Shown here in pieces: positions 1 to 64,000 of a DNA stretch of 64,000 nt (within the stretch, counting starts at the first letter, position 1; each line of letters opens with the position of its first letter). Below the pieces are notes generated by a model. It saw only the letters and a program-made list of their open reading frames with translations, was not told the DNA's origin and searched no databases. The position numbers and the translations under genes are program-made. Source of the DNA: a virus; IMG/VR virus record IMGVR_UViG_3300037515_000591, positions 7,403 to 71,402 of that record. The stretch is one strand, 5' to 3'.

Positions 1-2765
1 GGGTTTTTGAACCCGGCCATGCGCCCGAAGTGGGAGACGGTCAGCTCACCGCGCGCAGCGCTGCGGGCCTCACGTTCCTTCTTCGTGACACCGCCCTTCG
101 CGAACCCGGCCAGTTTCAGACGGCCCGAGTTCAACGCGTCGAGCAGCGGAACCCCGTACTTGCTGACGGCGCTGGCCTGCACGATGTACTCACGGTCCGA
201 CGCCCGGTACGCGCCGCCGTTCGGCGGCAGCATGAGAATCGAGTCCGAGGTGGGTGTGCCAGGGCCACGGATGAGGCCGCCGTCCGGGTAGGACTGCACG
301 TTGCCGCCGCCCGCATAGCCGGGTGCGAGACCGCCTGCTGCAAGGCCGGAGCGTGCGGTGCCCGCGCCGACGCCCGCGTAGTTGTACTGGCGGGTGTAGG
401 TGGTCTTGACGTACGTGTTGGCGGTCTTGCCGTTGAGGCTGTCCAGGGCTTGCCGGACCGAGCCGATGGGTCCGAGGGCCTGGCCGTTCGCGGTGAACAC
501 CTGCGTCTTGCCATCGGGGAGTTGCTTCGTCTTCAGCCCCACGGCCTCCAGCGCCGCGATGGCTGCACCGTTCAACGTGTCGACCTTCACCGACTTGGCG
601 CCCGGCGTCTTGTCGATCTCGGCCTGGACGTCCTTCAGCCCGGCGATGGCTTCCTCGCGCTCCAGCTTCACCAGCGTTTTGATATCGCCTGGCACCCCGA
701 GCAGCTCGTTGACGTACTCGCGGGCCTTGGCCTTGTTCCCGTCGAAGGCATCCACCGCGAGGCGCATCATCGTCTCGCGAAGCTCGTCCGACTTCTTCGT
801 CATCGACCCCAGCGACTCACCCGCCGCAAGCCCCGTCGCGATCAACTCGTCCTGAGACTTAGCCGCCGCCGACATCGCCTCACCGTTCCGGCGCCCCGCA
901 TCAGTGTCGAGGTCGAGGGTGGCGCCGTGCTCCTTGAAGCTCGCGGTCAGGTCGTCCAGCGACTGCTCGAACCCGATCTGCGCGTCGTACGCGGAGCGGT
1001 TCACGTCGTTCAACGCGAGGATGCTCGCGCGGAGTCCGTCCGCGGACTCCTTCTGCGCGCCGAGCTTCGCCGACGTATCCAACGCCGCCTGCCCGAACAC
1101 GCTCATACTGTCCGCAGCGAGCTGCTGCTCCGCCTTCAACCCGGCAACCCGCGCCAGATACTCCGGGACCCGCTCCTCCACCTCCTTGAGCGAATGCCCC
1201 TGCTCCAAAGCGGCATCCTTCACCAGCCGGAAATCAGCCGCCGCCTGGCCCGCAAACCCAGAGTCGACCATCGACGCCAGCGACTGATCGAGCGCCCCGA
1301 ACCGGTCGTCCAGCGACTTCAGCGAATCCTCGCCCTTGGTGAAGTCCTGCCACAGGCTGTTCGCCCCCCGCCGCAGGTCATCCAGCGGACCGATGCCGGA
1401 GTTCCCGAACGACTTGACGTACTCCTCCTGGTCCTGCGCCGACTGCCCGACCTTCCCGATGTCCTCGACCAGGCCGTCGAGGTCGCCGAACGCCTGCTTG
1501 AGTTCGCCCGTGAACTTGCCCGTCGACGCGAGGTTCTTCAGGCTCGTGGTCAGCCGGTCAACATCCGGCGGCGCACCCCGCGCCTGCTCGGCGAGCTTCG
1601 CAACCCCCAGCCCCACCGCCACGATCCCCGCAGCGATGAGACCGCCCTTCACCGACGTCGACAACGTTCCGATCGCAGCCCGCGCCCCGCGGACACCGCC
1701 ACCCGCAGCAGCCGACGCAGCCGACAGCGCGAGCATCGCATCCCGCAACTTGCCCACCCCGGCGGCGGTCGCCGCCACCCCGGCGCCGGCCAGTGACATG
1801 AGCTTCAGCCCTACCGCAGTCTGCATGGCGATCGTGACCAGCTCGGGCGGCAGAGCAGCGACCAGCTTCGCAACCGCATTCACCAGGGTGAGCATGCCCG
1901 GACCGGCGTCGGCGGCCGCCTCGGCGAGCGTCACCACGGCGTCCCCGGCGTTCGACAGGGTCTCGCGGACGGCGGGCCCGTTCTGTGCGGCGTAGTCCAT
2001 GAACGCTTTGACGGGGCCGTTGGCGTCACCGTCCGCGAGAGCCGTTGAGAAGCGGATGATGCCGGTGACCGCATCGCGCAGTGAGTCGTTCGCGAACGTC
2101 GACACCCGGTCTGCGAAACCGTCGAACCCCGGCGAAGCCACCGCACCGCCGGCCACCGACACCAGCCGGTCCAACTGCTCGGAAGCGCCGCGCGCCATCG
2201 GCGTCAGCTTCGGCACCAGCTCGTTGAGGAGCGTGAACGACTTCTCCACCGGCGTCATCGTGAAGTCGGCTATGGAGTCCGACCAGTCCTGAAAGCCGTC
2301 CTTCAACGTCTGCATGCCGACCGCGGCCCGGGCCGTCGAGACGGGCATGCGGGACAGCGTCGTCGACAGCGTGTGCTGCGCCTCGGCCGCTTCCTTCGAC
2401 CCGCGCCCGGACTTGACGACCGCATCCGAGTACTTGGTCTGCGCCTCCGACGCCGCCGACAGAGACGACACCTGCCCGGCTATCGCCGCGCCGAACGCGG
2501 ACAACGCCAACACAGCGCCGCCCGTCGCGCCGGCAGCCTTCCCCACAGCCACACCCAGCGCGGCAGTGACCGGAACTGCCGCCGCCGCCACCGGAATCAG
2601 CGACCCGACCGACTTGGACACCCGGTTCATCGCGGCGCTCATGATCGAGCTTTCGGACACGAACCGGCCGCGCATGTCCCGCAGGTGGCCGTTGACGTCA
2701 CGGAACGCGCGGACGGCCTGGCCGTTGTTCGCACGGATAGTGATCGTTACGTCATCACCGGCCAC
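1..2765 (-). CDS. tail tape measure protein (partial, C-terminus beyond window start)
   Basis: The minus frame is open from GTG 2765 (GGAGGTGA upstream) to the window edge. It is missing from the ORF track because it has no stop in the window. My translation VAGDDVTITIRANNG...LIPVAAAAVPVTAALGV is Ala/Gly-rich. It follows the chaperone pair. Confidence 0.85.
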   Translation of the reverse strand, partial: MAGDDVTITIRANNGQAVRAFRDVNGHLRDMRGRFVSESSIMSAAMNRVSKSVGSLIPVAAAAVPVTAALGVAVGKAAGATGGAVLALSAFGAAIAGQVSSLSAASEAQTKYSDAVVKSGRGSKEAAEAQHTLSTTLSRMPVSTARAAVGMQTLKDGFQDWSDSIADFTMTPVEKSFTLLNELVPKLTPMARGASEQLDRLVSVAGGAVASPGFDGFADRVSTFANDSLRDAVTGIIRFSTALADGDANGPVKAFMDYAAQNGPAVRETLSNAGDAVVTLAEAAADAGPGMLTLVNAVAKLVAALPPELVTIAMQTAVGLKLMSLAGAGVAATAAGVGKLRDAMLALSAASAAAGGGVRGARAAIGTLSTSVKGGLIAAGIVAVGLGVAKLAEQARGAPPDVDRLTTSLKNLASTGKFTGELKQAFGDLDGLVEDIGKVGQSAQDQEEYVKSFGNSGIGPLDDLRRGANSLWQDFTKGEDSLKSLDDRFGALDQSLASMVDSGFAGQAAADFRLVKDAALEQGHSLKEVEERVPEYLARVAGLKAEQQLAADSMSVFGQAALDTSAKLGAQKESADGLRASILALNDVNRSAYDAQIGFEQSLDDLTASFKEHGATLDLDTDAGRRNGEAMSAAAKSQDELIATGLAAGESLGSMTKKSDELRETMMRLAVDAFDGNKAKAREYVNELLGVPGDIKTLVKLEREEAIAGLKDVQAEIDKTPGAKSVKVDTLNGAAIAALEAVGLKTKQLPDGKTQVFTANGQALGPIGSVRQALDSLNGKTANTYVKTTYTRQYNYAGVGAGTARSGLAAGGLAPGYAGGGNVQSYPDGGLIRGPGTPTSDSILMLPPNGGAYRASDREYIVQASAVSKYGVPLLDALNSGRLKLAGFAKGGVTKKEREARSAARGELTVSHFGRMAGFKN

Positions 2766-3318
2766 GTTTCACCTCCATCCGGGTCGGGGTCGGGTTCGTC
2801 GGGTGCGCCGAGGTTTTCGATGGCGAGGAGGCGCAGGAAGCGGGTGTCTTCCTGCATGAGCGTCGTGTAGGTGTAGCCGGGGAACTGACGGAGCAGGCCG
2901 AGGACCCATCGGGCGTGGGCTAGTTGGCCTGGCTCTCCGACAAGGGAGCCATCGGAATTGCGGGCGCCGGGGAGGGTTCGCCAGAGGTGGAGCTGTCGGG
3001 CAAAGGGTCGCTCTTGTGGACCCCCGTGAGGGCTTCGACGTAGGCGTTGTTGAGGCGCAGGATGAGGCGGTGGGGGCGTTCGCGGGATGCGCTGACGGGG
3101 ATGGGCTGGCCGTCGGCGTCTTCGAGGTTCCAGGAGATGAGCGCCTTGTGGAACCGTTCCATGGTCTTGCCGGTGTCGTCGCCGTCGCCGCCGTCCCAGC
3201 CCATGGAGGACATGAATTCGCCGATGCTCATGCCTTGCAGGGTGGCTTCGAGGCCGTGGAGTTCGTCGTCCTCGGCGAAGCGGAGGGTGATGGTGTTGGG
3301 CTGCTCGCGGTATCCCAC
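2747..3318 (-). CDS. tail assembly chaperone, -1 frameshift extension product (G-T-like)
   Basis: The -1 frame is open from the slippery site to TAA at 2747. It encodes ...WVLGLLRQFPGYTYTTLMQEDTRFLRLLAIENLG... The frame arithmetic (2920 mod 3 = 1, 2747 mod 3 = 2) fits a -1 shift. Confidence 0.6.
2920..3318 (-). CDS. tail assembly chaperone (G-like, zero-frame product)
   Basis: 132 aa acidic protein directly upstream of the tape measure. It has high GC3 and the canonical position for this gene. Confidence 0.75.
   Translation of the reverse strand: MGYREQPNTITLRFAEDDELHGLEATLQGMSIGEFMSSMGWDGGDGDDTGKTMERFHKALISWNLEDADGQPIPVSASRERPHRLILRLNNAYVEALTGVHKSDPLPDSSTSGEPSPAPAIPMAPLSESQAN
3001..3007 (-). 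promoter_or_regulatory. candidate -1 slippery heptamer C CCT TTG
   Basis: Forward caaaggg reads as CCCTTTG on the minus strand. It is phased X XXY YYZ in the chaperone zero frame (GAC CCT TTG). Confidence 0.55.
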
Positions 3319-3351
3319 GGCCGCACCTCCAATCCTTATTGAAAACCGTTT

Positions 3352-3759
3352 TCAAGCCCAAGTCGGCGTTGCGCCATCCGAAAGCTGGAACGGGACACTC
3401 CACGTGAACTCGCCGGACTGCGCCCTGGTCATCGCGTAGTCCGTGAGGATCACCGTGTTCGCCAGCGTCTGGCTTGAGATGACGATCGTCATCTCCCGCT
3501 CCACCGATGTGGAGGAGACGGTGCGGAACACCGAGTGCGCCTTGTTCGATTCGTCGTCGAAGCCGCCCGCCATGGTTCCGGAGAAGTCGGCGAGGAGCAG
3601 GTTGCGGGCCATCGCGGACTGTGAGATCGCGGTGATGTCCCACACGCCGCGCGGCATCGTCCAGTCCAGGTTGAATGTGCTGGATCGGATGTCTCGCGCC
3701 GTTGTGTCTGAATCGTCCACTTCGAGCGTCGTCCACCCGAGGCCGTTTTCAATAGCCAT
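3352..3759 (-). CDS. major tail (tube) protein-like, short paralog
   Basis: 135 aa with RBS GGGAGG. The N-terminus MAIENGLGW... resembles MTISNGLGQ... of the 462 aa protein at 4241-5629. It lies just upstream of the chaperones. Confidence 0.6.
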   Translation of the reverse strand: MAIENGLGWTTLEVDDSDTTARDIRSSTFNLDWTMPRGVWDITAISQSAMARNLLLADFSGTMAGGFDDESNKAHSVFRTVSSTSVEREMTIVISSQTLANTVILTDYAMTRAQSGEFTWSVPFQLSDGATPTWA

Positions 3760-3795
3760 GTCCGCTTACCTCCCTATTTGTGACGCCGGTGGGCG

Positions 3796-4230
3796 TCAGC
3801 CCTTGTCCCGCTCATCGAGGAGCTGCCCCATGTGCTGCTGCACGTGCTCCACCCAGTCCGACGCCCGCTTATGCACCCGCAGCGGACCGACCTTCGCCCG
3901 GTAGTCCCCACCCCGCACCAGATACCGCTCCGGCATCGACTGGTGATCCTCGAAACAGCGCTGCCCCGACTCGAACCGGAACACCGTCAACCCGACCGCG
4001 GTGCGCTGCTCCCGGAAAGTGCGGCGCGAGCCGCGAATGAACGCCGCCTGCCCTTTCCCCAGCGGAGTGGACTCGTCGATGACCGACTCCCAGCCGCCGC
4101 GCCACCGCGGGCAGCCCACCCGCTCACACACCGACTTCACCCGCTTGTCCGGACGCGACTGCACACTCCACGTCCGGTACGACTCCACCGGCATCCGCGG
4201 ATCACTCGGCCGAAACGGCTCACCCATCAC
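3796..4230 (-). CDS. hypothetical protein (Cys-containing, basic)
   Basis: 144 aa ORF with coding-like composition between the two tube-like genes. The start is either GTG 4230 or ATG 4227. Confidence 0.5.
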   Translation of the reverse strand: MMGEPFRPSDPRMPVESYRTWSVQSRPDKRVKSVCERVGCPRWRGGWESVIDESTPLGKGQAAFIRGSRRTFREQRTAVGLTVFRFESGQRCFEDHQSMPERYLVRGGDYRAKVGPLRVHKRASDWVEHVQQHMGQLLDERDKG

Positions 4231-4240
4231 CCATCACCCC

Positions 4241-5629
4241 CTAGAACGTTGTCGCCGTGATGTTGACGTTCACAGCCACCGCGAACACCAGGCTTGTGAA
4301 TCCAGCCGAGGTTGTCGTCACCGCCCGCACATACCGGCGGATCTCCGTCCCCGCCGCCACCGCAATCCGCTCCACCGTCGGAGCCGACCCGATCGCCGTG
4401 AACCCGCCACCCGTGATGTCCGCGAACGCGTCCTCACCACCGTTGTCGTGGGAGTGCTGGAGTTTCACCGTGGCGTCGGTGCCCGCGAAGCTGAACGCCT
4501 GCAAGTAGGCCTGCGCCCCGTGCACGGTGTGGGAGGAGATGAACGCGTCGCCCTGCACCGTCCACGTCAATGGCGTCGCATCCGACACATCGTCATCCGC
4601 GACAGAAGCGACCGGCGCAGCCACCGACGACCCAGCAATCCCGGACAGCACCTCACCCTGGAAGAACTTGCCCGCCAGCCGGTTCACGGTGCCCGCCGTC
4701 TGCGCACCGACCTCCAGCACCGCCGTCGAGGCGAAGATCGACGTGGTGGACCCGTTGCTCTGCGTCGCCCCCAACTGCGTCCACGTCACCCCGTCCTCCG
4801 ACGTGTAGAACACGACGTCCGCATCCGACGACCCGTTGTCGACGTCGATCGTCGCCCGCACCCAGTGCGTCGTCCCATCCGTGAACCCGGTCGCAGCCGA
4901 CGATGTTTCCGTCAGCTCGACCGTCCCGTCCTCCGACCACCGGAAAATCAGATTGCCGCCCGTCGTCACCGCCAGCGCATACGACCGCTGGTTGCTGGTC
5001 GCCGTATACTTCGCGATCAGCGTCGACTCCGCCGCCGGCGTCCAGTCATCCATCGCGACCCGCACCCGCAGGTCCAGGTCTCCCGTGATGTCCAGGCTGG
5101 CCGCGTCGGGGGTGGAGGCGTAGTCGCCGGACGTCCCGGACAGGAAAAGGAAGTCCTCCCCGTCGTAGCCGAACACGGCGGCGGTGCCGTTGGTGGCGCC
5201 GGTGTCGGTGCGCTGCTGTGCGGTGAGGAGGTCGCCCCATTCCAGGCCGAAGGCGTTGCCCTGCGCGTTGACGGCGATCGTGAGGGAGCCGTCCTGTGGC
5301 CGGGTGAAGTCGTAGTTGATCTGCTTGGCGACCAGGCAGGCCGCTGGGTCACCGATCGCGCTGCCGGTTGCCCACATCAGGTGCCGGTCCGCGGTGGGCA
5401 GTGCGCCGAGCTGGTCGTGGGCGCGGTCCGTGGCGTCGTTGAAGAATGCGCCCCAGGAGATCCGGCCGTCCCGCAGCAGGCCGATCCGCTTGTACGCGGA
5501 CAGGTCGATGGTCGTGATGTCCTGGGTGCCCACCAGGCCGCCGCCGATGTCATCAGCGGAACCGGTGTCACCGGACAGGTCGTAGCCGCCGTAGTAGAAG
5601 GCCTGCCCGAGCCCGTTACTGATCGTCAT
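4241..5629 (-). CDS. major tail protein with inserted LamG/ConA-like jelly-roll domain
   Basis: 462 aa. The central segment DLDLRVRVAMDDWTP...SYALAVTTGGNLIFRWSEDGT...THWVRATIDVDNG...VVFYTSEDGVTW has a LamG-like pattern. The flanks are tube-like. Confidence 0.65.
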   Translation of the reverse strand: MTISNGLGQAFYYGGYDLSGDTGSADDIGGGLVGTQDITTIDLSAYKRIGLLRDGRISWGAFFNDATDRAHDQLGALPTADRHLMWATGSAIGDPAACLVAKQINYDFTRPQDGSLTIAVNAQGNAFGLEWGDLLTAQQRTDTGATNGTAAVFGYDGEDFLFLSGTSGDYASTPDAASLDITGDLDLRVRVAMDDWTPAAESTLIAKYTATSNQRSYALAVTTGGNLIFRWSEDGTVELTETSSAATGFTDGTTHWVRATIDVDNGSSDADVVFYTSEDGVTWTQLGATQSNGSTTSIFASTAVLEVGAQTAGTVNRLAGKFFQGEVLSGIAGSSVAAPVASVADDDVSDATPLTWTVQGDAFISSHTVHGAQAYLQAFSFAGTDATVKLQHSHDNGGEDAFADITGGGFTAIGSAPTVERIAVAAGTEIRRYVRAVTTTSAGFTSLVFAVAVNVNITATTF

Positions 5630-6088
5630 TCACGCCACCTGTCCCCACGCGTTGGAGAAGACTGTCGGAATCGTGAGGGTCGCGATCCGGTAGGTCGTGG
5701 ACCCGATGTCGAGATAGCCGAGGCGGGCGCGCATGCGGTCTCCGAATTCGCCGAGCAAATCGATGTTGCGGACGCTGCCGCCGAGCGTGAAATCGCCCGT
5801 GTACGTGCTCATCAAGTCGGTGACCGCGTTCGTCAACTGGACGTCGACCCCGTCCATCGGCTCGGTATCTGCGGGCAGGTAGATGCGGCCGTTGAAGATG
5901 ACGCGGACGCTCGTCGACGCGAGCCCGGACGCGGCCGGTAGCGGGTCGATGTCGCCGCCCCATACCGCATAGGTGAGTCCGCTGCCGGGTGAGGACAGCG
6001 GCTCGTGCTTGAGGACCTGCCCGAAAATACCGAGGGCCTGCCCGTGGGAGGTGAGCACGTCGCGGGGGGTGGCTATGTCGAGGGCCAT
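5630..6088 (-). CDS. putative tail terminator / head-tail joining protein
   Basis: 152 aa gene immediately upstream of the tube gene (stop/start abutting at 5629/5630). The call rests on position only. Confidence 0.5.
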
Positions 6089-6615
6089 GGGCGTCTCCTC
6101 ACCGTTCCGGGGGCGAACTGTCCTGTCTCTGGGTCACGCCATGGCCCGGCCACGGGCTCTCGCTTGTTGTTCGCCTGCGTGGGCAGGTCAGCCCAGCGGC
6201 AGTTGTCGGGCGAGTACGGGCCGTCGTTGTTGATGCGGTCCAGCGTGAGACCGCTTGGCTGCTCGCCCATGTCGGCGAGGAAGTTCCGGAAGTCCCGCCA
6301 CTGCTCGCACACCGCGATACCTCGGCCGCCGTAGAGGTCCCAGTCCGCGTTGTTGGAGTTGGTGCAGCGCTGGATCATGGCAGCCCACACGTAGTAGGTG
6401 GGCGTCCCTCCTCTGCCCTCGGGGCGGCGCCGCGCGTGGCCGTGCTTCGTGCGCTCACGTGCCATGCGCTCCTTGGCCTCGTCGGACATCACCCGCGGGG
6501 CCGACCGCATCGCTGCTGAGCGGTTTCGCTCAGCAACGTCGGGCCTCTTCTTGCCCTTCTTCGCCTCCGAGATCTTGCGGCGGCGCTCCAACTCCTTTGC
6601 GCTCACGGGCTTCAC
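6073..6615 (-). CDS. HNH homing endonuclease
   Basis: Motif [30 protein letters not shown] moved the start to GTG 6615, which overlaps the upstream stop (GTGA) and has GAGGA upstream. Confidence 0.75.
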
Positions 6616-7007
6616 ATCCTCGCCGTGTAGCGGGACAGGAGGCGTCGAGCTATGCCCGGAGCCCTCTGCTGAATCAGCGCCCGCGCTCGGCTGAATGCCC
6701 TGTACCCGCGGAAGCGCGTCACCGGATAGTTCCTGCTCGAATTCCCTTCCAACCATGGGCCATACACTATGCCGTGGTCGGTGACCTCGTAGCCGCCGCG
6801 CGAGGAGCGCTCCACCCCGACGCGGGTTTCGTAGTAGGGGGTGCGGACCTTGATGGACCGGCCGAGGTGCTGCAGGACGAGGTTCTCCGCCTCGGTCGCC
6901 ACCCGGTAGTCGATCTGGTCGGTGTAGTCGCGGAGCGCGCGCTGGGCACGCCCGTCGAACATCGGGCCACGGGAGTTGGCGTTCACACGGATGTCGAAAC
7001 CAGGCAT
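6612..7007 (-). CDS. head-tail connector component (HK97 gp10-like, putative)
   Basis: 131 aa. Size and position between the adaptor and tail terminator fit, as does the [13 protein letters not shown] segment. Confidence 0.55.
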
Positions 7008-7009
7008 GT

Positions 7010-8065
7010 CTACACGCTCCTCGTTCGCGCCTTGCGGCCGTGGGAGACGTACACGCGGTCCCGCAAGTCCTTCAGCCCACGCCCGGACACCTCACGCTCG
7101 CCCTCACCGGAGCCGGCGGTCCGCGCATACCCGGACCGGCCCTGCAACAGGTCGACGAGCGCTTCGGCCACACAGAGTTGGCGGACGGGGCCGGGCGGGT
7201 CCCATCGCTGGACGGTCGTGGAGGTGGTGTGGGTGGCCGCGGTGGTGCCGAGCGCGCCGCGGGTGACGGCCAGGGTGCGGGGGGCGTAGATGTCCGCGCT
7301 GCTCGTGTGTGCGGCGAGGGTGGTGCCGTCCCAGGCGCGGGTGACGGTGAGGGTGTTGCCGCTGATTTCGTCGATGCGCATCTTCTCGGAGTCGATGAGG
7401 ATGACTTCGTCGACGGCGTAGCCGGTGCCGTCCGTCACCGACACGGCGACGTCGTTGTTGGCGGCGGTGAGGTTGCCGCCGAGGTTCTGCCCGGTGTCGA
7501 GCTGGGATCGGCCAGTGACGATGACCCGCTCGGAGTCGATGCGCAGCAGGGAGCCGATACCGACCGCGGCCGAGGTGGCGGCGTCGACGTCGACGCCGGT
7601 CTCGCTGTCGTCGAGAGCCTCATCCGTAGAGCCGAGGGTGGTTTCGTCGTTGCGGTAGCCGAACAGGCCGGTGACGCTGATGTCGCGTTGGTGGGTGTCG
7701 CCGCCGCCGAATGCCGCGTTGGAGTCGAGGTCGATTTCGATGCGGTTGTACGGGGGCCCGTACTGGTTGGGCTCGAGGAAGTAGTCCGCCGCGACGATGG
7801 TTGTGCCGCCGGATGTGAGGGTGGTGACGGAGATGACCTCGTTCGCATCCAGCCACAGCCGCCATGAGCGGGCGTACTGCATGTTGGGCCAGTCGAAGTG
7901 GCGGGTGTCCTGCTCGGGGTAGAACGTGCGGTGGCATAGGCCGTGGATGGTTTCGGTTGCGTCGGCGAGGGCGCGGTCGATGCGTGTGTTGGAGCGTGCG
8001 GTTTCCTTCACGTCGAGCTCGGCTTTGATCTCTTCGCGGGTGGCGTAGTACGGCGTGGTGGTCAT
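7010..8065 (-). CDS. head-tail adaptor (gp6-like N-terminus) with large insertion
   Basis: 351 aa. The N-terminus [42 protein letters not shown] is connector-like. The rest is Thr/Gly-rich. Confidence 0.55.
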
Positions 8066-8108
8066 CTCTTGTCACCTCCTCTCACGGTGTCGTCTCGGGC
8101 CGGGTGTG

Positions 8109-8636
8109 CTACTCGGCGGTGTCAGCAGCCGACGTAGCTTCCGTCTGGTCTCCAGCCGTCAAAGGGGCAGAAGAGCTGCCCGTCCGGGCCTGTGTCGAGC
8201 GGCTCGCCGTCGTTCGGGCAGGCTTGCGGCGGGGCGGCTTGCTCGGCTCGGAGGTCGTCGGCTGCACTCCGGTAGATGCTGATGAGCTGCTCCCAGGCGA
8301 TGACGACTCGCCTCCCTCCACTACCGGTACGGGCGGGCCCGCCAGGTCGTCCGTGACGTCGAGCGGCTCGGCGTCCTCAGGCTCGGGCGCCGGGGCGTCG
8401 ACGGCCACACGCGCCTCACTGTGGTCCGCTGCCGCCGCGGGCGCGGGATCGGTCGCGGCGGCAGCGGCGTCTGTCGTGGGCAGCGTCGCGTCGGACGCCC
8501 CACCGTGGCGAGTGATCTTCGCCATGGGATCTCCATCCTCGTGGAATTCCGTGTTGTGGCAGCGAGGGCACCGGAACAGGCCCACCGCGTACTTCGTCCC
8601 GCACCCGCCCCCACCAGCACAAACCCATAGCGCCAT
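8109..8636 (-). CDS. zinc-ribbon protein with Ala/Pro/Ser-rich tail
   Basis: An internal ATG at 8636 overlaps the upstream stop. The sequence starts MALWVCAGGGGCGTKYAVGLFRCPRCHN, followed by a low-complexity region. Confidence 0.45.
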   Translation of the reverse strand: MALWVCAGGGGCGTKYAVGLFRCPRCHNTEFHEDGDPMAKITRHGGASDATLPTTDAAAAATDPAPAAAADHSEARVAVDAPAPEPEDAEPLDVTDDLAGPPVPVVEGGESSSPGSSSSASTGVQPTTSEPSKPPRRKPARTTASRSTQARTGSSSAPLTAGDQTEATSAADTAE

Positions 8637-9298
8637 CACGAAGGCTCCACGATCATCCAGGCCACCACCGACGTGTCCGTGCCATCGGCAGACGTGATCG
8701 TGAAGTCTTGGGCCGCGTTTCGCGCCGTCACCCCGACCGCCTGCGGCGCCGACACCGTCCCCAGCGACTGCACCGTCAACTGAATCCGACTGGACGCCGT
8801 GACCTCCGTCGTGCTCACGGTCGCCGCACCAGACGACAGCGTCGCCACACCCGAGCGGGCGTTGTCGCCCTCCTTCAAGTTCAGACCGCCGCCAGCGACA
8901 TCGCAGTGCAGATCGCCCTCGGTCACGAACGTGTTCACCGTGTGCAGGCGGCTGCTGCCGTCGCGGGCGAGGTTGACGTCCACCGCACCCGAACCGGGGC
9001 CCCACTCCAGTTGCCCGTTCGCGTTGACGACGAACTGGGCGACGGCGTCCCCCGTCACCCGGGAGGTGAGGACGTCCGTACCCGAGGTGGCACCCTCCAG
9101 CGTCCACGCCCCAATCAGGCGCACCACGCCCGCCGAATCCCGGGACAGCACCGCATCAGGCACACCGCCGGCACCGTCAGTGAAAGCGATGCTGCCGTCA
9201 TGGATGAGGAGGTACTTGCCTCGCAGCAGTGGTTCTTGCTGCTGGTTTTGTTCGGTGTCGCCGACGGTGCCGCCGCGGGCGCGGGTCGTTCTGGGCAT
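8636..9298 (-). CDS. hypothetical virion-associated protein
   Basis: 220 aa from the internal ATG 9298 (ATGA overlap with the upstream gene). It has a beta-rich Thr/Gly/Val composition. Confidence 0.6.
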   Translation of the reverse strand: MPRTTRARGGTVGDTEQNQQQEPLLRGKYLLIHDGSIAFTDGAGGVPDAVLSRDSAGVVRLIGAWTLEGATSGTDVLTSRVTGDAVAQFVVNANGQLEWGPGSGAVDVNLARDGSSRLHTVNTFVTEGDLHCDVAGGGLNLKEGDNARSGVATLSSGAATVSTTEVTASSRIQLTVQSLGTVSAPQAVGVTARNAAQDFTITSADGTDTSVVAWMIVEPS

Positions 9299-10080
9299 CA
9301 GGCCACTCCCATCATGGGTGCGGTGTAGCCGTACAGGGTGGTGACCTCGGCGGCCGACAGTGCCTTGCCGGTGATGAAGGGGAGCGCGATGCGGCCGTGG
9401 AACTCGGCCACTGGTGTGGCGGTGACGCCGGAGCAGCCGATAGTGAGTGGGGCGGCGGTGTTCTCCATCGCGACGTAGGAGCCGTCCTCGGTGGTGGTGC
9501 CGTCGTTCGCGAGGGCGCCGTCGACGTACAGGTTGACCACCGGGGCGGTCTCGGTTCCGTCGTACGTAGCGATGACGTGGACCCACTGGCCAATGGTGAG
9601 GGCGCTGTCCGAGACGGCGATCTCCGTAGCGGACGCGGATGCGTCATGCAGTTCCAGAGACAGCAGGCCGGAGCCATCGATGAAGAACCGCCACTCCTCC
9701 AGGTTTCCCGCGGAGTCGTACTTCCCCATGATTACGTTGGTGGCGATGGCGTTCGGGCGGATCCATGCCCCCACCGAGAACGGGGTGTCCACCGTGCCGT
9801 TACCGAAGGAGTAATTCGTCGAGTCGACCCCGGCCAGGTGCTGATTCCCGACCGGGTTGAAGTGGTACGAGTGCAGCCCGGACGGCAGCGCGATGGGCGC
9901 GAACTCGCTCTGCAAGGTCCGGGCGGCCGCCTCGTCCGACGACGTCAGATCACCGACGCTGATACCGGAGATCAGCGAGCCTTCCGCCTCCCAGAATGGC
10001 CACAGGCTGGGCGTCGTGGTACCGAGGGTCGTCATGATGTCGTTCAGACGGCCCTCAGTCCCACGCCGGTACACAGTCAT
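9298..10080 (-). CDS. LamG (concanavalin A-like lectin) domain protein
   Basis: FSVGAWIRPNAI...VIMGKYDS...EWRFFIDGSGLLSLEL...IGQWVHVIATYDG...NLYVDGAL matches the Laminin_G_3 pattern. The start ATG 10080 overlaps the upstream stop. Confidence 0.7.
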   Translation of the reverse strand: MTVYRRGTEGRLNDIMTTLGTTTPSLWPFWEAEGSLISGISVGDLTSSDEAAARTLQSEFAPIALPSGLHSYHFNPVGNQHLAGVDSTNYSFGNGTVDTPFSVGAWIRPNAIATNVIMGKYDSAGNLEEWRFFIDGSGLLSLELHDASASATEIAVSDSALTIGQWVHVIATYDGTETAPVVNLYVDGALANDGTTTEDGSYVAMENTAAPLTIGCSGVTATPVAEFHGRIALPFITGKALSAAEVTTLYGYTAPMMGVA

Positions 10081-10559
10081 CAGGCAGCCGCCACCAGCGT
10101 TGCACCCGGCGTCAGCGGCACATACGTCGCGTACCACTCCACGACACCGTCAACACTCGAAGCGCCAGCGACCTCGATCTCCCCAGTACTCACAACGAGC
10201 GGGCCAAGCGGAGCGCCGTTGACCGCGAAGTTCGTCTGGTTGTTCGCCGTGTCGTTGGTCTCGATCGCGATACCGATGACGTCACCGGCCAAGGTGTTGG
10301 TGGTGCCCAGGTCGGTGGCAGTGACAATGGTCGTCGTGTCACCCGTGGTGGGATCCACCGCGAGAGCGATCGTGCCGCCGTCCTCCGCGACGACCGTGGT
10401 CACCAGACCCCACAGCGCGGTGATGTACACCTCGCCACCGGCCACCGTGAACACCTGGTAAGTGGCGTCACCACCTGTCGTGAAGTCACTGGTCTTGCCC
10501 TGGACGTAGCGGCCCAGGAGCAGGCTCCGCAGCTCATGACCCTGAATGATCGTGCTCAT
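10080..10559 (-). CDS. hypothetical structural protein
   Basis: 159 aa, beta-rich, in the head module downstream of the capsid gene. Confidence 0.6.
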   Translation of the reverse strand: MSTIIQGHELRSLLLGRYVQGKTSDFTTGGDATYQVFTVAGGEVYITALWGLVTTVVAEDGGTIALAVDPTTGDTTTIVTATDLGTTNTLAGDVIGIAIETNDTANNQTNFAVNGAPLGPLVVSTGEIEVAGASSVDGVVEWYATYVPLTPGATLVAAA

Positions 10560-10561
10560 GT

Positions 10562-10981
10562 TCAGGCCCCCAGGATCGCGAGGTTCGCGGGAGTCCGCTG
10601 CACCGTCAGGTCATGGAACACCGCAGTCACCAGACCAGCCGACGAGGCCGTCACCTTGATGTAGTCCTTCGTGTCCGGAAGCATGCTCCCGGACACGAAG
10701 AACACCACCGTGCCCGACGAGATGGTCACCGCGTTCGACGCCGACTGAGTGGCCGCGACCCAGGCGGCGGTGCCGTCGGTGGCCGTGTTGGTGAACTTGC
10801 GGGTGATGATGTTGCCGGGCGTCGCGAACGATCCGGCGAACGCATCGGAGACGGTGATGGTGAACGTGTCGTTGCCGGTGCAGATGTACGTCACACCGGA
10901 CGCATCCTTCAGCGACAGCGACACCGCGTCCGCGATGGGGACGGCGTTGAAGACTCGTCCGAGGCCTTCCATTCCTGCCAT
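10562..10981 (-). CDS. hypothetical structural protein (possible head decoration)
   Basis: 139 aa, the first gene after the capsid gene and its hairpin. Confidence 0.6.
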   Translation of the reverse strand: MAGMEGLGRVFNAVPIADAVSLSLKDASGVTYICTGNDTFTITVSDAFAGSFATPGNIITRKFTNTATDGTAAWVAATQSASNAVTISSGTVVFFVSGSMLPDTKDYIKVTASSAGLVTAVFHDLTVQRTPANLAILGA

Positions 10982-11024
10982 GGTGTTGCCCTCCTTGAGG
11001 GGGTTGAGTGCCTCTGCGGATTGG

Positions 11025-11056
11025 GCCCGAGCGGGGGTGTTACTGCCCGCCCGGGC
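11025..11056 (-). terminator. stem-loop just downstream of the capsid gene
   Basis: GCCCGaGCGGG ... CCCGCcCGGGC inverted repeat, read directly from the sequence. Confidence 0.45.
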
Positions 11057-11063
11057 TGGCGGG

Positions 11064-12563
11064 TCAGGCTCGGGCGGCCAACTGCACGAACGGCGAAAGC
11101 GGGTCGCTGTTGTTCTGTGGCGTGCACGGGGACTGGAGCCACGGCTGACCGTCGACGCGCTGGATGATGCGGTAGGCGGTCTGGTCGTTCTGGAACTTGA
11201 AGTGCGGCGACGACATCGCCGACATGACCTGCCGGTCGCCGATCAGGTAGAACCCGAAGTCCACAAACGAGATGTCGCCCTTGTCGCCGAGGACACCCGG
11301 TGCCTTCTCGGTGACGACGACGGGGCGGCCGAGGATCGTCATCGGCGGGCCCTGAACGCCGTTGTTCAGCCAGATCGCCGAGCCGCCCGTACCGACGGAC
11401 AGACTCATGGTGGCGAGCTCCGGGAACACGTCCGGGCTCACGACCCACACCGCGCGGTCCAGGCTGCCGGGGAGCATGCGGGCGTACATCTTCACCAGGT
11501 TTTCCCACACCACGGTGTCGGCTGCCTGCCCGGACTCCTTGGCGACCTCGACGATCGCCGTGTTGCCCGCCTCCAGCGCGCCCTGGGGTTCGCCGACACC
11601 ACTGCCCTTGAGGAACGCGATGTCCTCGTAGAAGTTGAGGGCCTCGGGGAAGATCTGGTCGAGGAACGCCTGGAACGAGATGGCGGAGTCGGAGATCAGT
11701 TCGTTGGGGACCTCGGTGTACGCGGTGAGCTTCTTCGCGTCGAGGACGATCCGGGAGAACGCGGCCTGCGACGCGGTGAGCGCTGCGCCCTCTTCGGTCC
11801 AGTAGCCGACGACTCCGCCGTACACCGAGCTGACGTTGCTGGTGGAATCAACTGCCGGGAACGGCACCCGGAGCGTCTCCATCGGGATGACGCGGGCCCG
11901 CTGCCGGACGACGGACTGCTCCAGCGCCACCGCGAGGAGTTCGCTACGGAGGACCTCGGGGATGAGGAACCCGCCCTCCGATGGCACCGTGCTGGAGAAC
12001 GCGTTGCGGACGCGGGTCAGCTTCGCCTGCATGTCCGCAGTCCGGTTCGCGTTGTGCCAGATCGTCTGGAAGTACTCCGCCGAGTTCTTGAACTCGCGGT
12101 CCAGGACCGCACCCATCGCCCGCGGGTTGTGAATGTGGTTCCGCGCACTGCCCGTCTGCACGACGGCCTTCGGGGTCAGGTCGATGCGGTCCACACCGTC
12201 GGGCTGGTTGTCGCGCAGCCAGTTCGCGAGGATCTGCTCCGTCTGCTCCTTGACCTGCGTCGCAATGCTGAGGTCGCGGGCGTGGGTGTTGCGGGCGTAG
12301 TTGGTGATGAACTCGCCGAAGGCTTCCGGCTGCGCGAAGACGCGCTGCATCTTCGCCGAGTCGGTCAGCATCTCCTCCAGCGCGGCCTGGTTGGTGGGGA
12401 TGGTGAGACGGTCGGGGTCCACCCCTCCGGCCGGGGCCGGCGGTTCGGCGATCCGGTTGTACGCCTTGCCGATCTGGCGCGGGTCGAACCCGGCGCGGAG
12501 GATCATGCGGTGGCGCATGCCGGACACGGTGTCGGCGCGCCCCCGGGCGATTGTGGTGTTCAC
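11064..12563 (-). CDS. major capsid protein, HK97 family
   Basis: Typical HK97-fold stretches, for example GGFLIPEVL, LTAYTEVPNELISDS and FYEDIAFLKGSGVGEPQG. The start is GTG 12563 with RBS GGGAGG and a GTGA overlap with the protease stop. Confidence 0.9.
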   Translation of the reverse strand: MNTTIARGRADTVSGMRHRMILRAGFDPRQIGKAYNRIAEPPAPAGGVDPDRLTIPTNQAALEEMLTDSAKMQRVFAQPEAFGEFITNYARNTHARDLSIATQVKEQTEQILANWLRDNQPDGVDRIDLTPKAVVQTGSARNHIHNPRAMGAVLDREFKNSAEYFQTIWHNANRTADMQAKLTRVRNAFSSTVPSEGGFLIPEVLRSELLAVALEQSVVRQRARVIPMETLRVPFPAVDSTSNVSSVYGGVVGYWTEEGAALTASQAAFSRIVLDAKKLTAYTEVPNELISDSAISFQAFLDQIFPEALNFYEDIAFLKGSGVGEPQGALEAGNTAIVEVAKESGQAADTVVWENLVKMYARMLPGSLDRAVWVVSPDVFPELATMSLSVGTGGSAIWLNNGVQGPPMTILGRPVVVTEKAPGVLGDKGDISFVDFGFYLIGDRQVMSAMSSPHFKFQNDQTAYRIIQRVDGQPWLQSPCTPQNNSDPLSPFVQLAARA

Positions 12564-14296
12564 AGTTCTGCCTCCCAAAGGGCACGTCGTACTGCTGATT
12601 GGTCGATCGTTTGGACCGGCTCGGGCGCGGCCGGCTGGGGCGCGGCGGGCTGGGGTGGGGCGGGTGCGTCGTTGGCGACACCGGTCATGACGGCGCGCAG
12701 GTAGTCGGCGACGACTTGCCCGGCGGGCGGCGGCGGTTCGGGCACGACGGCCGCAGCCGGGGTGGGCACGGCCGGGGTGGGGCGTGCGGTCTGCGGGGCG
12801 GCCGGAGCATCGTTGGCGACCCCGGCGAACAGGGACCGGAAGTAGCCGACCGCCACCGTCTGCGGATCCGCCTCAGGCACGACGTCTACAGGCGGCGGCA
12901 CATACGGGACCGGGTCCTGCCGCGGGGCGGGTACGGCCGGTGCGTCACCCGCCACACCCGCCATGAGAGAGCGGAAGTAGCCGGCGGCCACGGTCTGCTC
13001 GTCGGGTTCGGGCACGACGTCCGTGGGCGGCGGCACGTACGGGGCGGCCTGGCGTACGGGCGTGGGCGCGGCGGGTGCATCACCTGCGACACCGGCCATC
13101 AGCGACCGCAGGTGCTCGGGCTGGTAGCCGGGCATCGGGTCGAGCGCGGCGGTTGCGGCGGCACGGAACACGGACGGGTCGAACGCGGCTGCCGTGGGCG
13201 CGTCGCGGGCGCGGTCCTCGCTGCTGTCGCCGTCCGCAAGGTGGGCGCGCAGGTGAGCTTCCACCGCGGCGCGCTGCGCCTCGGGTACGTCGGACTGGGG
13301 GAGGCGTGCGAGCCCGTTGCGGCAGGCGGCCAAGTTGGCGGCGCCCGGGCTACCGTCGCCGTCGACCTCGTGGTGGGGGAACTTGCACGCGCTCTTGGGG
13401 AGTTCGCCGCTCTCGACCTGTTCGGGGTCGTACCAGCCGTACGCCTTCTTCGCGGTGGCGACGGTCATGGGGGCGGGGAGGCGGCGCTCATTCGGGCCCG
13501 CATCCCATGGGGAGTCGACGGTCGCGGTGTGGTGCGTCGGCGACGCAGTGTCGAGCGGTGGTGCGGGAGCGGTCTCGCGGCTGGTGTGCGCGTAGTTGTA
13601 CACCGACAGGTCCCACGCGGCGGCGACCGCCCGGTCGTCGGGCATCTCTTCCATCTGCCGCTCAGGCTTCGCAACCTCGTCCGCGAGCCCGGCCTCAACC
13701 GCCTCATCGGCGAAGAACCAGGTTTCGGCAGCCATGAGGCGGAGCCACTGCTTGACCGTGCCGCCTGCACGCTCGGCGTACACCCCGGCCAGGTTTTCGC
13801 TCTGCCGGTCGAGAAATTCGGCGTACTCGCGGAGTTCAGCCGCTTCGCCGCTGGCGACGCCCTGCGCCATGTGCAGCATCATCTGGCTGTGCGGGGCCAT
13901 GATGATCCGGTCTCCGGCCATGGCGATGACGGAGGCGATCGATGCGGCGAGGCTGTCGACCTGGACGATGACCTTGGCGCGGTGGGAGCGGAGTGCGTTA
14001 TAGCAGGCCAGGCCGTCATAGACCTCTCCGCCAGGGCTGTTGACGTACAGCCTGATCTCCGGCGCATCGATGGCCTTGAGTTCCTCCACAAAGGAGGAGG
14101 CTGAAATTCCCCACGAGCCAATGTCGCCGTAGATGTACATCGAGGCGACGGGTGAGCCGCCTTCGTCGACGGTGTTGGTGATGCGGTACCAGCCCTCGAC
14201 GCCGTCGGGTCCGGGCAGTGCGGGGCGTGCGGCTCGGCTGCGTTCGGCAATCACTTCGGGGGCGGCGGTATTCCACGATCGCCGCGTGTGGCTCAT
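12560..14296 (-). CDS. ClpP-like (S14) prohead protease fused to a repeat-containing scaffold-like C-terminus
   Basis: LYVNSPGGEVYDGLACYNALR...VDSLAASIASVIAMAGD...APHSQMMLH is ClpP-like. The start is moved to ATG 14296 with RBS GGGGAGGG. Confidence 0.85.
   Translation of the reverse strand: MSHTRRSWNTAAPEVIAERSRAARPALPGPDGVEGWYRITNTVDEGGSPVASMYIYGDIGSWGISASSFVEELKAIDAPEIRLYVNSPGGEVYDGLACYNALRSHRAKVIVQVDSLAASIASVIAMAGDRIIMAPHSQMMLHMAQGVASGEAAELREYAEFLDRQSENLAGVYAERAGGTVKQWLRLMAAETWFFADEAVEAGLADEVAKPERQMEEMPDDRAVAAAWDLSVYNYAHTSRETAPAPPLDTASPTHHTATVDSPWDAGPNERRLPAPMTVATAKKAYGWYDPEQVESGELPKSACKFPHHEVDGDGSPGAANLAACRNGLARLPQSDVPEAQRAAVEAHLRAHLADGDSSEDRARDAPTAAAFDPSVFRAAATAALDPMPGYQPEHLRSLMAGVAGDAPAAPTPVRQAAPYVPPPTDVVPEPDEQTVAAGYFRSLMAGVAGDAPAVPAPRQDPVPYVPPPVDVVPEADPQTVAVGYFRSLFAGVANDAPAAPQTARPTPAVPTPAAAVVPEPPPPAGQVVADYLRAVMTGVANDAPAPPQPAAPQPAAPEPVQTIDQSAVRRALWEAEL
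12653..13117 (-). repeat. in-frame tandem repeat, four copies of about 135 nt (45 aa)
   Basis: The peptide units (Y)FRSLMAGVAGDAPA.P.P....PYVPPP.DVVPE.D.QTVA.G recur at track residues about 413, 458, 503 and 550. Confidence 0.8.
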
Positions 14297-14503
14297 TGGG
14301 TTTCGCCCTCCCCGGTGCGGGTTTTCGCATTGTCCAGGCAGGGTCATTGTGCACTATGCGTTGCGGCTTGTATGGCCTCTGACCTGCGATAACGCGGCTT
14401 TACCGTTTCCATATCGCGGGTGTCGCATTTCTTTAACAGTGGGTTTTCTTAATTCCCGTCAGCCGCGTGCATGTTTACGTGTATTCGCGTACCATTCCGG
14501 TGC

Positions 14504-14776
14504 ATGAAGGTAAACACTTCGCAGGGTGATGATGCTGCGCGGGTGGATGAGCTGGCCGCTCGTGTGCGTGCCGGGCAGCTTCCGCCGCCGGAGGAGCGGG
14601 CTCGGATACGGCAGTCGGCTCATGTGACGTTGGAGCACTTCGCACGGGTGCTGCGGGTCAGCGTGATGACGGTCAGCCGGTGGGAGCGCGGGGAGACGGA
14701 ACCGGGGCTGGATCAGCGGGCGGCGTACGCGCGACTGCTGCGGGAAGTCGCCGCCGCCACGGAGGGGGAGGCCTGA
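14504..14776 (+). CDS. XRE-family HTH protein
   Basis: HVTLEHFARVLRVSVMTVSRWERGETEP is an HTH motif. This is the first gene of the plus-strand block. The start is uncertain (14471 or 14504). Confidence 0.65.
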   Translation: MKVNTSQGDDAARVDELAARVRAGQLPPPEERARIRQSAHVTLEHFARVLRVSVMTVSRWERGETEPGLDQRAAYARLLREVAAATEGEA

Positions 14777-14778
14777 CT

Positions 14779-15186
14779 GTGGAGCCAAAATTCGTGATGA
14801 AGCGAGCCTGCTTCTCGACAGAGCGCAGGGCTTTGGACAGCGGAAGGACCGTCCGAGACCGAAGTCTGGGAATGATCGCGATCTACACACCGGTCCGCGT
14901 CAAGCCCCGTTACTGGACCAGCGCAACACTCTCGGGCTCAGTCATCCACATCGCCACCGGTCGCGGCATCCTCACTCAAGGCACCGTGGCCACCCGAGGA
15001 ATGATCACGGTGGAGCCCTACTGCAACGGGCATCTCGAATGGCCCCGCTCGCTCTCGTCTCCAGCGGACTTCCCCGAGAGACGCCTGTGCGGAATGTGCC
15101 TTGAGCGGGCGCACAACACTGCGCCTGGCAGCCTCACTCGGCCCGTTTCGCCACGGACGATCACCGTGCACGTCGTGACGACCTGA
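14779..15186 (+). CDS. hypothetical protein
   Basis: GTG 14779 lies after GGGGGAGG. Cys pairs CNGH...CGMC are present. Confidence 0.5.
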   Translation: MEPKFVMKRACFSTERRALDSGRTVRDRSLGMIAIYTPVRVKPRYWTSATLSGSVIHIATGRGILTQGTVATRGMITVEPYCNGHLEWPRSLSSPADFPERRLCGMCLERAHNTAPGSLTRPVSPRTITVHVVTT

Positions 15187-15200
15187 CTGGAGCCCGCCCC

Positions 15201-15404
15201 GTGAGTGCCCCGTTGAACCTGACCGCCGAGCAACTCCGCACGATCGCCGCAGCCCTCGACGAACTCACCGAAATCACGAAGCTGCGCGAGGTGTCGTTCA
15301 CGCCTTCCGGCTTCCTCGAAATCGGACTTGCCGACAACACGCTGAGCGTGACGCGGGACAGCGAGACCGGCGCGTACGTCATCGACGACCGCAACGGCGA
15401 CTAA
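15201..15404 (+). CDS. hypothetical protein
   Basis: 67 aa ORF with coding-like composition. Confidence 0.55.
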   Translation: MSAPLNLTAEQLRTIAAALDELTEITKLREVSFTPSGFLEIGLADNTLSVTRDSETGAYVIDDRNGD

Positions 15405-15414
15405 GGAGAAACCC

Positions 15415-15720
15415 GTGAGCACCTGTCCCGCCGAACCCCCCGGCCCCCACGACTTCACCGTCGAAGCCTGCCCCCACTGCGACACCTTCCAGTGGCCCAG
15501 CCGCACAGACCAGCATGTCGCTACCGTCCACGCCGACCTGCCGCCCTGCACAGCCCGCCTCGACAACGAGTACGGCTCGTACACGTGCATCCTCCGCGCC
15601 GGGCACCGGATAGGACACGGCCAGTACGGCGACTACCACGTCAGCGTCATCGGGCCGAACGGGCGCACCGTGTGGAACGACACCGCCGACGGCGCCACCC
15701 CGCACAAGGAGCAGTCGTGA
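15415..15720 (+). CDS. hypothetical protein with C2H2-like zinc motif
   Basis: Contains CPHCDTFQWPSRTDQHVATVH, with RBS AAGGAG upstream. Confidence 0.6.
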   Translation: MSTCPAEPPGPHDFTVEACPHCDTFQWPSRTDQHVATVHADLPPCTARLDNEYGSYTCILRAGHRIGHGQYGDYHVSVIGPNGRTVWNDTADGATPHKEQS

Positions 15721-16121
15721 GCAGCAACTACAGCGTCCTCTGCCTCTCCCACGACCCCGCCATCATCGTCCACGACCCCGGCTTCAACCGGCCCGAGCAG
15801 GCCGAAGCCGCCATCGCTGACGGCGTCACCGGGCACGAGAACTGCGACCTGATGATCGGCCGCTACTCGTACCCGCTCGTCGAACTCGGCTGCCCGCCCG
15901 CCCGTGATGGCCTCGGCCCTTCCTTCAGGAGGTGCTACCACGGAGAAACCGTGTGGGTGTGCAGGGAATGGCTATGGATCCTGGCCGCGGCCTACCAATC
16001 GTCTGATCCGGACGTACGGGCGACTACGCAAGCAAACCGCAGCCCGCGGTGTCTGCCGTGGGAGCGGCTACGGCGGTTGCGGAACGAACTCGACTTCACG
16101 ATCAAGGAGGCCGCCCCGTGA
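15717..16121 (+). CDS. hypothetical protein
   Basis: The GTG start overlaps the upstream stop (GTGA). Contains the motif VTGHENC. Confidence 0.55.
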   Translation: MSSNYSVLCLSHDPAIIVHDPGFNRPEQAEAAIADGVTGHENCDLMIGRYSYPLVELGCPPARDGLGPSFRRCYHGETVWVCREWLWILAAAYQSSDPDVRATTQANRSPRCLPWERLRRLRNELDFTIKEAAP

Positions 16122-16513
16122 GCGCCGTCCACATCGTTGTCGTCGTCGTCGCGGTGGCTGTCATCGGCCTCTGTACGTGGGCTGCTCCCCGCCGCTACCA
16201 CCTCCAGCGGTCGAAGTCCCAGGACCATGCGCCCCGAGTGCTCACTATCCCTGAGCCGATCACGGAGGCCGAGTACGAGGCGATCAAGACGCGCTGGCTG
16301 GCCCTGTACGGCAGCAACACGAACGCGCACCTCGTGACGCCGCTCTGCACGGAGCACGACGTCAACGAGTGGGCGTGCGTCACCAACCCGCGCACCGGGC
16401 GTATGGAGCACTTCAAGCGGCCGTGGCCCGGTTGCCGAATCGACTTCACAGGAAGCTCGCGCAACGGCCTGGTGGACCCACTGCCTCACACCACCCCCGA
16501 GGAGACCCCGTGA
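16118..16513 (+). CDS. hypothetical membrane-anchored protein
   Basis: GTGA overlap start. The N-terminus VSAVHIVVVVVAVAVIGLCTW is a hydrophobic helix. Confidence 0.55.
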   Translation: MSAVHIVVVVVAVAVIGLCTWAAPRRYHLQRSKSQDHAPRVLTIPEPITEAEYEAIKTRWLALYGSNTNAHLVTPLCTEHDVNEWACVTNPRTGRMEHFKRPWPGCRIDFTGSSRNGLVDPLPHTTPEETP

Positions 16514-16755
16514 ACGTCTTCGAGACCGTCTACGTCATCGGCGCCGCGATCTCCGCAGTCATCCTCGCCATCGACATCACCATCGACGAGGCCGACTGGA
16601 GCAGGCGCATGGTCTCGTTCCCGGATCCTGGCGAGCCGCTTCGGATTGAAACCGAACACGTCGTCAGCGGCATCCTGATGGGGCTTGTGACTGCGTTCGT
16701 CTGGCCGGTTGGGGTTCCGGCGTACTTCCTCGCGTTCAGGACCCGGCGTGGGTGA
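16510..16755 (+). CDS. small two-helix membrane protein
   Basis: GTGA overlap start. Hydrophobic stretches VIGAAISAVILAI and GILMGLVTAFVWPVGVPAYFLAF. Confidence 0.55.
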   Translation: MNVFETVYVIGAAISAVILAIDITIDEADWSRRMVSFPDPGEPLRIETEHVVSGILMGLVTAFVWPVGVPAYFLAFRTRRG

Positions 16756-16939
16756 CCGTCTGCGTCCGGTGCGCCTGTTCGGCCGCGACTACTACTGGCA
16801 CGCCGGGCCCGGCCATCCGCTGCAACTGCTGCCCGCCGTCCCGTGGCCCGAGCTGCCCAAGGTGCAGCCCGAGGATCTGTACTCGGAGTTGGTCCGCCTG
16901 TACGCCCGCCCACTCCCACAACCCGAGGAGATCCCTTGA
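16748..16939 (+). CDS. hypothetical protein
   Basis: I preferred this frame over the Cys/Pro-rich alternative at 16752-16946. The start is GTG 16748. Confidence 0.4.
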   Translation: MGDRLRPVRLFGRDYYWHAGPGHPLQLLPAVPWPELPKVQPEDLYSELVRLYARPLPQPEEIP

Positions 16940-17409
16940 CGGCTGACAGCCCGCGACGCGTGATCACGCTGAACTGTTTGACCTGCGGCGAGACCGGCAT
17001 CACCGTATGGGCCGCACACGCCAGCGCCTGCCCCGGCCCGTCCCACGGCGGCGGGCCAGCCGAGACCATCGAAGGCGTCCGTCACCTCGAAGCCCGCCTA
17101 TGGGAGAACAACGACGCTCGGGAGATGCCCGTCTCCGCCGTGTGCCACTCGATCGCTAACGATCTGCGGGACGTCCTCGCAGACGACGATCACCGGCCTA
17201 CCGCCCCCGACCTGACCACCGGCACCCGAGGTGAGTACAACGAGTGGGTCATCGAGACGAAGCTCGGGCGCAGGCTCGCTGTGTGTGTCGACCGCAGCCC
17301 GTATCGGGAGGACGCACGCCGGCGGTTGGAGGAGCTACGGGCCGAGCATCCGGGGATGGTGTTCCGAGTGGTCCGGGAGACGAGTACGCGTACTGAGGAG
17401 GATTGGTGA
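16936..17409 (+). CDS. hypothetical protein
   Basis: The TTG start overlaps the upstream stop. Contains LNCLTCGETG...ACPGPSHGG. Confidence 0.5.
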   Translation: MTADSPRRVITLNCLTCGETGITVWAAHASACPGPSHGGGPAETIEGVRHLEARLWENNDAREMPVSAVCHSIANDLRDVLADDDHRPTAPDLTTGTRGEYNEWVIETKLGRRLAVCVDRSPYREDARRRLEELRAEHPGMVFRVVRETSTRTEEDW

Positions 17410-18023
17410 TGCCTGACCTGCATGGCTGGCTGAGTCAACAGATCGACGCGGTGGAAGCCGTAGCGCGGGCCGCAGCCTCCGACGGAACGCCCGACTGGTA
17501 CACCAAGAACCATTTCGCTGTAGCCGACGGGGACGGCGATGCGGTCGCGTACAACGAGGGAAACCCCACCCCGGACCAGGCCCGACACATTGCCCTGCAC
17601 GACCCTGCGGGCGTGCTGCGCCGTTGTGCCGCTGACCGGAAGATTCTCGCCGAGCACCGGCCCCACGGCGGCAAGTGGGAGCCGTACGCCTGCGAGGGGT
17701 GCGGCATGGACGGCGGGGACTGCGCCGACTGGATGGTTGAGCACGTCAACGACTGCCCGACGCTGCTCGCGCTCGCGGAGGGGTACGGGCTCACCGGCGA
17801 GCAGCGCGCCGTACTGGACCGGCCCGAGCCTGAGCGGCCTGCACCGTCCGGGCCCAGCCTTCTCCCTGACGGGCTCGCCGAGGCCATGTTCGGCAACCTG
17901 TACGCCTTCGCACTCGGTGTACGGGAGGTTGAGCGGAGCCCGGAGGTGAAGGCGATGGAGATCCTGAACCCGGAGTTGAAGAAGATCCCCGGCTACCTGC
18001 CCACCACCGAGGAGCAGCAGTGA
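17409..18023 (+). CDS. DUF6221-like protein
   Basis: The segment ARHIALHDPAGVLRRCAADRKILAEH matches my memory of the DUF6221 family seen in actinophages. Confidence 0.65.
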   Translation: MPDLHGWLSQQIDAVEAVARAAASDGTPDWYTKNHFAVADGDGDAVAYNEGNPTPDQARHIALHDPAGVLRRCAADRKILAEHRPHGGKWEPYACEGCGMDGGDCADWMVEHVNDCPTLLALAEGYGLTGEQRAVLDRPEPERPAPSGPSLLPDGLAEAMFGNLYAFALGVREVERSPEVKAMEILNPELKKIPGYLPTTEEQQ

Positions 18024-18337
18024 GGCGCCTGATCAGCAACAAGACTCTGTGGCCTCTGCACGTCGCTCAGGGCCGCGCCGAGGAGATCTCCGCGTGGGTG
18101 GCTGCGAACGGCATCGAACCCGACGACGTGTCCACCAACCATGATCTGATCGTTGAGGACGTGGCAGGCGTTCTGTCGATCCGGTGCACGGTGTACCTGC
18201 GGACGCTGGACGGCTCCAAGTACGTGGATGGCGCGTTGGATGACGCGGCGGTGGCGGAACGGCGTGTGCCGCTGCTGGTGCTGCCGCCGGATTCCTGGCC
18301 GACGTGGGCGCTCGCCGACGAAAGGCCACAGCCGTGA
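18020..18337 (+). CDS. hypothetical protein
   Basis: GTGA overlap start, 105 aa. Confidence 0.55.
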   Translation: MRRLISNKTLWPLHVAQGRAEEISAWVAANGIEPDDVSTNHDLIVEDVAGVLSIRCTVYLRTLDGSKYVDGALDDAAVAERRVPLLVLPPDSWPTWALADERPQP

Positions 18338-18588
18338 GGCCACTGCAATGCGTGATCGGCCGCCACGCATGGACCGGCTGGCGTAAGCACGAGAAGGGAT
18401 GCGGCGACCACGGCTGCGACCGCTACCTACGCCGCTGTACTCGGTGCCCGAGGTGGCAGCGCAAGTTCCCAGGAGGGCGACCGCGCGAGTTCGAGTGCCG
18501 CTGCCTCGCCTTCGCCTGCTGCTCGGACGAATGCCGCCAAGGCCGATGCCCATCCATCCCAGCCGAGCTCAGAGAGGACACCCGATGA
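18334..18588 (+). CDS. Cys-rich small protein
   Basis: GTGA overlap start. Contains CGDHGCDRYLRRCTRCPRW...CRCLAFACCSDEC. Confidence 0.5.
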   Translation: MRPLQCVIGRHAWTGWRKHEKGCGDHGCDRYLRRCTRCPRWQRKFPGGRPREFECRCLAFACCSDECRQGRCPSIPAELREDTR

Positions 18589-18905
18589 GCCAACCACTCG
18601 ACGAACAGCAGATGCGAGATGCCTGGGACACGGCTGTACAGGACTGCCTGACCGGGCACGAGAACTGCTCGTACGGCGGCATGACCCCACAGACCGGCTA
18701 CTGGCTCCAAGCCGAGGGCTGCCAACTCAACCACGGTGAGAGGTGCGTGTGGTGCGGCGGCGAGGCGGAGACGGGGTTCTCCAACTGGGCCGACGACGGG
18801 TTTTCGATCTACCGGGTTCCTGCGTGTGAGGGGTGCGCGCAGCAGTGGGTGCGGTTCGATGTTCGGTGGGTGCGGAGCATCGCGGACGAGGAGCCCACCC
18901 CGTGA
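18585..18905 (+). CDS. hypothetical protein
   Basis: ATGA overlap start. Contains the motif LTGHENC and CVWCGG...CEGC. Confidence 0.55.
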   Translation: MSQPLDEQQMRDAWDTAVQDCLTGHENCSYGGMTPQTGYWLQAEGCQLNHGERCVWCGGEAETGFSNWADDGFSIYRVPACEGCAQQWVRFDVRWVRSIADEEPTP

Positions 18906-19336
18906 GCAACTACGCGTACGCCAGCGTCCCAGGCAACGACTCTGCGATCGTCGGCCCCGAAACCGTCAACGGCACCGGACAGGTCTACCTCCACGCCGAC
19001 GACCTCTGCTTCCTCAGCAACGAGGAAGCCCGCGAACTCGGGCGCGCGCTGATCGAGGCCGCCGACTACGCGAAGGCCGTGCAGAACGAGAAGGAGAACT
19101 GGCCGGGCGGCGGACCGCCCAAGTCTGTACTCGACGTCGCGTGGACCGATCCGCAGTGGCGTTCCGCTGGCCCGGACGGCGACCCCGACACCGCGTGCAG
19201 CGCCTCTCACCGCCCAGACCCCCGCAGCACCAGCCCCCGGAGCGTTGCCCGTTGCACGCGGGGCTGCGGCCACTGCGGGGCGCACGCCGGGGCCGACTTC
19301 GACGGAAGGTCGTACCAGTGGGAGGACACGCGATGA
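18902..19336 (+). CDS. hypothetical protein
   Basis: GTGA overlap start, 144 aa. Confidence 0.5.
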   Translation: MSNYAYASVPGNDSAIVGPETVNGTGQVYLHADDLCFLSNEEARELGRALIEAADYAKAVQNEKENWPGGGPPKSVLDVAWTDPQWRSAGPDGDPDTACSASHRPDPRSTSPRSVARCTRGCGHCGAHAGADFDGRSYQWEDTR

Positions 19337-19452
19337 CCGTCACGCTGCGACTCGTCGTCGAGACGTGCTGCGCCTGCCCCAACCAGTGGGACGCCTGGAC
19401 CGTCGACGGCCAATACCTTGCATGTCAACTATGTTCGCGAATAATGTTGTGA
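19333..19452 (+). pseudogene. 39-codon ORF, possibly a truncated gene
   Basis: MTVTLRLVVETCCACPNQWDAWTVDGQYL then runs into an AT-rich segment and stops. Confidence 0.35.
19418..19446 (+). promoter_or_regulatory. near-consensus sigma70-type promoter TTGCAT-17 nt-ATAATG
   Basis: Read directly: ttgcat at 19418-19423, a 17 nt spacer, and ataatg at 19441-19446. The GTG of the next gene is at 19465. Confidence 0.5.
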
Positions 19453-19464
19453 CACAATGGAACT

Positions 19465-19662
19465 GTGACCGACTACAGCCAGCGACTCAAGAGGGCCCGC
19501 GCCGCCTATGACAGAGCGCGCTCCGCCTTGTTTGCAGAGATCAAGGAAGCGCTCGAAGCCGAAGACGGACCAACCGTCTCCCAGATCGCACGCGACGCCG
19601 ATTTCACCCGCGAGTACATCGCCAAGATTCGCGATGGCCAGGGACCGAAGGAGACGCGATGA
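19465..19662 (+). CDS. small DNA-binding-like protein
   Basis: 65 aa. TVSQIARDADFTREYIAKIRDG is HTH-like. The stop overlaps the HNH gene start. Confidence 0.55.
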   Translation: MTDYSQRLKRARAAYDRARSALFAEIKEALEAEDGPTVSQIARDADFTREYIAKIRDGQGPKETR

Positions 19663-20222
19663 GCGGACGTGTCTGCGCAGTAGACGCATGCGAAAGGCCG
19701 CGCCATCGCCGCGACTGGTGCGTTATGCACCACAGCCGCTGGAAGCGGACGGGGAACCCGCTTGGCGCGCGAACCAGCCCCGACGTGCGGTTCTGGGCGA
19801 AGGTCGACAAGCGCGGTCCGATGTCGGAGCACCGCCCGGACCTCGGTGCATGCTGGGTGTGGACTGGCGGCAAGGATCGCCTCGGGTATGGGCACTTTTG
19901 GCTGGACCGCAGCCACGTGCTCGCCCATCGGTTCGCATACGAACTGCTGGTGGGCCCAATCGCGGGGAGTCTAGAGATGGACCACTTGTGCCGGGTTAGG
20001 CACTGCGTTAACCCGCACCACCTCGAACAGGTAACTCACCGGGTGAACACTCTGCGCGGCACGTGCCCTTCAGCGCAGGCGGCACGGGTGACCCACTGCC
20101 CACAAGGGCACGCGTACAACGAGGAGAACACCCGCATCTATCAGGGGCGACGGTACTGCCGTGAGTGCAGCCGTGAAGCGAGCCGCCGCTACAAGGCCTC
20201 TAAGCGGGCGGAGCGGGAGTGA
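19659..20222 (+). CDS. HNH endonuclease
   Basis: Motif LAHRFAYELLVGPI...LEMDHLCRVRHCVNPHHLEQVTHRVN, followed by a zinc-ribbon tail. Confidence 0.8.
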   Translation: MSGRVCAVDACERPRHRRDWCVMHHSRWKRTGNPLGARTSPDVRFWAKVDKRGPMSEHRPDLGACWVWTGGKDRLGYGHFWLDRSHVLAHRFAYELLVGPIAGSLEMDHLCRVRHCVNPHHLEQVTHRVNTLRGTCPSAQAARVTHCPQGHAYNEENTRIYQGRRYCRECSREASRRYKASKRAERE

Positions 20223-20286
20223 TCACGCTGACGGAGTTCCTACGCCGGACGGGCCTGCGACTCGCACCAGACGCGGTGGTGAGCTG

Positions 20287-20625
20287 ATGAGTACCGAGTG
20301 GATGACGCCCGAGCAGATCCGGCAACACCGCGCCGCCGAGATCATGGAAGGCCCGCTCGGCCAAGCCATCTACGACGTCATCATCTGGACACGGAAGCAA
20401 TGGCCACCCATGCGGTCCGATGACGAACTGTGGCTCAACCCCACCGACCACGGCGCCACCGTGCTGATCGGCGGCCGGGTGCTCGGCTACGAAGTGTGCG
20501 CCTCCGAACAGGTGCCGCCCGGCAAGGCGCTGATCTACTGCAAGGCCCTCAGCGCGTACGTGGGCGACGGGCAGATGCCGGACGGCCGGTACATGCTGGT
20601 GCGACTCCCGGAGATCACGCTGTGA
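20287..20625 (+). CDS. hypothetical protein
   Basis: Internal ATG at 20287, 112 aa. Confidence 0.55.
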   Translation: MSTEWMTPEQIRQHRAAEIMEGPLGQAIYDVIIWTRKQWPPMRSDDELWLNPTDHGATVLIGGRVLGYEVCASEQVPPGKALIYCKALSAYVGDGQMPDGRYMLVRLPEITL

Positions 20626-20924
20626 GCGACCGCATTCCACTCGACCCCGACCAGGCCATCGCCTTCGACAAGGCGACAGAGAACCGCCGCGAATACATCC
20701 GAGCGGAAAGACTCGACCAGCTGGCCGACGGTGGCGAGTCCGTGCACTACCCGGGCTGCCCTGAATGCGGCGTGCCGGCGAAACACGTCGTGTGGTCCAC
20801 GTACGACCAGGGTCCGGGCGGTGTGCTGGAGATCGATTTGGGTACGTGCGGGCATCGGTTCACCGTGAGCCCGGTACCAGCACGCTTCGACCCAGACGGC
20901 TTCTGGTGGCACTCGGAAGACTGA
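20622..20924 (+). CDS. hypothetical zinc-ribbon protein
   Basis: GTGA overlap start. Contains YPGCPECG...GTCGH. Confidence 0.55.
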   Translation: MSDRIPLDPDQAIAFDKATENRREYIRAERLDQLADGGESVHYPGCPECGVPAKHVVWSTYDQGPGGVLEIDLGTCGHRFTVSPVPARFDPDGFWWHSED

Positions 20925-20933
20925 CGACCGCGC

Positions 20934-22988
20934 TCACTCCCAGCGGGCCACGAACGTGCCCCTGCACCGCACGCCGCCCTCGCACCGCAGATAGCCGCCC
21001 GCACCATACGCAGCCCGCACCGCGTCCAAGTCGTCGAACTCCGTGCCGTCGATCTCAGAGCACGGGTCACACACCCGGCTGTCGTTCTTCTCGCTCGCGA
21101 AATACCGGGCAGTCGGCGCAGCGGCCAACGTCGCCACCCGGCCCGCGTTCTGCGCCCGATGCAACGCACCCCCAAGCTGGTCACGCCGGAACCAATTCTT
21201 CAACCCCTTCAGGAACCGGGTGACCTTGCCCGCCACACCCTCACCGTCCGCACCCGGCGTCAGCAGACGCAACGCCTCACGCCCCGCAGACCCGGCAAGA
21301 TCAGCAGCCAGCAGAGCAGCCGTCGCCGCGGCGATCTCCACCAACTCCGACCCGAACGCGTTCGTCAACGACCGGCTCAAACGCGGCGGCTTCACCTTCA
21401 CACCCTGCTCGGCAGCCTCCGCCACCATCTGCGCGGCAGCAGCCTTCGCCATGTCGGCGAGCGCACCCCGCAGCACCTTCGCCGCCACATCCGAGTCCAC
21501 ACTCAGATCAGCGAGCGCCTCAGTATCACCCGCATCCACCGCGGTCTCGATCTGCGCGGCGAGCGCCTCAACCTGCGCCTCCGCGACCGGCTCCCACGCC
21601 TCCAACAGCCCAGCCAGCGCCTCCTCGAACTGGACCCGCACCCGCTCCAACGCATCGTCATCAGCCTGCGCACGCACCCGACCGTGCTCCAACACCCGGT
21701 TGTACGACGGCTGCCCGGCAGGCAACGCGAACGGCACATGGTGATGCAAGTCCAGACGGGCCGCCGGCGCGGGCACAACCGGAGCCTGCTGAGGCGCCCG
21801 AGCAGGGGCCGGCGCCCGGTACCCCAGATCCGGCAAGCCCAAATACTCCGACGCCAACCGAGGATCCGCGCCCCCATCCACCAGCGTCTTCCACGCCACC
21901 GTCTTCGACTCCGCCTCCTTCACCTCCAACTCCCGGTCCGTCGGAGTCGGATCCACAAAGTCGAACTCCAGGGCACGCGCCGCATCCTTGCCGTACAGCG
22001 GTAGCAACTGGTGGTTCAGCGCGCCGCGGATCGCCCGCAGATCCGGGACGACCAGCCAGCGGGAGAACATGACATCGGCGGCTTCCATGTTGGCGCGGTT
22101 CGCGTCATCAACTGTGCCGAGCATCGGCTTGGGGAAGCCGAGCCCTTCGCGGATGACCTCGCGGGACGCCGCGTTCGACTCGACGAACTGCATGTCGCGC
22201 TGCGTGTACTTGCGGTCCTTCCACACCCCGTGCTCCAGGAACGCGACACGGTGGGCGTTGGCAACACCCTTGTGCTGCTCGTCCCAGCGGGCCTGCAACT
22301 GGTCCCACTCGGGGTCGGAGAGGACGGAGGGGAGTTCGATGATCCCGCCCGGCTCCGCGCTGTTCATGAAGAAGTTCCGCTGCCATTCGGCCGCGAACTT
22401 GTTCGAGTCGATCTCGGCGAGCAGCGGCTGAATCGGCGAGATCCCCCGGTACGGATCCCTCGGGTGCGGCGTACGAATGAAGATCACGTCTTCCAGACGC
22501 AACGCCACCTCCTCACCCCCCGGCCCCGTGTACATGTACCCCGACAGGAACTTCGTGGGATGCGGCACCGGCTGGATACGGTCCGGGCGCACATTCCACA
22601 TCTCCAGCGGCATCGTCGACCGGGCGCTATTCCGGGCGATCACCCACCACGTCTCCCCCGTCAAACCCTTGTGCTGCTGCCCCGCTTCCACGAAAATCTC
22701 GCGGGTGAAGAACGGGTTCGGCTTATTCCACAGGTCGAGCGCGGGATGAACCGCAACTTCCTGCCGGTCCTCCTTCAGCCCAGACTTGGCCTTGCGGTAC
22801 AGATGCCACTCCACCCCGGCCACAGCCTTCGACCAGCGGCTGACGATCGCATGGACGGTGCCCACCGTCTCCATCGCCCGCATCTGCGCCTCAGCACCGC
22901 TGGGTGCCCGCCACGGAATCGACAGCCCGCCACGGGCCGACACGTACGGCACCGGCGTCTTATTCCTCAGGGCACGTAGAGACCTCAC
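20934..22988 (-). CDS. portal protein fused to a MuF-like minor head domain
   Basis: The N-terminal two thirds are portal-like. The C-terminus ...FASEKNDSRVCDPCSEIDG...YLRCEGGVRCRGTF is MuF-like. The start is GTG 22988 with RBS GGAGAAGGGGA. Confidence 0.8.
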   Translation of the reverse strand: MRSLRALRNKTPVPYVSARGGLSIPWRAPSGAEAQMRAMETVGTVHAIVSRWSKAVAGVEWHLYRKAKSGLKEDRQEVAVHPALDLWNKPNPFFTREIFVEAGQQHKGLTGETWWVIARNSARSTMPLEMWNVRPDRIQPVPHPTKFLSGYMYTGPGGEEVALRLEDVIFIRTPHPRDPYRGISPIQPLLAEIDSNKFAAEWQRNFFMNSAEPGGIIELPSVLSDPEWDQLQARWDEQHKGVANAHRVAFLEHGVWKDRKYTQRDMQFVESNAASREVIREGLGFPKPMLGTVDDANRANMEAADVMFSRWLVVPDLRAIRGALNHQLLPLYGKDAARALEFDFVDPTPTDRELEVKEAESKTVAWKTLVDGGADPRLASEYLGLPDLGYRAPAPARAPQQAPVVPAPAARLDLHHHVPFALPAGQPSYNRVLEHGRVRAQADDDALERVRVQFEEALAGLLEAWEPVAEAQVEALAAQIETAVDAGDTEALADLSVDSDVAAKVLRGALADMAKAAAAQMVAEAAEQGVKVKPPRLSRSLTNAFGSELVEIAAATAALLAADLAGSAGREALRLLTPGADGEGVAGKVTRFLKGLKNWFRRDQLGGALHRAQNAGRVATLAAAPTARYFASEKNDSRVCDPCSEIDGTEFDDLDAVRAAYGAGGYLRCEGGVRCRGTFVARWE

Positions 22989-23209
22989 CGGACTGTCCCC
23001 TTCTCCTGGTCGGACAGGACGCCCATCAACAGCAGCGCCACCGACGCCCCTGCAAGACCGGCACCGACACCCCAAGTAACCCACGCGGACGCGGTACCGC
23101 ACGCAAACCCGGCGGTGGTGAACAGGCCGGCACGAGCCTCGGACGCTACAGTCGCGGCCTTGGTGAAGCGGGCGCGGGCCGCAGCGAGTATGGCGGCTGT
23201 CTGTTTCAC
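22985..23209 (-). CDS. small membrane protein
   Basis: GTG 23209 with RBS GGGAGG. Hydrophobic stretches FTTAGFACGTASAWVTWGVGAGLAGASVALLLMGVL. Confidence 0.45.
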   Translation of the reverse strand: MKQTAAILAAARARFTKAATVASEARAGLFTTAGFACGTASAWVTWGVGAGLAGASVALLLMGVLSDQEKGTVR

Positions 23210-23360
23210 GCCGGCCTCCCAAATCGGTTCGACTACCTGGCATTGTCCACGCACCCGCGCTACCGGGGCTAGCGGCGGGCGATCACAGCCAACGCACCTA
23301 GGCGTAGCGCACGACATAGAAAGCCAGCAATAGAGTGTCAGCAGTTGATGGAATCGCCTG

Positions 23361-23996
23361 GTGAATCCACCAGTTCAGGTTGTGTACAAGGGCGTTACGT
23401 ACAAGCGGAATCCCAACAGCGATGACTGGCCCAAGCGCGTGTATTACCAGGCGCCTCGCGGCAGCGGACGCGGATACCTGCACCGCGACGTCTTCACCGA
23501 CGCCAATGGTCCGATCCCGGACGGCATGCACGTCCATCACCGAGACCACGACCCGTTCAACAACGACCCGTCGAATCTGACGCTCCTCACCCCGAAGCAG
23601 CACCGCCAAGAGCACAGCAAGAAGTTCGACGAAGCACGCATGAAGATCTTCAGGGAGACCACTCTCGCAGCTGCGGCGAAATGGCATGGAAGCGAAGAAG
23701 GCCGCGCTTGGCATCGGGAGCACGGCCGCAAGACCTGGGAGGGGCGCGAGACGAGCACCTTCACATGCCCTGAGTGTGGGGAGGAACACCAGGGGCACTT
23801 CCTGGCGCGCACCGGCCCTGAACGGTACTGCTCAGGGCGTTGCAGGCAGCGAGCGGAATGGCGAACGAAGAAGTACTGGGAAGATGCCACCTGCCCCATG
23901 TGCTCGGCAGCGTTCAAGCGACAGCGGGGACGTAGTGAGACTTGCTCGCGCAGTTGCGGGGCAAAGCTCAATTGGCAGCGGCGTGCGTCCTCATAG
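23361..23996 (+). CDS. HNH endonuclease (antisense to the late operon)
   Basis: Motif MHVHHRDHDPFNNDPSNLTLLTPKQHRQEH plus C-terminal CxxC pairs. It converges on the large terminase with a 6 nt overlap. Confidence 0.8.
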   Translation: MNPPVQVVYKGVTYKRNPNSDDWPKRVYYQAPRGSGRGYLHRDVFTDANGPIPDGMHVHHRDHDPFNNDPSNLTLLTPKQHRQEHSKKFDEARMKIFRETTLAAAAKWHGSEEGRAWHREHGRKTWEGRETSTFTCPECGEEHQGHFLARTGPERYCSGRCRQRAEWRTKKYWEDATCPMCSAAFKRQRGRSETCSRSCGAKLNWQRRASS

Positions 23997-25436
23997 CCAA
24001 CGGACCCTGGTCCGGGGACCGACAAAATAGGCCAAAAGCAACGCATCTGCGTTATCCGGGCTTCGGCCGATTCGCTTCTTCGTCTCATCCTTCGGCTCCA
24101 CCACCGTCCGCCCCGCGCTGTCCGTCGTGTACTTCGGCGCCGTCAACTGCGACACCAACCGCTCCCGATCCTTCTCCTCCAGCCCCGACATGTCCCACGC
24201 CAGATCCTCCGACAACTGCCGGCCCACCTCCCACCACAACTGCGACCGCAGATTCTTGAACCGGCCCGGATTCGACGACGCCTCCGACACGTTCACCCCC
24301 ACCACCTGTGCCCGGTGCAAGCTCTGCGACTGCTTCTCCCGCAGTGAGCCGACCACGCCCCACCCGATCCCGATCGCATCCACCTTCACGATCGCGGCCT
24401 GCGACTGGTTGATCGCCTCCACGATCCGGGCCACAGACCTCACCGGATCCCGCTCACGGAACCGCCACTCCCGGCCCACCACCACACCACGCCGCTCACG
24501 AATCACCGTCTCGTCACCGCCAGCACCCATATCGATCCCGAGCTCCACCGGCGTGAGCTGACCTGGCGGCCACGGGATATCGCGCGGCCGGCAGCAGGCA
24601 CGGACTTTCGACAGGCGCACCACCCCGTCCTCCGCGTCCGACGGGAAATCCCCGAGGACCTTGCTGATGTAGGTGGGCGACTCCTCCCCGTACTCCAGCC
24701 GCATCTCCTCGACGTAAGCGTGGGAGACGAGCATCTCCCGCAGCTCGTCCGGGACTTCCTCGCCCGTGAAGTTGGGGGTGTCGAACGCCGAGATCTTGAT
24801 GGTGTTCCAGCGTCCACTCCCGCAGACGCGAGCGAACTCAGTCCCCGGGTCGTCCGGATTGCCGACAGCGAGAATGCGGCAGTGCTCGCCCGTGGCGATC
24901 GCGCGCGCAGCGGTCCAGAACTGCTTGTTCACGCCGCACGCTTCATCCAAGATCACAAGCACGTACTTCGCGTGGATGCCCTGGAAGGCATGCGGGTTGT
25001 AGTCGGACGGTTTGCGGCCGAAAGCGATCAGCCGCTTCCCCAGCTTCCAGTCCGTCTCATTGATCCGCCCCAGAAACGGACGGCCCCGCGCCTCGGCCTT
25101 CGTGAACGCCCCGTTGATCTCAGACCACAGGATCGCCTTCACCTGATCCCCGGTCGGCGCAGTCGTCACCACCCGCGCCTCACCCGGCGGATGAATGTCC
25201 AGCCACCACGCCACCAACTGCGCAGCCAAGAAGCTCTTGCCGACACCGTGGCAGGACTGCACGGCCGTCTGCCGGTGGTCGCGCACCGACTCCGCAATCT
25301 GGATCTGCTTCGACCACAGATGCGTGCCCAGCTTCTCCCGCGCCCACAAGCCCGGGTCGTCGACGTACTGCTCCGCGACAGCAGCCTCATCCGCCTGATC
25401 CTCCAGGCGACCTGCGGCAAGCGTGATCGCGTCCAC
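23991..25436 (-). CDS. terminase large subunit
   Basis: Walker A-like CHGVGKS, VLVILDEA, and a C-terminal nuclease-like region. 481 aa. Confidence 0.9.
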   Translation of the reverse strand: MDAITLAAGRLEDQADEAAVAEQYVDDPGLWAREKLGTHLWSKQIQIAESVRDHRQTAVQSCHGVGKSFLAAQLVAWWLDIHPPGEARVVTTAPTGDQVKAILWSEINGAFTKAEARGRPFLGRINETDWKLGKRLIAFGRKPSDYNPHAFQGIHAKYVLVILDEACGVNKQFWTAARAIATGEHCRILAVGNPDDPGTEFARVCGSGRWNTIKISAFDTPNFTGEEVPDELREMLVSHAYVEEMRLEYGEESPTYISKVLGDFPSDAEDGVVRLSKVRACCRPRDIPWPPGQLTPVELGIDMGAGGDETVIRERRGVVVGREWRFRERDPVRSVARIVEAINQSQAAIVKVDAIGIGWGVVGSLREKQSQSLHRAQVVGVNVSEASSNPGRFKNLRSQLWWEVGRQLSEDLAWDMSGLEEKDRERLVSQLTAPKYTTDSAGRTVVEPKDETKKRIGRSPDNADALLLAYFVGPRTRVRWL

Positions 25437-25445
25437 CCCAGGGCC

Positions 25446-26018
25446 CTACACAGTCCTGAGATGACGGGCAGCGGCCTGCTTGGCCTTCGCCGCGTCCTGC
25501 CCCGTCACGCCGACCGCGGCGAGAGCCGCGTCGATCGCGTCGATCACCGCGTCCGCCTGGCGCTCCGTCACCCGGGCCAGCCGCTCCTCGATATTCAAAC
25601 GGGCAATCGCAGAGAGCACCGCCACCGCCCGGTCCATCGCCCGCTCATACAAGGCGACCTCGGCGCGAAGCTGCTCCGCCCCAGTCGCGCCTTCGTAGCG
25701 GACTTCCTCCAGCCCGTTGACGAGCGTCGCCGTCGCCTCCTGCCAGGCGAGGATCTGCCCGGCCAGCTTCAGCAGGGCAGCAAGCGGGTCATCGACCGCA
25801 GGGACGCCGAGTTCGGCGAGTACCGCGCGGGCTTCTGCCTCGGCGCGCCGGCGGACCGCTCCGGTTGTCTGGGTGCTGGTGCTACCGCCGTGCAGCCGGC
25901 AGGCGCCGTATCCAGGGTGGTCGGTTCCCCATCCGGCTGTCTTGCGGCACGTTCCCTCTGCCTGGCGGAGTCGGGCGCCACAGAGGTCATGGAGGCTGTT
26001 GTCTGACGCGAAGGTCAT
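25446..26018 (-). CDS. terminase small subunit (putative)
   Basis: ATG 26018 with RBS AAAGGAGG. The N-terminus CGARL...GTC...GACRLHGG is followed by a helical region. It lies directly upstream of the large subunit. Confidence 0.65.
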   Translation of the reverse strand: MTFASDNSLHDLCGARLRQAEGTCRKTAGWGTDHPGYGACRLHGGSTSTQTTGAVRRRAEAEARAVLAELGVPAVDDPLAALLKLAGQILAWQEATATLVNGLEEVRYEGATGAEQLRAEVALYERAMDRAVAVLSAIARLNIEERLARVTERQADAVIDAIDAALAAVGVTGQDAAKAKQAAARHLRTV

Positions 26019-26102
26019 GGAGCCTCCTTTGTGTGCGGTTACTGTCTGTCGTGGTTTGATGGTAACGAGGGTGTGCAACTGGTGGATGGTGGTGCACGCG
26101 AT

Positions 26103-26141
26103 GAAGGCCCGCTTCCCGATGGGCGTCGGGGGCGGGCCTTC
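26103..26141 (-). terminator. stem-loop between the 26163 gene and the terminase operon
   Basis: GAAGGCCCGC ... GCGGGCCTTC, a 10 bp inverted repeat. Confidence 0.5.
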
Positions 26142-26162
26142 GGCGTGCGTGGGGTCCGGCGG

Positions 26163-26645
26163 TCAGCTCTCCCAGCCTTGGGCGACGTCCAGGGCGCGGC
26201 GCAGCGCGGACGCGAACGGCAGGCGCTGCGCCTCCGGCAGGGTGATCGACGCCGCCGTGATGCCGCTGTGCCCGTCGTCCTCCAACACGGTCACGGAAAA
26301 CCCGTCCTGCATCGGGTTGAGAGCCAGCCCGTACAGGTCACCCAGCCACGTGCCGATACGGCCCTTCTCGGTGCCGTCCGGCCAGTGCGCCGCGTGCTCC
26401 CAGTGTCCGGTGACCGGCACGTTGAGCGCGGTGATGAGCGCGGGCAGGTCGGTGGTGGTGATCGCGGCCTCGGCGGCGTGGGTCTTGTCGCGGGTGACCC
26501 GCAGGTACACCTCGGCGCTACCGGGCTCGGCGTGGGGGAGGCCGGCGGGGATGACGGTGAGGGTCGTCCCGTCGACGCTGGTGTAGTCCCAGGGTTGGGG
26601 GGTGAGTTCGGCGATGGTCTGGTTGAGGGCGGTGTGGAAGTCCAT
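26163..26645 (-). CDS. hypothetical protein
   Basis: 160 aa ORF with coding-like composition. Confidence 0.6.
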   Translation of the reverse strand: MDFHTALNQTIAELTPQPWDYTSVDGTTLTVIPAGLPHAEPGSAEVYLRVTRDKTHAAEAAITTTDLPALITALNVPVTGHWEHAAHWPDGTEKGRIGTWLGDLYGLALNPMQDGFSVTVLEDDGHSGITAASITLPEAQRLPFASALRRALDVAQGWES

Positions 26646-26690
26646 GAGGGTCTCCTTCGGGGGCAGGCGGGGGTGCGGGGGCGGGGCGGG

Positions 26691-26930
26691 TCAGTCGTCG
26701 ATGGGCCGGAGTGCGCTGCACTGGCGTCGGCGGGGCACGATCCGGGAGCCGTGCCCGTCGAGGTCTGCGGCGACCGCGCCGTTGCCGTAGACGGCGGTGA
26801 CGTACCCGCACACGGTGTCGTACGGCCAGGCGCCGGTGTAGGCCTGGATCCACCAGCCGGGTTGGATGTCGGCGAAGGTGGCGGGTTGGCCGTTGGGCAT
26901 GAGGTGGGTGTAGGTGCGGGTGTCGGTCAT
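26691..26930 (-). CDS. hypothetical protein
   Basis: 79 aa ORF. Confidence 0.55.
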   Translation of the reverse strand: MTDTRTYTHLMPNGQPATFADIQPGWWIQAYTGAWPYDTVCGYVTAVYGNGAVAADLDGHGSRIVPRRRQCSALRPIDD

Positions 26931-26939
26931 GGCGGCCTC

Positions 26940-27302
26940 CTAGGCGGCGAGGCTGAGGATGTGGGCGGCGATGCGGTGGTAGCAGACGTGCTTGCCCTTC
27001 AGGCCGGCGGCGCAGGTGCAGCCCTGGGGGGCGGTCTTGTAGGTGTCGGTGCCGTTGGAGGCGATGACCTGGAAGACGTGACGGCCGCGGAGGGGGATGA
27101 GGGCGCCCTGCTCGATGAGTTCTTCGGCCTTGGCGACGAGGTGGGCCTTGTACTGGGAGACGACCTGCGCCTTGCGGGCCTTGCGGATCATGACGCGGCA
27201 CTTGGGGCCGTAGCCGTCGGCGGTGGGGACGCGGAGGGCGCGGCGGCAGCGGAGGCAGTGACCGATGATCGGCTTCTGGGTGGTGGTGGCTGCGGCGTTC
27301 AC
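26940..27302 (-). CDS. SWIM zinc-finger protein
   Basis: CTCAAGLKGKHVCYHRIAA fits the SWIM pattern CxC...CxH. The start is GTG 27302 with RBS GAGGGGGA. Confidence 0.6.
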   Translation of the reverse strand: MNAAATTTQKPIIGHCLRCRRALRVPTADGYGPKCRVMIRKARKAQVVSQYKAHLVAKAEELIEQGALIPLRGRHVFQVIASNGTDTYKTAPQGCTCAAGLKGKHVCYHRIAAHILSLAA

Positions 27303-27338
27303 GGTGGTCCCCCTCGGTGCGGTGTTCCTTCTGACTCC

Positions 27339-27367
27339 ATAATGGCCAACCCTGTTGGCATTGTCAA
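27339..27367 (-). promoter_or_regulatory. leftward promoter TTGACA-17 nt-CATTAT with an operator-like palindrome in the spacer
   Basis: On the minus strand, ttgaca lies at 27367-27362 and cattat at 27344-27339. The imperfect palindrome ATGGCCAACcctGTTGGCAT at 27342-27361 fills the spacer. Confidence 0.5.
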
Positions 27368-27396
27368 TACGGTTGGCAATGGCATACGCGTAGGCC

Positions 27397-27969
27397 ATGT
27401 GCAACCATGACCGCATGGACACTGCCAACCTCGAACACACAGCACGCCGCTACCGAGATGCCGAAGCCGCCCTAGACGCAGCCCGCACCAATCTCCAGAC
27501 CGAAGTGATCGCCTTCCTCCAGCAGCACGCCAGCGAACGCGGCGCACAGACCACAGCCGCCACCATCACCGGATGGAGCCGCGAGCACCTGCGAGGACTA
27601 CGGAAGAAAGCCGAGGAAGAGGCCGAACGCGCCCGCCGCGAGGCTGTGGTGGAGGCGCTGCGCCGGAAGGTCGAGGAGCTCAGCGCCACGGGCGAGCCGC
27701 AGCCTGCTGCCGTCGCGCCTCGCGTGCAGGTCTCGGCGGTAGTGCCGTCAGAGCCGCTGCCCGAGCTGTTGCCGAGGGAGTTCCGCAAGGTGGTCGCGCG
27801 GGCTATGAGCCGTGCGAAGCCCGACCAGCGTGAACGGCTGAACCTGACCGCGAAGACTGCGGAGCAGTTGGGCCGCGACAAGAACGACGCGGTTCTGAAG
27901 GTGGCGTTCGAGTTGGGGCTGCTGAAGCACGACGAGGTGTACGGCACGAACGAGGAGCCGACCGCATGA
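27397..27969 (+). CDS. hypothetical coiled-coil protein
   Basis: 190 aa with a charged helical middle. Alternative start at ATG 27415. Confidence 0.55.
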   Translation: MCNHDRMDTANLEHTARRYRDAEAALDAARTNLQTEVIAFLQQHASERGAQTTAATITGWSREHLRGLRKKAEEEAERARREAVVEALRRKVEELSATGEPQPAAVAPRVQVSAVVPSEPLPELLPREFRKVVARAMSRAKPDQRERLNLTAKTAEQLGRDKNDAVLKVAFELGLLKHDEVYGTNEEPTA

Positions 27970-28289
27970 GCGAGGCAGTCACCTGGGTCGCCCAGCAGCT
28001 CACTGCGGCAGGATTCACCCCACTGCCGAGCCTTCACCCGTCCGAGTACTTCTCCGTGACGGGCTTCGCTGTCGAGGATGCCAGCGACCCGGACGCTGCC
28101 CGCGTGACGGTCACTGCACGGTTCACTGGCCAGGATCAGTACAAGCAGTGGGGTGAGGCGCGGCGGCTGGCCGGCAGGTTGATGGATGTGCTTCAGCCGC
28201 TGGGCGTCGGGTTCGAGGAGATCAAGGGCCGTGAGCCGAACTGCGCTTTCGACGCCTACCCGCCCGACAGCGAGGATGCGACCGCATGA
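27966..28289 (+). CDS. hypothetical protein
   Basis: ATGA overlap start, 107 aa. Confidence 0.6.
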   Translation: MSEAVTWVAQQLTAAGFTPLPSLHPSEYFSVTGFAVEDASDPDAARVTVTARFTGQDQYKQWGEARRLAGRLMDVLQPLGVGFEEIKGREPNCAFDAYPPDSEDATA

Positions 28290-28717
28290 GCGCCCTACGC
28301 CCCGCCACGCTCGACGAATACCTGACCTGGCTACGCGCCTGGCTCACACCCGATCGGCCACCCACGCACGCCTACAACTACCCGTGGGCGCGATGGACGT
28401 GGCTCACCGCCACCCGCGACTTCACCCTCGGCGGCGAGTGCGGAGCAAACGCCGTGCACATCATCGTGCCTGACGGAATCGACTACGCGCGCGGCGACAT
28501 CGGGCACAACGAGCTGTACTTCATGAACGGCCCCGTGCAGTGCGGCGGCCTAGTGCCGGTGTTCTCCGACCCGGCGTTCCAGTCGCTTCCTGGTGTGCCG
28601 GAGTTCATCGCGGCTGAGCGGCTGAAGGAGACTGCGTGGATGCGGGAGCAGGATGAGGCCGAAGAGCAGCGGCTACGGATGGCGGCAGACAGCGACGTGC
28701 CCCGGCGCGCCTGGTGA
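28286..28717 (+). CDS. hypothetical protein
   Basis: ATGA overlap start, 143 aa. Confidence 0.6.
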   Translation: MSALRPATLDEYLTWLRAWLTPDRPPTHAYNYPWARWTWLTATRDFTLGGECGANAVHIIVPDGIDYARGDIGHNELYFMNGPVQCGGLVPVFSDPAFQSLPGVPEFIAAERLKETAWMREQDEAEEQRLRMAADSDVPRRAW

Positions 28718-28736
28718 GCAGCGAGGAGACGAGCAC

Positions 28737-28970
28737 GTGAGCAACGAACCCCGCAGGCCGTCTCCACCGGTGGCCGAGGAGATCCCCAATGTTCTGCCCG
28801 ACGTCTCGTTGACCGTGGTCAACACCGAGTTCGGGCAGATCGCCGTGTCCGATCATCTGGTGCGGATCTGGAACCGGTACGGGTGGCCGGAGGACTCGGT
28901 ACTCAAGCAGATGGCCGACGTGCAACCGCCGGACGGGTGGCCGGTGAGCGGCGAGGAGACCACCCCATGA
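28737..28970 (+). CDS. hypothetical protein
   Basis: GTG 28737 lies after GAGGAGA. 77 aa. Confidence 0.5.
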   Translation: MSNEPRRPSPPVAEEIPNVLPDVSLTVVNTEFGQIAVSDHLVRIWNRYGWPEDSVLKQMADVQPPDGWPVSGEETTP

Positions 28971-29236
28971 GCAACGGCACCGGCTTCGACCGCGACCCCG
29001 AGGCCCTGGCATGGGCACGCAGCAAGGTCGACGTGTTCCTGACCCGCCTCGTCAGCTTCGAGGACCAAGCCGCCGCCGAAGACGACCTGACTACCGTGCA
29101 CGCTTGTCGAGTGTCGCGCCGGATCGCTGAGCTGCACTTCCTTGGCGATGGTGACCGCCAGGTCGGGGCTTTCGACGAGCGTCTTCCTGGACTGGCCGAC
29201 GGAGGCCCAACCCCTGGCGAGGAGACCACCACATGA
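28967..29236 (+). CDS. hypothetical protein
   Basis: ATGA overlap start, 89 aa. Confidence 0.5.
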   Translation: MSNGTGFDRDPEALAWARSKVDVFLTRLVSFEDQAAAEDDLTTVHACRVSRRIAELHFLGDGDRQVGAFDERLPGLADGGPTPGEETTT

Positions 29237-29631
29237 GCGACCGCGAGAACATCCTCTGCCACCTCATGGTCATCTTCTACGACAACACCCAAGGACTCGG
29301 CCTCTGCGGCTGCGGCAACCCCGAAGCCGCCTACGACCTCGTACGCGACCTCCTCAGCCTCGCCCCGTTCTACGAAGACTCCCACTGGAAGACCGCCGAA
29401 GCCCTGACCGGGAACATCCCCGGCGCCCATCACATCGTCCTCGGCGCCATGGACCGAGCCGGGCTGATCGAGCACGGATCGAGCCAGAACGGGGCGTGGC
29501 TCACGGACAAGGGCGAGTGGTGTCTCGCTGCGATGCGGACGGCGGAATTCGACGACCTCGATCAGCAGGGCTATCCGCACGATGGTGATGCGTGCACGGA
29601 CGCCTGCTGGCGCCTACCCGTCGACGTGTAG
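29233..29631 (+). CDS. hypothetical protein
   Basis: ATGA overlap start, 132 aa. Contains GLCGCGNPE. Confidence 0.6.
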   Translation: MSDRENILCHLMVIFYDNTQGLGLCGCGNPEAAYDLVRDLLSLAPFYEDSHWKTAEALTGNIPGAHHIVLGAMDRAGLIEHGSSQNGAWLTDKGEWCLAAMRTAEFDDLDQQGYPHDGDACTDACWRLPVDV

Positions 29632-29646
29632 CCCGCCGCATGACGA

Positions 29647-29679
29647 AGGCCTCGCCGTCGGGGGGACGCGGCGAGGCCT
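29647..29679. terminator. bidirectional terminator hairpin between convergent units
   Basis: AGGCCTCGCCG ... CGGCGAGGCCT, an 11 bp perfect inverted repeat. Confidence 0.6.
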
Positions 29680-29730
29680 CCAGGGGGTGCCGGGCGCTAC
29701 CTGGCGCGCAGCCTTCAGTGTGGCAGGCGG

Positions 29731-29871
29731 TCAGCCTTTCGGCTTGCCGGGGACGGGCTTCTTGGCCTTCGGGTAGTAGCCGCCTCGCGACGCCTGGTAC
29801 TCGGTCGGCTGCTTCTCGTAGTCCGGGATCCGGTTGGGGTCGCGGGTCGGCCAGTTCTTGGGCAGCGCCAT
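29731..29871 (-). CDS. small basic protein
   Basis: MALPKNWPTRDPNRIPDYEKQPTEYQASRGGYYPKAKKPVPGKPKG, with RBS AGGAG. Confidence 0.4.
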   Translation of the reverse strand: MALPKNWPTRDPNRIPDYEKQPTEYQASRGGYYPKAKKPVPGKPKG

Positions 29872-29957
29872 GATGGGGCTCCTGTCTCGCGTGTCGGGAT
29901 GGGACCGGGGCGGCCGGTTAGCTGGCAGGCAGGCGGCCGCCCCGGGGTCTTGTGGGC

Positions 29958-30206
29958 TCAGCGGCCCCAGCAGTTCGCCAGCAGCAGCGCCAGGAAAAAC
30001 AGCAGCGCCCAGAACGAACCCGACGGCAGACACCCGTCGCCGCGGGCTTCCGCATGCACGTGACGGACCTCGTCGCCACCGGCCGGCGCGAGCCCTCCGT
30101 GCGCGTCCCGGCGATGGGCGGCGCCTTCGTCCATGGCGTCCGCTTCGCGGGCGCGGCGCTCCGGGGAGACCGCGTCACAGGCCCGACAGAAGTACTCGTA
30201 CGGCAT
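29958..30206 (-). CDS. small protein with C-terminal hydrophobic helix
   Basis: MPYEYFCRACD...SFWALLFFLALLLANCWG. Confidence 0.4.
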   Translation of the reverse strand: MPYEYFCRACDAVSPERRAREADAMDEGAAHRRDAHGGLAPAGGDEVRHVHAEARGDGCLPSGSFWALLFFLALLLANCWGR

Positions 30207-30236
30207 CAGGGTCTCCGGGGGGCAGTAGGCGCGCGT

Positions 30237-31307
30237 CTACGATGACTTGACTAGACGGCCGTTGATCACGTCGTACCTGTGCACCCCTGGGCCGTTCCCC
30301 TTCGGGGTGCGTACGCCGGGCCGTACGTTGATGTCGGCCTTGTCGAGAAGGTCTCGCACGGCCTTGGTGTCCCCGAGACCGAAGCGTTCACGAACCGTAG
30401 TGAGCAGTACTCCCCTGTCGTCGCCTACTAGCCGGGCAACGGCCGCTCTCACCTGGTCCGAGCTTGCGGTAGCAGCATCGAACGAATCGTCTCCCGTATC
30501 GGCGAAGACCTTGCGAGAGTGCCCAGGCCCAGGGCACGGGCTGATGAAGCCGCGTTGTTCCAAGGCGTCCAGCAGCTTCGCGGCCCTGGAAAAGCCGATC
30601 TTTAGACGTTGCTGGAGCATGGTCGCCGAGGCGATGCCGGTAGAGGTGACCAACTCTGCTGCCTGCGCCAAGAGGTCGTCTGTCTGCCTCTTGCGCAGAT
30701 CGAAAGCCTCGGCCTCGCTCGGGTTGTGACTTGCTACGAATTGCTTGATGTCTCGCGTGTACTTGAACCACTCGCTCCGTCGGACTCGCGCGTCCTTGAA
30801 GCGGTCGTGCAGCGCGGCTTCGAGTTCCCTGCCACCAGCCAGGGTCAGCGCGACGTTCTCCTTCGGCTGGGCCAGAGACGACAGGCGTCCGCCCAAGTTC
30901 GTCGAATAGCCGATCTTGACCCGGTCTCCGTTCGCGATGAAGTAGACGACCGGCTCGTGAGGTCCGCTGAATACGGGCTGAACGGCTTTACCGAAGACTG
31001 GCTGCTGGACTGTCCCTGATGCGGCAGCCGCCAGCATCTCCGGGACGATGGAGATGGCCACCTGCATCCGGTGCCGCTGGCACAGCGCTACGGGAACGGT
31101 GGACGTCACGATGTCGGTGCACGGCTGCCCGCTGTCGGCCGCAAGGCAGCGCGCGCTAAGGTCGGTCATGTCGATCTCCTTTGCAGATCGGCCATGCCCC
31201 GGGACCGTTGGCGCGGTCGCCGGGGTCAGTCTTTGGTTGTGTCTCAAGTATCCCATGTGCACCACCTGTTGAGAGCCATCCGGCATGCCTAGAAGCGCGT
31301 AGATCAT
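30237..31307 (-). CDS. T5orf172 (GIY-YIG-like) domain protein with FtsK-gamma winged helix
   Basis: VVYFIANGDRVKIGYSTNLGGRLSSL...ELEAALHDRF...RSEWF is T5orf172-like. ELVTSTGIASATMLQQRLKIGFSRAAKLLDALEQRGFISP matches the FtsK gamma consensus. The start ATG 31307 overlaps the upstream stop. Confidence 0.7.
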   Translation of the reverse strand: MIYALLGMPDGSQQVVHMGYLRHNQRLTPATAPTVPGHGRSAKEIDMTDLSARCLAADSGQPCTDIVTSTVPVALCQRHRMQVAISIVPEMLAAAASGTVQQPVFGKAVQPVFSGPHEPVVYFIANGDRVKIGYSTNLGGRLSSLAQPKENVALTLAGGRELEAALHDRFKDARVRRSEWFKYTRDIKQFVASHNPSEAEAFDLRKRQTDDLLAQAAELVTSTGIASATMLQQRLKIGFSRAAKLLDALEQRGFISPCPGPGHSRKVFADTGDDSFDAATASSDQVRAAVARLVGDDRGVLLTTVRERFGLGDTKAVRDLLDKADINVRPGVRTPKGNGPGVHRYDVINGRLVKSS

Positions 31308-32047
31308 GTGGTCTTCACCTCCTCTCCAACCCCGGAGAGCGGCGGAGAATCGGCGCTCTGACCTGCATCTCCACCGGAATCCACAGGCGACTCTCCATCG
31401 GAGGGGAGGAGGGCCTCGACGTCGCCTCGGCGGACCCCTGAGCGGCCCGCGACTCGGCCCAGGCGGAGGCTGCGATGGACGGGCACATCGAAGGCCCGGA
31501 GTAGGGCCCTCAACTCGGCGTCCGTACGCCCCTCGTGCCCAGGCAGTTCGCGCATCGCCGGGTACAGCTCGCGGAGGTGGATTCCGGGCCGCTTGCCGAT
31601 GGTGTCGAGGAGCCATTGGGCGAGCGCGTGTCGGGGGTCTGCGGGGGCGTCCTCGGCGGCCTCCGGCTGGGTCTCGTCGGGGGTACGTGCGGTGCGCCGC
31701 TCGGTCCATGCGGTTGCCCGGTCGAGGTACTCCTTCGGGATGAACAGGAGCACCGCGGCCAGCCAGGCGAGGATGATGCCGGCCGCGGTCCAGCCGCCGT
31801 AGAAGCCGACCGCCCACACGGCGACGACGTGGACGCCCCACGCCCAGCCGGTGCCGAAGCGGGCGGCGATCCACGAGCTCGGCCCGCACACACCCAGGAG
31901 CAGCGCGCCGAGGCTGCCGGGCGGCTCGGCCGGCGCCTCATCGACGACGGGCTCGGTCTCTTCGTCCAGCTCATCGACCACCTCGTCGAGGTCCTCCTCG
32001 ACGGGCGCCGGCTCGGGCTGGTGTTTCCGCAGGCTGAAGTACGTCAT
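31304..32047 (-). CDS. membrane protein, acidic N-terminus
   Basis: ATG 32047. Hydrophobic helices GALLLGVCGPSSWIAARF, VHVVAVWAVGFYGGW and AAGIILAWLAAVLLFI. Confidence 0.6.
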   Translation of the reverse strand: MTYFSLRKHQPEPAPVEEDLDEVVDELDEETEPVVDEAPAEPPGSLGALLLGVCGPSSWIAARFGTGWAWGVHVVAVWAVGFYGGWTAAGIILAWLAAVLLFIPKEYLDRATAWTERRTARTPDETQPEAAEDAPADPRHALAQWLLDTIGKRPGIHLRELYPAMRELPGHEGRTDAELRALLRAFDVPVHRSLRLGRVAGRSGVRRGDVEALLPSDGESPVDSGGDAGQSADSPPLSGVGEEVKTT

Positions 32048-32448
32048 GCCAGGTTCGCCCCCAGGTCGGCGATCGCGTCGGAGATGTACGCCCACGTGCC
32101 GCCTGCACCTGCGGCGATGTACCAGAAGAAGATCCCCAGGACGCCGATCTGCTTCGTCGTCAGCCGCTTGAACAGAATGAAGATCGCCATGGACAGGGCG
32201 AGCGCGGGCATCGTCACGCCGGGGATCACATCGTTGACGGTCGCGATGAGGCTGCCCACGAAGTCCGGGACGAACTTGAAGAAGCCTCCGGCCGCCTTAT
32301 AGGCGGACCCGGCGAGCATCGACAGAATCAGGGTGGGCCACCAGCCGAGCGGCTTCAACCGGCCGCCGCCGGGGATCCCGACGAGCAAGAGCACGGTGAG
32401 GACGACGGCCAGGCCGACGGTGCCGAGGTTGCCGAACACGCTGTTCAC
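32044..32448 (-). CDS. polytopic membrane protein
   Basis: 134 aa with about four hydrophobic helices. Confidence 0.65.
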   Translation of the reverse strand: MNSVFGNLGTVGLAVVLTVLLLVGIPGGGRLKPLGWWPTLILSMLAGSAYKAAGGFFKFVPDFVGSLIATVNDVIPGVTMPALALSMAIFILFKRLTTKQIGVLGIFFWYIAAGAGGTWAYISDAIADLGANLA

Positions 32449-32457
32449 GACGGGTTC

Positions 32458-33168
32458 CTAAGGCTGGTAGCCGGTGCCGTACAGGGCGATACCGGCGATG
32501 ACGGATGAGACGGGGACGGCAGCAGCCCAGGCGACGGGCCACGCCCACGTGCGGGAGCGCCGGTACAGGGCGCAGGCGCAGAACCCGAGGCCGTACAGGG
32601 CGAATGCGGAGGGGCTGGCCCAGTGGCCGTCGGCGTACCAGGCGGCGGTGTCGGTGCCCCAGTCGACCCAGCCGAGCGGCCAGCCTGCTGCGGCGGCGGT
32701 GGCGTGGTAGATGAGCCAGCGGATGCGGTTGGGGATGCGGTCGTAGGCGTCGAGGAGGGATTGGCGGGGCGGGTGGGGCTGGTCGTCGCGGTATGTGGGG
32801 CGGGCGGTGCGGCGCTTGGGCGGCCGTGGGGCGGGGGCCCGGGTCGGGCCGGGGTCCGCGGGTTCTTCTACTGGCTCCGGTTCGTCCTCGGCGGGCTCCT
32901 CGTCGGCCTCGCCGGCGTCGTCGGCGGTGAGGTCGGTGGGCTTGCGGCTCCACCAGTTCGGGAGCCGTGGCGCAGCCCGGCGCGTGGGCGGCCTGGGCTG
33001 CTCGTCGCCGTACAGGTCGTCCCACCACGCGTCTTCCGCTGCGGGCCGGTATCCGTCCGACGGCGGGCCGGGCGGCATGGGTGGTGGCGTGGCGTCCGGG
33101 CCGTCGATGAGACGGCGGAGACTGCCGCGGATACGGAGCTCGTCAGCGCCGGGCTTCGTCTCGCCCAT
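32458..33168 (-). CDS. Pro-rich N-terminus plus polytopic membrane C-terminus
   Basis: ATG 33168. The N-terminus MGETKPGADELRIRGSLRRLIDGPDATPPPMPPGPPSDGYRP is paralogous to the 33308-33556 protein. Confidence 0.6.
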   Translation of the reverse strand: MGETKPGADELRIRGSLRRLIDGPDATPPPMPPGPPSDGYRPAAEDAWWDDLYGDEQPRPPTRRAAPRLPNWWSRKPTDLTADDAGEADEEPAEDEPEPVEEPADPGPTRAPAPRPPKRRTARPTYRDDQPHPPRQSLLDAYDRIPNRIRWLIYHATAAAAGWPLGWVDWGTDTAAWYADGHWASPSAFALYGLGFCACALYRRSRTWAWPVAWAAAVPVSSVIAGIALYGTGYQP

Positions 33169-33308
33169 CACAGCCCCCACCACATCTGAACGGCGATCAC
33201 GACGGCCATGGCCAGGGAGACGCGGGAGAGGAAACGGGCGTCGGAGGCAGGCGCGCGCCATCCGGCGGCAGCGACGGCCAGGAACCCGCCGAGGAGGAGG
33301 TAGCCCAT
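33168..33308 (-). CDS. 46 aa two-helix membrane peptide (not in ORF track)
   Basis: My translation is MGYLLLGGFLAVAAAGWRAPASDARFLSRVSLAMAVVIAVQMWWGL. It has ATGA overlaps at both ends. Confidence 0.4.
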   Translation of the reverse strand: MGYLLLGGFLAVAAAGWRAPASDARFLSRVSLAMAVVIAVQMWWGL

Positions 33309-33556
33309 CACGCGCCCCTCAGGTAGCGGTTGACGGTCTCCGGCTTGGCGACTGATTCCGGGACGTGCGCGGGGGGCGGGGGTGTGGCGTTGCTGTCGAG
33401 GATGTCGTCGAGCCAGTCCCGCGGGCGCGCGGGCCGGTAGCCGTCAGGTGGCGGCCCAGGCGGCATGGGTGGGGGTTCGACTGTGGGGCCGTCGACGAGC
33501 TTGCGGAGACGGTCCTGGATACGGCGCTCGTCGGCGTCCGGCTTCGCCCCGCTCAT
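33308..33556 (-). CDS. Pro-rich small protein (paralog of the 32458-33168 N-terminus)
   Basis: MSGAKPDADERRIQDRLRKLVDGPTVEPPPMPPGPPPDGYRP... Confidence 0.55.
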   Translation of the reverse strand: MSGAKPDADERRIQDRLRKLVDGPTVEPPPMPPGPPPDGYRPARPRDWLDDILDSNATPPPPAHVPESVAKPETVNRYLRGA

Positions 33557-34572
33557 GACCGCACCTGCCGGGCTTCGCGCAGGTACCGCTTCGCGGTCGC
33601 GGGACTCACGTCCAGGAGCTCAGCGACCTGAGCTGAGGTGAGCCCCGAGTCCTGAGCCACGAGCTCAGCCACCCGCGCCACGCTCTGAGCCCGCTGGGCC
33701 GACTGTGCGGTGAGGTGTGCGGAGAACCCGAAGGCGTGGGCCTCGGGCTCGGCAGCCTGGGCCTGAGGCTCAGGTGCTGCGGCCTGCGACGACGTGAGAA
33801 CGATGGGCGCGCCGGACGGGTGAGGCTCAACCATCTGAGCCTCGGGCTCAACCGCCTGAGCCTCGGGCTCGGTGGGCTCATCGCGCCGCGCCTCGGGCCC
33901 TGGCTGAGCTACCTCGATGGCCTGAGCCGCTACCTCATCGAACGCGCGAAGAGACTCGGCAGTTGAGCCGGCCGTCAGGGCGAGTGGCGTACGGCGCTGG
34001 ATCTCGGCACGCTTCTCGATCCGCTCCAGGCTGATCTGGAAGTCGGCGTCATCGCGGGCAAGGACGGTGCGCGCTTCAGCCTTGATACGGGCGATCTCCG
34101 CGTCCGCGGCCCGGGTGAGCTGCTCCAGGCCGGCCTCGTGGAGCTGCGCGGTGTACGAGCTGCTGCGCATGACGTCGTGGATCTCGGCCTGCTGCTCCGG
34201 GGTGAGGGCGGCCGGGTCGCGCATCGCGGCGAGCGCGAACACCCACACGATCTTCCCGACGCCCACGACGAACGGCCCAGCGATCGCCTGCCCGCGGGAT
34301 GCTTCGGCTCCGTGGATGACGAGGAGGACGGCGACACCGACGGCGATGGCCCAGCCGGCCAGTGGGGCGGGCCATCGGCGGCCGCCGATGGTGACGCCCT
34401 GGTACTCGGCCCACAGGACGGTGACCCAGCCGATGTCTCCGGCGAGGGCGACGGACAGGCCGAACGGTCCGCTGTGCATGAGGTCGGTGATGGCGTAGGC
34501 GGACCAGATGAGGGAGAGGGCTGCGAGGGCGGCGGCGCCGTAGGTGATGGCGGGCCGACGGGTGGTCTTCAT
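33553..34572 (-). CDS. DUF2637-like membrane protein with C-terminal HTH (SpdB-like architecture)
   Basis: ATG 34572. It has four N-terminal hydrophobic helices, a coiled middle, and a C-terminal LTSAQVAELLDVSPATAKRYLREA. Confidence 0.65.
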   Translation of the reverse strand: MKTTRRPAITYGAAALAALSLIWSAYAITDLMHSGPFGLSVALAGDIGWVTVLWAEYQGVTIGGRRWPAPLAGWAIAVGVAVLLVIHGAEASRGQAIAGPFVVGVGKIVWVFALAAMRDPAALTPEQQAEIHDVMRSSSYTAQLHEAGLEQLTRAADAEIARIKAEARTVLARDDADFQISLERIEKRAEIQRRTPLALTAGSTAESLRAFDEVAAQAIEVAQPGPEARRDEPTEPEAQAVEPEAQMVEPHPSGAPIVLTSSQAAAPEPQAQAAEPEAHAFGFSAHLTAQSAQRAQSVARVAELVAQDSGLTSAQVAELLDVSPATAKRYLREARQVRS

Positions 34573-34703
34573 CGGATCTTCCAGGCGTAGGCGGCGATCA
34601 CAGCGCTGACGAGGAACGGTGCGGGTTGGTCGGTGAGGAGGGCGACGGCGGCGCACACGGTGAAGCCGTAGCGCGCGAGGGGCGTTTGGAAGTGGCGGCG
34701 CAT
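34569..34703 (-). CDS. 44 aa hydrophobic peptide (not in ORF track)
   Basis: My translation is MRRHFQTPLARYGFTVCAAVALLTDQPAPFLVSAVIAAYAWKIR. It has RBS GGAGG and an ATGA overlap with the next gene. Confidence 0.35.
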   Translation of the reverse strand: MRRHFQTPLARYGFTVCAAVALLTDQPAPFLVSAVIAAYAWKIR

Positions 34704-34723
34704 CGGGGCCTCCGGGGGTGGGG

Positions 34724-34759
34724 CCGCCGCCCCGCGGGGGGAATGTCGCGGGGCGGCGG
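34724..34759 (-). terminator. 13 bp perfect stem-loop
   Basis: CCGCCGCCCCGCG gggggaatgt CGCGGGGCGGCGG. Confidence 0.55.
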
Positions 34760-34771
34760 CGGTCGGGTGGG

Positions 34772-34984
34772 TTAGCGGGCGCGGTACCAGCCGCCGTGTC
34801 GGTCGCGTTGCCTGTCGGTGTCTTCCCAGGCTTGGCCTTGGCGGGCGGCTCGGGTGGCGCCGTTGTTGCGGTGGCTGCGGCGGCGTTGGCGGGAGGCGGA
34901 TGCGGTCGCGGACTCGCGGCCCGGGTATCGGGTTGCTGCGCGTTCGTGGTCGTTGCCGCCGCCGAGGAACTTGGGGAGCCTCAC
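34772..34984 (-). CDS. small basic protein
   Basis: The GTG start overlaps the upstream stop. VRLPKFLGGGNDHERAATRYPGRES...WEDTDRQRDRHGGWYRAR has high GC3. Confidence 0.4.
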   Translation of the reverse strand: MRLPKFLGGGNDHERAATRYPGRESATASASRQRRRSHRNNGATRAARQGQAWEDTDRQRDRHGGWYRAR

Positions 34985-35091
34985 CGGCCGCCGCCTTGGG
35001 TGCCGGTGAGGCAGTGGGCGAGGTTTCGGCATGCCGCGCAGGTCCAGGCGGTGAGGCCGAACCATCCGCCGCAGGTGTCGCACTGGCTCAC
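34981..35091 (-). CDS. 36 aa CxxC...CxxC peptide (not in ORF track)
   Basis: VSQCDTCGGWFGLTAWTCAACRNLAHCLTGTQGGGR, with GTGA overlaps at both ends. Confidence 0.3.
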   Translation of the reverse strand: MSQCDTCGGWFGLTAWTCAACRNLAHCLTGTQGGGR

Positions 35092-35215
35092 AGCGACCCC
35101 CCAGGCGCGCGACGCGGGAGGCTGTCCTCGGGGTGGGGGCGGGGCGCGGGGACCGGGTGACGTTGCGGCATGTCGCCGCCGGGCCGCTGATGCTCGGGGG
35201 TTGGCTGCTGCTCGC

Positions 35216-35491
35216 TCATGCGTTCACCGCCCGCAGTTCGGCCGCGTACTGGCCTTGCGTCATCCCGTAAGTCGGGGGCGTGGAAGCGAGAAGGTACTGC
35301 CGCTCGCGGACGCTGCTCGTGTTCCGCTCGGCCTCGCCGATGAGGGTGTTCTCGGTCATCGGGGCGCCCGGGTTGGTGTCGAGCTGGTCGGCGATGCTGG
35401 CGGTTTGGGTATGCATGCGGGTGCGTTCGGTGTCGGTGACTTGCCCGGTCGCCGGGGTGGGCTGTTGCGGTTGCCGCTGGATACGATCCAC
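35216..35491 (-). CDS. hypothetical protein
   Basis: 91 aa ORF. The C-terminal half MTENTLIGEAERNTSSVRERQYLL... is clearly coding-like. The start is uncertain. Confidence 0.45.
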   Translation of the reverse strand: MDRIQRQPQQPTPATGQVTDTERTRMHTQTASIADQLDTNPGAPMTENTLIGEAERNTSSVRERQYLLASTPPTYGMTQGQYAAELRAVNA

Positions 35492-35584
35492 GTGGTCATC
35501 TCCTGTGTTGGCAGGTGGTGGCTGGCCCCGGCCGGGCTCTCACAACCGACCGGGGCCGTTCTGTTGGTGCTGTACGAACGTAGC

Positions 35585-35611
35585 GACTTATTGCGCTGAA
35601 CGCAATAAGTC
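35585..35611. promoter_or_regulatory. AT-rich perfect palindrome upstream of the 35627 gene
   Basis: GACTTATTGCG ctgaa CGCAATAAGTC lies immediately before RBS GGGAGGG. Confidence 0.5.
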
Positions 35612-35626
35612 TGGGAGGGTGGCCCC

Positions 35627-36184
35627 ATGCCCGAAGACACGCCACAGGGAGAGGAGCAGCGCGAGATGCTGTCCTTCACCGAGGCTGCCGAACGGCTCGT
35701 CAATGACGGCATCGCCCTGAACATGACCGCCGAAGGACTACGGCGACTCGCCCGTGACCGAAACTCCGGCTGGCCCATCGGCCCCAATGACTACCGGGTC
35801 GTCGGCAAGACGCGGATGCTCCCCTACGAACTGCTCGCGCCGTACATGCGGGAGCGCTATGGGAAGCGGCGAGGGCGTGGCCCGGACACCAAGAAGCGCA
35901 GCCCCAAGTCCCAGTCGCAAGGAGATCCCATGTCCACGACCGTTGATCCGCGTATCGCGATCCTGTCCGCCCTGAACGATCCGCCGTACAACGAGACGGC
36001 CGAGAAGCGGTGCGTGCCGTGGGATGAAGCGGCGCAGCTCCTCAACGCCTACCGGGCGGCCGTCATCCGTGAGGCCGCTGACGCTGTGGCGCAGTTGATC
36101 GCCGATGGAGAGCACGACCCGGACTGTCTCGTCGACGAGCTGCGCCACCTGGCGCGCAAGACGCCCGAGGTGCGGGATGTCTGA
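35627..36184 (+). CDS. HTH DNA-binding protein (MerR/excisionase-like N-terminus)
   Basis: MLSFTEAAERLVNDGIALNMTAEGLRRLA, then a basic linker and a second domain. Confidence 0.55.
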   Translation: MPEDTPQGEEQREMLSFTEAAERLVNDGIALNMTAEGLRRLARDRNSGWPIGPNDYRVVGKTRMLPYELLAPYMRERYGKRRGRGPDTKKRSPKSQSQGDPMSTTVDPRIAILSALNDPPYNETAEKRCVPWDEAAQLLNAYRAAVIREAADAVAQLIADGEHDPDCLVDELRHLARKTPEVRDV

Positions 36185-36353
36185 CCGGATGCGGATGCTG
36201 GAGGCCGGTCACGCGTGGATGCGCGGCGAGCTGGACAGCGAGACGTATTTCGCGATGGCGCGGCGTGAGGCGTGGCGTTCTGTGTGGCGGTCGCGGCGTC
36301 CGGCGCGGGCGGGCTGGTGGACGAGGTTGTGGCGTGCGACGACCGGGAAGTAG
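36177..36353 (+). CDS. small hypothetical protein
   Basis: MSDRMRMLEAGHAWMRGELDSETYFAMARREAW... It overlaps the upstream stop. Confidence 0.4.
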   Translation: MSDRMRMLEAGHAWMRGELDSETYFAMARREAWRSVWRSRRPARAGWWTRLWRATTGK

Positions 36354-36367
36354 CCGCGCGTGACGAA

Positions 36368-36393
36368 GCCCCGACCGATGTGGTCGGGGCTTT
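36368..36393 (+). terminator. rho-independent terminator
   Basis: GCCCCGACC gatgt GGTCGGGGC followed by TTT. Confidence 0.65.
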
Positions 36394-36605
36394 CGCTTGC
36401 CCGCGGTTGCTGTCCACCGGGCGTGTAGCAGCGCGGGGGCCCAGCCATGGAAGCCGCCCGCACCACGAAGCGTATCCGCCGGGTACGACACCGGGCGCCC
36501 GCTCTGGGGGAGCGGGCGCCCGGTGGTGGCGATCGCGTGTCTCGCACCATCGCCTCTGGGCACCCGAGATGAGGCGCGCCAGGGGGCGGCGCATGCCGCC
36601 CGCGT

Positions 36606-36869
36606 TCAGGATGCCAGACCCGGGCGCTGCTCGTCGGCGATTGCGCGGGCGGCGGCGTGCAGTACGTCGGCCGGCAGGATGACGGCCTGCTCCCCGGGGC
36701 CGATGCCCGCGCCGTGCTGGGCGAGTTCGCGGGCCGAGATGTTCGGTACGCCGGGCACCTTGCCGATGATCAGGTAGTCGCCAGTGTCGAGGGCGAGGAC
36801 GGCCGGGCAACTGCTCTGTCCGGTGCAGCGCTCGGCGGGGCTGCTGCCGTAGCGGCGGACGATCTTCAC
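36606..36869 (-). CDS. hypothetical protein
   Basis: GTGA overlap start. VKIVRRYGSSPAERCTGQSSCPAVLALDTGDYLIIGK... Confidence 0.55.
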   Translation of the reverse strand: MKIVRRYGSSPAERCTGQSSCPAVLALDTGDYLIIGKVPGVPNISARELAQHGAGIGPGEQAVILPADVLHAAARAIADEQRPGLAS

Positions 36870-37771
36870 GACTGCTCCTTGGCCGGGTTGAGGATCGCGG
36901 TGTGGAGTTCGGCGAGCCGGATATCCCACCAGCGGGATACGGATGTGCCGATGGGTGGCGGTCCGGTTTTGACCCAGCGTTCGTACAGGTCGATGACGCG
37001 GGACACGTCGGCTTCGGCGCTGCGGTGGAGAGCGGCGAGGACTGCGGCGGTCTGCCGGTCCACGGTGGGCGCGGGCTGCTCGCGGAGTCCGGCCGGGGCG
37101 GGCGCTGGCGTGCCCGCGTCGCCGTACAGCAGCCAGTCCACCGACACATCTGCCGCTTCGGCGATGAGCACCATGTCGAGGCTGGTGGGGCGGTGGCCGA
37201 GATGGAGGATGCCGGGCAGTCGGCGGCTGATGTGTGGGGCGAGTTGGCGGCCTGGTGCGGGCAGTGTGAGGCTGCGGATGCGGGCGGTTCGCGCGGCCGT
37301 GGTGTCGGTCGCTTGGGTCGGGGCCGGGCCGGACGCGGGCTCGTCGAGGGCGCGGATGGTGTCGCAGGGCCAGGTGGTGTCGTAGCCGAGGCGCTGTCCG
37401 TGCGCGCAGTAGACGCAGGTGTCGCCGTGGCTGGCCTTCCGGTGCAGGGCGCAGACGCGGGCGACGGCGGCCTCGGCCTGCTCGGCGCGCTGCTCGGCCT
37501 CTTTGCGGAGCCGGTCGTGGTTCTTGCACGCGGTCATCGCCGTGTCTGCGGCTCGGGCTGCGAGCTGGCGTCCGTACTGCTCCCACTCGCGGGCATCGGT
37601 GAGGTCGGTGCGGAGGCGTTCGGCCTCGCGTCCGGCGGCCTCGGCGCGGGCGAGCTGGTCGTGCAGGTGGTCGAGGTCGTCGCTGGTCATCTCGTCCAGC
37701 TTCAGCCGGGCCGGCGGGTGTGGCTGGGCTTCGGCCGCGCGGCGGTCGAGCGCTGCGGGTTCTTGGTTCAT
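36866..37771 (-). CDS. hypothetical protein, coiled-coil N-terminus
   Basis: ATG 37771, 301 aa. Contains an HTH-like fragment SLDMVLIAEAADVSVDWLLYGD. Confidence 0.55.
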   Translation of the reverse strand: MNQEPAALDRRAAEAQPHPPARLKLDEMTSDDLDHLHDQLARAEAAGREAERLRTDLTDAREWEQYGRQLAARAADTAMTACKNHDRLRKEAEQRAEQAEAAVARVCALHRKASHGDTCVYCAHGQRLGYDTTWPCDTIRALDEPASGPAPTQATDTTAARTARIRSLTLPAPGRQLAPHISRRLPGILHLGHRPTSLDMVLIAEAADVSVDWLLYGDAGTPAPAPAGLREQPAPTVDRQTAAVLAALHRSAEADVSRVIDLYERWVKTGPPPIGTSVSRWWDIRLAELHTAILNPAKEQS

Positions 37772-37941
37772 GGGGTGCTGCTCCTGGGGTCGTCGAAGCC
37801 GGGTTCGTCCCAGGCGACGGCTCCGCACTCGCGGCCGTTGATGATGAGTGGCGCGGCGTGCGGGCCCTGGTGGCCGGCGGGCTGGGTGCAGGTGGATTCG
37901 GGGTAGTCGTAGTGCGGGAGGCCGCACAGACGGGCGGTCAT
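37768..37941 (-). CDS. small hypothetical protein
   Basis: MTARLCGLPHYDYPESTCTQPAGHQGPHAAPLIINGRECG... Confidence 0.4.
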   Translation of the reverse strand: MTARLCGLPHYDYPESTCTQPAGHQGPHAAPLIINGRECGAVAWDEPGFDDPRSSTP

Positions 37942-38047
37942 GCGGTCTCCCGGGGGATGCCGGTGTACGGGCAGAGGGTGTCGATGCTCTGGTGGCGGGC
38001 TCCGCAGTGACAGCGCCAGGGCCGCCACCGTGGGGGGAGGAGGCGTG

Positions 38048-38377
38048 TCACGGCTGGCCTCCGCCGTTGATGGCGCGGGCCACGGCGAGGGCGTGGCGGG
38101 CGTCCTCGGGCATGGCGGCGTCGTCCCGGAAGTCGATGCCGGTCCAGGACTCCAGCCAGGCGGCAACGGCCTTGCCGACACCGGGGTGCATGGCTGCGAT
38201 GTAGCGCAGATCGCCGGGTGCGTCCCCGTAGGCGACCTCCCAGCCGGTTGCGGTGCGCACCGAATCGTTAGGCAGGCCCTTCGCGTACCGCCACGGCTGG
38301 TTGTTGGCGGGCGCGCCCATCGCGAGGGTTCGGATCTTCTCGGCTGCGGCCTTGAGTTCGTCGGCGGGTGTGGTCAC
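38048..38377 (-). CDS. hypothetical protein
   Basis: 109 aa with a GTG start. Confidence 0.6.
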   Translation of the reverse strand: MTTPADELKAAAEKIRTLAMGAPANNQPWRYAKGLPNDSVRTATGWEVAYGDAPGDLRYIAAMHPGVGKAVAAWLESWTGIDFRDDAAMPEDARHALAVARAINGGGQP

Positions 38378-38532
38378 AGGTAGCTCCCGGCGGGTTGGAT
38401 GTCGGTGAGGGTGAAGAACTGTGCGGCGGTGATGTGTTGGCCGCGGAGGTCTGGCGGGAGGAGGGGCGTGTCTTCGTCGTCGTCCCAGTCGGGTTCGCAG
38501 TCGGCCCAGTCGAGGGCGAACAGGTCGCTCAC
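38374..38532 (-). CDS. 52 aa acidic protein (not in ORF track)
   Basis: VSDLFALDWADCEPDWDDDEDTPLLPPDLRGQHITAAQFFTLTDIQPAGSYL, with GTGA overlaps at both ends. Confidence 0.4.
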   Translation of the reverse strand: MSDLFALDWADCEPDWDDDEDTPLLPPDLRGQHITAAQFFTLTDIQPAGSYL

Positions 38533-38681
38533 GGCTGCTCGTCGCCGTCCGCGTCGTTGTGGCAGATGCAGGGGCAGTCGGTTTCGCCGGTCTCGCAGCA
38601 GTCGATGACGCGGCCGGAGACGGAGTGGATGGCGTTGCGGCGCCCTTGCTCGGCGTCGGGGTTCTGCTTCGGCACGGTCAT
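38529..38681 (-). CDS. small Cys-rich protein
   Basis: MTVPKQNPDAEQGRRNAIHSVSGRVIDCCETGETDCPCICHNDADGDEQP. Confidence 0.45.
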   Translation of the reverse strand: MTVPKQNPDAEQGRRNAIHSVSGRVIDCCETGETDCPCICHNDADGDEQP

Positions 38682-38803
38682 CGTGTGCTCCGGGTGCGTG
38701 CGGTGTGGTAGAGGGTGCGGGCTGCCCAGCGGAGGGCGAGCAGGATGGCGGAGATGAACGGGGCGCAGACGATGCCGACGCCTAGCGCGTAGCCGGGGTT
38801 CAC
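38678..38803 (-). CDS. 41 aa membrane peptide
   Basis: VNPGYALGVGIVCAPFISAILLALRWAARTLY..., with a GTGA overlap. Confidence 0.35.
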   Translation of the reverse strand: MNPGYALGVGIVCAPFISAILLALRWAARTLYHTARTRSTR

Positions 38804-39066
38804 GCGGCCTCCTCGAAGTCCGGAGGCTCTGAGGGCTCCTGTGGGGCCTGTGAGCCTCTGGCGCGGGTACGGGCAAGGATCCGGGCCCGGAGCCACCCTC
38901 GGGCCCACAGAGGGCGCCTGAGCCGCTTCCTGACGGCACGCCACGCCCACGCGACGGCAGCCGCTGCGCCGAGGAGCAGCAGCGTGCCCACGACCGCGAA
39001 GACGGCAATCCAGGCGAGGAGCGCCCACAGCATGCGGTCGATCGCCTCGTACAGGTCGACGATCAC
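38800..39066 (-). CDS. small membrane protein
   Basis: GTGA overlap start. Hydrophobic stretch MLWALLAWIAVFAVVGTLLLLGAAAAVAWAW. Confidence 0.45.
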   Translation of the reverse strand: MIVDLYEAIDRMLWALLAWIAVFAVVGTLLLLGAAAAVAWAWRAVRKRLRRPLWARGWLRARILARTRARGSQAPQEPSEPPDFEEAA

Positions 39067-39284
39067 GGCGACCGCCTGCTCGGGTCCGTCTCGACGGCGA
39101 ACGTGGTCGTGACTCGCACGAGCCGGTACCGGCACTTCGGGCTGGCGCCCCGGCGCTCGGCCATGAACTCGGCCGCGCGGCTGAGCGGGAACAGGTTGCT
39201 GGTGTGGTCGCTCCAGGCGCCGCCGGGCTTGTACTGGATCTGGAGCATCCACGACGTCTGAGGCGGGCGTTCGTGTCGCGCCAT
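39063..39284 (-). CDS. hypothetical protein
   Basis: 73 aa ORF. Confidence 0.55.
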   Translation of the reverse strand: MARHERPPQTSWMLQIQYKPGGAWSDHTSNLFPLSRAAEFMAERRGASPKCRYRLVRVTTTFAVETDPSRRSP

Positions 39285-39286
39285 GG

Positions 39287-40060
39287 TCAGGCCTCCCCGT
39301 CGGGCTGCGCCACAACAGCGGGCGCGGCTTCGGCAAGTGCTGCACCCAGGGCGTCACGGAGCTGGCCAGCGGCCTGGACCTGGAGAATCAACTGCCCGGC
39401 AGGAGCGAACTCGGCGAGGTTGACGGCCTTGTTGATCCACACGGCTACCCGTCCGTCGTGGTGGACGGCACCGGCGGACTCGTCCCAGAACAGCAGCGGC
39501 GGCTCGGTCTCGGGCTGTGGCGTCTCGTCGGCCATGCGGTCGAAGGTGTCGGCGAAGGCTCCGCGCCTCACCGCTACGGCAGCTTCACGGAATGCCTCGG
39601 CGCGGACGGCGGCCTGGTCGATGCTCGCGGGCAGCACGGACAGGACCGCGTCGGCGATCTCGTAACTACGGGCCCTCGCAATGACCTTCGGCAGCGTGTC
39701 GAGCAGGATCGGCACCGCCACATCGGCGATGTGGTCGCGGAGGTCGGCCCGGTCTGTGGCAGGCGCAGGCCCGGCAGACACGACGGCAGGCTCGTAGGTC
39801 TCCGCGAGCACGTCCTCAGCGACCGGATAAAACTCGCCCTTCACACCACACACGACGTGCTGCCCGGTGTACACGCCGACCCACGTGGAGTGCAGGACGT
39901 CGAAGACCTGCGCGGTGATCTCCGGGTCCTCGGCGCGGTCCTCCGGCGGGACGGCCTCGAAGCGGTGGTTGGTGAAGGCGATCAGCTCGGCTTCGTTGCT
40001 GCCAGTCCACTGGACGGTGTCGACCTCGATGGGGCGTTTGCGGTAGCGGGTGATGGTCAC
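39287..40060 (-). CDS. hypothetical protein
   Basis: 257 aa with clean coding composition. Confidence 0.65.
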   Translation of the reverse strand: MTITRYRKRPIEVDTVQWTGSNEAELIAFTNHRFEAVPPEDRAEDPEITAQVFDVLHSTWVGVYTGQHVVCGVKGEFYPVAEDVLAETYEPAVVSAGPAPATDRADLRDHIADVAVPILLDTLPKVIARARSYEIADAVLSVLPASIDQAAVRAEAFREAAVAVRRGAFADTFDRMADETPQPETEPPLLFWDESAGAVHHDGRVAVWINKAVNLAEFAPAGQLILQVQAAGQLRDALGAALAEAAPAVVAQPDGEA

Positions 40061-40099
40061 GGTGTGGCTCCTCCGGTGTGGGTGTGCGGGGGCGGACGA

Positions 40100-40453
40100 T
40101 CAGACGGCGGCGGGCGGGTTGCGGCGGTAGACGTCGAGTGCGGTGCGCCCGTTGACGATCAGGTGCGGGGCGGCCTGCTTGGCGAGCTGCTGCGCGGTGT
40201 CGAGGTCGAAGCGATGCGCGGCCAGCCACTCCTCCTCCCGCTCGGAGGGGATCGACTCGTAGGACCACTCACCCGCAGCGTTGAGGCACTGGCGGTGACG
40301 GACCACAGCCCACCGGTCGTGGCCTCGGAACTCGACGTCGATCGTGAACGCGGAGCGGTTGATGTCGTCGGCGGGGAAGATCGACACCTCGAAGCGGGTC
40401 GCCTCGACGAACGGGACGGGCGGCTGGTCGTGGGTTTGGGGTGTGGTGGGCAC
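40100..40453 (-). CDS. hypothetical protein
   Basis: GTG 40453 lies after GAGGAG. 117 aa. Confidence 0.55.
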   Translation of the reverse strand: MPTTPQTHDQPPVPFVEATRFEVSIFPADDINRSAFTIDVEFRGHDRWAVVRHRQCLNAAGEWSYESIPSEREEEWLAAHRFDLDTAQQLAKQAAPHLIVNGRTALDVYRRNPPAAV

Positions 40454-40491
40454 GGTGTGGCTCCTCGCGCGAGGTAGTGATCGACTGCGGG

Positions 40492-40683
40492 TCAGGCGGC
40501 TTCGGGCTGGTCGACGAGGTGGAGGTGCGGTCGGCGGTCGCGGTGGTAGGTCCAGTCGTCGAGGGCTTCGAGGAGGGCGGCGACGTGGGCGGCTTGCTGT
40601 TCGGGCGTCCATGTGGGGCGACGGTCTGGGGGTGGGGGGCGGGTGGGGATGGCTTCGGCGAGGAGCCGCTCGTACGCGTTCAC
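40492..40683 (-). CDS. small hypothetical protein
   Basis: GTGA overlap start. VNAYERLLAEAIPTRPPPPDRRPTWTPEQQAAHVAALLEALDDW... Confidence 0.45.
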   Translation of the reverse strand: MNAYERLLAEAIPTRPPPPDRRPTWTPEQQAAHVAALLEALDDWTYHRDRRPHLHLVDQPEAA

Positions 40684-41063
40684 GGGGTGGCCCGGTCTGC
40701 GGCGGTCTTCATGATCTGGATGCCGTCGGGGTGGGCGTGGACTGTGGACGTGACGGCGTCGTGCCAGGAGCGGGCGCTGGCGAGGGTGTGCTTCAGGTCG
40801 GCGATCTCGCGGCGGGCCGTGGCGAGTTGCTCCGCGATGGTCTGGCAGGAGCAGACGTCGATGTCCGGGTTCACGACGCGGGAGAGGCAGCCGGGGATGA
40901 GGAAGCGTCCGCCGTGGCCGTCGTCGTACCAGTGGCACGGCTGCGGGCCGGAGTGCTCCGACTCGGGCGGCAGGCCCTGCTCGGCGCGGAGCCGGTCGGC
41001 CTTCTCCTGGAGCGTCTCGGTGTCGTAGGCGTGGTCGTGGGCGTTGCCCTTACGAGGGCTCAT
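40680..41063 (-). CDS. hypothetical protein
   Basis: 127 aa with a Cys cluster CHWYDD...GC...VCSC. Confidence 0.6.
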   Translation of the reverse strand: MSPRKGNAHDHAYDTETLQEKADRLRAEQGLPPESEHSGPQPCHWYDDGHGGRFLIPGCLSRVVNPDIDVCSCQTIAEQLATARREIADLKHTLASARSWHDAVTSTVHAHPDGIQIMKTAADRATP

Positions 41064-41217
41064 CGGGTGCCTCCTCGGCTTGCCGGGCGGTGTGTGCGGT
41101 TTTGCGTGCGTCGTGGCTGGCGATGGCGAGTTTCCGGCCGCGGGGGCTGGTGCAACGCTGGCCGGGCGGGGCCTGGCACCAGGGGCAGCGGACCGACCAC
41201 TCCGGAAGCTGGGTCAC
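41050..41217 (-). CDS. small zinc-finger protein
   Basis: VTQLPEWSVRCPWCQAPPGQRCTSPRGRKLAIASHDARK..., with a GTGA overlap. Confidence 0.45.
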   Translation of the reverse strand: MTQLPEWSVRCPWCQAPPGQRCTSPRGRKLAIASHDARKTAHTARQAEEAPDEPS

Positions 41218-41987
41218 GACGCCTCGGTCTTCCGGAGGCCGTCTTGGAACTCGTCCAGTTGGGCGCGCTCCTGAGGCGTCAGCCGGGCGAGACGGTCCCG
41301 GGCGGCAGCGCGGAGCCGTTCCTCTTCGGCGGCGGCCTGTTCGGCGGTCTGCTCCGGTGCGCCCTGTGCGGCCCTGAGGCGGGCGCTGTGCGGCTTCGGG
41401 CGGGGTTTCCCCAGCGGCTGCTTCGCGGAGCCGCCTGGCGTCTTGCATGGGCGTCCTATGGCGGCGTGGCAGGCGGGGCACTCGATGCCGAGCGGCCCGG
41501 TGCGGCGGACGGTGTCGACGAGCTCCGTCTTCACCGCGCCCTCGTCGGAGTCCGGGACCGTCCGGATGTCTTCCCAGCCGCGGGCCTCCAGCCCGTCTGT
41601 GAGCTGTTTCGACGGACCGCCGGTGAGAGCCAGCCGGCTGGAGGGTGGTGCGATGCGGCCGGAGGCGATGGCCTGGGTCTGGCCGCGGAGTCGGGCGAGG
41701 TACTCCTGCCATGTCTCGTCGCCGACGGGCTCGTACTGGAAGTTCACCAGCCGCGCCGAACGCAGCTTCGTACGGAGGGTGCGGATGTGGTGCGGGAGGA
41801 TCCACAGCCGCTCTCCCGGGTTTTGCGGCGGGGTCGTGTAGTACACGGCGACCGCGGCCTTCGCATCAGAGTCGAGCGGCACGTCGTGGAGGGCGGAGGC
41901 CCAGGCAACCGCGGCGGCGACGGAGGGCTGCCGGTTGTCGAAGGAGGTGCAGTGGCCGAGGAGTTCGGCGGCTTCGTCGGGGTTCAT
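41214..41987 (-). CDS. hypothetical protein with the same zinc-finger motif
   Basis: ATG 41987. Contains IECPACHAAIGRPCKTPGGSAKQPLGKPRPKPHSARL. Confidence 0.6.
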   Translation of the reverse strand: MNPDEAAELLGHCTSFDNRQPSVAAAVAWASALHDVPLDSDAKAAVAVYYTTPPQNPGERLWILPHHIRTLRTKLRSARLVNFQYEPVGDETWQEYLARLRGQTQAIASGRIAPPSSRLALTGGPSKQLTDGLEARGWEDIRTVPDSDEGAVKTELVDTVRRTGPLGIECPACHAAIGRPCKTPGGSAKQPLGKPRPKPHSARLRAAQGAPEQTAEQAAAEEERLRAAARDRLARLTPQERAQLDEFQDGLRKTEAS

Positions 41988-42841
41988 GCGGAGTCTCCTT
42001 GCTCGCGGAGTTGGGCGGCGATGGCGGCCCAGCCGGCGACCTTGGCGTCGGTGCCGGTGAGGGTGGTTTGGCCCCCGCCGGAGAGCGGGACGAGGAAGGC
42101 GCCTTGGGTGGGCCGGGTGGCCCGGTCGGCGGCTTTTTTGGCGTCGTCGCGGATCCACTTCTGCCAGGCGTCGGGCCAGCTTTTGCGGCGGGTGCCGGTG
42201 GATCGGTAGTGGCTGACGAACTGGGCGGTGGAGTGCTCGATGTCGAGACCGGGGTATGTGGCTGCGACCCAGCGACGCATCGAGTCGGTTAGCTGGAAGC
42301 CGTCGATCTCGATCGGAGTGGGCGCGGGAGGGCCGTCAGGCCGGGCGGTCGGAGCCGTCGGCCGAGGCTGGTTCGAAGAGGCCTCAGCCCCCTCTTTCTG
42401 CGTTCCTTCTGGTGTATCTGCGTTAACTGCGTTATGGGGTGCGGATTCTGCACCCCTACCGGTACGGATTCCGTACCCCCCCGGTACGGAATCTGTACCC
42501 CTGGGGGTGCCGTTTCTGGACCGGTACGGATTCCGTACCGGTACAGAATCCGTACCCCCCTTACGGGTGTGGCCCTTGGCGCCGGGGAGGCGGTAGCGGG
42601 TCTCTCCGTGCGGTCCCTTCTGGCCGAGCACGATCTCCAGTTCGCCGGATTCGAGGAGGGCGTCGACCGCCTTGATCACGGCTGTCCGTGACGCCTGTGA
42701 ACGACGGATCAGGAAGGTGGTCCCGGCGTACGCCGAGACGTCCGGCCCGCTCGCCTTGTCGGCGATGGCGAGCAGCACGAGTCGCGCCGTGTTCTTGGAA
42801 GCGGAGTGCTCCCATACCCAGTCCTGTGCGTCGAGGCTCAA
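41984..42841 (-). CDS. putative replication initiator (winged-helix N-terminus) containing the origin iterons
   Basis: The N-terminus ARLVLLAIADKA...TTFLIRRSQASRTAVIKAVDALLESGELE is wHTH-like. An iteron array lies in the middle of the gene. Confidence 0.65.
   Translation of the reverse strand: MSLDAQDWVWEHSASKNTARLVLLAIADKASGPDVSAYAGTTFLIRRSQASRTAVIKAVDALLESGELEIVLGQKGPHGETRYRLPGAKGHTRKGGTDSVPVRNPYRSRNGTPRGTDSVPGGYGIRTGRGAESAPHNAVNADTPEGTQKEGAEASSNQPRPTAPTARPDGPPAPTPIEIDGFQLTDSMRRWVAATYPGLDIEHSTAQFVSHYRSTGTRRKSWPDAWQKWIRDDAKKAADRATRPTQGAFLVPLSGGGQTTLTGTDAKVAGWAAIAAQLREQGDSA
42438..42556. repeat. six 17 bp near-palindromic iterons GGTAC(G/A)GA(A/T)TC(C/T)GTACC
   Basis: Copies at 42438, 42461, 42483, 42506, 42523 and 42540. 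The last three abut each other. A lower-GC CTGCGTT-repeat stretch lies just upstream in plus coordinates (42390-42437). Confidence 0.75.
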
Positions 42842-42880
42842 CGGTCCTTCTCTCGGTCGTGCCGTTCGGAGGTACGAGGC

Positions 42881-42904
42881 GGGGGCGCCGCGGTGGGCGC
42901 CCCC
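42881..42904 (-). other. intra-operon stem-loop
   Basis: GGGGGCGCC gcggtg GGCGCCCCC, between the 42914 gene end and the initiator start. Confidence 0.4.
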
Positions 42905-42913
42905 GATCCGTGG

Positions 42914-43699
42914 TTACGCGGCTTCCATGTCGAAGAGGGCTGGTTCCTCGCGAAGCCCGTTCAGGACGGAGATCACCAGCCATGCGGTCCGCGCGTTGGC
43001 CTGGTTGCCGACGAGGAGAGACGAGCCGGGGCCAAGATGTAGGGCGCCCATCACGTACTTCTTGCGCTCGGTCTCCGACATCGCGGTGAGGTTGCTGTGC
43101 TTGCGCATCAGCTCGAACACGCCCCACTCCCGCAGTGAGAGGTTGTGCGGGCCTGCTTCGTCGTGGAAGCGCAGGTACGGGACGTACGGGAACCGCTTGG
43201 CGCCCTTGGGGTCCGGGCGGCCGTCGTCGAACAGCGTGAGCTGCGGGGAGTCCGGTGACTCGGGGTTGTACTTGAAGCTCAGCTCGACCTGCTCGGGGTG
43301 GAGTACGGCGAGGCTCGTCTTGTCCTTGCCGTATCCGGCGATGCGCTTGTTGGCTTCGGTGATGGAGGGCAGCACGCACCGCTTCAGCAGTTGGGCGCGC
43401 TGGGCTGCGGGCACGGTGCCGGTGACGTGGAAAGCCCGGTTGATGTCGTCGTGGTGGTCGCGGCGGAGGTCGTCTCCGGCGATGCGGTAGGACTCAGCTC
43501 GGGAGTCGCTGGAGTTGCGGTCCAGGGTGATGGTGCTGATGGACCAGCGGGGTGGGGCCTGGTAGCGGGAGAGCGGGTAGATGCGGATGAGTTGGCGGAG
43601 GGTGGCGGAGTAGCCGGCGGAGCAGACGAATACGCGGCCGTCGCGGCTGGGTTCGGGGACGGTTTTGCCGAGCATCACGAAGTCGTCGATGGTGATCAC
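42914..43699 (-). CDS. hypothetical protein, 261 aa, unrecognised fold
   Basis: Clean, well-formed ORF (MITIDDFVMLGKTVPEPSRDGRVFVCSAGYS...). I recognised no motif. Confidence 0.65.
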   Translation of the reverse strand: MITIDDFVMLGKTVPEPSRDGRVFVCSAGYSATLRQLIRIYPLSRYQAPPRWSISTITLDRNSSDSRAESYRIAGDDLRRDHHDDINRAFHVTGTVPAAQRAQLLKRCVLPSITEANKRIAGYGKDKTSLAVLHPEQVELSFKYNPESPDSPQLTLFDDGRPDPKGAKRFPYVPYLRFHDEAGPHNLSLREWGVFELMRKHSNLTAMSETERKKYVMGALHLGPGSSLLVGNQANARTAWLVISVLNGLREEPALFDMEAA

Positions 43700-44181
43700 T
43701 CCGCGGCCTCCTCGTGCGCCAGCTTCTGCAAATCCCTGATCTGCTGGAGGACACCGGCAGCTCGGTCGTTGCTGCTGATGAAGTCAGCGATGGCAACCTC
43801 GGTGCCTTCGTGGTCGAGCCAGGAATGCTCTAGCAGGGCGCCAACGAACCTGCGGTAGTGCTCGATGACCAAGTGGCCATCTGACTTGCAGCGCTCGAAT
43901 TGCGGCCTCATGTGCTGCTCGCAGCCGTCTGCCAGCGGGAGCCCATAGCCGACCAGAAGTGCATCAACCTCGCTGTGTTCAAGATCGGGCAAGAAGTGGC
44001 TGAGGATCTGGTGGGCGTATGCCGCCGAGTCGTTCTCTTCCGTCGGCGTGAGTCCCCAACCGCCTTCCCATTCAGGGAAGAACATCGGGATCCAGCTCGA
44101 ATCGATCGTCTGCGGATCGCGGCCCTCTTTGGCGCACCGGATCAGTTCGGCAGCCAGTTCTTCTCGGGTGTAGTCGCTCAC
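43696..44181 (-). CDS. hypothetical protein (paralog B, lower GC)
   Basis: GTGA overlap start. The N-terminus VSDYTREELAAELIRCAKEGRDPQTIDSSWIPMFF is similar to the next gene. Confidence 0.55.
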   Translation of the reverse strand: MSDYTREELAAELIRCAKEGRDPQTIDSSWIPMFFPEWEGGWGLTPTEENDSAAYAHQILSHFLPDLEHSEVDALLVGYGLPLADGCEQHMRPQFERCKSDGHLVIEHYRRFVGALLEHSWLDHEGTEVAIADFISSNDRAAGVLQQIRDLQKLAHEEAAE

Positions 44182-44570
44182 AGTTCGTCTGCTCCATCTT
44201 GAGGGTTCGGGCAACGGCACGTTCCGTCACTGTTGAACTCGTCGCCGAATGAGCTGGCGATGCGCGTCAAGTCCTCTTCGGAGATTCCTCCGTCACGCAG
44301 CCACTGGATCTCTTCCGTGGCCGTCATGCACGGGTGCTCCCAGTACGCGGTCCAGACCGTCTTGAGCTCTTCCGGAGTCAGGGGAAGCATTTCGAGGAAC
44401 CCCACGCCATAGGCACGCACGGCGTTCTCGTCTCCGTGGGGAAGATGGCCTGCTTCGTTCATGTGGAAGTACTGGCGCAGCCAGGAGGTCTTGATGGCGA
44501 ATGGATCGCTTCCTTCGTTCAACGCCTGCTTGATGGCGTCGGCGAGCTCTGCAGGAGACATGTCGGTCAC
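44178..44570 (-). CDS. hypothetical protein (paralog A)
   Basis: GTGA overlap start. VTDMSPAELADAIKQALNEGSDPFAIKTSWLRQYF... The protein ends in GADEL. Confidence 0.55.
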   Translation of the reverse strand: MTDMSPAELADAIKQALNEGSDPFAIKTSWLRQYFHMNEAGHLPHGDENAVRAYGVGFLEMLPLTPEELKTVWTAYWEHPCMTATEEIQWLRDGGISEEDLTRIASSFGDEFNSDGTCRCPNPQDGADEL

Positions 44571-45589
44571 AGCTCGTCCGCTCCGTTCTTGAGGATGTCG
44601 CCGTGGCAGGGCTCGGGGGCGCACCAGCAGCCGAGGGCTTTGCCCTTGAGCTCGTGGAGCTGGTCGAGGAGTGACGGCTTGTACGGCAGGTAGTGCTGCT
44701 CGTAGTTGCTGATGACGGCGTCGCGGTCGCCGTCGGCAGGCAGTTCGAAGGGGTTGCCCCAGGGGCCGCGGCGGTCGATGCGGACGTACAGTCCGGCGGC
44801 GTCGGCCCATTCGATGAGGTTGTTGTGCGGGCCGCGCAGGGTGACGACGATGGTTTCGCCGGAGCGGAGTTGCTTGAGGAGGTCGCGTTCGTCGTCGGTC
44901 CAGGAGGCGAAGATGCGCTCTTGCCGGATCTCTTCGAGGATCGGCTCTACGTCGATCGACTCAGGCATTCCGTCTGCCGCTTCGCGGAGGACTCCCTCAT
45001 CGAGGTGTTCAGCGATGTCACCGTTAACATCACTGAACGCTGAACCCGTACTGACGCCGAGAAAGTCGGCGATCTGTCGCGTGGACCATCCGGCTCGGGA
45101 CAGCAGTAGTGCCCTTACCTTCCGTACCTCTCGCCGGTGTTCGACGATGTCGCCGACCCACTTGCTCACCGTCTGCCGCGTGACCCCGGAGTACTTGGCG
45201 ATCGTCTTCAGGTCGTAGTCCGGGTTCGACTCGGCGATCTCCCGCGCGATCGTCTTCAGTTCGTCGCCCTTGATGCGGTCGCCGTGCTTCGCGGACAGGC
45301 TCGCGGCGAACAGCTTCGCGGGGACGCCTTCCGGGACCTCCTGCCATACGACGCGGATCTCGTCCCGGAGTGCCTGCTTGTGGGCCTGCCACCGGTGCAT
45401 GCCGTCGAGGAGCCGGTTCGTTTCGGGCTCCAGGACGATCGGCGGGAACTCGTCTCCGGCGTTGAGGGCTTCGGCGTAGCGGTTGACGGTGGCCTGGGAC
45501 CACTCGACGCGGGGGTAGATGGTGGGGTCGTACACGACTTCGGAGACGTTGATGTCGGCCACGTGCTCTCTTCTCTCGGGTTGGTTCAT
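44567..45589 (-). CDS. ParB-like nuclease domain, HTH and DUF4326 fusion protein
   Basis: PPIVLEPETNRLLDGMHRWQAH is ParB/Srx-like. GPWGNPF...GKALGCWCAPEPCHGDIL is DUF4326-like. The start is uncertain (45589, 45637 or GTG 45562). Confidence 0.7.
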   Translation of the reverse strand: MNQPERREHVADINVSEVVYDPTIYPRVEWSQATVNRYAEALNAGDEFPPIVLEPETNRLLDGMHRWQAHKQALRDEIRVVWQEVPEGVPAKLFAASLSAKHGDRIKGDELKTIAREIAESNPDYDLKTIAKYSGVTRQTVSKWVGDIVEHRREVRKVRALLLSRAGWSTRQIADFLGVSTGSAFSDVNGDIAEHLDEGVLREAADGMPESIDVEPILEEIRQERIFASWTDDERDLLKQLRSGETIVVTLRGPHNNLIEWADAAGLYVRIDRRGPWGNPFELPADGDRDAVISNYEQHYLPYKPSLLDQLHELKGKALGCWCAPEPCHGDILKNGADEL

Positions 45590-45641
45590 GGCATGGCTGA
45601 ATTGCCAGGTCAGGGAGGCCCTCTGCCGTGCACCCATGATG

Positions 45642-45708
45642 CCACATCCATGTGGCCACTGTGGTGTGGCTTTCGAAGTTCCGCTTCCGTGTGGCCACAT
45701 CGATGTGG
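45642..45708. promoter_or_regulatory. pair of inverted 18 bp operator-like sites
   Basis: CCACATCCATGTGGCCAC at 45642-45659 and GTGGCCACATCGATGTGG at 45691-45708. Each contains a 14 bp palindrome CCACATnnATGTGG. Confidence 0.55.
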
Positions 45709-45720
45709 GAACATGCCGAC

Positions 45721-45945
45721 ATGCCCGCCACCGAAGAGACCCTCGACCGCCTGCGGAAGGCAGTCCGCGCCAAGACGGCCGCCGAGACCCGCGCCGAGAA
45801 CGCCCGCGCCGCGCTCGCCATCGCCATGGCCGACGCCATAGAGGAGGGCATGCGGCAGAGCGACGTCGTGGCGATGACGGGCTACACGCGCGAGCACGTT
45901 CGCCGTCTCGTGCGTGAGGTCGAAGAGCAACGCTCCAAGTCCTGA
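45721..45945 (+). CDS. small HTH regulator
   Basis: MPATEETLDRLRKAV...MRQSDVVAMTGYTREHVRRLVRE. It is divergent from the ParB-DUF4326 operon. Confidence 0.6.
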   Translation: MPATEETLDRLRKAVRAKTAAETRAENARAALAIAMADAIEEGMRQSDVVAMTGYTREHVRRLVREVEEQRSKS

Positions 45946-45966
45946 CACCGCTCCTCCTCTCCGTGG

Positions 45967-45991
45967 GCCCCGCACCGTGCTGGTGCGGGGC
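45967..45991. terminator. terminator hairpin
   Basis: GCCCCGCACC gtgct GGTGCGGGGC followed by TTCGTG. Confidence 0.6.
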
Positions 45992-46005
45992 TTCGTGCTG
46001 CGTGG

Positions 46006-46194
46006 TCAGCGGAGTTCGCGGATGCGTCCCGCCGTGACGCCGTACTCCAAAGCCAGCCCGGTTGCCTTCTCACCTGCGGCGAGGCGCTGTGTGATGTCGG
46101 ACCGCTGCTGTGGCGTGAGCTTGGGTGTGGAGTGCTTTGGTGGCTTGGAGTTGCGGTGGCTGTTGCTCCAGCGGCGTTGGAGGTCGGTGGCCAT
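46006..46194 (-). CDS. small HTH protein
   Basis: KLTPQQRSDITQRLAAGEKATGLALEYGVTAGRIRELR is a Hin/resolvase-type HTH. Confidence 0.55.
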   Translation of the reverse strand: MATDLQRRWSNSHRNSKPPKHSTPKLTPQQRSDITQRLAAGEKATGLALEYGVTAGRIRELR

Positions 46195-46394
46195 CAGCGG
46201 GTTGTCTTCCGTCGGCCGCCGCCGGGTGCCCGCAGTGTCACGCCGGCTTCGAGGAGCAGTGCGCGGGTTCCGCCGTATGAGCGGCCGAGTTGGTCGGCGA
46301 CGGATCGGATGGTGGCGCCTTGCGCGTACAACTCCGCGGCATGCTGGCGGACTCGTACGCGTTCGGCGCCTTTGGTGTAGGGGCGTTTCTCCAT
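46194..46394 (-). CDS. small HTH protein
   Basis: MEKRPYTKGAERVRVRQHAAELYAQGATIRSVADQLGRSYGGTRALLLEAGV. Confidence 0.55.
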   Translation of the reverse strand: MEKRPYTKGAERVRVRQHAAELYAQGATIRSVADQLGRSYGGTRALLLEAGVTLRAPGGGRRKTTR

Positions 46395-46427
46395 CGGGTG
46401 GTGCCTTTCTTCGTGGTGGCTGGGGGT

Positions 46428-46500
46428 CCCGGGCCTCGCGCCGGGGGGAGGGGTCGCGAGGCCCGGGAGGGCGGTCGGCGCGTGGGGGTGCGGGCCGACC
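46428..46500 (-). terminator. two consecutive GC-rich stem-loops
   Basis: CCCGGGCCTCGCG...CGCGAGGCCCGGG (13 bp), then GGTCGGC...GCCGACC. Confidence 0.5.
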
Positions 46501-46515
46501 GCCGGTTCGGGTGGC

Positions 46516-47025
46516 TCAGTCGTGCTCGTAGAACTCGATCTCGATGCCGGTGCGGCGGACGGTGATGTTGGCGTGGTCGCCGAACGCATCGAGGAGGACG
46601 TGCTCGAAGTGGCCGCCCTCGATGGCCTTCTCCAGTGCCTTGCACCGGTCGTAGCGGGCGCGGTCCGGGCCTTCGTAGGTCTCGCTGACGACCGTCCGGC
46701 ACTTCGTAGCCGGGTCGACGTCGCCCCACTTCGTGGTGACCTTGCCGAGGCTGGGGTGGCCCCACATCTCCAGCTCGTCCTCGTCGGCGTCCTCGTCGGT
46801 CGTGGTCCGCACCCAAGTGCCGCAAGCACTGAAGGTGCAGGGTTCGCCGTCGTTGAAGTACGGGGTGTACTGCCGCCACCCGAACTCGACGATCGTCGGG
46901 TCGTCGAGGACCGCCTGAAGGATCGGCTGAAGCTCCTCGATCGGCTTCTGCGCTACACGGTCGGAGCCGCGGGTGATGTCGCCGTTGACAGGGATACCGA
47001 GGAAGTTGGTGGTCTGGTCGGTCAC
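46516..47025 (-). CDS. hypothetical protein
   Basis: GTGA overlap start, 169 aa, acidic. Confidence 0.6.
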   Translation of the reverse strand: MTDQTTNFLGIPVNGDITRGSDRVAQKPIEELQPILQAVLDDPTIVEFGWRQYTPYFNDGEPCTFSACGTWVRTTTDEDADEDELEMWGHPSLGKVTTKWGDVDPATKCRTVVSETYEGPDRARYDRCKALEKAIEGGHFEHVLLDAFGDHANITVRRTGIEIEFYEHD

Positions 47026-47408
47026 TTCGTGTCTCCAGAGGGCTGGTTGAGGAGCAGGTGAGAGAGGGGCACGGTCTTGCGCTGGCTGCCGGACATCCAC
47101 GGGCGGATGGGCATGCCGTCGATGTAGTCCGCGGGGCTGGGCAGCCAGCCGAGGTCTTCGAGGACGTGCTGCTCGGCGATGAGCCGGACCGGGACCCGGA
47201 CGGTGTTGCGGGTCTTGTGGACGTCGAGAGTGACTCCGAAGATCCGCTCGGCGAGGAACACGCCTTCGGTGTGGTGGTAGAGGGAGCGGTGGCGGACGTC
47301 GCCGATCAGGCGCTTCGAGCTGTCGAGGAACTGGTGGATCGGCAGGTACAGCTCCGGCTCACCGCCCCACTTGCGAGCGGAGGACTGGGCATGGTTGAAG
47401 GAGTTCAT
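47022..47408 (-). CDS. hypothetical protein
   Basis: 128 aa. MNSFNHAQSSARKWGGEPELYLPIHQFLDSSK...HRSLYHHTEG looks like a conserved small family. Confidence 0.65.
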   Translation of the reverse strand: MNSFNHAQSSARKWGGEPELYLPIHQFLDSSKRLIGDVRHRSLYHHTEGVFLAERIFGVTLDVHKTRNTVRVPVRLIAEQHVLEDLGWLPSPADYIDGMPIRPWMSGSQRKTVPLSHLLLNQPSGDTK

Positions 47409-47770
47409 GCGGCACCCGACCCGGCGTGTTCGGGGCAGTAGTCGTCGCCGTCGTCGGTGTGCTCCCAGCCCCCGTGCTCGACGAGGTGGGTGCGGGCCAC
47501 GGCGAGCCGTTCCCTGCTGCTCATCTCGCTGCTGACCATGTAGTCGCCGGTGTTCGTGGCGCCGCAGCGGTCGCAGTAGACGGTGATCTTCGACGGGTAG
47601 CGGGGGTCGTCCATGTCGCGGACGATCGCGTTGACCATGTCGGGTGTGAGGGGCTGGGGCGTGGGGTCGGGCTGGCAGGGGACGAGGTTGGAGTGGGCGT
47701 CCTTACCGCAGCCGCAGCGGTAGCCGGTGGGGCCGTAAGCGAGCGGGTCGGGGGTTGAGGTGTCGGGCAT
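47405..47770 (-). CDS. hypothetical Cys-rich protein
   Basis: 121 aa. Contains YRCGCGKDAH...YCDRCG...YCPEH. Confidence 0.6.
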   Translation of the reverse strand: MPDTSTPDPLAYGPTGYRCGCGKDAHSNLVPCQPDPTPQPLTPDMVNAIVRDMDDPRYPSKITVYCDRCGATNTGDYMVSSEMSSRERLAVARTHLVEHGGWEHTDDGDDYCPEHAGSGAA

Positions 47771-47784
47771 CGTGATCTCCTTGA

Positions 47785-47837
47785 GGTGGTGCCCCGGCCG
47801 AATTCGCGTCGGCCGGGGCGCTTTTGTGCGGGCGGAC
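47785..47837. repeat. conserved stem-loop element, copy A
   Basis: GGTGGTGCCCCGGCCGAattcgcgTCGGCCGGGGCGCTTTTGTGCGGGCGGAC. Confidence 0.6.
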
Positions 47838-48667
47838 TACTTGGGCATGGGCATCGAGCTGTTCGGCGGGTGCACCAGCCGGTCCAGCGACCGCCCGTCA
47901 CGCACCGCGTTCCAGGTCCGCACCAGGTAGCCCATATGCCGGGACTCCGGCAGCCGCATGCTGTCCAGACGCTCCGACGTCACCCGCGCCCGCAGCGCCA
48001 GAACCGGATGTCCGAGCGGAAGCTCCGCGCCGTCGGCGATGCGCTGGAAGAACCACGTCGCCTCGTCGAGAGCGAGCGCCGAGAACAGGAAGTGCGCGGA
48101 ACCGAGGACCGACTGCGGGATGTGAGGGAACGCGTTACGGGTACGCACGGCAATCTCTGCGGAGCGGCGCAGCTCGGGGCGCTCGGCGAGGAGCTGGGCG
48201 CACTCGCGGTTGGTGGCCGCGTAGTTGCCGGTGAACCGGTAATCGCCGCCGTTCCAGGCCCAGACACGGCGCAGGATCGCGGCGAGGGTGTGGGCGTTGG
48301 CTTCGCCGCGCAGGCCCATGACGTCGCCGGTGGTGCGCTTGCGGCCGGTGTCCATGGTTTCTTGGGCGGCCGGGTCGAGGCCGATGACGACGAGCATCTG
48401 CACGGTGGTGTCGGCGTCGATGACGGCGCGGAGGCGGTGCTGGCCGTCGAGGACGGTGCCGTCGGTGGCGAATTTGATGGATTCGCCGTTGAGGGTCCAG
48501 TGGCCTGCGGTCATGTCGCGGGCGTAGTCGGCGACGGCTCGGTCGCGGAGTTTGCGGTTGTGGGTGTTGGTGCGGAGCCATTCGCGGGCGAGGTCGGGGG
48601 TGACGTCGATGACGACGGCGGTGGGGCCGTCGGTGTCGATGAGGGTGGGTAGGGTTTGAGCGTTCAT
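47837..48667 (-). CDS. ParB-like nuclease domain protein (DGQHR motif)
   Basis: ATG 48667. Contains NRKLRDRAVADYARDM..GHW...IKFATDGTVLDGQHRLRAV. Confidence 0.7.
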   Translation of the reverse strand: MNAQTLPTLIDTDGPTAVVIDVTPDLAREWLRTNTHNRKLRDRAVADYARDMTAGHWTLNGESIKFATDGTVLDGQHRLRAVIDADTTVQMLVVIGLDPAAQETMDTGRKRTTGDVMGLRGEANAHTLAAILRRVWAWNGGDYRFTGNYAATNRECAQLLAERPELRRSAEIAVRTRNAFPHIPQSVLGSAHFLFSALALDEATWFFQRIADGAELPLGHPVLALRARVTSERLDSMRLPESRHMGYLVRTWNAVRDGRSLDRLVHPPNSSMPMPK

Positions 48668-48685
48668 GGGTTGTTGCCTTTCGGG

Positions 48686-48737
48686 GTGGGTGCCCCGCCG
48701 GTTTCCGCCCGGCGGGGCGCTTTTGTGTGGGCGGTCA
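48686..48737. repeat. conserved stem-loop element, copy B
   Basis: GTGGGTGCCCCGCCGGtttccgcCCGGCGGGGCGCTTTTGTGTGGGCGGTC. Confidence 0.6.
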
Positions 48738-48953
48738 GGCGAGGTGTTCGTTCTCGTACGCCTCCGCGGCTTCCGCAGCCCGGACCGCGAGGGCGTCTTC
48801 TGCGCACGACTTATGCGCTGGAGACCGCTTCGAGTCGCGGAGGTTCGTCGGCCGCTGGCAGTACCGGCACGGCTTCTCGGTCCACGACCAATGCGAGGCG
48901 TCACGCCAGTCGAGGAGCGGCGGCGGGTCCCGGCCCGCGGGCTCCCCGCTCAC
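48735..48953 (-). CDS. small zinc-binding protein
   Basis: GTGA overlap start. Contains ...WTEKPCRYCQRPTNLRDSKRSPAHKSC... Confidence 0.45.
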   Translation of the reverse strand: MSGEPAGRDPPPLLDWRDASHWSWTEKPCRYCQRPTNLRDSKRSPAHKSCAEDALAVRAAEAAEAYENEHLA

Positions 48954-49636
48954 GCCAGGGCCTTGGTCGAACCGGTGCGGCGCAGCCGGTTGTCCGCGTC
49001 CGCGTTCGCCTGACGGCACGGAGGACACGGCGTCTGGCCAAGCTTGAGATGCCGCTGATAGCCGGGCCGGGTCCCGCACCGGGCGCGTCCCTCGCTGTCG
49101 ATGAGGTGCGCGGGGAGGTGGCATTCCTGGCTGCGGCAGTCGGCTGTCACGGGGCCGTTCGGGGTGTGGCCGCGGTCGAGGGTGAAGCACAACTGCCGGG
49201 GTGTGTACGTCTTCCCGCGGAAGCTGACCTTCCTCGGGCCGGTCCAGGCGAGGTGCCCGCCGTACAGGCGCACGGTGTTGTCGTCGAAGATTGACTGCAT
49301 GGTGCGGGGCTTGACGGGCCGGCGGGTCTGCCCGGCTTTGACCTCGTCGGGGGTGAGGTTGCGGCGTGCAGCCTGGCGGAGCAGACCGCGGCGCTCCGCC
49401 TCCGACATGCCGCCCCACACACCGAACGCCTGCCGTGTCGCCAAAGCCCAGGCCCCGCACGCTTGAAGGACCGGACAGCCGGAGCAGATGACTTTGGCGT
49501 GGCGCGTCTGGGCGTTGGCAGCGGGTGTGGCGCCGACAGGGAAGAACAGCTCTGCGTCCTCGTCGCGACATGCCGCGGCGTCTCGCCAGTCGGTGGCGCG
49601 TTGGGTGTCGGGGGCGGCGCCGGTGTAGTTGTTCAC
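48950..49636 (-). CDS. whiB: WhiB-like regulator fused to a C-terminal Cys-rich extension
   Basis: WRDAAACRDEDAELFFP...AKVICSGCPVLQACGAWAL...GVWGGMSEAERR. The start is GTG 49636 (GTGA overlap). Confidence 0.8.
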   Translation of the reverse strand: MNNYTGAAPDTQRATDWRDAAACRDEDAELFFPVGATPAANAQTRHAKVICSGCPVLQACGAWALATRQAFGVWGGMSEAERRGLLRQAARRNLTPDEVKAGQTRRPVKPRTMQSIFDDNTVRLYGGHLAWTGPRKVSFRGKTYTPRQLCFTLDRGHTPNGPVTADCRSQECHLPAHLIDSEGRARCGTRPGYQRHLKLGQTPCPPCRQANADADNRLRRTGSTKALA

Positions 49637-49914
49637 GCTTCGCCCTCCTGCTCGCGGTGTTCGTGGATGGCGTCGCGGAGCCGGTCGCACCCGGCGGCGT
49701 CGGCCGGGGGAGGCCCGAGTTCTTCGAACAGGGGGGCCAGGCGGGCGAAGTGGGCGTCGAGGTGCGCGTCGAGGTCTTCGAGGAGGAGCAGCCCGTCGGG
49801 GCCGACGTCGTGCTCCTCGTCGTCGCCCGCCCAGGCGGAGAGGATCTGCCACGCCCAAGCGAGCGCGGTGAAGACGGCGATCGTGGTGATGGTGAGGGCC
49901 TGACTGGTACTCAC
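49633..49914 (-). CDS. small membrane-anchored acidic protein
   Basis: GTGA overlap start. The N-terminus is VSTSQALTITTIAVFTALAWAWQIL. Confidence 0.45.
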   Translation of the reverse strand: MSTSQALTITTIAVFTALAWAWQILSAWAGDDEEHDVGPDGLLLLEDLDAHLDAHFARLAPLFEELGPPPADAAGCDRLRDAIHEHREQEGEA

Positions 49915-50450
49915 CGCGCCACCGCCAGCGGCCACACGCGGATCACGCAGCCCGGCCCGTCCAGCACATCCGGCGCGTCGGTCCCGGCGTAGTACTTGCC
50001 GAGCCGCACATACTCCACAACCCGCTGATCGTCATGCCAGACCACGCCGGTGAGGGCGTCTTCCGTACACCTGAGAATTTTGGACAAGTCGGGGAAGACC
50101 GACGGACGTGCGGGCGCCCCGTCCCGCAGCAGGTGCGCGTTGCGGCCCGTGCGGTAATGCCCCTTGGGCCGGGCGAAGGTGAACGTCATGGACGCGGCGA
50201 GGGGGCCGTCGAGGATCTTCCAGCCGGGCACGGCGGCGGTGGCGGCGAGGGCGGCGTACTTGACGTCCTGCCGCCACGGTTTGACCTTCTTGCTGGATTC
50301 GATCATGACGCCGTTGCCGACATGGCGTTTTGACCCCTGAGGTGCCGGGAGGCCGTGGACGGTGACGGTGATGGCGGATGAACCGGGCCGTGGCCCGGCC
50401 GCCGTGGTGGCGACCGGAACCCGCGGGGTGAACAGGGTCGGGGTGGTCAT
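49911..50450 (-). CDS. rusA: RusA-family Holliday junction resolvase
   Basis: ITVTVHGLPAPQGSKR...KPWRQDV...FARPKGHY...PDLSKILRCTEDALTGVVWHDDQRVVE. Confidence 0.8.
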   Translation of the reverse strand: MTTPTLFTPRVPVATTAAGPRPGSSAITVTVHGLPAPQGSKRHVGNGVMIESSKKVKPWRQDVKYAALAATAAVPGWKILDGPLAASMTFTFARPKGHYRTGRNAHLLRDGAPARPSVFPDLSKILRCTEDALTGVVWHDDQRVVEYVRLGKYYAGTDAPDVLDGPGCVIRVWPLAVAR

Positions 50451-51256
50451 GTCATGCACCACCCGGAGTCACAGGCACCATCGGCTTCGTCGAACATCGG
50501 CAGCAGGTCGACGCCGTCCGGGATGGCCTGCCGCAACGGCTTGTTGAACCGGGTCAGGTAGACGTGGTCCTTGCCCCGCTCGTCGCGGCGCTCGTTGAGG
50601 AGTTCTTCGAGCTGGCACGACTTCTCGAACAGCTCCGGCTCGTCGCGCCGCTGGTCGTGCCACGTCTCCGGGCGGTGGAACGGGCAGAAGAAACATGAGC
50701 TCTTGGGCGGCACCGGCAGGCCTGCCTCGCGGATGATGCGCGCGCAGTCGGTGCGCCTCAGGCCGAGGTCGAGCAGCGGGTAGGTGATGACCTCGTGCGG
50801 CTCGGTGCGCCGGTTGTTTGCCCGGTGGATCTCGTCGACGCTGATGCCGATGCCGATCACGGCCGGGGCCGTGGCAGTTGCGCCGCGCCGCTTCAGTTCC
50901 TTCCCGATCACCTTGATCTTGAAGTCGGCGGTGCACGACCGCTGGCCGGGCGCCCCGTTGGACATGCGGACCGGGATCGGCAGCGAGCGGGAGCCGGGCC
51001 GGGTGAGTCGGCCTATGAGGGTCTCGACGCTGCCGTCGCGCTTCACCCGGTCCAGGACGGCGAGCTCTATGCCGTGCTCGGCAGCGAACGGCCGGGCGTA
51101 CTCCTCGACGTACCGGAGAGTGCTGGGGTTCTCGGAGTCGTCGCCCACGTTGGCCATGAGGAACAGGCGGAAGTCGATGCGCTCCTGTGCGGCGAGGACG
51201 AGGAGGGCGGTGGATTGGACGCCACCGCCGTAGCTGATGGATCTCAGGACGGTCAT
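50447..51256 (-). CDS. PAPS reductase family (PP-loop) protein
   Basis: SYGGGVQSTALLVL is a PP-loop motif. There is a C-terminal Cys cluster CFFCPF. 269 aa. Confidence 0.8.
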   Translation of the reverse strand: MTVLRSISYGGGVQSTALLVLAAQERIDFRLFLMANVGDDSENPSTLRYVEEYARPFAAEHGIELAVLDRVKRDGSVETLIGRLTRPGSRSLPIPVRMSNGAPGQRSCTADFKIKVIGKELKRRGATATAPAVIGIGISVDEIHRANNRRTEPHEVITYPLLDLGLRRTDCARIIREAGLPVPPKSSCFFCPFHRPETWHDQRRDEPELFEKSCQLEELLNERRDERGKDHVYLTRFNKPLRQAIPDGVDLLPMFDEADGACDSGWCMT

Positions 51257-51561
51257 GAGTCCCCCAGGGTGGTGGTGCCGCAGTCCCAGCAGCGCCGGGA
51301 CGTGTCGCGGTTGACGGCGTGGGCGGTGGCCCGCTCGCAGCGCGGGCAGTCGGCGTCCTCGTGAGTGGCGATCTCATCCGCGTCGAGGAGCTGGCTCAGC
51401 TCCGTCTCGTTGAGGACCACGTGCGGGATCGGCACCGTCTGCTCGACGAGCGGTACGTCGGGCAGCAGCACGGGACGCCGCGGCCGGTGTCGGCCGGTGG
51501 GGGCGACGATCTGCCGCAGGACACGGGCGGGGCGCCGCAGGACACGCAGAGGACTGTTCAC
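51253..51561 (-). CDS. hypothetical protein
   Basis: 102 aa. Contains CPRCE...CWDCG. Confidence 0.55.
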   Translation of the reverse strand: MNSPLRVLRRPARVLRQIVAPTGRHRPRRPVLLPDVPLVEQTVPIPHVVLNETELSQLLDADEIATHEDADCPRCERATAHAVNRDTSRRCWDCGTTTLGDS

Positions 51562-51914
51562 GGTGTCGGCTCCTTCACGATCGGCTTGTCCTGCCGGTGA
51601 CGGCCCGCTTCAACAGCCGGGTCGTTGAGGCCGCACGCGTCGTCGAGCTGCTGCTCCAGGTGCTCGATACGCCGCTCCAGGGCGGCCATGTGGGCGGCGT
51701 CGGTGCTGTCTTCGAGGCGGCGGGCCAGTTCCGTGTTGCGGCCTTCGAGGCGCAGGTTCGCGGCGTGGAGGACGGCGTTCCGGGCGGCGAGGACGCGCCG
51801 TTCGCCTTCTGCGTCGTCGTGGCGTGCCTCGGTGTCCAGAACCCGTTGGCGCAGCTTGGTGACCTCGGCGAGTGCAGCGTTCAGGTGGCGGCGGGTAACG
51901 AATGGCCAGTTCAC
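51558..51914 (-). CDS. coiled-coil protein
   Basis: 118 aa with heptad-like charged helices. Confidence 0.55.
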   Translation of the reverse strand: MNWPFVTRRHLNAALAEVTKLRQRVLDTEARHDDAEGERRVLAARNAVLHAANLRLEGRNTELARRLEDSTDAAHMAALERRIEHLEQQLDDACGLNDPAVEAGRHRQDKPIVKEPTP

Positions 51915-52213
51915 AGGTCGGCTCCTTCCAGGCGGTCAAGCTCCAGGCGGATGTCGACGCGGGCCGCCGTCAGCTGCTCGGCGAGCGCTGCAGCGAATGC
52001 GCGGACGTCCTGCACTGCCGTGTCGGGGTGGCCGGCTGCGGTGATGACGGAGGCGATGACGTCCTTCGCGCGGGACAGCTTCCCGGCCACCAGCTCCAGG
52101 GCGTAGGCGCACACGCGGGCGTCGTACTCGGCGGCTTCGAGGTGGGCTTCGGCGGACTCGGCGCGTGCGTTGGCGGCGTTGGCGCGGTCGATGATCTGGC
52201 GGCGAGACGTCAC
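51911..52213 (-). CDS. hypothetical helical protein
   Basis: GTGA overlap start, 100 aa. Confidence 0.5.
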   Translation of the reverse strand: MTSRRQIIDRANAANARAESAEAHLEAAEYDARVCAYALELVAGKLSRAKDVIASVITAAGHPDTAVQDVRAFAAALAEQLTAARVDIRLELDRLEGADL

Positions 52214-52962
52214 GCTGCACCCCCGACCGGACGCAGCGGCCACGAACCATCCACGACCTCGTCCGGCTTCCCGGACCGCCGGAGGAACCCCTGATAGTTC
52301 GCGGCCCACCGCTCGTGCATGGTCACCTGCCAGCCGTGCAGCACCCGGGCCGGAACCTGAAGTTGCTCATGCCGCTCGGCGATCGCCAGGGCCACATCGA
52401 GCGAGGCCTTCGCGTCCGCGTCCGCCTGGTGCGCGCCGGTCAACGTGACGCCGTAGTGCGCAGCGAGGGATTCCAGGTTCCGGCGGCCCTTGCGGTACTT
52501 GTCCGCAGCCCGGTCCAAGACAAGTGGATCGATGACTGGGCCGATCGGGTGGCCGATGCGCTCCGCCACCGTCGGCACGCCGTGCCGCACGCACTCCGCG
52601 TCCAGCAGCGGCAGGTCGAAGGGTGCGTTCATTACCACCAGCGCCGCGCCGACTGGATCGCCGAGCGCCGTGGCGAGGGTGGCCGCGATGTCCTCCACGA
52701 CCTCCTTCGCCGGGCGCCCGTGCGCACGGGCGTGCTCGGTGGTCACCTTGTGCACGGCGGTCGCGGCCTCGGGGATGTCGACGCCGTCCGCGTCGGACAG
52801 CCATGTGATGCAGCGCCCGGACGGAGTGATGAGGGCGGCGGTGACGATGCGGTCGGTGGCGGTGTTCAGGCCATTGGTCTCGCAGTCGTAGCTCGCGAGT
52901 GGGCCGCGGTGCCAGGGGACTTCGACGTGCCCGGTGAGGTCGGGCTGCACGGCGGCAGTCAC
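52210..52962 (-). CDS. DnaQ-like 3'-5' exonuclease (DEDDh)
   Basis: Motifs SYDCETNGL, VVMNAPFDLPLL and HQADADA. Confidence 0.8.
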   Translation of the reverse strand: MTAAVQPDLTGHVEVPWHRGPLASYDCETNGLNTATDRIVTAALITPSGRCITWLSDADGVDIPEAATAVHKVTTEHARAHGRPAKEVVEDIAATLATALGDPVGAALVVMNAPFDLPLLDAECVRHGVPTVAERIGHPIGPVIDPLVLDRAADKYRKGRRNLESLAAHYGVTLTGAHQADADAKASLDVALAIAERHEQLQVPARVLHGWQVTMHERWAANYQGFLRRSGKPDEVVDGSWPLRPVGGAA

Positions 52963-53489
52963 TCGGCACCGCCAGCGGTGAGCTGGGGCAGCGCCACGGT
53001 GGCGAGACGGCCTTCACGCCAGGCGGTCATGACCTGGTCCCGGCCGTCCTTCTTGAAGCGGACAGCGTGCGTACGCGCGCGGGCCGGGGCGATTTCCACC
53101 CCGGGTACCTCATGGATGACGCCGTTCTCCGGGTCGGGCCACTCCGTGCCGCCGGCCGCCGTCAGCTCGGCGAGGATCTTCTTCTCGAAGGCGGGCTGCA
53201 CCGAGGTGACGAACTCGCGTTTGATCTCGCTGTCGTAGTTCTCCAGCACCCACGCCTTGAACTTCTCCGGGTCGGTGACCTTCGCTGCGCCCTCGCCAGC
53301 GGAGAGGCTGACGGTGGCGATGTCCGGCCCGTCAGGCAGGGTGACGGCCACTTGGCGGGTACCGGTCTCCTCCGCGGCAGTGTCGAGGAGCGACTGAGTT
53401 TCGGCGCGGGCCTCCTTGTACGCGTCGTTGACGACGTCGAGGAGGGTCTTCAGGTACGCCTCGCGGGCGGCGGCCTCTTTCAGGCTCAT
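52959..53489 (-). CDS. hypothetical protein
   Basis: 176 aa, adjacent to RecT. Confidence 0.6.
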   Translation of the reverse strand: MSLKEAAAREAYLKTLLDVVNDAYKEARAETQSLLDTAAEETGTRQVAVTLPDGPDIATVSLSAGEGAAKVTDPEKFKAWVLENYDSEIKREFVTSVQPAFEKKILAELTAAGGTEWPDPENGVIHEVPGVEIAPARARTHAVRFKKDGRDQVMTAWREGRLATVALPQLTAGGAE

Positions 53490-53559
53490 GTGCTGTGGTC
53501 TCCTTGCTGGGCGGGGCCGCCCCCGTTTCGGGCGGGGACGGCCCCGTGCTGGTCGTGGA

Positions 53560-54681
53560 TCAGGCGGCTGAGCCGGTCAAGATGGCGGTCATCTCGCGCA
53601 TCTGCTGGGCGCCGGCCTGGGCGATGGGCAGGCCGTAGGAGCGCTCGAACTCGGCGTCCAGTTCGGTGAGTCCGGCCTTCGCGGCGGCGGCGCGGAGTTC
53701 CTGCTCGGCGGCCGCAGCGGCGTCCTCCGTGGTGATGGCGCCCTCGGCTGCGGCCGCGTCGGACATGGAGTACGGCGCCGGTCCGCCGGTCTCGACGACC
53801 TCGCCCTCCACCACCTCGGCGTCGTCGCCCTGCGCCTGCTCGGCGGCGGCCTTCTGCTTGCCGACGTCGGCGATCTGCGCGAGGTACTCCGGGCGCGCGG
53901 CCTCGCCCTTGGCGTCCTGCCAGATCTGCCGCACCGTGGCCGCGTCCGGGGCGGCGTGCGCCTCGTGCAGGTAGTCCCGCCCTGCGGGAGTCAGCGACTC
54001 CGGCGGCACATCCGCCGTGCCCGCCCGGACGGTCTCCGCGGGAGTCGCCCACTGGTCGGTCTGGCCCTGCTCGACACGGCGCAACTGCTGCACCTGCGCC
54101 TCGACCGGCTCACCGTCCTGATTGACGATGGCGCCCAGCTCTTCAGGCGTGTAGTGCAGGCCGAACAGCACGTCCTCACACGCGTCCCGCGCCACCTCAG
54201 TGATCGCACGCGCCTTCAACATCGCGGCCGGGTACTTCTCCCACGCGGTGGGCTTCCCATTGCGGTCACGCGCCCACGGCTTGCCGCTCTTCACCTGGCA
54301 CAGTCCGGCCTGCTCAGCGCGCTCCAGCGTCCACGTGCACTCGTACGTGAAGTCCGGGTCGTCAGCGCGGACGATCTGCGCGGTGGCCGTCGTCATCCCG
54401 TCACTGCGAACGCGGAGCTTGTGGCCGGCCTGCCGCACGAGGCCACCGATCAGCCCGGACGATGCGGACGGTTTCCCCTCGATGACGTGGATGCCGGTGA
54501 TGGCGGCGATCGGGGTGATGCCCAAGGTCCTGCCGTACTCGACGGCGTAGAGGACGTTGGCGGGCTTCCCGACGAACTGACGCGGCAGGAGGTCGGCGTC
54601 GGCGAGGAGTTGGGCGAAGCGGACGGCCCCGTCGAGGGTGGCCGGTGCTGAGCCCTGGTGCTTGACGATCTCGGTGGTCAC
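53560..54681 (-). CDS. recT: RecT-family single-strand annealing recombinase
   Basis: LLPRQFVGKPANVLYAVEYGRTLGITPIAAITGIHVIEGKPSASSGL. The start is GTG 54681 (GTGA overlap). Confidence 0.85.
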   Translation of the reverse strand: MTTEIVKHQGSAPATLDGAVRFAQLLADADLLPRQFVGKPANVLYAVEYGRTLGITPIAAITGIHVIEGKPSASSGLIGGLVRQAGHKLRVRSDGMTTATAQIVRADDPDFTYECTWTLERAEQAGLCQVKSGKPWARDRNGKPTAWEKYPAAMLKARAITEVARDACEDVLFGLHYTPEELGAIVNQDGEPVEAQVQQLRRVEQGQTDQWATPAETVRAGTADVPPESLTPAGRDYLHEAHAAPDAATVRQIWQDAKGEAARPEYLAQIADVGKQKAAAEQAQGDDAEVVEGEVVETGGPAPYSMSDAAAAEGAITTEDAAAAAEQELRAAAAKAGLTELDAEFERSYGLPIAQAGAQQMREMTAILTGSAA

Positions 54682-55172
54682 GTGCGGTCCTTCCGGGTGG
54701 TGTGGGAGGCGCGGGTGTAGAACCTCACGCCGGCGGTGTCGTGTTGGGTGATGGCGCCGGAGTCGCGGAGGGTCGCGAGGTCGTGGCGTGCCGCACGGAC
54801 GTCGAGCCCGGTCAGGCCGTTGCGCTGGTACCAGGCGACGACGTCGCCGGACTTCCACCGGCCGCCGAGGTCCATTTCGTGGAGGAGTCGGGCGCGGCGG
54901 TTGGTGTCGGTGGGAGTGGCCGTCGGCGCCTGGGCGCTGGCCTCCTCCCCAGCCGTGGCACGCAGTCCGTCGGCGAGCTTCCGGCCGATGCAGGTGTCGC
55001 AGCCGCCGCAGTCGCAGGTGTCGTCGTTGCCGACGAACGCCGCGGCCTCGTGCAGGACCTCGGCGCGGTGGGCGTCGACGAGCTGCTCGGCGTGAGCCAC
55101 GTCGTGGAGGGTGGCGATTCCACCCAGGCTGTCTTCGGAGAGCGCGGCGATGATCTGACGACGGACGCTCAT
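54678..55172 (-). CDS. hypothetical protein
   Basis: ATGA overlap start. Contains CDCGGCDTC. Confidence 0.5.
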   Translation of the reverse strand: MSVRRQIIAALSEDSLGGIATLHDVAHAEQLVDAHRAEVLHEAAAFVGNDDTCDCGGCDTCIGRKLADGLRATAGEEASAQAPTATPTDTNRRARLLHEMDLGGRWKSGDVVAWYQRNGLTGLDVRAARHDLATLRDSGAITQHDTAGVRFYTRASHTTRKDRT

Positions 55173-55654
55173 GCCGTCCGCCGATCGGTCTGCTCCGGCA
55201 GCGGGTTCGCGGCGAGGTGCTTGCGGGTGGCCCGCATCGACGGATGCTTGATCTCCGACGCACACCGCGCACGCTCCGCATGCACCAGCGCATCCGTGGC
55301 CTTCTTCACCGCGGCCTCCTGCTCCTGCGCCGCCTCCGCCAACGGATGACCCAGCCGAGCCATCCGCCCAGCCACACGCATCGCCTGTGGCCCGCTCAGC
55401 GAGACCCGCGTCGACATGCGCTCCACCAGCAGCTCCGTCAGCCGCTCGAACCCGAGACGCTCCGGGGCATGCCCGTCGTGACTGGTCGGCTCCTGGTCGG
55501 CGACCTCACAGAAGTCGTCGTAAAACTCGCTGCTCAGCAGGTCGAGGAGTTCGGCGACATTCGCATGAACCAGCGGGGTGACGTCAGCGGTCACCATCAG
55601 CGGCGTCGCATCCACGTACATGGGGCCGCGCACGGGCCCATTGGTCTCGGTCAT
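55169..55654 (-). CDS. hypothetical protein
   Basis: 161 aa. Confidence 0.6.
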   Translation of the reverse strand: MTETNGPVRGPMYVDATPLMVTADVTPLVHANVAELLDLLSSEFYDDFCEVADQEPTSHDGHAPERLGFERLTELLVERMSTRVSLSGPQAMRVAGRMARLGHPLAEAAQEQEAAVKKATDALVHAERARCASEIKHPSMRATRKHLAANPLPEQTDRRTA

Positions 55655-55992
55655 CGAAGGGTTCCCTTCGGGGAGGTGGTGAGGAGGATGAGGAGGGCGG
55701 CGGCGTCACGGCACGCTTCGCGGGCGGTGAACAGCGCGTGCCAGACCCAGGCGGCGACCGGGGCCAGGTAGTGGCGGGCGGAGGCGTACGCGCGGTTCAG
55801 GTTGTTGCCCGCGCACACAGCGCCCTCATGCACGGCCCTGGCCGTACGGCGCACCAGCGGGCGCGGGTCGAGGTCGCAGTCCAGCAGCGGCTCGAACAGC
55901 AGCAGCCACAGCAGCCAGCCAGTGGCGGTGAGGCCGGTACCGAGCGACAAGAACGCCGCCCACTCGGTGAGGTCGTGGGTCTGACCCGTCAT
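55651..55992 (-). CDS. membrane protein
   Basis: ATGA overlap start. Hydrophobic stretch WAAFLSLGTGLTATGWLLWLLLF. Confidence 0.5.
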   Translation of the reverse strand: MTGQTHDLTEWAAFLSLGTGLTATGWLLWLLLFEPLLDCDLDPRPLVRRTARAVHEGAVCAGNNLNRAYASARHYLAPVAAWVWHALFTAREACRDAAALLILLTTSPKGTLR

Positions 55993-56804
55993 TCGTCGGC
56001 CTCCGCGTCGTACTCGGAGGCGACCGTCAGCGGCGTCACCACGTAGCCGGTGCCGCGGATCAGCCCGCCGGTTTCGGCCGGGGTGATGTGCAGCTCGTAC
56101 TCGGCCTGGTCGCCGATGTCGTCGGCGGACCAGCTCAAGTGCCGGATTGACCCTGCGGGCTCCTCCTGCCGGACCTTGGCCTCGCAGTGCTCCTGAGCGG
56201 CCTCGCGGGTGGTGTACAGGCCCATGACGATCGAGTCGTGCGACGCCCGGAACACCTGACGCGGCGCGGCCTCCAGCTCGGTGACCCGAGCGATCAGCCA
56301 CTCCACCGCCGGAGTCAACGTCTCACCCAACGGGAACGGAACCTTGCGGTCCTCACCCGTCGGGGACAGCGACCCCCGCATGTTCAACGCGTCGTTCTGC
56401 AACGCAACCAGCCGCACCCGACGCCGCTCACGCTGAGCCTCCAGCTCGGCGACCCGAGCCCGCAACCCACGAACCTCCGCCAGCAGCGCAGCAAGGTGAC
56501 CGCTCACGACCACCGCCGACTTCTCCGGCATCATCGCCAGCAGGTCCAGCGTGCCAATCTCCCGCTCACGCTCCGACGTCAGCCCCAACGGCTCCGGCCC
56601 GACCGGCACCGGCAGCACATCCGCCTGCCCCTGGATCCCGTGCTCCGCCAACTCCGCGAGCGTCGCCATCCGGTACTCGGGGCACGTGCACGAGTCGGTC
56701 ACCGCGTACAGCCCGTGCCCGTCCCGCGTCACCGCCCGACGCACCCACGTCACACCGTCCTTCGTGTTCACGAACCGAGGGTCATGCGACTGAGGGGCAC
56801 TCAT
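55989..56804 (-). CDS. hypothetical protein
   Basis: 271 aa with a central coiled coil. Confidence 0.6.
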   Translation of the reverse strand: MSAPQSHDPRFVNTKDGVTWVRRAVTRDGHGLYAVTDSCTCPEYRMATLAELAEHGIQGQADVLPVPVGPEPLGLTSEREREIGTLDLLAMMPEKSAVVVSGHLAALLAEVRGLRARVAELEAQRERRRVRLVALQNDALNMRGSLSPTGEDRKVPFPLGETLTPAVEWLIARVTELEAAPRQVFRASHDSIVMGLYTTREAAQEHCEAKVRQEEPAGSIRHLSWSADDIGDQAEYELHITPAETGGLIRGTGYVVTPLTVASEYDAEADE

Positions 56805-57103
56805 GCCGACACCTCCGACGCGTCCGCGTCCAGCGCCGCCAGCAACATCCGCAACCGGACCTCCAACGTCACAGCCGCCCTGATCATGGCCTCGCGGTCG
56901 TGGATGTTCGCACCCTGCTGCACGGCCAAGTCCTCCCGCGCAAGACGCACCGCGAGGTCCAGCGGCGGCGCATACGCGTCGGACGGCAGCGGCTGATACA
57001 GCGCTTCCACCGGCGGGACGACCCTCGGCCGCGCCTGCGGCGACTCGTGCAGCGGCATGACCCCGCTACTGGTCTGGAATGATGTGGTCATTGGTGACCT
57101 CAT
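56801..57103 (-). CDS. hypothetical protein
   Basis: 100 aa. The start is uncertain. Confidence 0.5.
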   Translation of the reverse strand: MRSPMTTSFQTSSGVMPLHESPQARPRVVPPVEALYQPLPSDAYAPPLDLAVRLAREDLAVQQGANIHDREAMIRAAVTLEVRLRMLLAALDADASEVSA

Positions 57104-57179
57104 TTCTGTGGTTGAAGGGGTTGCCGGTCGAGGGCTGCTCGCGCCTGGCAGTGGGAGCGGCCCTTCGGCATGTGATGGG

Positions 57180-57368
57180 TCAGGCGGCGTCGGCCGCAGC
57201 AGCCGCCTCGGACGCCTTACGCGCCTGCAAGCGAGCCGCAGCCGGCGCGAGGATCAGACGGAGCCGACTGATCAGCTCGGGCCCTGGCTCGGGGGAGGCT
57301 TCGACGAGTTCGTGGATGTGCTCGATGACGGTGTCGCCGAGGAGCGCGCGGCGCTGTTCGCGGGTCAT
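57180..57368 (-). CDS. small hypothetical protein
   Basis: 62 aa. Confidence 0.5.
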   Translation of the reverse strand: MTREQRRALLGDTVIEHIHELVEASPEPGPELISRLRLILAPAAARLQARKASEAAAAADAA

Positions 57369-57589
57369 GCGGCGGCCTCGATGGGCACGCGCTTGATCAC
57401 GCCTCGCAGGTCGAGGTCGTACTGCTCGGCGAGGCGCATGGCCGAGTTCAGGTCGGGCTGGGCTTCGCCGCGCAGGTAGCGGGACACGGACGATTCGGCG
57501 ATGCCGGTCCGGCGGCTGATCTTGGCCTGGGTGTCGTCGCCGCGGTTCTTTGCGGCTTCGAGGAGCTTGGGTACGTCGAGACGGAACAC
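57365..57589 (-). CDS. Cro-like XRE HTH protein (first gene of the leftward early operon)
   Basis: GTG 57589 with RBS GAGGGAGGTGA. Contains TQAKISRRTGIAESSVSRYLRGEAQP. Confidence 0.7.
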   Translation of the reverse strand: MFRLDVPKLLEAAKNRGDDTQAKISRRTGIAESSVSRYLRGEAQPDLNSAMRLAEQYDLDLRGVIKRVPIEAAA

Positions 57590-57845
57590 GTAGTCACCTC
57601 CCTCGGGGGGTAGTTGGTGGGGGTCTTCTCTGACAGGGGGTGTTTCCTTGCTCACGAGGGAGACTCTTCCACATTCCTCCCTCCCTCGCAAGCAAAGTTG
57701 CAGGGCAATAGGGGGTGGTTTTATGTGAACTTTCACCTAGATGCCGGACTGACCTGCGTTAATGCAGGTGACTGGCGTGATCGCGACTCTTGCGATTCAG
57801 GGATTTTCTGGATACTCCCTAACTAGGGAGGTACAGTTTCGAGAC

Positions 57846-58295
57846 ATGACCGATGCCACGCCCCCCACGCACGCGCAGCGCTTCGCTGTAGTCGTCGTCC
57901 CAGCGGCCCAGCGTGCTGGCTACACCGGCCACGGGTCCCAAGCCCGACTCGCCCGGGATACCGGCATGTCCGAGAGCAGCATCTCCCGCATGCTCAACGG
58001 CCACGCCATCCCTGAGCTGCGATTCCTCGGCCCTCTCGCCGAAGCGATCAAGATGAGCCCCATCGACCTGCTCATTAGAACCGAGCTGATTTCTCCCGAA
58101 TCACTTCGGACACTGTCCGAAACTGATTCGTCACAGGTAGGCTCCGAGTCCACCTCCGTAGAGGACGCGGCAGAGCGGCTCGGCATCACCGACGACGTGG
58201 GCAAAATGATGTTCCGTGCAGTCGTCGACAAACTCGCCCGCCCACAAGAAGACGCCGACAACGACACCCGCGGAGGAACAGCAGCACGCATGTAA
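57846..58295 (+). CDS. CI-like XRE HTH repressor
   Basis: ATG 57846 with RBS GGGAGG. Contains SQARLARDTGMSESSISRMLNGHAIP. It is divergent from the Cro-like gene. Confidence 0.7.
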   Translation: MTDATPPTHAQRFAVVVVPAAQRAGYTGHGSQARLARDTGMSESSISRMLNGHAIPELRFLGPLAEAIKMSPIDLLIRTELISPESLRTLSETDSSQVGSESTSVEDAAERLGITDDVGKMMFRAVVDKLARPQEDADNDTRGGTAARM

Positions 58296-58308
58296 CCCGG
58301 GGGTGTGC

Positions 58309-58842
58309 ATGGATCTCACGGCCGGCAATCGGACCACCGTCACCGCAGCGGCGGTGGTCCTGGTCACAGGTCTCGCAGCAATTCTCTATGGCGTCATGCG
58401 AGGCGACCCCGCACACTCCACCGCCGGAGTCGGTCTCACCGCGACCGCACTCACACTGGTCGCCCTCACCTCGATCAGACGATGGGTCACCAACACCACC
58501 GACGAGCGCCGCCAACTGGCTGACGCCACCCAAGCAGCGCGGGACGAACGCGACGGATACTTCGCCGCCAAGGCCGTGCTGGAGAACGACCAGCAGCGGC
58601 TCATGCGCGCCGCGGCCGCCGACCGCGCCCACGCAGCGGCCACCCTGATCGTCGAACGCGGGAAGATGGCGGCAGAGTTCGAGGAGAAACGTGCCGCCTT
58701 GGTCTGTGAAACGCTGGCCGCCTATGACGACCTGATGCGCAGCCAGAAACAGAAGCCGCCTGAGCGCAGCTCCGTCATTCCGTTCCCGACTCAGCAGCCG
58801 GAGCGGGAACGCTCCCGCGGGCATAACGTGGTTGGTCCCTGA
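58309..58842 (+). CDS. membrane protein with coiled-coil tail (prophage-expressed candidate)
   Basis: Two hydrophobic helices, TVTAAAVVLVTGLAAILYGV and GVGLTATALTLVALTSI. It is located between the repressor and the integrase. Confidence 0.55.
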   Translation: MDLTAGNRTTVTAAAVVLVTGLAAILYGVMRGDPAHSTAGVGLTATALTLVALTSIRRWVTNTTDERRQLADATQAARDERDGYFAAKAVLENDQQRLMRAAAADRAHAAATLIVERGKMAAEFEEKRAALVCETLAAYDDLMRSQKQKPPERSSVIPFPTQQPERERSRGHNVVGP

Positions 58843-60316
58843 ACCCGGGCTGCCCGAAGAACCGCAGCGTGATACGGCCCGGCTCAATCGTGCGCACACC
58901 CCGGCTCCGGGCCTTGTTCAAACGGATGTTGACCACCGCACGCAACACCGTCCGCTGCTGCTCGATCGTGAACTCGTCGTCCCAGATCTCCTGAACATCA
59001 GGCCGGCCGACCAGCCGACGCACCAGCGGCGGCGCGTCCATCGCCTGAGCCTCCGCCTTAGCGGCCTCGATCTGCGGCACAAGCCGATCCTCCTGCACCG
59101 CCAGCGACGCCAGGGACAGGCGCGGCGTCACCCCGTCCTCCTTGAACGTCGCCGACATTTCCCGCGCCTCGTCCATCTGCCGCTCCAGCGCCTTCTGTCG
59201 CGCGCGTGCCCGGTCGGCCCGCTTCTCCTGCTCGTCCGACTGGAACGCCGCCACCGCAGCCCGTGAGCCCAGCCATGACACGACGGCCTCCTCGACGTAC
59301 GCGTCGAGCTTGTCCTTGTTCATCTGCGCGTCGAACCGGGTCGAGCAGCCGTAGACCAGGTAGCCGCGCGACTTCCCCACACGAAGGTGTGGGTGGTCCG
59401 GGCACTGTCCGCAGCGTGCGATCCCCGACAGCAGATGCTTCACCGCGTAGTCCCGCACCGTGTTCCGGGACTCGGCCCCGATGATCTCCTGTACCTGGTC
59501 GAAGAGTTCCTCCGGCACGATCGCCGGCCACGTCGCCTCGCCGAAGTCGCCCCCGCGGTGCAGGCGGCGCCCTTTGTAGCCGATGTTCCGCAGCATGTTC
59601 GGCAAGTGGTAGTAGTCCCACTCCACTCCGGGCGTGCGTTCGCCGCGCGACTTGAGGTCCTGGAGGATCGAGTACTCGGTCTCGCCTGCCGCGACGCGCT
59701 CGAACACCTCCAGCACGGTGGGCCCTTGCTCGGGGTGGGGGTACTGCTCGATGAGGTCGCCGGTCTCCGGGTCGTAGCGGCGGCCGTACCCGTACAGCAG
59801 GCGCCCGTGGGGGAGGCCCTTCTTAGCCTGTGCGCGGGTGGAGCGCAGGACGCGGTCGCGGATGCCTTCGGCTTCGTCTTCGGCGGCGATGGCGTCCTGC
59901 GCGGTGGCTTTGCGGTCTTCGCGCTTGGTGAGGTCGTAGACCTGGCCGTTGTAGCAGAGCAGCACGTTCGCGGCCATGCACGCGTTGCGCAGGCGGATGT
60001 ATGCCTCGATGTCGCGGTAATAGCGGGAGGCTTCGAAGGCTACGACGATGCGGCCCTTCTTCGCTTCGATGGCGGCGATGAGGGCTTCGAAGTCGTCGCG
60101 GGTTCGGCGCGCGTGGCGGGACGCGGAGCGGTCGATGTCGCGGAAGGTTTCGGCTACGGGCCATCCGTTGGCGTCGCAGAGTTCGTGCCCGGTGTCGAGT
60201 TGGTCGCCGACGCTGCGGCCCTTTTTGCGGGGGTCGCGCGAGGCGCGGCCGTAGAGCAGGGCGTAGAAGACCGTGTCTGGGTAGACCAGGTGGAGGTACT
60301 CGGGCGCGATCGGCAT
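58775..60316 (-). CDS. int: large serine recombinase (integrase)
   Basis: The N-terminal resolvase-type domain has ALLYGRASRD, with a recombinase domain and a zinc-ribbon region (CGQCPDH...YGCS). 513 aa. Confidence 0.9.
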   Translation of the reverse strand: MPIAPEYLHLVYPDTVFYALLYGRASRDPRKKGRSVGDQLDTGHELCDANGWPVAETFRDIDRSASRHARRTRDDFEALIAAIEAKKGRIVVAFEASRYYRDIEAYIRLRNACMAANVLLCYNGQVYDLTKREDRKATAQDAIAAEDEAEGIRDRVLRSTRAQAKKGLPHGRLLYGYGRRYDPETGDLIEQYPHPEQGPTVLEVFERVAAGETEYSILQDLKSRGERTPGVEWDYYHLPNMLRNIGYKGRRLHRGGDFGEATWPAIVPEELFDQVQEIIGAESRNTVRDYAVKHLLSGIARCGQCPDHPHLRVGKSRGYLVYGCSTRFDAQMNKDKLDAYVEEAVVSWLGSRAAVAAFQSDEQEKRADRARARQKALERQMDEAREMSATFKEDGVTPRLSLASLAVQEDRLVPQIEAAKAEAQAMDAPPLVRRLVGRPDVQEIWDDEFTIEQQRTVLRAVVNIRLNKARSRGVRTIEPGRITLRFFGQPGFRDQPRYARGSVPAPAAESGTE

Positions 60317-60427
60317 GCGTTGAGCGTAGCGCTAGACACATCTCTCTCGTAGAGGTTGTCAGGCGCAAAGGTCGGCCAGAGGGGTGGGTTACGGTTAGGG
60401 ATCTTCGCTGATCAGCGTGGCGGCAGG
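60317..60427. other. probable prophage-host junction region (attachment-site half)
   Basis: A non-coding gap directly upstream of int, where serine-integrase phages usually carry attP. It contains TAGCGCTA at 60326-60333. The core was not identifiable. Confidence 0.3.
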
Positions 60428-60652
60428 CTACTGCTGTGATCTGGGGCTGGCCTGGCTGATCTCGTCGACGAGGAGCAGCATGTCGTCCAGGCGGCCGCGG
60501 AGTCTTTCGACTTGGAGGATGAGCCCGCCGTGTGGCAGTTGCGCGAGGTCTGCGGCGCGGGCGGTTTCGAGGTCACGCCGGGCGAAGTCGAGGCGTGCGG
60601 CTTGTTCGTTGGTGAGGGTGCGGCCCTGTGTGGGGTCGGGCTGCTCGGTCAT
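60428..60652 (-). CDS. hypothetical helical protein
   Basis: 74 aa ORF with coding-like composition. Confidence 0.5.
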   Translation of the reverse strand: MTEQPDPTQGRTLTNEQAARLDFARRDLETARAADLAQLPHGGLILQVERLRGRLDDMLLLVDEISQASPRSQQ

Positions 60653-60885
60653 CCGGTGGTCCGCCTAGGGCTGGGTCCGTCTCGGGTGCGCGGGGTTGCG
60701 CGCCCGGTACGTGGGGGGTGCAAGCAATCGTTGGGGTGAAGCTTGCGTTATTCAATGATCAACAAGGGGTGTCACTCGAACGAGCGTTTTATCCGCAGGG
60801 GGGTTGCTGATCCACGCCGACCCGCACTCAGAAATGTACCAAGCATGGTACAGACAATGATCAGTGGTCCCACCAGCGTTGACGG

Positions 60886-61119
60886 GTGCCAACCGATCCC
60901 CTGCCCGACCGGGTACTTCGAAGCCGTCGAGCCATCGGGGACAACGTCCGGGCCGAACGCACACGCCAAAAGCTGACACAAGAGCGACTCGCCGAACGGG
61001 CTGGTCTCGACCGGAAGACCATCAACCGAGTCGAGCAGGCCACCCATGCGACGAGCATCGATCACCTGCTCCTCATCGCCGACGCCCTCAACGTTCCGCT
61101 CGCGGACCTTGTGCGTTGA
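60886..61119 (+). CDS. XRE-family HTH regulator
   Basis: Contains LTQERLAERAGLDRKTINRVEQATHATSIDHLLLIADAL. The start is uncertain. Confidence 0.65.
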   Translation: MPTDPLPDRVLRSRRAIGDNVRAERTRQKLTQERLAERAGLDRKTINRVEQATHATSIDHLLLIADALNVPLADLVR

Positions 61120-61206
61120 CGAGCGGCCGCCCCGCTACGGGGGTGAGGGCGGCCGCCCCCTTCCCGCAGCCCGGTGGCATATCAGCAGAGGCCGGGCCCC
61201 GGGGGT

Positions 61207-61365
61207 CTATGAACGCGCAGCCTGATAGGCGCGCCACAACTCCGTGGCCGTCTCGCACCGCGTCTCACCATGCCCGCAGTCCACGCAGCCAGTGGCATGG
61301 CCGAGGTAAGCGCGGTACGCGGCCATCATCCGGTTGTACGCGCCGTTGCTCGCGACGCGTTGCAT
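61207..61365 (-). CDS. small Cys protein
   Basis: MQRVASNGAYNRMMAAYRAYLGHATGCVDCGHGETRCETATELWRAYQAARS. Confidence 0.4.
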   Translation of the reverse strand: MQRVASNGAYNRMMAAYRAYLGHATGCVDCGHGETRCETATELWRAYQAARS

Positions 61366-61412
61366 GCGGCCGGAACTGCTGCCACTGTCACGCCACTGCC
61401 ACCCGCTGCTAC

Positions 61413-61595
61413 TCAAGACGGTTCCGGGGTGTCGTGCTGGTGGTTGCGTATCTCGACGTTGCAGTCCGAGACCCGCGACATGTCCCCAGCCTTCGCGGCC
61501 TCGGCGCGCTGCCGGGCCAGGGCCGCACACACCTGACAGCCGGCGGCGATGGCCGGCCACCTCGGCGGTAAGCCCAAGAGCGGGGGCGGACTCAT
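61413..61595 (-). CDS. small hypothetical protein
   Basis: MSPPPLLGLPPRWPAIAAGCQVCAALARQRAEAAKAGDMSRVSDCNVEIRNH... Confidence 0.4.
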   Translation of the reverse strand: MSPPPLLGLPPRWPAIAAGCQVCAALARQRAEAAKAGDMSRVSDCNVEIRNHQHDTPEPS

Positions 61596-61764
61596 GGTCG
61601 TCTGGACGCTTCTGGCTGTGGCGCTCACGCTGCGCTCCCCGGGCCGTGGTGTGCGGTGATCTGTCTCACACCCGTGAAGCTACGGAGCGACGACGCCCTC
61701 CAACAGTCATGTTCCGTAGCCGTTCGCTAACCCGCCGCCACCGAACGGCTACGGAACATAGCCC

Positions 61765-63015
61765 TTACGCCACCCCGAAGAACCCGGCCAACTCGCGCTG
61801 CTGCCCCGTCAGCCGACGTCGGCCCGAAGCACGCAGCGACCGCTCGAACGTGCCCTTCGCCATCCGCTGATGCCGTAGCCACTCCGGCGCCTGGCGACGC
61901 AGCCCGGCCAGTACAGCCGTCGACTCATCGGCCTGCCGCAGCATCACATGCGCCTGCGCCACGTCCAACAGGTGCCGGTTCCACGTGTTCGCCGTCGCGG
62001 CCGAACCCGTCACCGGCAGCCGCACCGAGAGCCCCAACGCCCGGCGAGGCTGCTCAGCCACAAGAAGGTTCTCCACCGCCTGCAGCGCGACAGCAGACCC
62101 GCCGAACTTCCCCCAGCCGTACGAGTAAGAAGCGACCGCGCCGCCAAGAGCGGAGCCGGCCGTGCTGGCGAGCCGGAGCATCTCGCGCGCCTCCTGCGGA
62201 CGGTTGTTGCGGGCTGCGGCGGCCGACGACCGCATCAGCAGGCGCCCCCACACCCCCAGTTCTGTCTTGGTGGCGCGAGAGATCCGGGGCTCCACCTCGT
62301 CCGCCGTGGTCAAGGTGAGCCGCTCCGCTTCGTCGAGGCGCCCCTGCCTGGTCAGCAGCCAGCCTTGGAGGTACACGGCGGCAGCCGCCCGTGCTTCGTC
62401 TCTGGCCGTCGTCGCATCTGTGAGCGCGTCTCGGAGGGCGGTGTGCGCGAGGTCATAGGCGCGGACCTGGGTGAGGTAGCGGCCGACGAGTTGGAGGACG
62501 TCGGATCGCAGGGTGACGGCCTCAGCATGCTGGGGGCCTTGGTCGTAGTAGGTGACGGCGTGGCGGGCGCTGTTGATGAGGGCGGGGAGGAATTGCGCGG
62601 TGCGGCCGTAGTCGTCGCTGTAGTAGGAGGCGGCGAGGGCGTCGGCTGTGGTGCGGAGGTTGCGGAGGTCGGGTTCGGGTTCGATGGTGTCTGCTGGAAG
62701 GATGCGGCCGGTCGCGGTCATGGGTGGGGTGATGGCCTGCCGGAGCGGCATGAGGTCGACTTTGTCGGCGTCGCCCCGGGTGGTGGCGTGGGGTGCGCCG
62801 GGCTCGAACAGGGCGGAGGTGCGGACGTGGAGGGCGCGGGCGAGCGCGTGGTAGGTGTCCAGATGGCCCTTGCCGCCGCGTTCCAGTTTCTTCACGACGC
62901 CGAGGCTGAGGCCGGCGCGGTCGGCGAGTTGTTCTTGGGTGAGGCCTCGTGCGAGCCGGTAGTCCTTGATGCGACCGCCGGGGAGGTCTCCTGTTGTGTC
63001 GGTGGGGTGGGGCAT
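61765..63015 (-). CDS. XRE HTH regulator with long helical-repeat (TPR-like) C-terminus
   Basis: ATG 63015 with RBS GGAACGGAG. Contains RLARGLTQEQLADRAGLSLGVVKKLERG. 416 aa. Confidence 0.7.
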   Translation of the reverse strand: MPHPTDTTGDLPGGRIKDYRLARGLTQEQLADRAGLSLGVVKKLERGGKGHLDTYHALARALHVRTSALFEPGAPHATTRGDADKVDLMPLRQAITPPMTATGRILPADTIEPEPDLRNLRTTADALAASYYSDDYGRTAQFLPALINSARHAVTYYDQGPQHAEAVTLRSDVLQLVGRYLTQVRAYDLAHTALRDALTDATTARDEARAAAAVYLQGWLLTRQGRLDEAERLTLTTADEVEPRISRATKTELGVWGRLLMRSSAAAARNNRPQEAREMLRLASTAGSALGGAVASYSYGWGKFGGSAVALQAVENLLVAEQPRRALGLSVRLPVTGSAATANTWNRHLLDVAQAHVMLRQADESTAVLAGLRRQAPEWLRHQRMAKGTFERSLRASGRRRLTGQQRELAGFFGVA

Positions 63016-63163
63016 ACTGGTCTCCGTTCCTGACTCGTCATCTGGAACGGTACGCCCGTCCGTCGGTGGTGTACTTGGGAAGGCCCTTACGGATTGCGGT
63101 CCGTTGGGGTCTTTTCCGTGGGCGGCTGTGAGTGGTGGGTGGTCCTGCTCGTAGACTCGGACC

Positions 63164-63319
63164 ATGCCCTCCCGTCCTGTGAGCCCTGGTTCCGCACGGT
63201 CTGCTGCCGTGGTGAACGAGGAGATCCGGGCGCTCATGCTGCGGCGGGGCGGCTGGTTGAAGCCGGAGGATCGGGCGGTGTACGAGCGGCTGCGCGCCGA
63301 GTGGGTCGAGGCGGCGTAG
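63164..63319 (+). CDS. 51 aa ORF (not in ORF track)
   Basis: ...VVNEEIRALMLRRGGWLKPEDRAVYERLRAEWVEAA has high GC3 in the second half and is followed by a hairpin. Confidence 0.35.
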   Translation: MPSRPVSPGSARSAAVVNEEIRALMLRRGGWLKPEDRAVYERLRAEWVEAA

Positions 63320-63324
63320 ACGCG

Positions 63325-63355
63325 CCGAAGCCCCGCCGGATGGACGGGGCTTCGG
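63325..63355. terminator. bidirectional terminator hairpin
   Basis: CCGAAGCCCCG ccggatgga CGGGGCTTCGG. Confidence 0.55.
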
Positions 63356-63356
63356 G

Positions 63357-63572
63357 TCAGGCGGTCTTGCGGTCGGTGCGGGCCCCTTGCCCAGGCCGTG
63401 AGGCGCGAGCAGCGCGAACCTCGTCCGGGTCGAAGAGGGAGTGAGCGCGCCCGCTGTCGTCGACCTCGCGGCGTGCAGCGCGGACTCCCCACCGGGAGAG
63501 GGTGCCGCGCGCGCTCCCTGGCTTCACTCCGAGGAGTGCGGCGACCTGGTCGATGGTCCAGAGGTCGGTCAT
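63357..63572 (-). CDS. MerR/excisionase-type HTH protein
   Basis: MTDLWTIDQVAALLGVKPGSARGTLSRWGV... Confidence 0.55.
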   Translation of the reverse strand: MTDLWTIDQVAALLGVKPGSARGTLSRWGVRAARREVDDSGRAHSLFDPDEVRAARASRPGQGARTDRKTA

Positions 63573-63574
63573 GG

Positions 63575-63754
63575 TCAGGCGGTGGCGTGCTTGCCGACGG
63601 TGGTCCAGAAGTCGTCGGTGTCGAGGGTGTCGACGTCGACTGCGCCGTGTTGCTCGATGATGTCCTCGACGATGGCGTCGATGTCGTAGTTGCCGTCGCT
63701 GGCGTCGGTGGCGGTGATGATCTGGTCGCGGAGGTCGCGGCTGGTGAAGATCAT
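63575..63754 (-). CDS. 59 aa acidic protein (not in ORF track)
   Basis: MIFTSRDLRDQIITATDASDGNYDIDAIVEDIIEQHGAVDVDTLDTDDFWTTVGKHATA, with a strong RBS AAGGAGG. Confidence 0.5.
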   Translation of the reverse strand: MIFTSRDLRDQIITATDASDGNYDIDAIVEDIIEQHGAVDVDTLDTDDFWTTVGKHATA

Positions 63755-64000
63755 GGTGTTCCTCCTTGGGTTGGGCTTTGGGTTGTTCCCTCGGCCTCAC
63801 ACCCCTAACTATGCAGCACGTGATGCGAAGTTGCAAGGGGGTCGACTCGAGAACCGGAGCGGAGTGGGCAGCCGCGGTACGGGCCGAGGTGGTGGAGGCG
63901 GCGTAGCTTTTCGTGCTGTCACGAAAAAGCCTGGTCAGCCAGGTTCCCCGCATGGGGAAGCTGAGGTCAGCGCATCACTTCGCCGTCTGGCGAAGTGATG

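Follow-up and report, generated by a model that had tools for sequence, protein, structure and literature searches.

The T5orf172 homing endonucleases of Vibrio phage ICP1 carry DNA-binding modules arranged like "beads on a string" and subject to domain swapping (PMC10448857). Odn (Gp88), a nuclease of the same phage, joins a RepA_N domain to a T5orf172 nuclease and cleaves the origin of a satellite (PMC10448857, PMC8263062), and a conserved glutamate, inferred from alignment, is needed for this cutting, since the E180A variant is inactive (PMC8263062). Motor-less FtsK-gamma domains are also known from phages, as stand-alone genes and as a fusion to a small terminase (PMC8190038).

The gene described here lies in the window, the whole 64-kb stretch of viral DNA that was analyzed, and its carrier is a temperate Streptomyces-type phage (prophage). 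Like the ICP1 endonucleases and Odn, its product has a T5orf172 (GIY-YIG subfamily) catalytic domain, with zinc-finger and other DNA-binding modules alongside the core that are exchanged by recombination, and the gene is located near packaging or other essential genes and, as its Gordonia orthologs show, variably present. As in Odn, where it redirects the nuclease, the DNA-binding head appears to be captured from a protein of another system; that head is an FtsK-gamma domain plus a second winged helix here and RepA_N in Odn. The window protein differs from the ICP1 proteins in its host clade, the Actinomycetota, in its CCCH zinc motif as opposed to the CapR-type CxxC...CxC, and in that its activity is predicted from sequence. 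We did not find the pairing of T5orf172 with FtsK-gamma in the literature searched. The earlier note had taken the architecture to be undescribed; this holds for the exact pairing, which is the new element, but not for the design, as a T5orf172 core with a swappable DNA-binding module has been described in ICP1 and Odn, and gamma domains without a motor are likewise known. The window protein is a rare form of the mix-and-match endonucleases already known from phages.

Coding start and domain architecture

The gene and its four parts, all on the minus strand, are as follows.

30237..31169, minus: coding sequence of the CCCH / T5orf172 / FtsK-gamma / winged-helix protein, 310 aa (codon model, AAGGAG, homolog starts)
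31020..31169, minus: N-terminal CCCH beta-hairpin region, then a long helix, aa 1-50 (alignment A3, AlphaFold2 [AF2] model)
30720..30971, minus: T5orf172/MUG113 (GIY-YIG clan) nuclease core, aa 67-150 (Pfam, conserved residues, Foldseek)
30504..30686, minus: FtsK-gamma winged helix, aa 162-222 (Pfam, PDB sequence match, Foldseek)
30255..30473, minus: second winged helix, "C-dom," aa 233-305, topology H-S-H-H-S-S (AF2, phrog_34550)

The open reading frame had been given earlier as 30237 to 31307. The stop end is right (stop codon at 30237-30239), but the start at 31307 is wrong: the true start is the ATG at 31169 (MTDLSARC...). This assignment follows from an AAGGAG 6 nt upstream, from the choice of the codon model, from the homologs, most of which begin at the same Met, as does JGI protein P0002 (99% identical, and named a MarR-family regulator), and from a structured leader, conserved at the nucleotide level, that occupies 31170-31285. 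The leader falls within the 138 nt that separate the two starts, and the first 46 residues read from 31307 are non-coding leader read in frame. A long open reading frame from GTG 31889 was also rejected as a coding start.

The full-length AF2 model had a pLDDT of 83.5, and its best matches in a viral structure library were phage proteins named MUG113, T5orf172, or GIY-YIG (probability 1.0). The Cys-containing N terminus noticed previously is real: it forms a C-x8-C-x13-C-x2-H motif whose Cys and His residues are kept across the 132-sequence alignment A3, it is found in 101 of 157 surveyed cluster representatives, and it was modeled at a pLDDT of 74 to 97 in the AF2 N-terminal model. This region is probably a zinc ribbon serving as a DNA-binding or oligomerization module.

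The core scored 39.2 bits with MUG113 (gathering cut-off, 22.3) and 29.0 bits with T5orf172 (cut-off, 20) in Pfam hmmscan. Residues Y76, G81, K85-I86-G87, R95, G112, E117, and E133-W134-F135 are invariant in the 132 relatives, and H71, R83, H121, and R128 are nearly so. The putative catalytic Tyr and Arg and the putative metal-binding Glu are Y76, R95, and E133, kept in all 132 sequences, and we infer that E133 is the counterpart of Odn E180. Across the whole family, the second motif reads K-I-G instead of Y-I-G, with the Tyr of the YIG motif replaced by Lys. A separate AF2 model of the N-terminal 150 aa (pLDDT 93.2) gave the UvrC GIY-YIG domain as the sole PDB family with a Foldseek probability above 0.5; the top five PDB matches were all UvrC GIY-YIG domains, with modest statistics (E, 0.05 to 0.09; TM, 0.43). 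The T5orf172 family profile found no true match among PDB sequences.

The gamma domain belongs to the same Pfam family as that of FtsK, SpoIIIE, and Streptomyces TraB, and has the same fold. It scored 64.3 bits with FtsK_gamma (PF09397; cut-off, 30.6) over residues 208-268 in the numbering from 31307, and the match to the NCBIfam FtsK model was limited to the last 70 residues of that model. The alignment by eye with E. coli FtsK in the earlier note was borne out by phmmer against the PDB, in which the segment aligned end to end with the P. aeruginosa and E. coli FtsK-gamma structures 2J5O, 2VE8/9, and 2J5P (E, 4e-7; 36 to 40% identity to proteobacterial FtsK-gamma), and by Foldseek superposition. 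The predicted fold is a three-helix winged helix that superposes on the solved gamma domains (TM 0.73 to 0.88, rmsd 0.9 to 2.2 Å over 58 to 64 residues for 2VE8/2VE9/2J5O/2J5P; TM 0.80 to 0.88, rmsd about 1.2 Å for 2VE8/2VE9). In contrast to FtsK, SpoIIIE, and TraB, the window protein has no membrane anchor and no alpha/beta motor; neither Pfam nor NCBIfam matched an FtsK/SpoIIIE motor (RecA-like alpha/beta, P-loop) on the chain, and none was found among the subset of window open reading frames scanned. The proposed fusion of a T5orf172 nuclease-like domain to FtsK-gamma, without a translocase motor, therefore stands, with both domains above their Pfam cut-offs and supported by structure prediction, the core residues retained, and the GIY-YIG fold match modest.

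Whether the gamma domain reads the 8-bp KOPS, clt, or TRS motifs, as had been suggested, is a different matter. The FtsK-type hexamer reads one KOPS with three gamma domains, and the window protein has one gamma per chain. The KOPS-reading residues of E. coli FtsK-gamma are N1296, R1300, and E1303, whereas the window protein has S/K/D at these positions and other T5orf172-gamma proteins have A/R/D, V/R/D, T/Q/D, G/K/A, or R/D/D (numbering of R1300 and E1303 as in PMC2965235). The 64-kb window, in which statistical power is low, contains no 8-mer or 7-mer over-represented or skewed beyond coding-strand bias (best 8-mer z, 2.7; skews track gene orientation), and no clt-like clusters of tandem or direct 8-bp repeats, near the gene or elsewhere. 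The TRS-like leader word GACCCCGG occurs 7 times against 8.5 expected and is not enriched. Because of these substitutions, their variation among T5orf172-gamma proteins, and the lack of an 8-mer or repeat signal in the window, the domain cannot be assumed to be a KOPS or TRS reader. The T5orf172-associated gamma domains also share a wing signature of their own, P-C-x-G-x-G-x-S/T-R, distinct from that of the translocases and bearing a Cys, so they are not recent copies of one particular translocase. Repeated independent capture from FtsK is tempered by this common signature, which suggests instead a gamma captured once and then reshuffled among T5orf172 proteins.

The earlier note missed the fourth part of the protein, C-dom, the secondary structure of which was predicted at a pLDDT of 85 to 92 and which matches phrog_34550, a family with no assigned function. 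C-dom follows the T5orf172 core directly in the gamma-less relatives P0003-P0006. The fusion of T5orf172 with gamma is rare but recurrent: among the 157 cluster representatives, about 8 have it, with five different domain orders, and gamma is absent from most family members. After the CCCH-T5orf172 core come C-dom, gamma, gamma plus C-dom, C-dom plus gamma, a neighbor-derived helix-turn-helix (HTH), or nothing. Such varied modules behind the same core match the "beads on a string" pattern and domain swapping of the ICP1 endonucleases.

Leader, gene neighborhood, and distribution

The leader and the neighboring features, all on the minus strand, are as follows.

31166..31285, minus: conserved structured leader (identity, RNA fold, covariance model R1)
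29958..30206, minus: 82-aa protein with N-terminal CxxC and hydrophobic C-terminal tail (conserved position; phrog_32136)
29905..29946, minus: GC-rich hairpin (CCGGGGCGGCCG ... CGGCCGCCCCGG) after the 82-aa gene (direct sequence reading)
31304..32047, minus: upstream 247-aa membrane protein (conserved neighbor in loci L007-L009)
33553..34572, minus: 339-aa multi-pass membrane protein with C-terminal HTH, SpdB_N/DUF2637-like (homologs in loci L001/L002)

The leader contains two hairpins, the second of which (CAUGGCCGAUCUGCAAAGGAGAUCGACAUG) holds the Shine-Dalgarno sequence and the start codon, and also what may be an extended -10 element (TGGGATACT). It shows 88 to 94% nucleotide identity, against 60 to 72% in flanking coding DNA, and folds at -36.9 kcal/mol (z, -3.55). 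Covariance model R1 placed it in 16 loci, each copy ending at a start codon, with compensatory changes in 15 of 25 pairs and 95.3% of alignment cells paired, against about 45% in slid controls; Rfam, searched at gathering and E-value thresholds, has no family for it. A nuclease gene (T5orf172, HNH, HNH_3-like, or EndoVII-like) follows in 15 of the 16 loci, which come from phage MinS1 and from phages of Streptomyces, Gordonia, and Arthrobacter, and the remaining copy precedes a non-nuclease gene, Orf37 of Rhodococcus phage REQ2. Hairpins that sequester the ribosome-binding site (RBS) are a known control of T4 homing endonucleases (PMC2988022), and because hairpin 2 buries the RBS and AUG, translation here is probably held off by analogous control. 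As with I-TevI/II/III, segB, and mobE of T4-type phages, a stable hairpin surrounds the Shine-Dalgarno sequence and start codon, and a free-standing nuclease gene ends a long polycistronic unit (PMC2988022); in contrast to those hairpins, one homologous leader here spans nuclease superfamilies and several actinobacterial phage genera.

The 82-aa gene lies immediately downstream, and L008 and L009 each have a counterpart of 67 to 74% identity at the equivalent place. The hairpin at 29905..29946 sits at the junction between the minus-strand operon and a block of plus-strand genes; it is terminator-like without a T-run and was not called by a simple terminator scan. The T5orf172 genes are tied to those of SpdB_N/DUF2637-like membrane proteins by neighborhood, fusion, and domain exchange. 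The gene upstream in L001/L002 carries at the C terminus of its membrane protein a C-dom homolog, 49 to 62% identical to target aa 226-301. The 339-aa protein has a 50 to 66% identical gene in L001/L002, the L002 copy with a weak precomputed match to PF27080 (SpdB_N), and on 85- to 240-kb Streptomyces plasmids a gene of this type adjoins or overlaps one named "GIY-YIG nuclease family protein." The HTH tail of the 339-aa protein recurs on T5orf172 protein P0026 (70% identity; E, 7e-22), and P0094 is a DUF2637-T5orf172 fusion. The C terminus of the 247-aa protein looks like the C-dom winged helix by motif reading, but BLASTP was not significant for this pair or for P0094 with the SpdB-like 339-aa protein, and we therefore do not claim these two resemblances pairwise. 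Conservation of the neighborhood, raised in the earlier note, was found for the membrane-protein neighbors in the Streptomyces clade and did not extend to the Gordonia orthologs, which have no Spd-like neighbors.

Close relatives of Gordonia phage Archis can do without the gene. A 1,001-bp block in Archis (gene 80, leader, and T5orf172) stands against 530 unrelated bp in ZiggyZoo, and the two genomes share 99.86% identity before the block and 95.8% after it. Comparison of Archis with Hitter likewise showed sporadic presence, and tblastn with the window protein found the gene in only 7 Gordonia phage records, against 120 sharing the Archis right-end region. This presence/absence polymorphism comes from distant Gordonia orthologs; the searches turned up no close genome without the gene in the lineage of the window, where megablast of 20 to 44 kb against GenBank phages gave no match and a protein-guided IMG/VR scan gave no relatives.

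A predicted site-directed endonuclease and its alternatives

We favor, with a probability of roughly 0.55, a modular site-directed DNA endonuclease encoded by an optional, homing-endonuclease-like cassette with swapped DNA-binding modules. The T5orf172 (GIY-YIG superfamily) core would supply catalysis, and the small modules in series, the CCCH zinc ribbon, the captured FtsK-gamma, and the second winged helix, would place the nuclease beside a specific DNA site to cut or nick it. The gene would be an optional cassette instead of a core phage function, and its leader hairpin would keep translation off until a particular transcript or condition opened it, as in T4 homing endonucleases. Nuclease activity, a contribution of gamma to site choice, translational control, and a role in homing or competition are predictions; the domain identities, the conserved core residues, the structured leader with its association with nuclease genes, and the Gordonia block polymorphism are observed. 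The gene stands at the end of the early arm beside the packaging genes, in keeping with the tendency of T5orf172 endonucleases to lie close to terminase genes (PMC10448857). Against the endonuclease reading are the family-wide Lys in place of the YIG Tyr, the modest structural likeness of the core to GIY-YIG domains, and the finding that a T5orf172 domain can, once domesticated, serve DNA binding alone, as in CapR (PMC10448857). The conserved membrane-protein neighborhood of the Streptomyces clade suggests a fixed cellular role over selfish mobility, motif scans of the window gave no candidate target site, and the REQ2 Orf37 copy counts against a leader specific to nuclease cassettes. The interpretation in the earlier note is, as a whole, partly supported.

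An unlikely alternative is an Odn-like weapon in conflicts between genetic elements, one that cuts DNA bearing FtsK/TraB-type motifs, such as clt repeats of Streptomyces conjugative plasmids and AICEs or polar motifs of the host, and that might act at the membrane with the neighboring Spd-like proteins as an exclusion complex. In Odn a phage T5orf172 nuclease copied the DNA-binding domain of its rival's RepA (PMC8263062), TraB reads 8-bp clt repeats with its C-terminal domain and partners with Spd membrane proteins (PMC4447253), and the linkage to SpdB_N/DUF2637-like genes points the same way. However, the window shows no enrichment or clustering of any candidate motif, the gamma domains have their own wing signature and most family members have none, and the Gordonia orthologs lack Spd-like neighbors. 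PADLOC-DB 2.0 gave no defense-system match (best, PDC-S57; E, 0.0014; 16 bits) and nothing for the neighboring genes. In its boldest form, which we consider doubtful, a nuclease with an FtsK/TraB head and its adjacent Spd-like proteins would form a membrane system that cuts motif-bearing incoming or resident DNA, the Streptomyces equivalent of an Odn-type "specificity theft"; separately, and equally tentatively, the shared leader would be a portable switch by which actinobacterial phages control the translation of toxic nuclease genes in particular.

Quite unlikely is a domesticated regulator with a non-cutting T5orf172 core, in which the winged helices would make the protein a repressor or an architectural factor. 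CapR of PLE provides a precedent (PMC10448857), and two winged helices with a zinc ribbon, the MarR-family name of P0002, and the original naming of T5orf172 as a DNA-binding domain (UniProt names) are all in keeping with it. Yet all putative catalytic positions are invariant in 132 diverse relatives, which is unexpected once catalysis is lost. The leader palindrome occurs just once in the window, in the gene's own leader, so it is at most an autoregulatory site.

HNH proteins encoded beside terminase genes in HK97-like phages partner terminase, and the window protein might similarly help terminase cut concatemers at cos or pac, with gamma as the site reader. The gene is beside the packaging module, Gordonia and Arthrobacter phages carry its ortholog at the very right-hand end of the genome, and its leader is common to terminal HNH genes. 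The FtsK_gamma-Terminase_2 protein of Bacillus phages Sam46 and Sam112, for which a site-reader role was proposed, and stand-alone gamma genes are cases in which a phage gamma serves DNA recognition with no translocase attached (PMC8190038), although in Sam46/Sam112 the partner is a small terminase instead of a nuclease and the host phylum differs. This reading is distinctly improbable: Archis carries a terminal HNH gene in addition to its T5orf172 gene, gamma is missing from most of the family, and the dispensability of the Gordonia ortholog argues against an essential packaging role.

Least probable by far is a recombination nuclease resolving branches like a Holliday-junction resolvase, a T5orf172 role proposed by Iyer, Aravind, and colleagues (PMC7824862), or a gamma that activates host XerD as FtsK-gamma does through helix-3 residues R1300/E1303/E1306 (PMC2965235; PDB 5DCF), since the phage encodes RusA (49911-50462), as Archis does a RuvC-like resolvase, and integrates via a serine integrase, not Xer, with R1300 and E1303 replaced by K and D.

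Implications for phage endonucleases

If the protein is active, FtsK-gamma joins the DNA-binding heads that phage GIY-YIG-type nucleases can recruit, and the protein offers a compact natural scaffold of zinc ribbon, nuclease, and two winged helices in which site choice evolves by module exchange. The linkage of T5orf172 with SpdB_N/DUF2637-like proteins in Streptomyces prophages and plasmids (about 85 to 240 kb) is unexplained and worth following. The leader, a by-product of the analysis, may matter more than the nuclease itself: it covaries, has no Rfam entry, fronts different nuclease superfamilies in phages from four or more genera of actinobacteria, and corrects several start-codon annotations. 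Through it, the control of free-standing endonucleases, studied mainly in T4-like phages, becomes testable in actinobacteriophages.

Architecture and start of the protein

The minus-strand gene at positions 30237 to 31169 is best read, on its sequence and context, as encoding a modular, site-directed T5orf172 endonuclease that would be optional and homing-endonuclease-like. Its domain architecture is real and intact. Pfam matched FtsK_gamma at 64.3 bits (cut-off, 30.6), MUG113 at 39.2 bits (cut-off, 22.3), and T5orf172 at 29.0 bits (cut-off, 20) in the ORF, so that both the nuclease-like core and the gamma domain claimed in an earlier note stand. The motor that the note had described as missing was not matched by Pfam in this ORF either, and the NCBIfam FtsK model was matched solely through the final 70 residues of FtsK. 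Solved FtsK-gamma chains align in sequence with the gamma segment over its full length, and in an AlphaFold2 model (pLDDT, 83.5) this segment superposes on 2VE8 and 2VE9 with TM-scores of 0.80 to 0.88 and an rmsd of ∼1.2 Å, so that the structure prediction proposed in the note confirms this domain. For residues 1 to 150, modeled separately (pLDDT, 93.2), the sole credible PDB matches were UvrC GIY-YIG domains, a modest likeness (E ∼0.05; TM, 0.43), and MUG113/T5orf172/GIY-YIG proteins were the best matches of the full-length model among predicted viral structures. The model also contains a fourth domain overlooked by the note, a C-terminal winged helix (C-dom; residues 233 to 305, topology H-S-H-H-S-S) that matches one PHROG of unknown function and nothing else.

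Translation almost certainly begins at ATG 31169, which gives a protein of 310 amino acids, and not at 31307 as first read. AAGGAG lies 6 nt 5' of this ATG, a codon model trained on the window chose it, and the same Met begins a near-identical JGI protein and most homologs. Moreover, positions 31170 to 31264 show 88 to 94% DNA identity in loci where the flanking coding DNA shows 60 to 72%, which indicates that constraint there acts on nucleic acid and not on protein.

Nuclease core and interchangeable tails

An exhaustive HMMER family search gave 7,062 matches at an E value of ≤1e-3, with 300 at ≤1e-10. Across a 132-sequence alignment, Y76, G81, K85-I86-G87, R95, G112, E117, and E133-W134-F135 are invariant, and H71, R83, H121, and R128 are nearly so. 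In GIY-YIG enzymes, the counterparts of the conserved core residues are the GIY Tyr, the catalytic Arg, the metal-binding Glu, and the YIG motif, whose Tyr is replaced by Lys here. Cleavage by the T5orf172 nuclease Odn needs a conserved Glu, E180 (PMC8263062), and we infer that E133 is its counterpart. Judged by these residues, the enzyme is probably active.

Domain architectures among 157 cluster representatives (CCCH, N-terminal zinc-ribbon-like region)
CCCH-T5orf172, unassigned tails: 81
T5orf172 only: 27
Two to four tandem gamma domains, small proteins: 23
CCCH-T5orf172-Cdom: 11
Cdom-CCCH-T5orf172: 3
T5orf172-gamma: 3
CCCH-T5orf172-gamma-Cdom (window type): 2
CCCH-T5orf172-gamma: 2
T5orf172-Cdom: 2
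CCCH-T5orf172-Cdom-gamma: 1
Cdom-CCCH-T5orf172-gamma: 1
C-dom alone: 1

Fusion of gamma to T5orf172 is rare yet recurrent. Pfam confirmed the gamma of four of these fusions and did not confirm the truncated gamma of P0031, one of the two CCCH-T5orf172-gamma proteins. In another relative, P0026, the tail is instead the HTH of a 339-aa membrane protein of the window (70% identity). Together, the census and this tail point to a constant nuclease core with interchangeable DNA-binding tails. The T5orf172 core was not detected in the 23 tandem-gamma representatives, mostly small proteins (such as P0023, P0069, P0079, P0092, P0096, P0128, P0132, and P0146). One KOPS is read by three gamma domains, an arrangement of which the tandem proteins are reminiscent.

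A wing signature, P-C-x-G-x-G-x-S/T-R, is common to the T5orf172-associated gammas but missing from those of E. coli and P. aeruginosa, which suggests that gamma was captured once and reshuffled afterwards. Mutation of N1296, R1300, or E1303 renders E. coli FtsK blind to KOPS. The window protein has S, K, and D at these positions (the numbering of R1300 and E1303 agrees with PMC2965235), and other fusions have A/R/D, V/R/D, T/Q/D, G/K/A, or R/D/D. The gamma domain probably binds DNA, but given the altered positions, the KOPS-like reading entertained earlier loses ground, and specificity for KOPS or TRS cannot be assumed. The window, which gives little power without the host genome, contained neither the over-represented or skewed 8-mers that had been suggested as a check nor clusters of 8-bp repeats.

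Phage setting and membrane-protein neighbors

The window (G+C, ∼68%) is largely a prophage of temperate siphovirus type from a Streptomyces-like host, and its relatives among reference genomes are from Streptomyces only. The nuclease gene is the second-to-last clear gene of a long minus-strand early arm. Beyond it lie the gene for an 82-aa protein and a GC-rich hairpin, and a block of plus-strand genes then separates these from the packaging genes.

Genes of the window (Pfam assignments), together with the HNH_3 gene
11064-12563, capsid
12560-14254, ClpP-type protease
20934-22952, portal
23382-23996, plus (opposite) strand, HNH_3 endonuclease
23991-25436, large terminase
48950-49636, WhiB
49911-50462, RusA
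52210-52962, RNase_T-type exonuclease
58775-60316, serine integrase

The HNH_3 gene, squeezed between those for the portal and the large terminase, has no leader copy of the kind described below and appears to encode an independent, free-standing homing endonuclease. In the related prophage L002, the portal gene directly adjoins the protease/capsid genes, whereas here a 6.4-kb insert of ∼15 small plus-strand genes (14504 to 20924) lies between them. The portal has 672 aa versus 492 in L002, and the protease has 564 versus 361; the long protease gene includes a 135-bp tandem duplication (12837 to 13099; 1.9 copies, 76% match). Iteron-like repeats at 42438 to 42556, within a weakly coding ORF (41984 to 42841), comprise a 22-nt unit, GGTACGGATTCTGTACCCCTACC (2.9 copies), and then a 17-nt unit, ACCGGTACAGAATCCGT (2.2 copies), that includes its inverse; they could be a replication origin or operator array.

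Membrane-protein genes precede the T5orf172 gene in the Streptomyces loci. In the window they form a minus-strand series (31304 to 34572) of 247, 134, 241, 82, and 339 aa, without Pfam matches. Two of them (32458 to 33183 and 33308 to 33556) are nearly identical in a Pro-rich segment at the N terminus (…LR+L+DGP…PPPMPPGPP.DGYRPA…) and therefore look like paralogs or a partial duplication. The 339-aa protein (33553 to 34572), SpdB_N/DUF2637-like with a C-terminal HTH, is conserved in loci L001 and L002, the L002 homolog having a weak SpdB_N match. It is tied to T5orf172 in Streptomyces prophages and plasmids by neighborhood, by fusion (DUF2637-T5orf172 in P0094), and by the tail exchange in P0026; homologs adjoin or overlap "GIY-YIG nuclease" genes on plasmids of ∼85 to 240 kb. 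In L001 and L002, C-dom also forms the C terminus of the upstream gene, which in L002 is the counterpart of the 247-aa membrane protein. This linkage motivates a membrane-associated exclusion role together with these neighbors, a reading more speculative than that of a site-directed nuclease. The Gordonia orthologs lack such neighbors.

Structured leader and possible mobility

The conserved stretch 5' of the start codon is a structured leader.

31166-31285, minus strand, leader of ∼115 nt, possible extended -10 element and two hairpins

A 103-nt RNA that extends from the upstream region into the start folds into two hairpins (-36.9 kcal/mol; z, -3.55), the second of which encloses the Shine-Dalgarno sequence and AUG by pairing CAUG...GAUCU with AGAUC...CAUG. 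Exact-pattern scans placed a 37-nt leader core 5' of unrelated genes as well, upstream of a triple-zinc-finger EndoVII-type nuclease and of two nucleases assigned as HNH_3-like from weak pairwise support and motif reading.

Further leader copies (BLASTN against GenBank phages)
Gordonia phage Asapag, 5' of the terminal HNH gene
Phage MinS1, 5' of an HNH gene
Gordonia phage Spooky, at an HNH gene
Arthrobacter phage MargaretKali, 5' of an unannotated HNH_3-like ORF
Gordonia phage Archis, 5' of the T5orf172 gene, annotated start too short
Rhodococcus phage REQ2, 5' of one non-nuclease gene

Sixteen copies, each with a start codon at its end, matched a covariance model (the window and loci L001 to L003, L007 to L009, L011 to L016, and L019 to L021). 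In 15 of them, from phages of Streptomyces, Gordonia, and Arthrobacter and from MinS1, the downstream gene is of the T5orf172, HNH, HNH_3-like, or EndoVII-like type; the REQ2 copy is the exception. Paired cells made up 95.3% of this alignment, versus 83.8% in shuffles and ∼45% with slid partners, and compensatory changes occurred at 15 of 25 pairs, versus 6.2 ± 1.4 in shuffles (observed value reached by 0 of 500); fitting to the model biases the alignment toward structure, but the contrast with the controls is still large. Rfam has no family for this leader. T4 homing endonucleases are known to be controlled by hairpins that sequester the ribosome-binding site (PMC2988022), and expression of the window protein is best read as passing through a conserved leader predicted to occlude that site.

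The leader position also leads to annotation corrections. Archis gene 81 (L016, 2597 to 3097; "G-I-Y Y-I-G endonuclease") begins 129 nt farther 5' than annotated and thereby takes in the CCCH region; the right end of MargaretKali holds an unannotated 161-aa HNH_3-like ORF (L020, 1572 to 2057); and the start of Spooky gene 31 (HNH; L021, ∼1562) probably lies ∼78 nt farther 3' than annotated.

Ahead of a variable block, Gordonia phages Archis and ZiggyZoo share 99.86% identity over 2,099 nt; beyond it, they share 95.8%. At the block itself, 1,001 bp of Archis (gene 80, leader, and T5orf172) give way to 530 bp of unrelated sequence in ZiggyZoo. Hitter also lacks the 1,001-bp block, and the leader is absent from both ZiggyZoo and Hitter. 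A tblastn search with the window protein located the gene in just 7 records of Gordonia phages; by contrast, the right-end region of Archis is common to 120 Gordonia phages. The Gordonia ortholog is therefore optional and lies within a replaceable block. This is consistent with a homing-type or accessory nuclease and speaks against an essential role in packaging.

This is not a categorically new system. Literature searches found no paper describing the T5orf172-gamma pairing, in keeping with the note, which did not recognize the architecture as a described system; the kind, however, is known from the ICP1 T5orf172 endonucleases and Odn and, for a motor-less gamma, from phage small terminases. 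What the window protein would add to the targeting string of such a nuclease is the winged helix of FtsK-gamma along with a second one.
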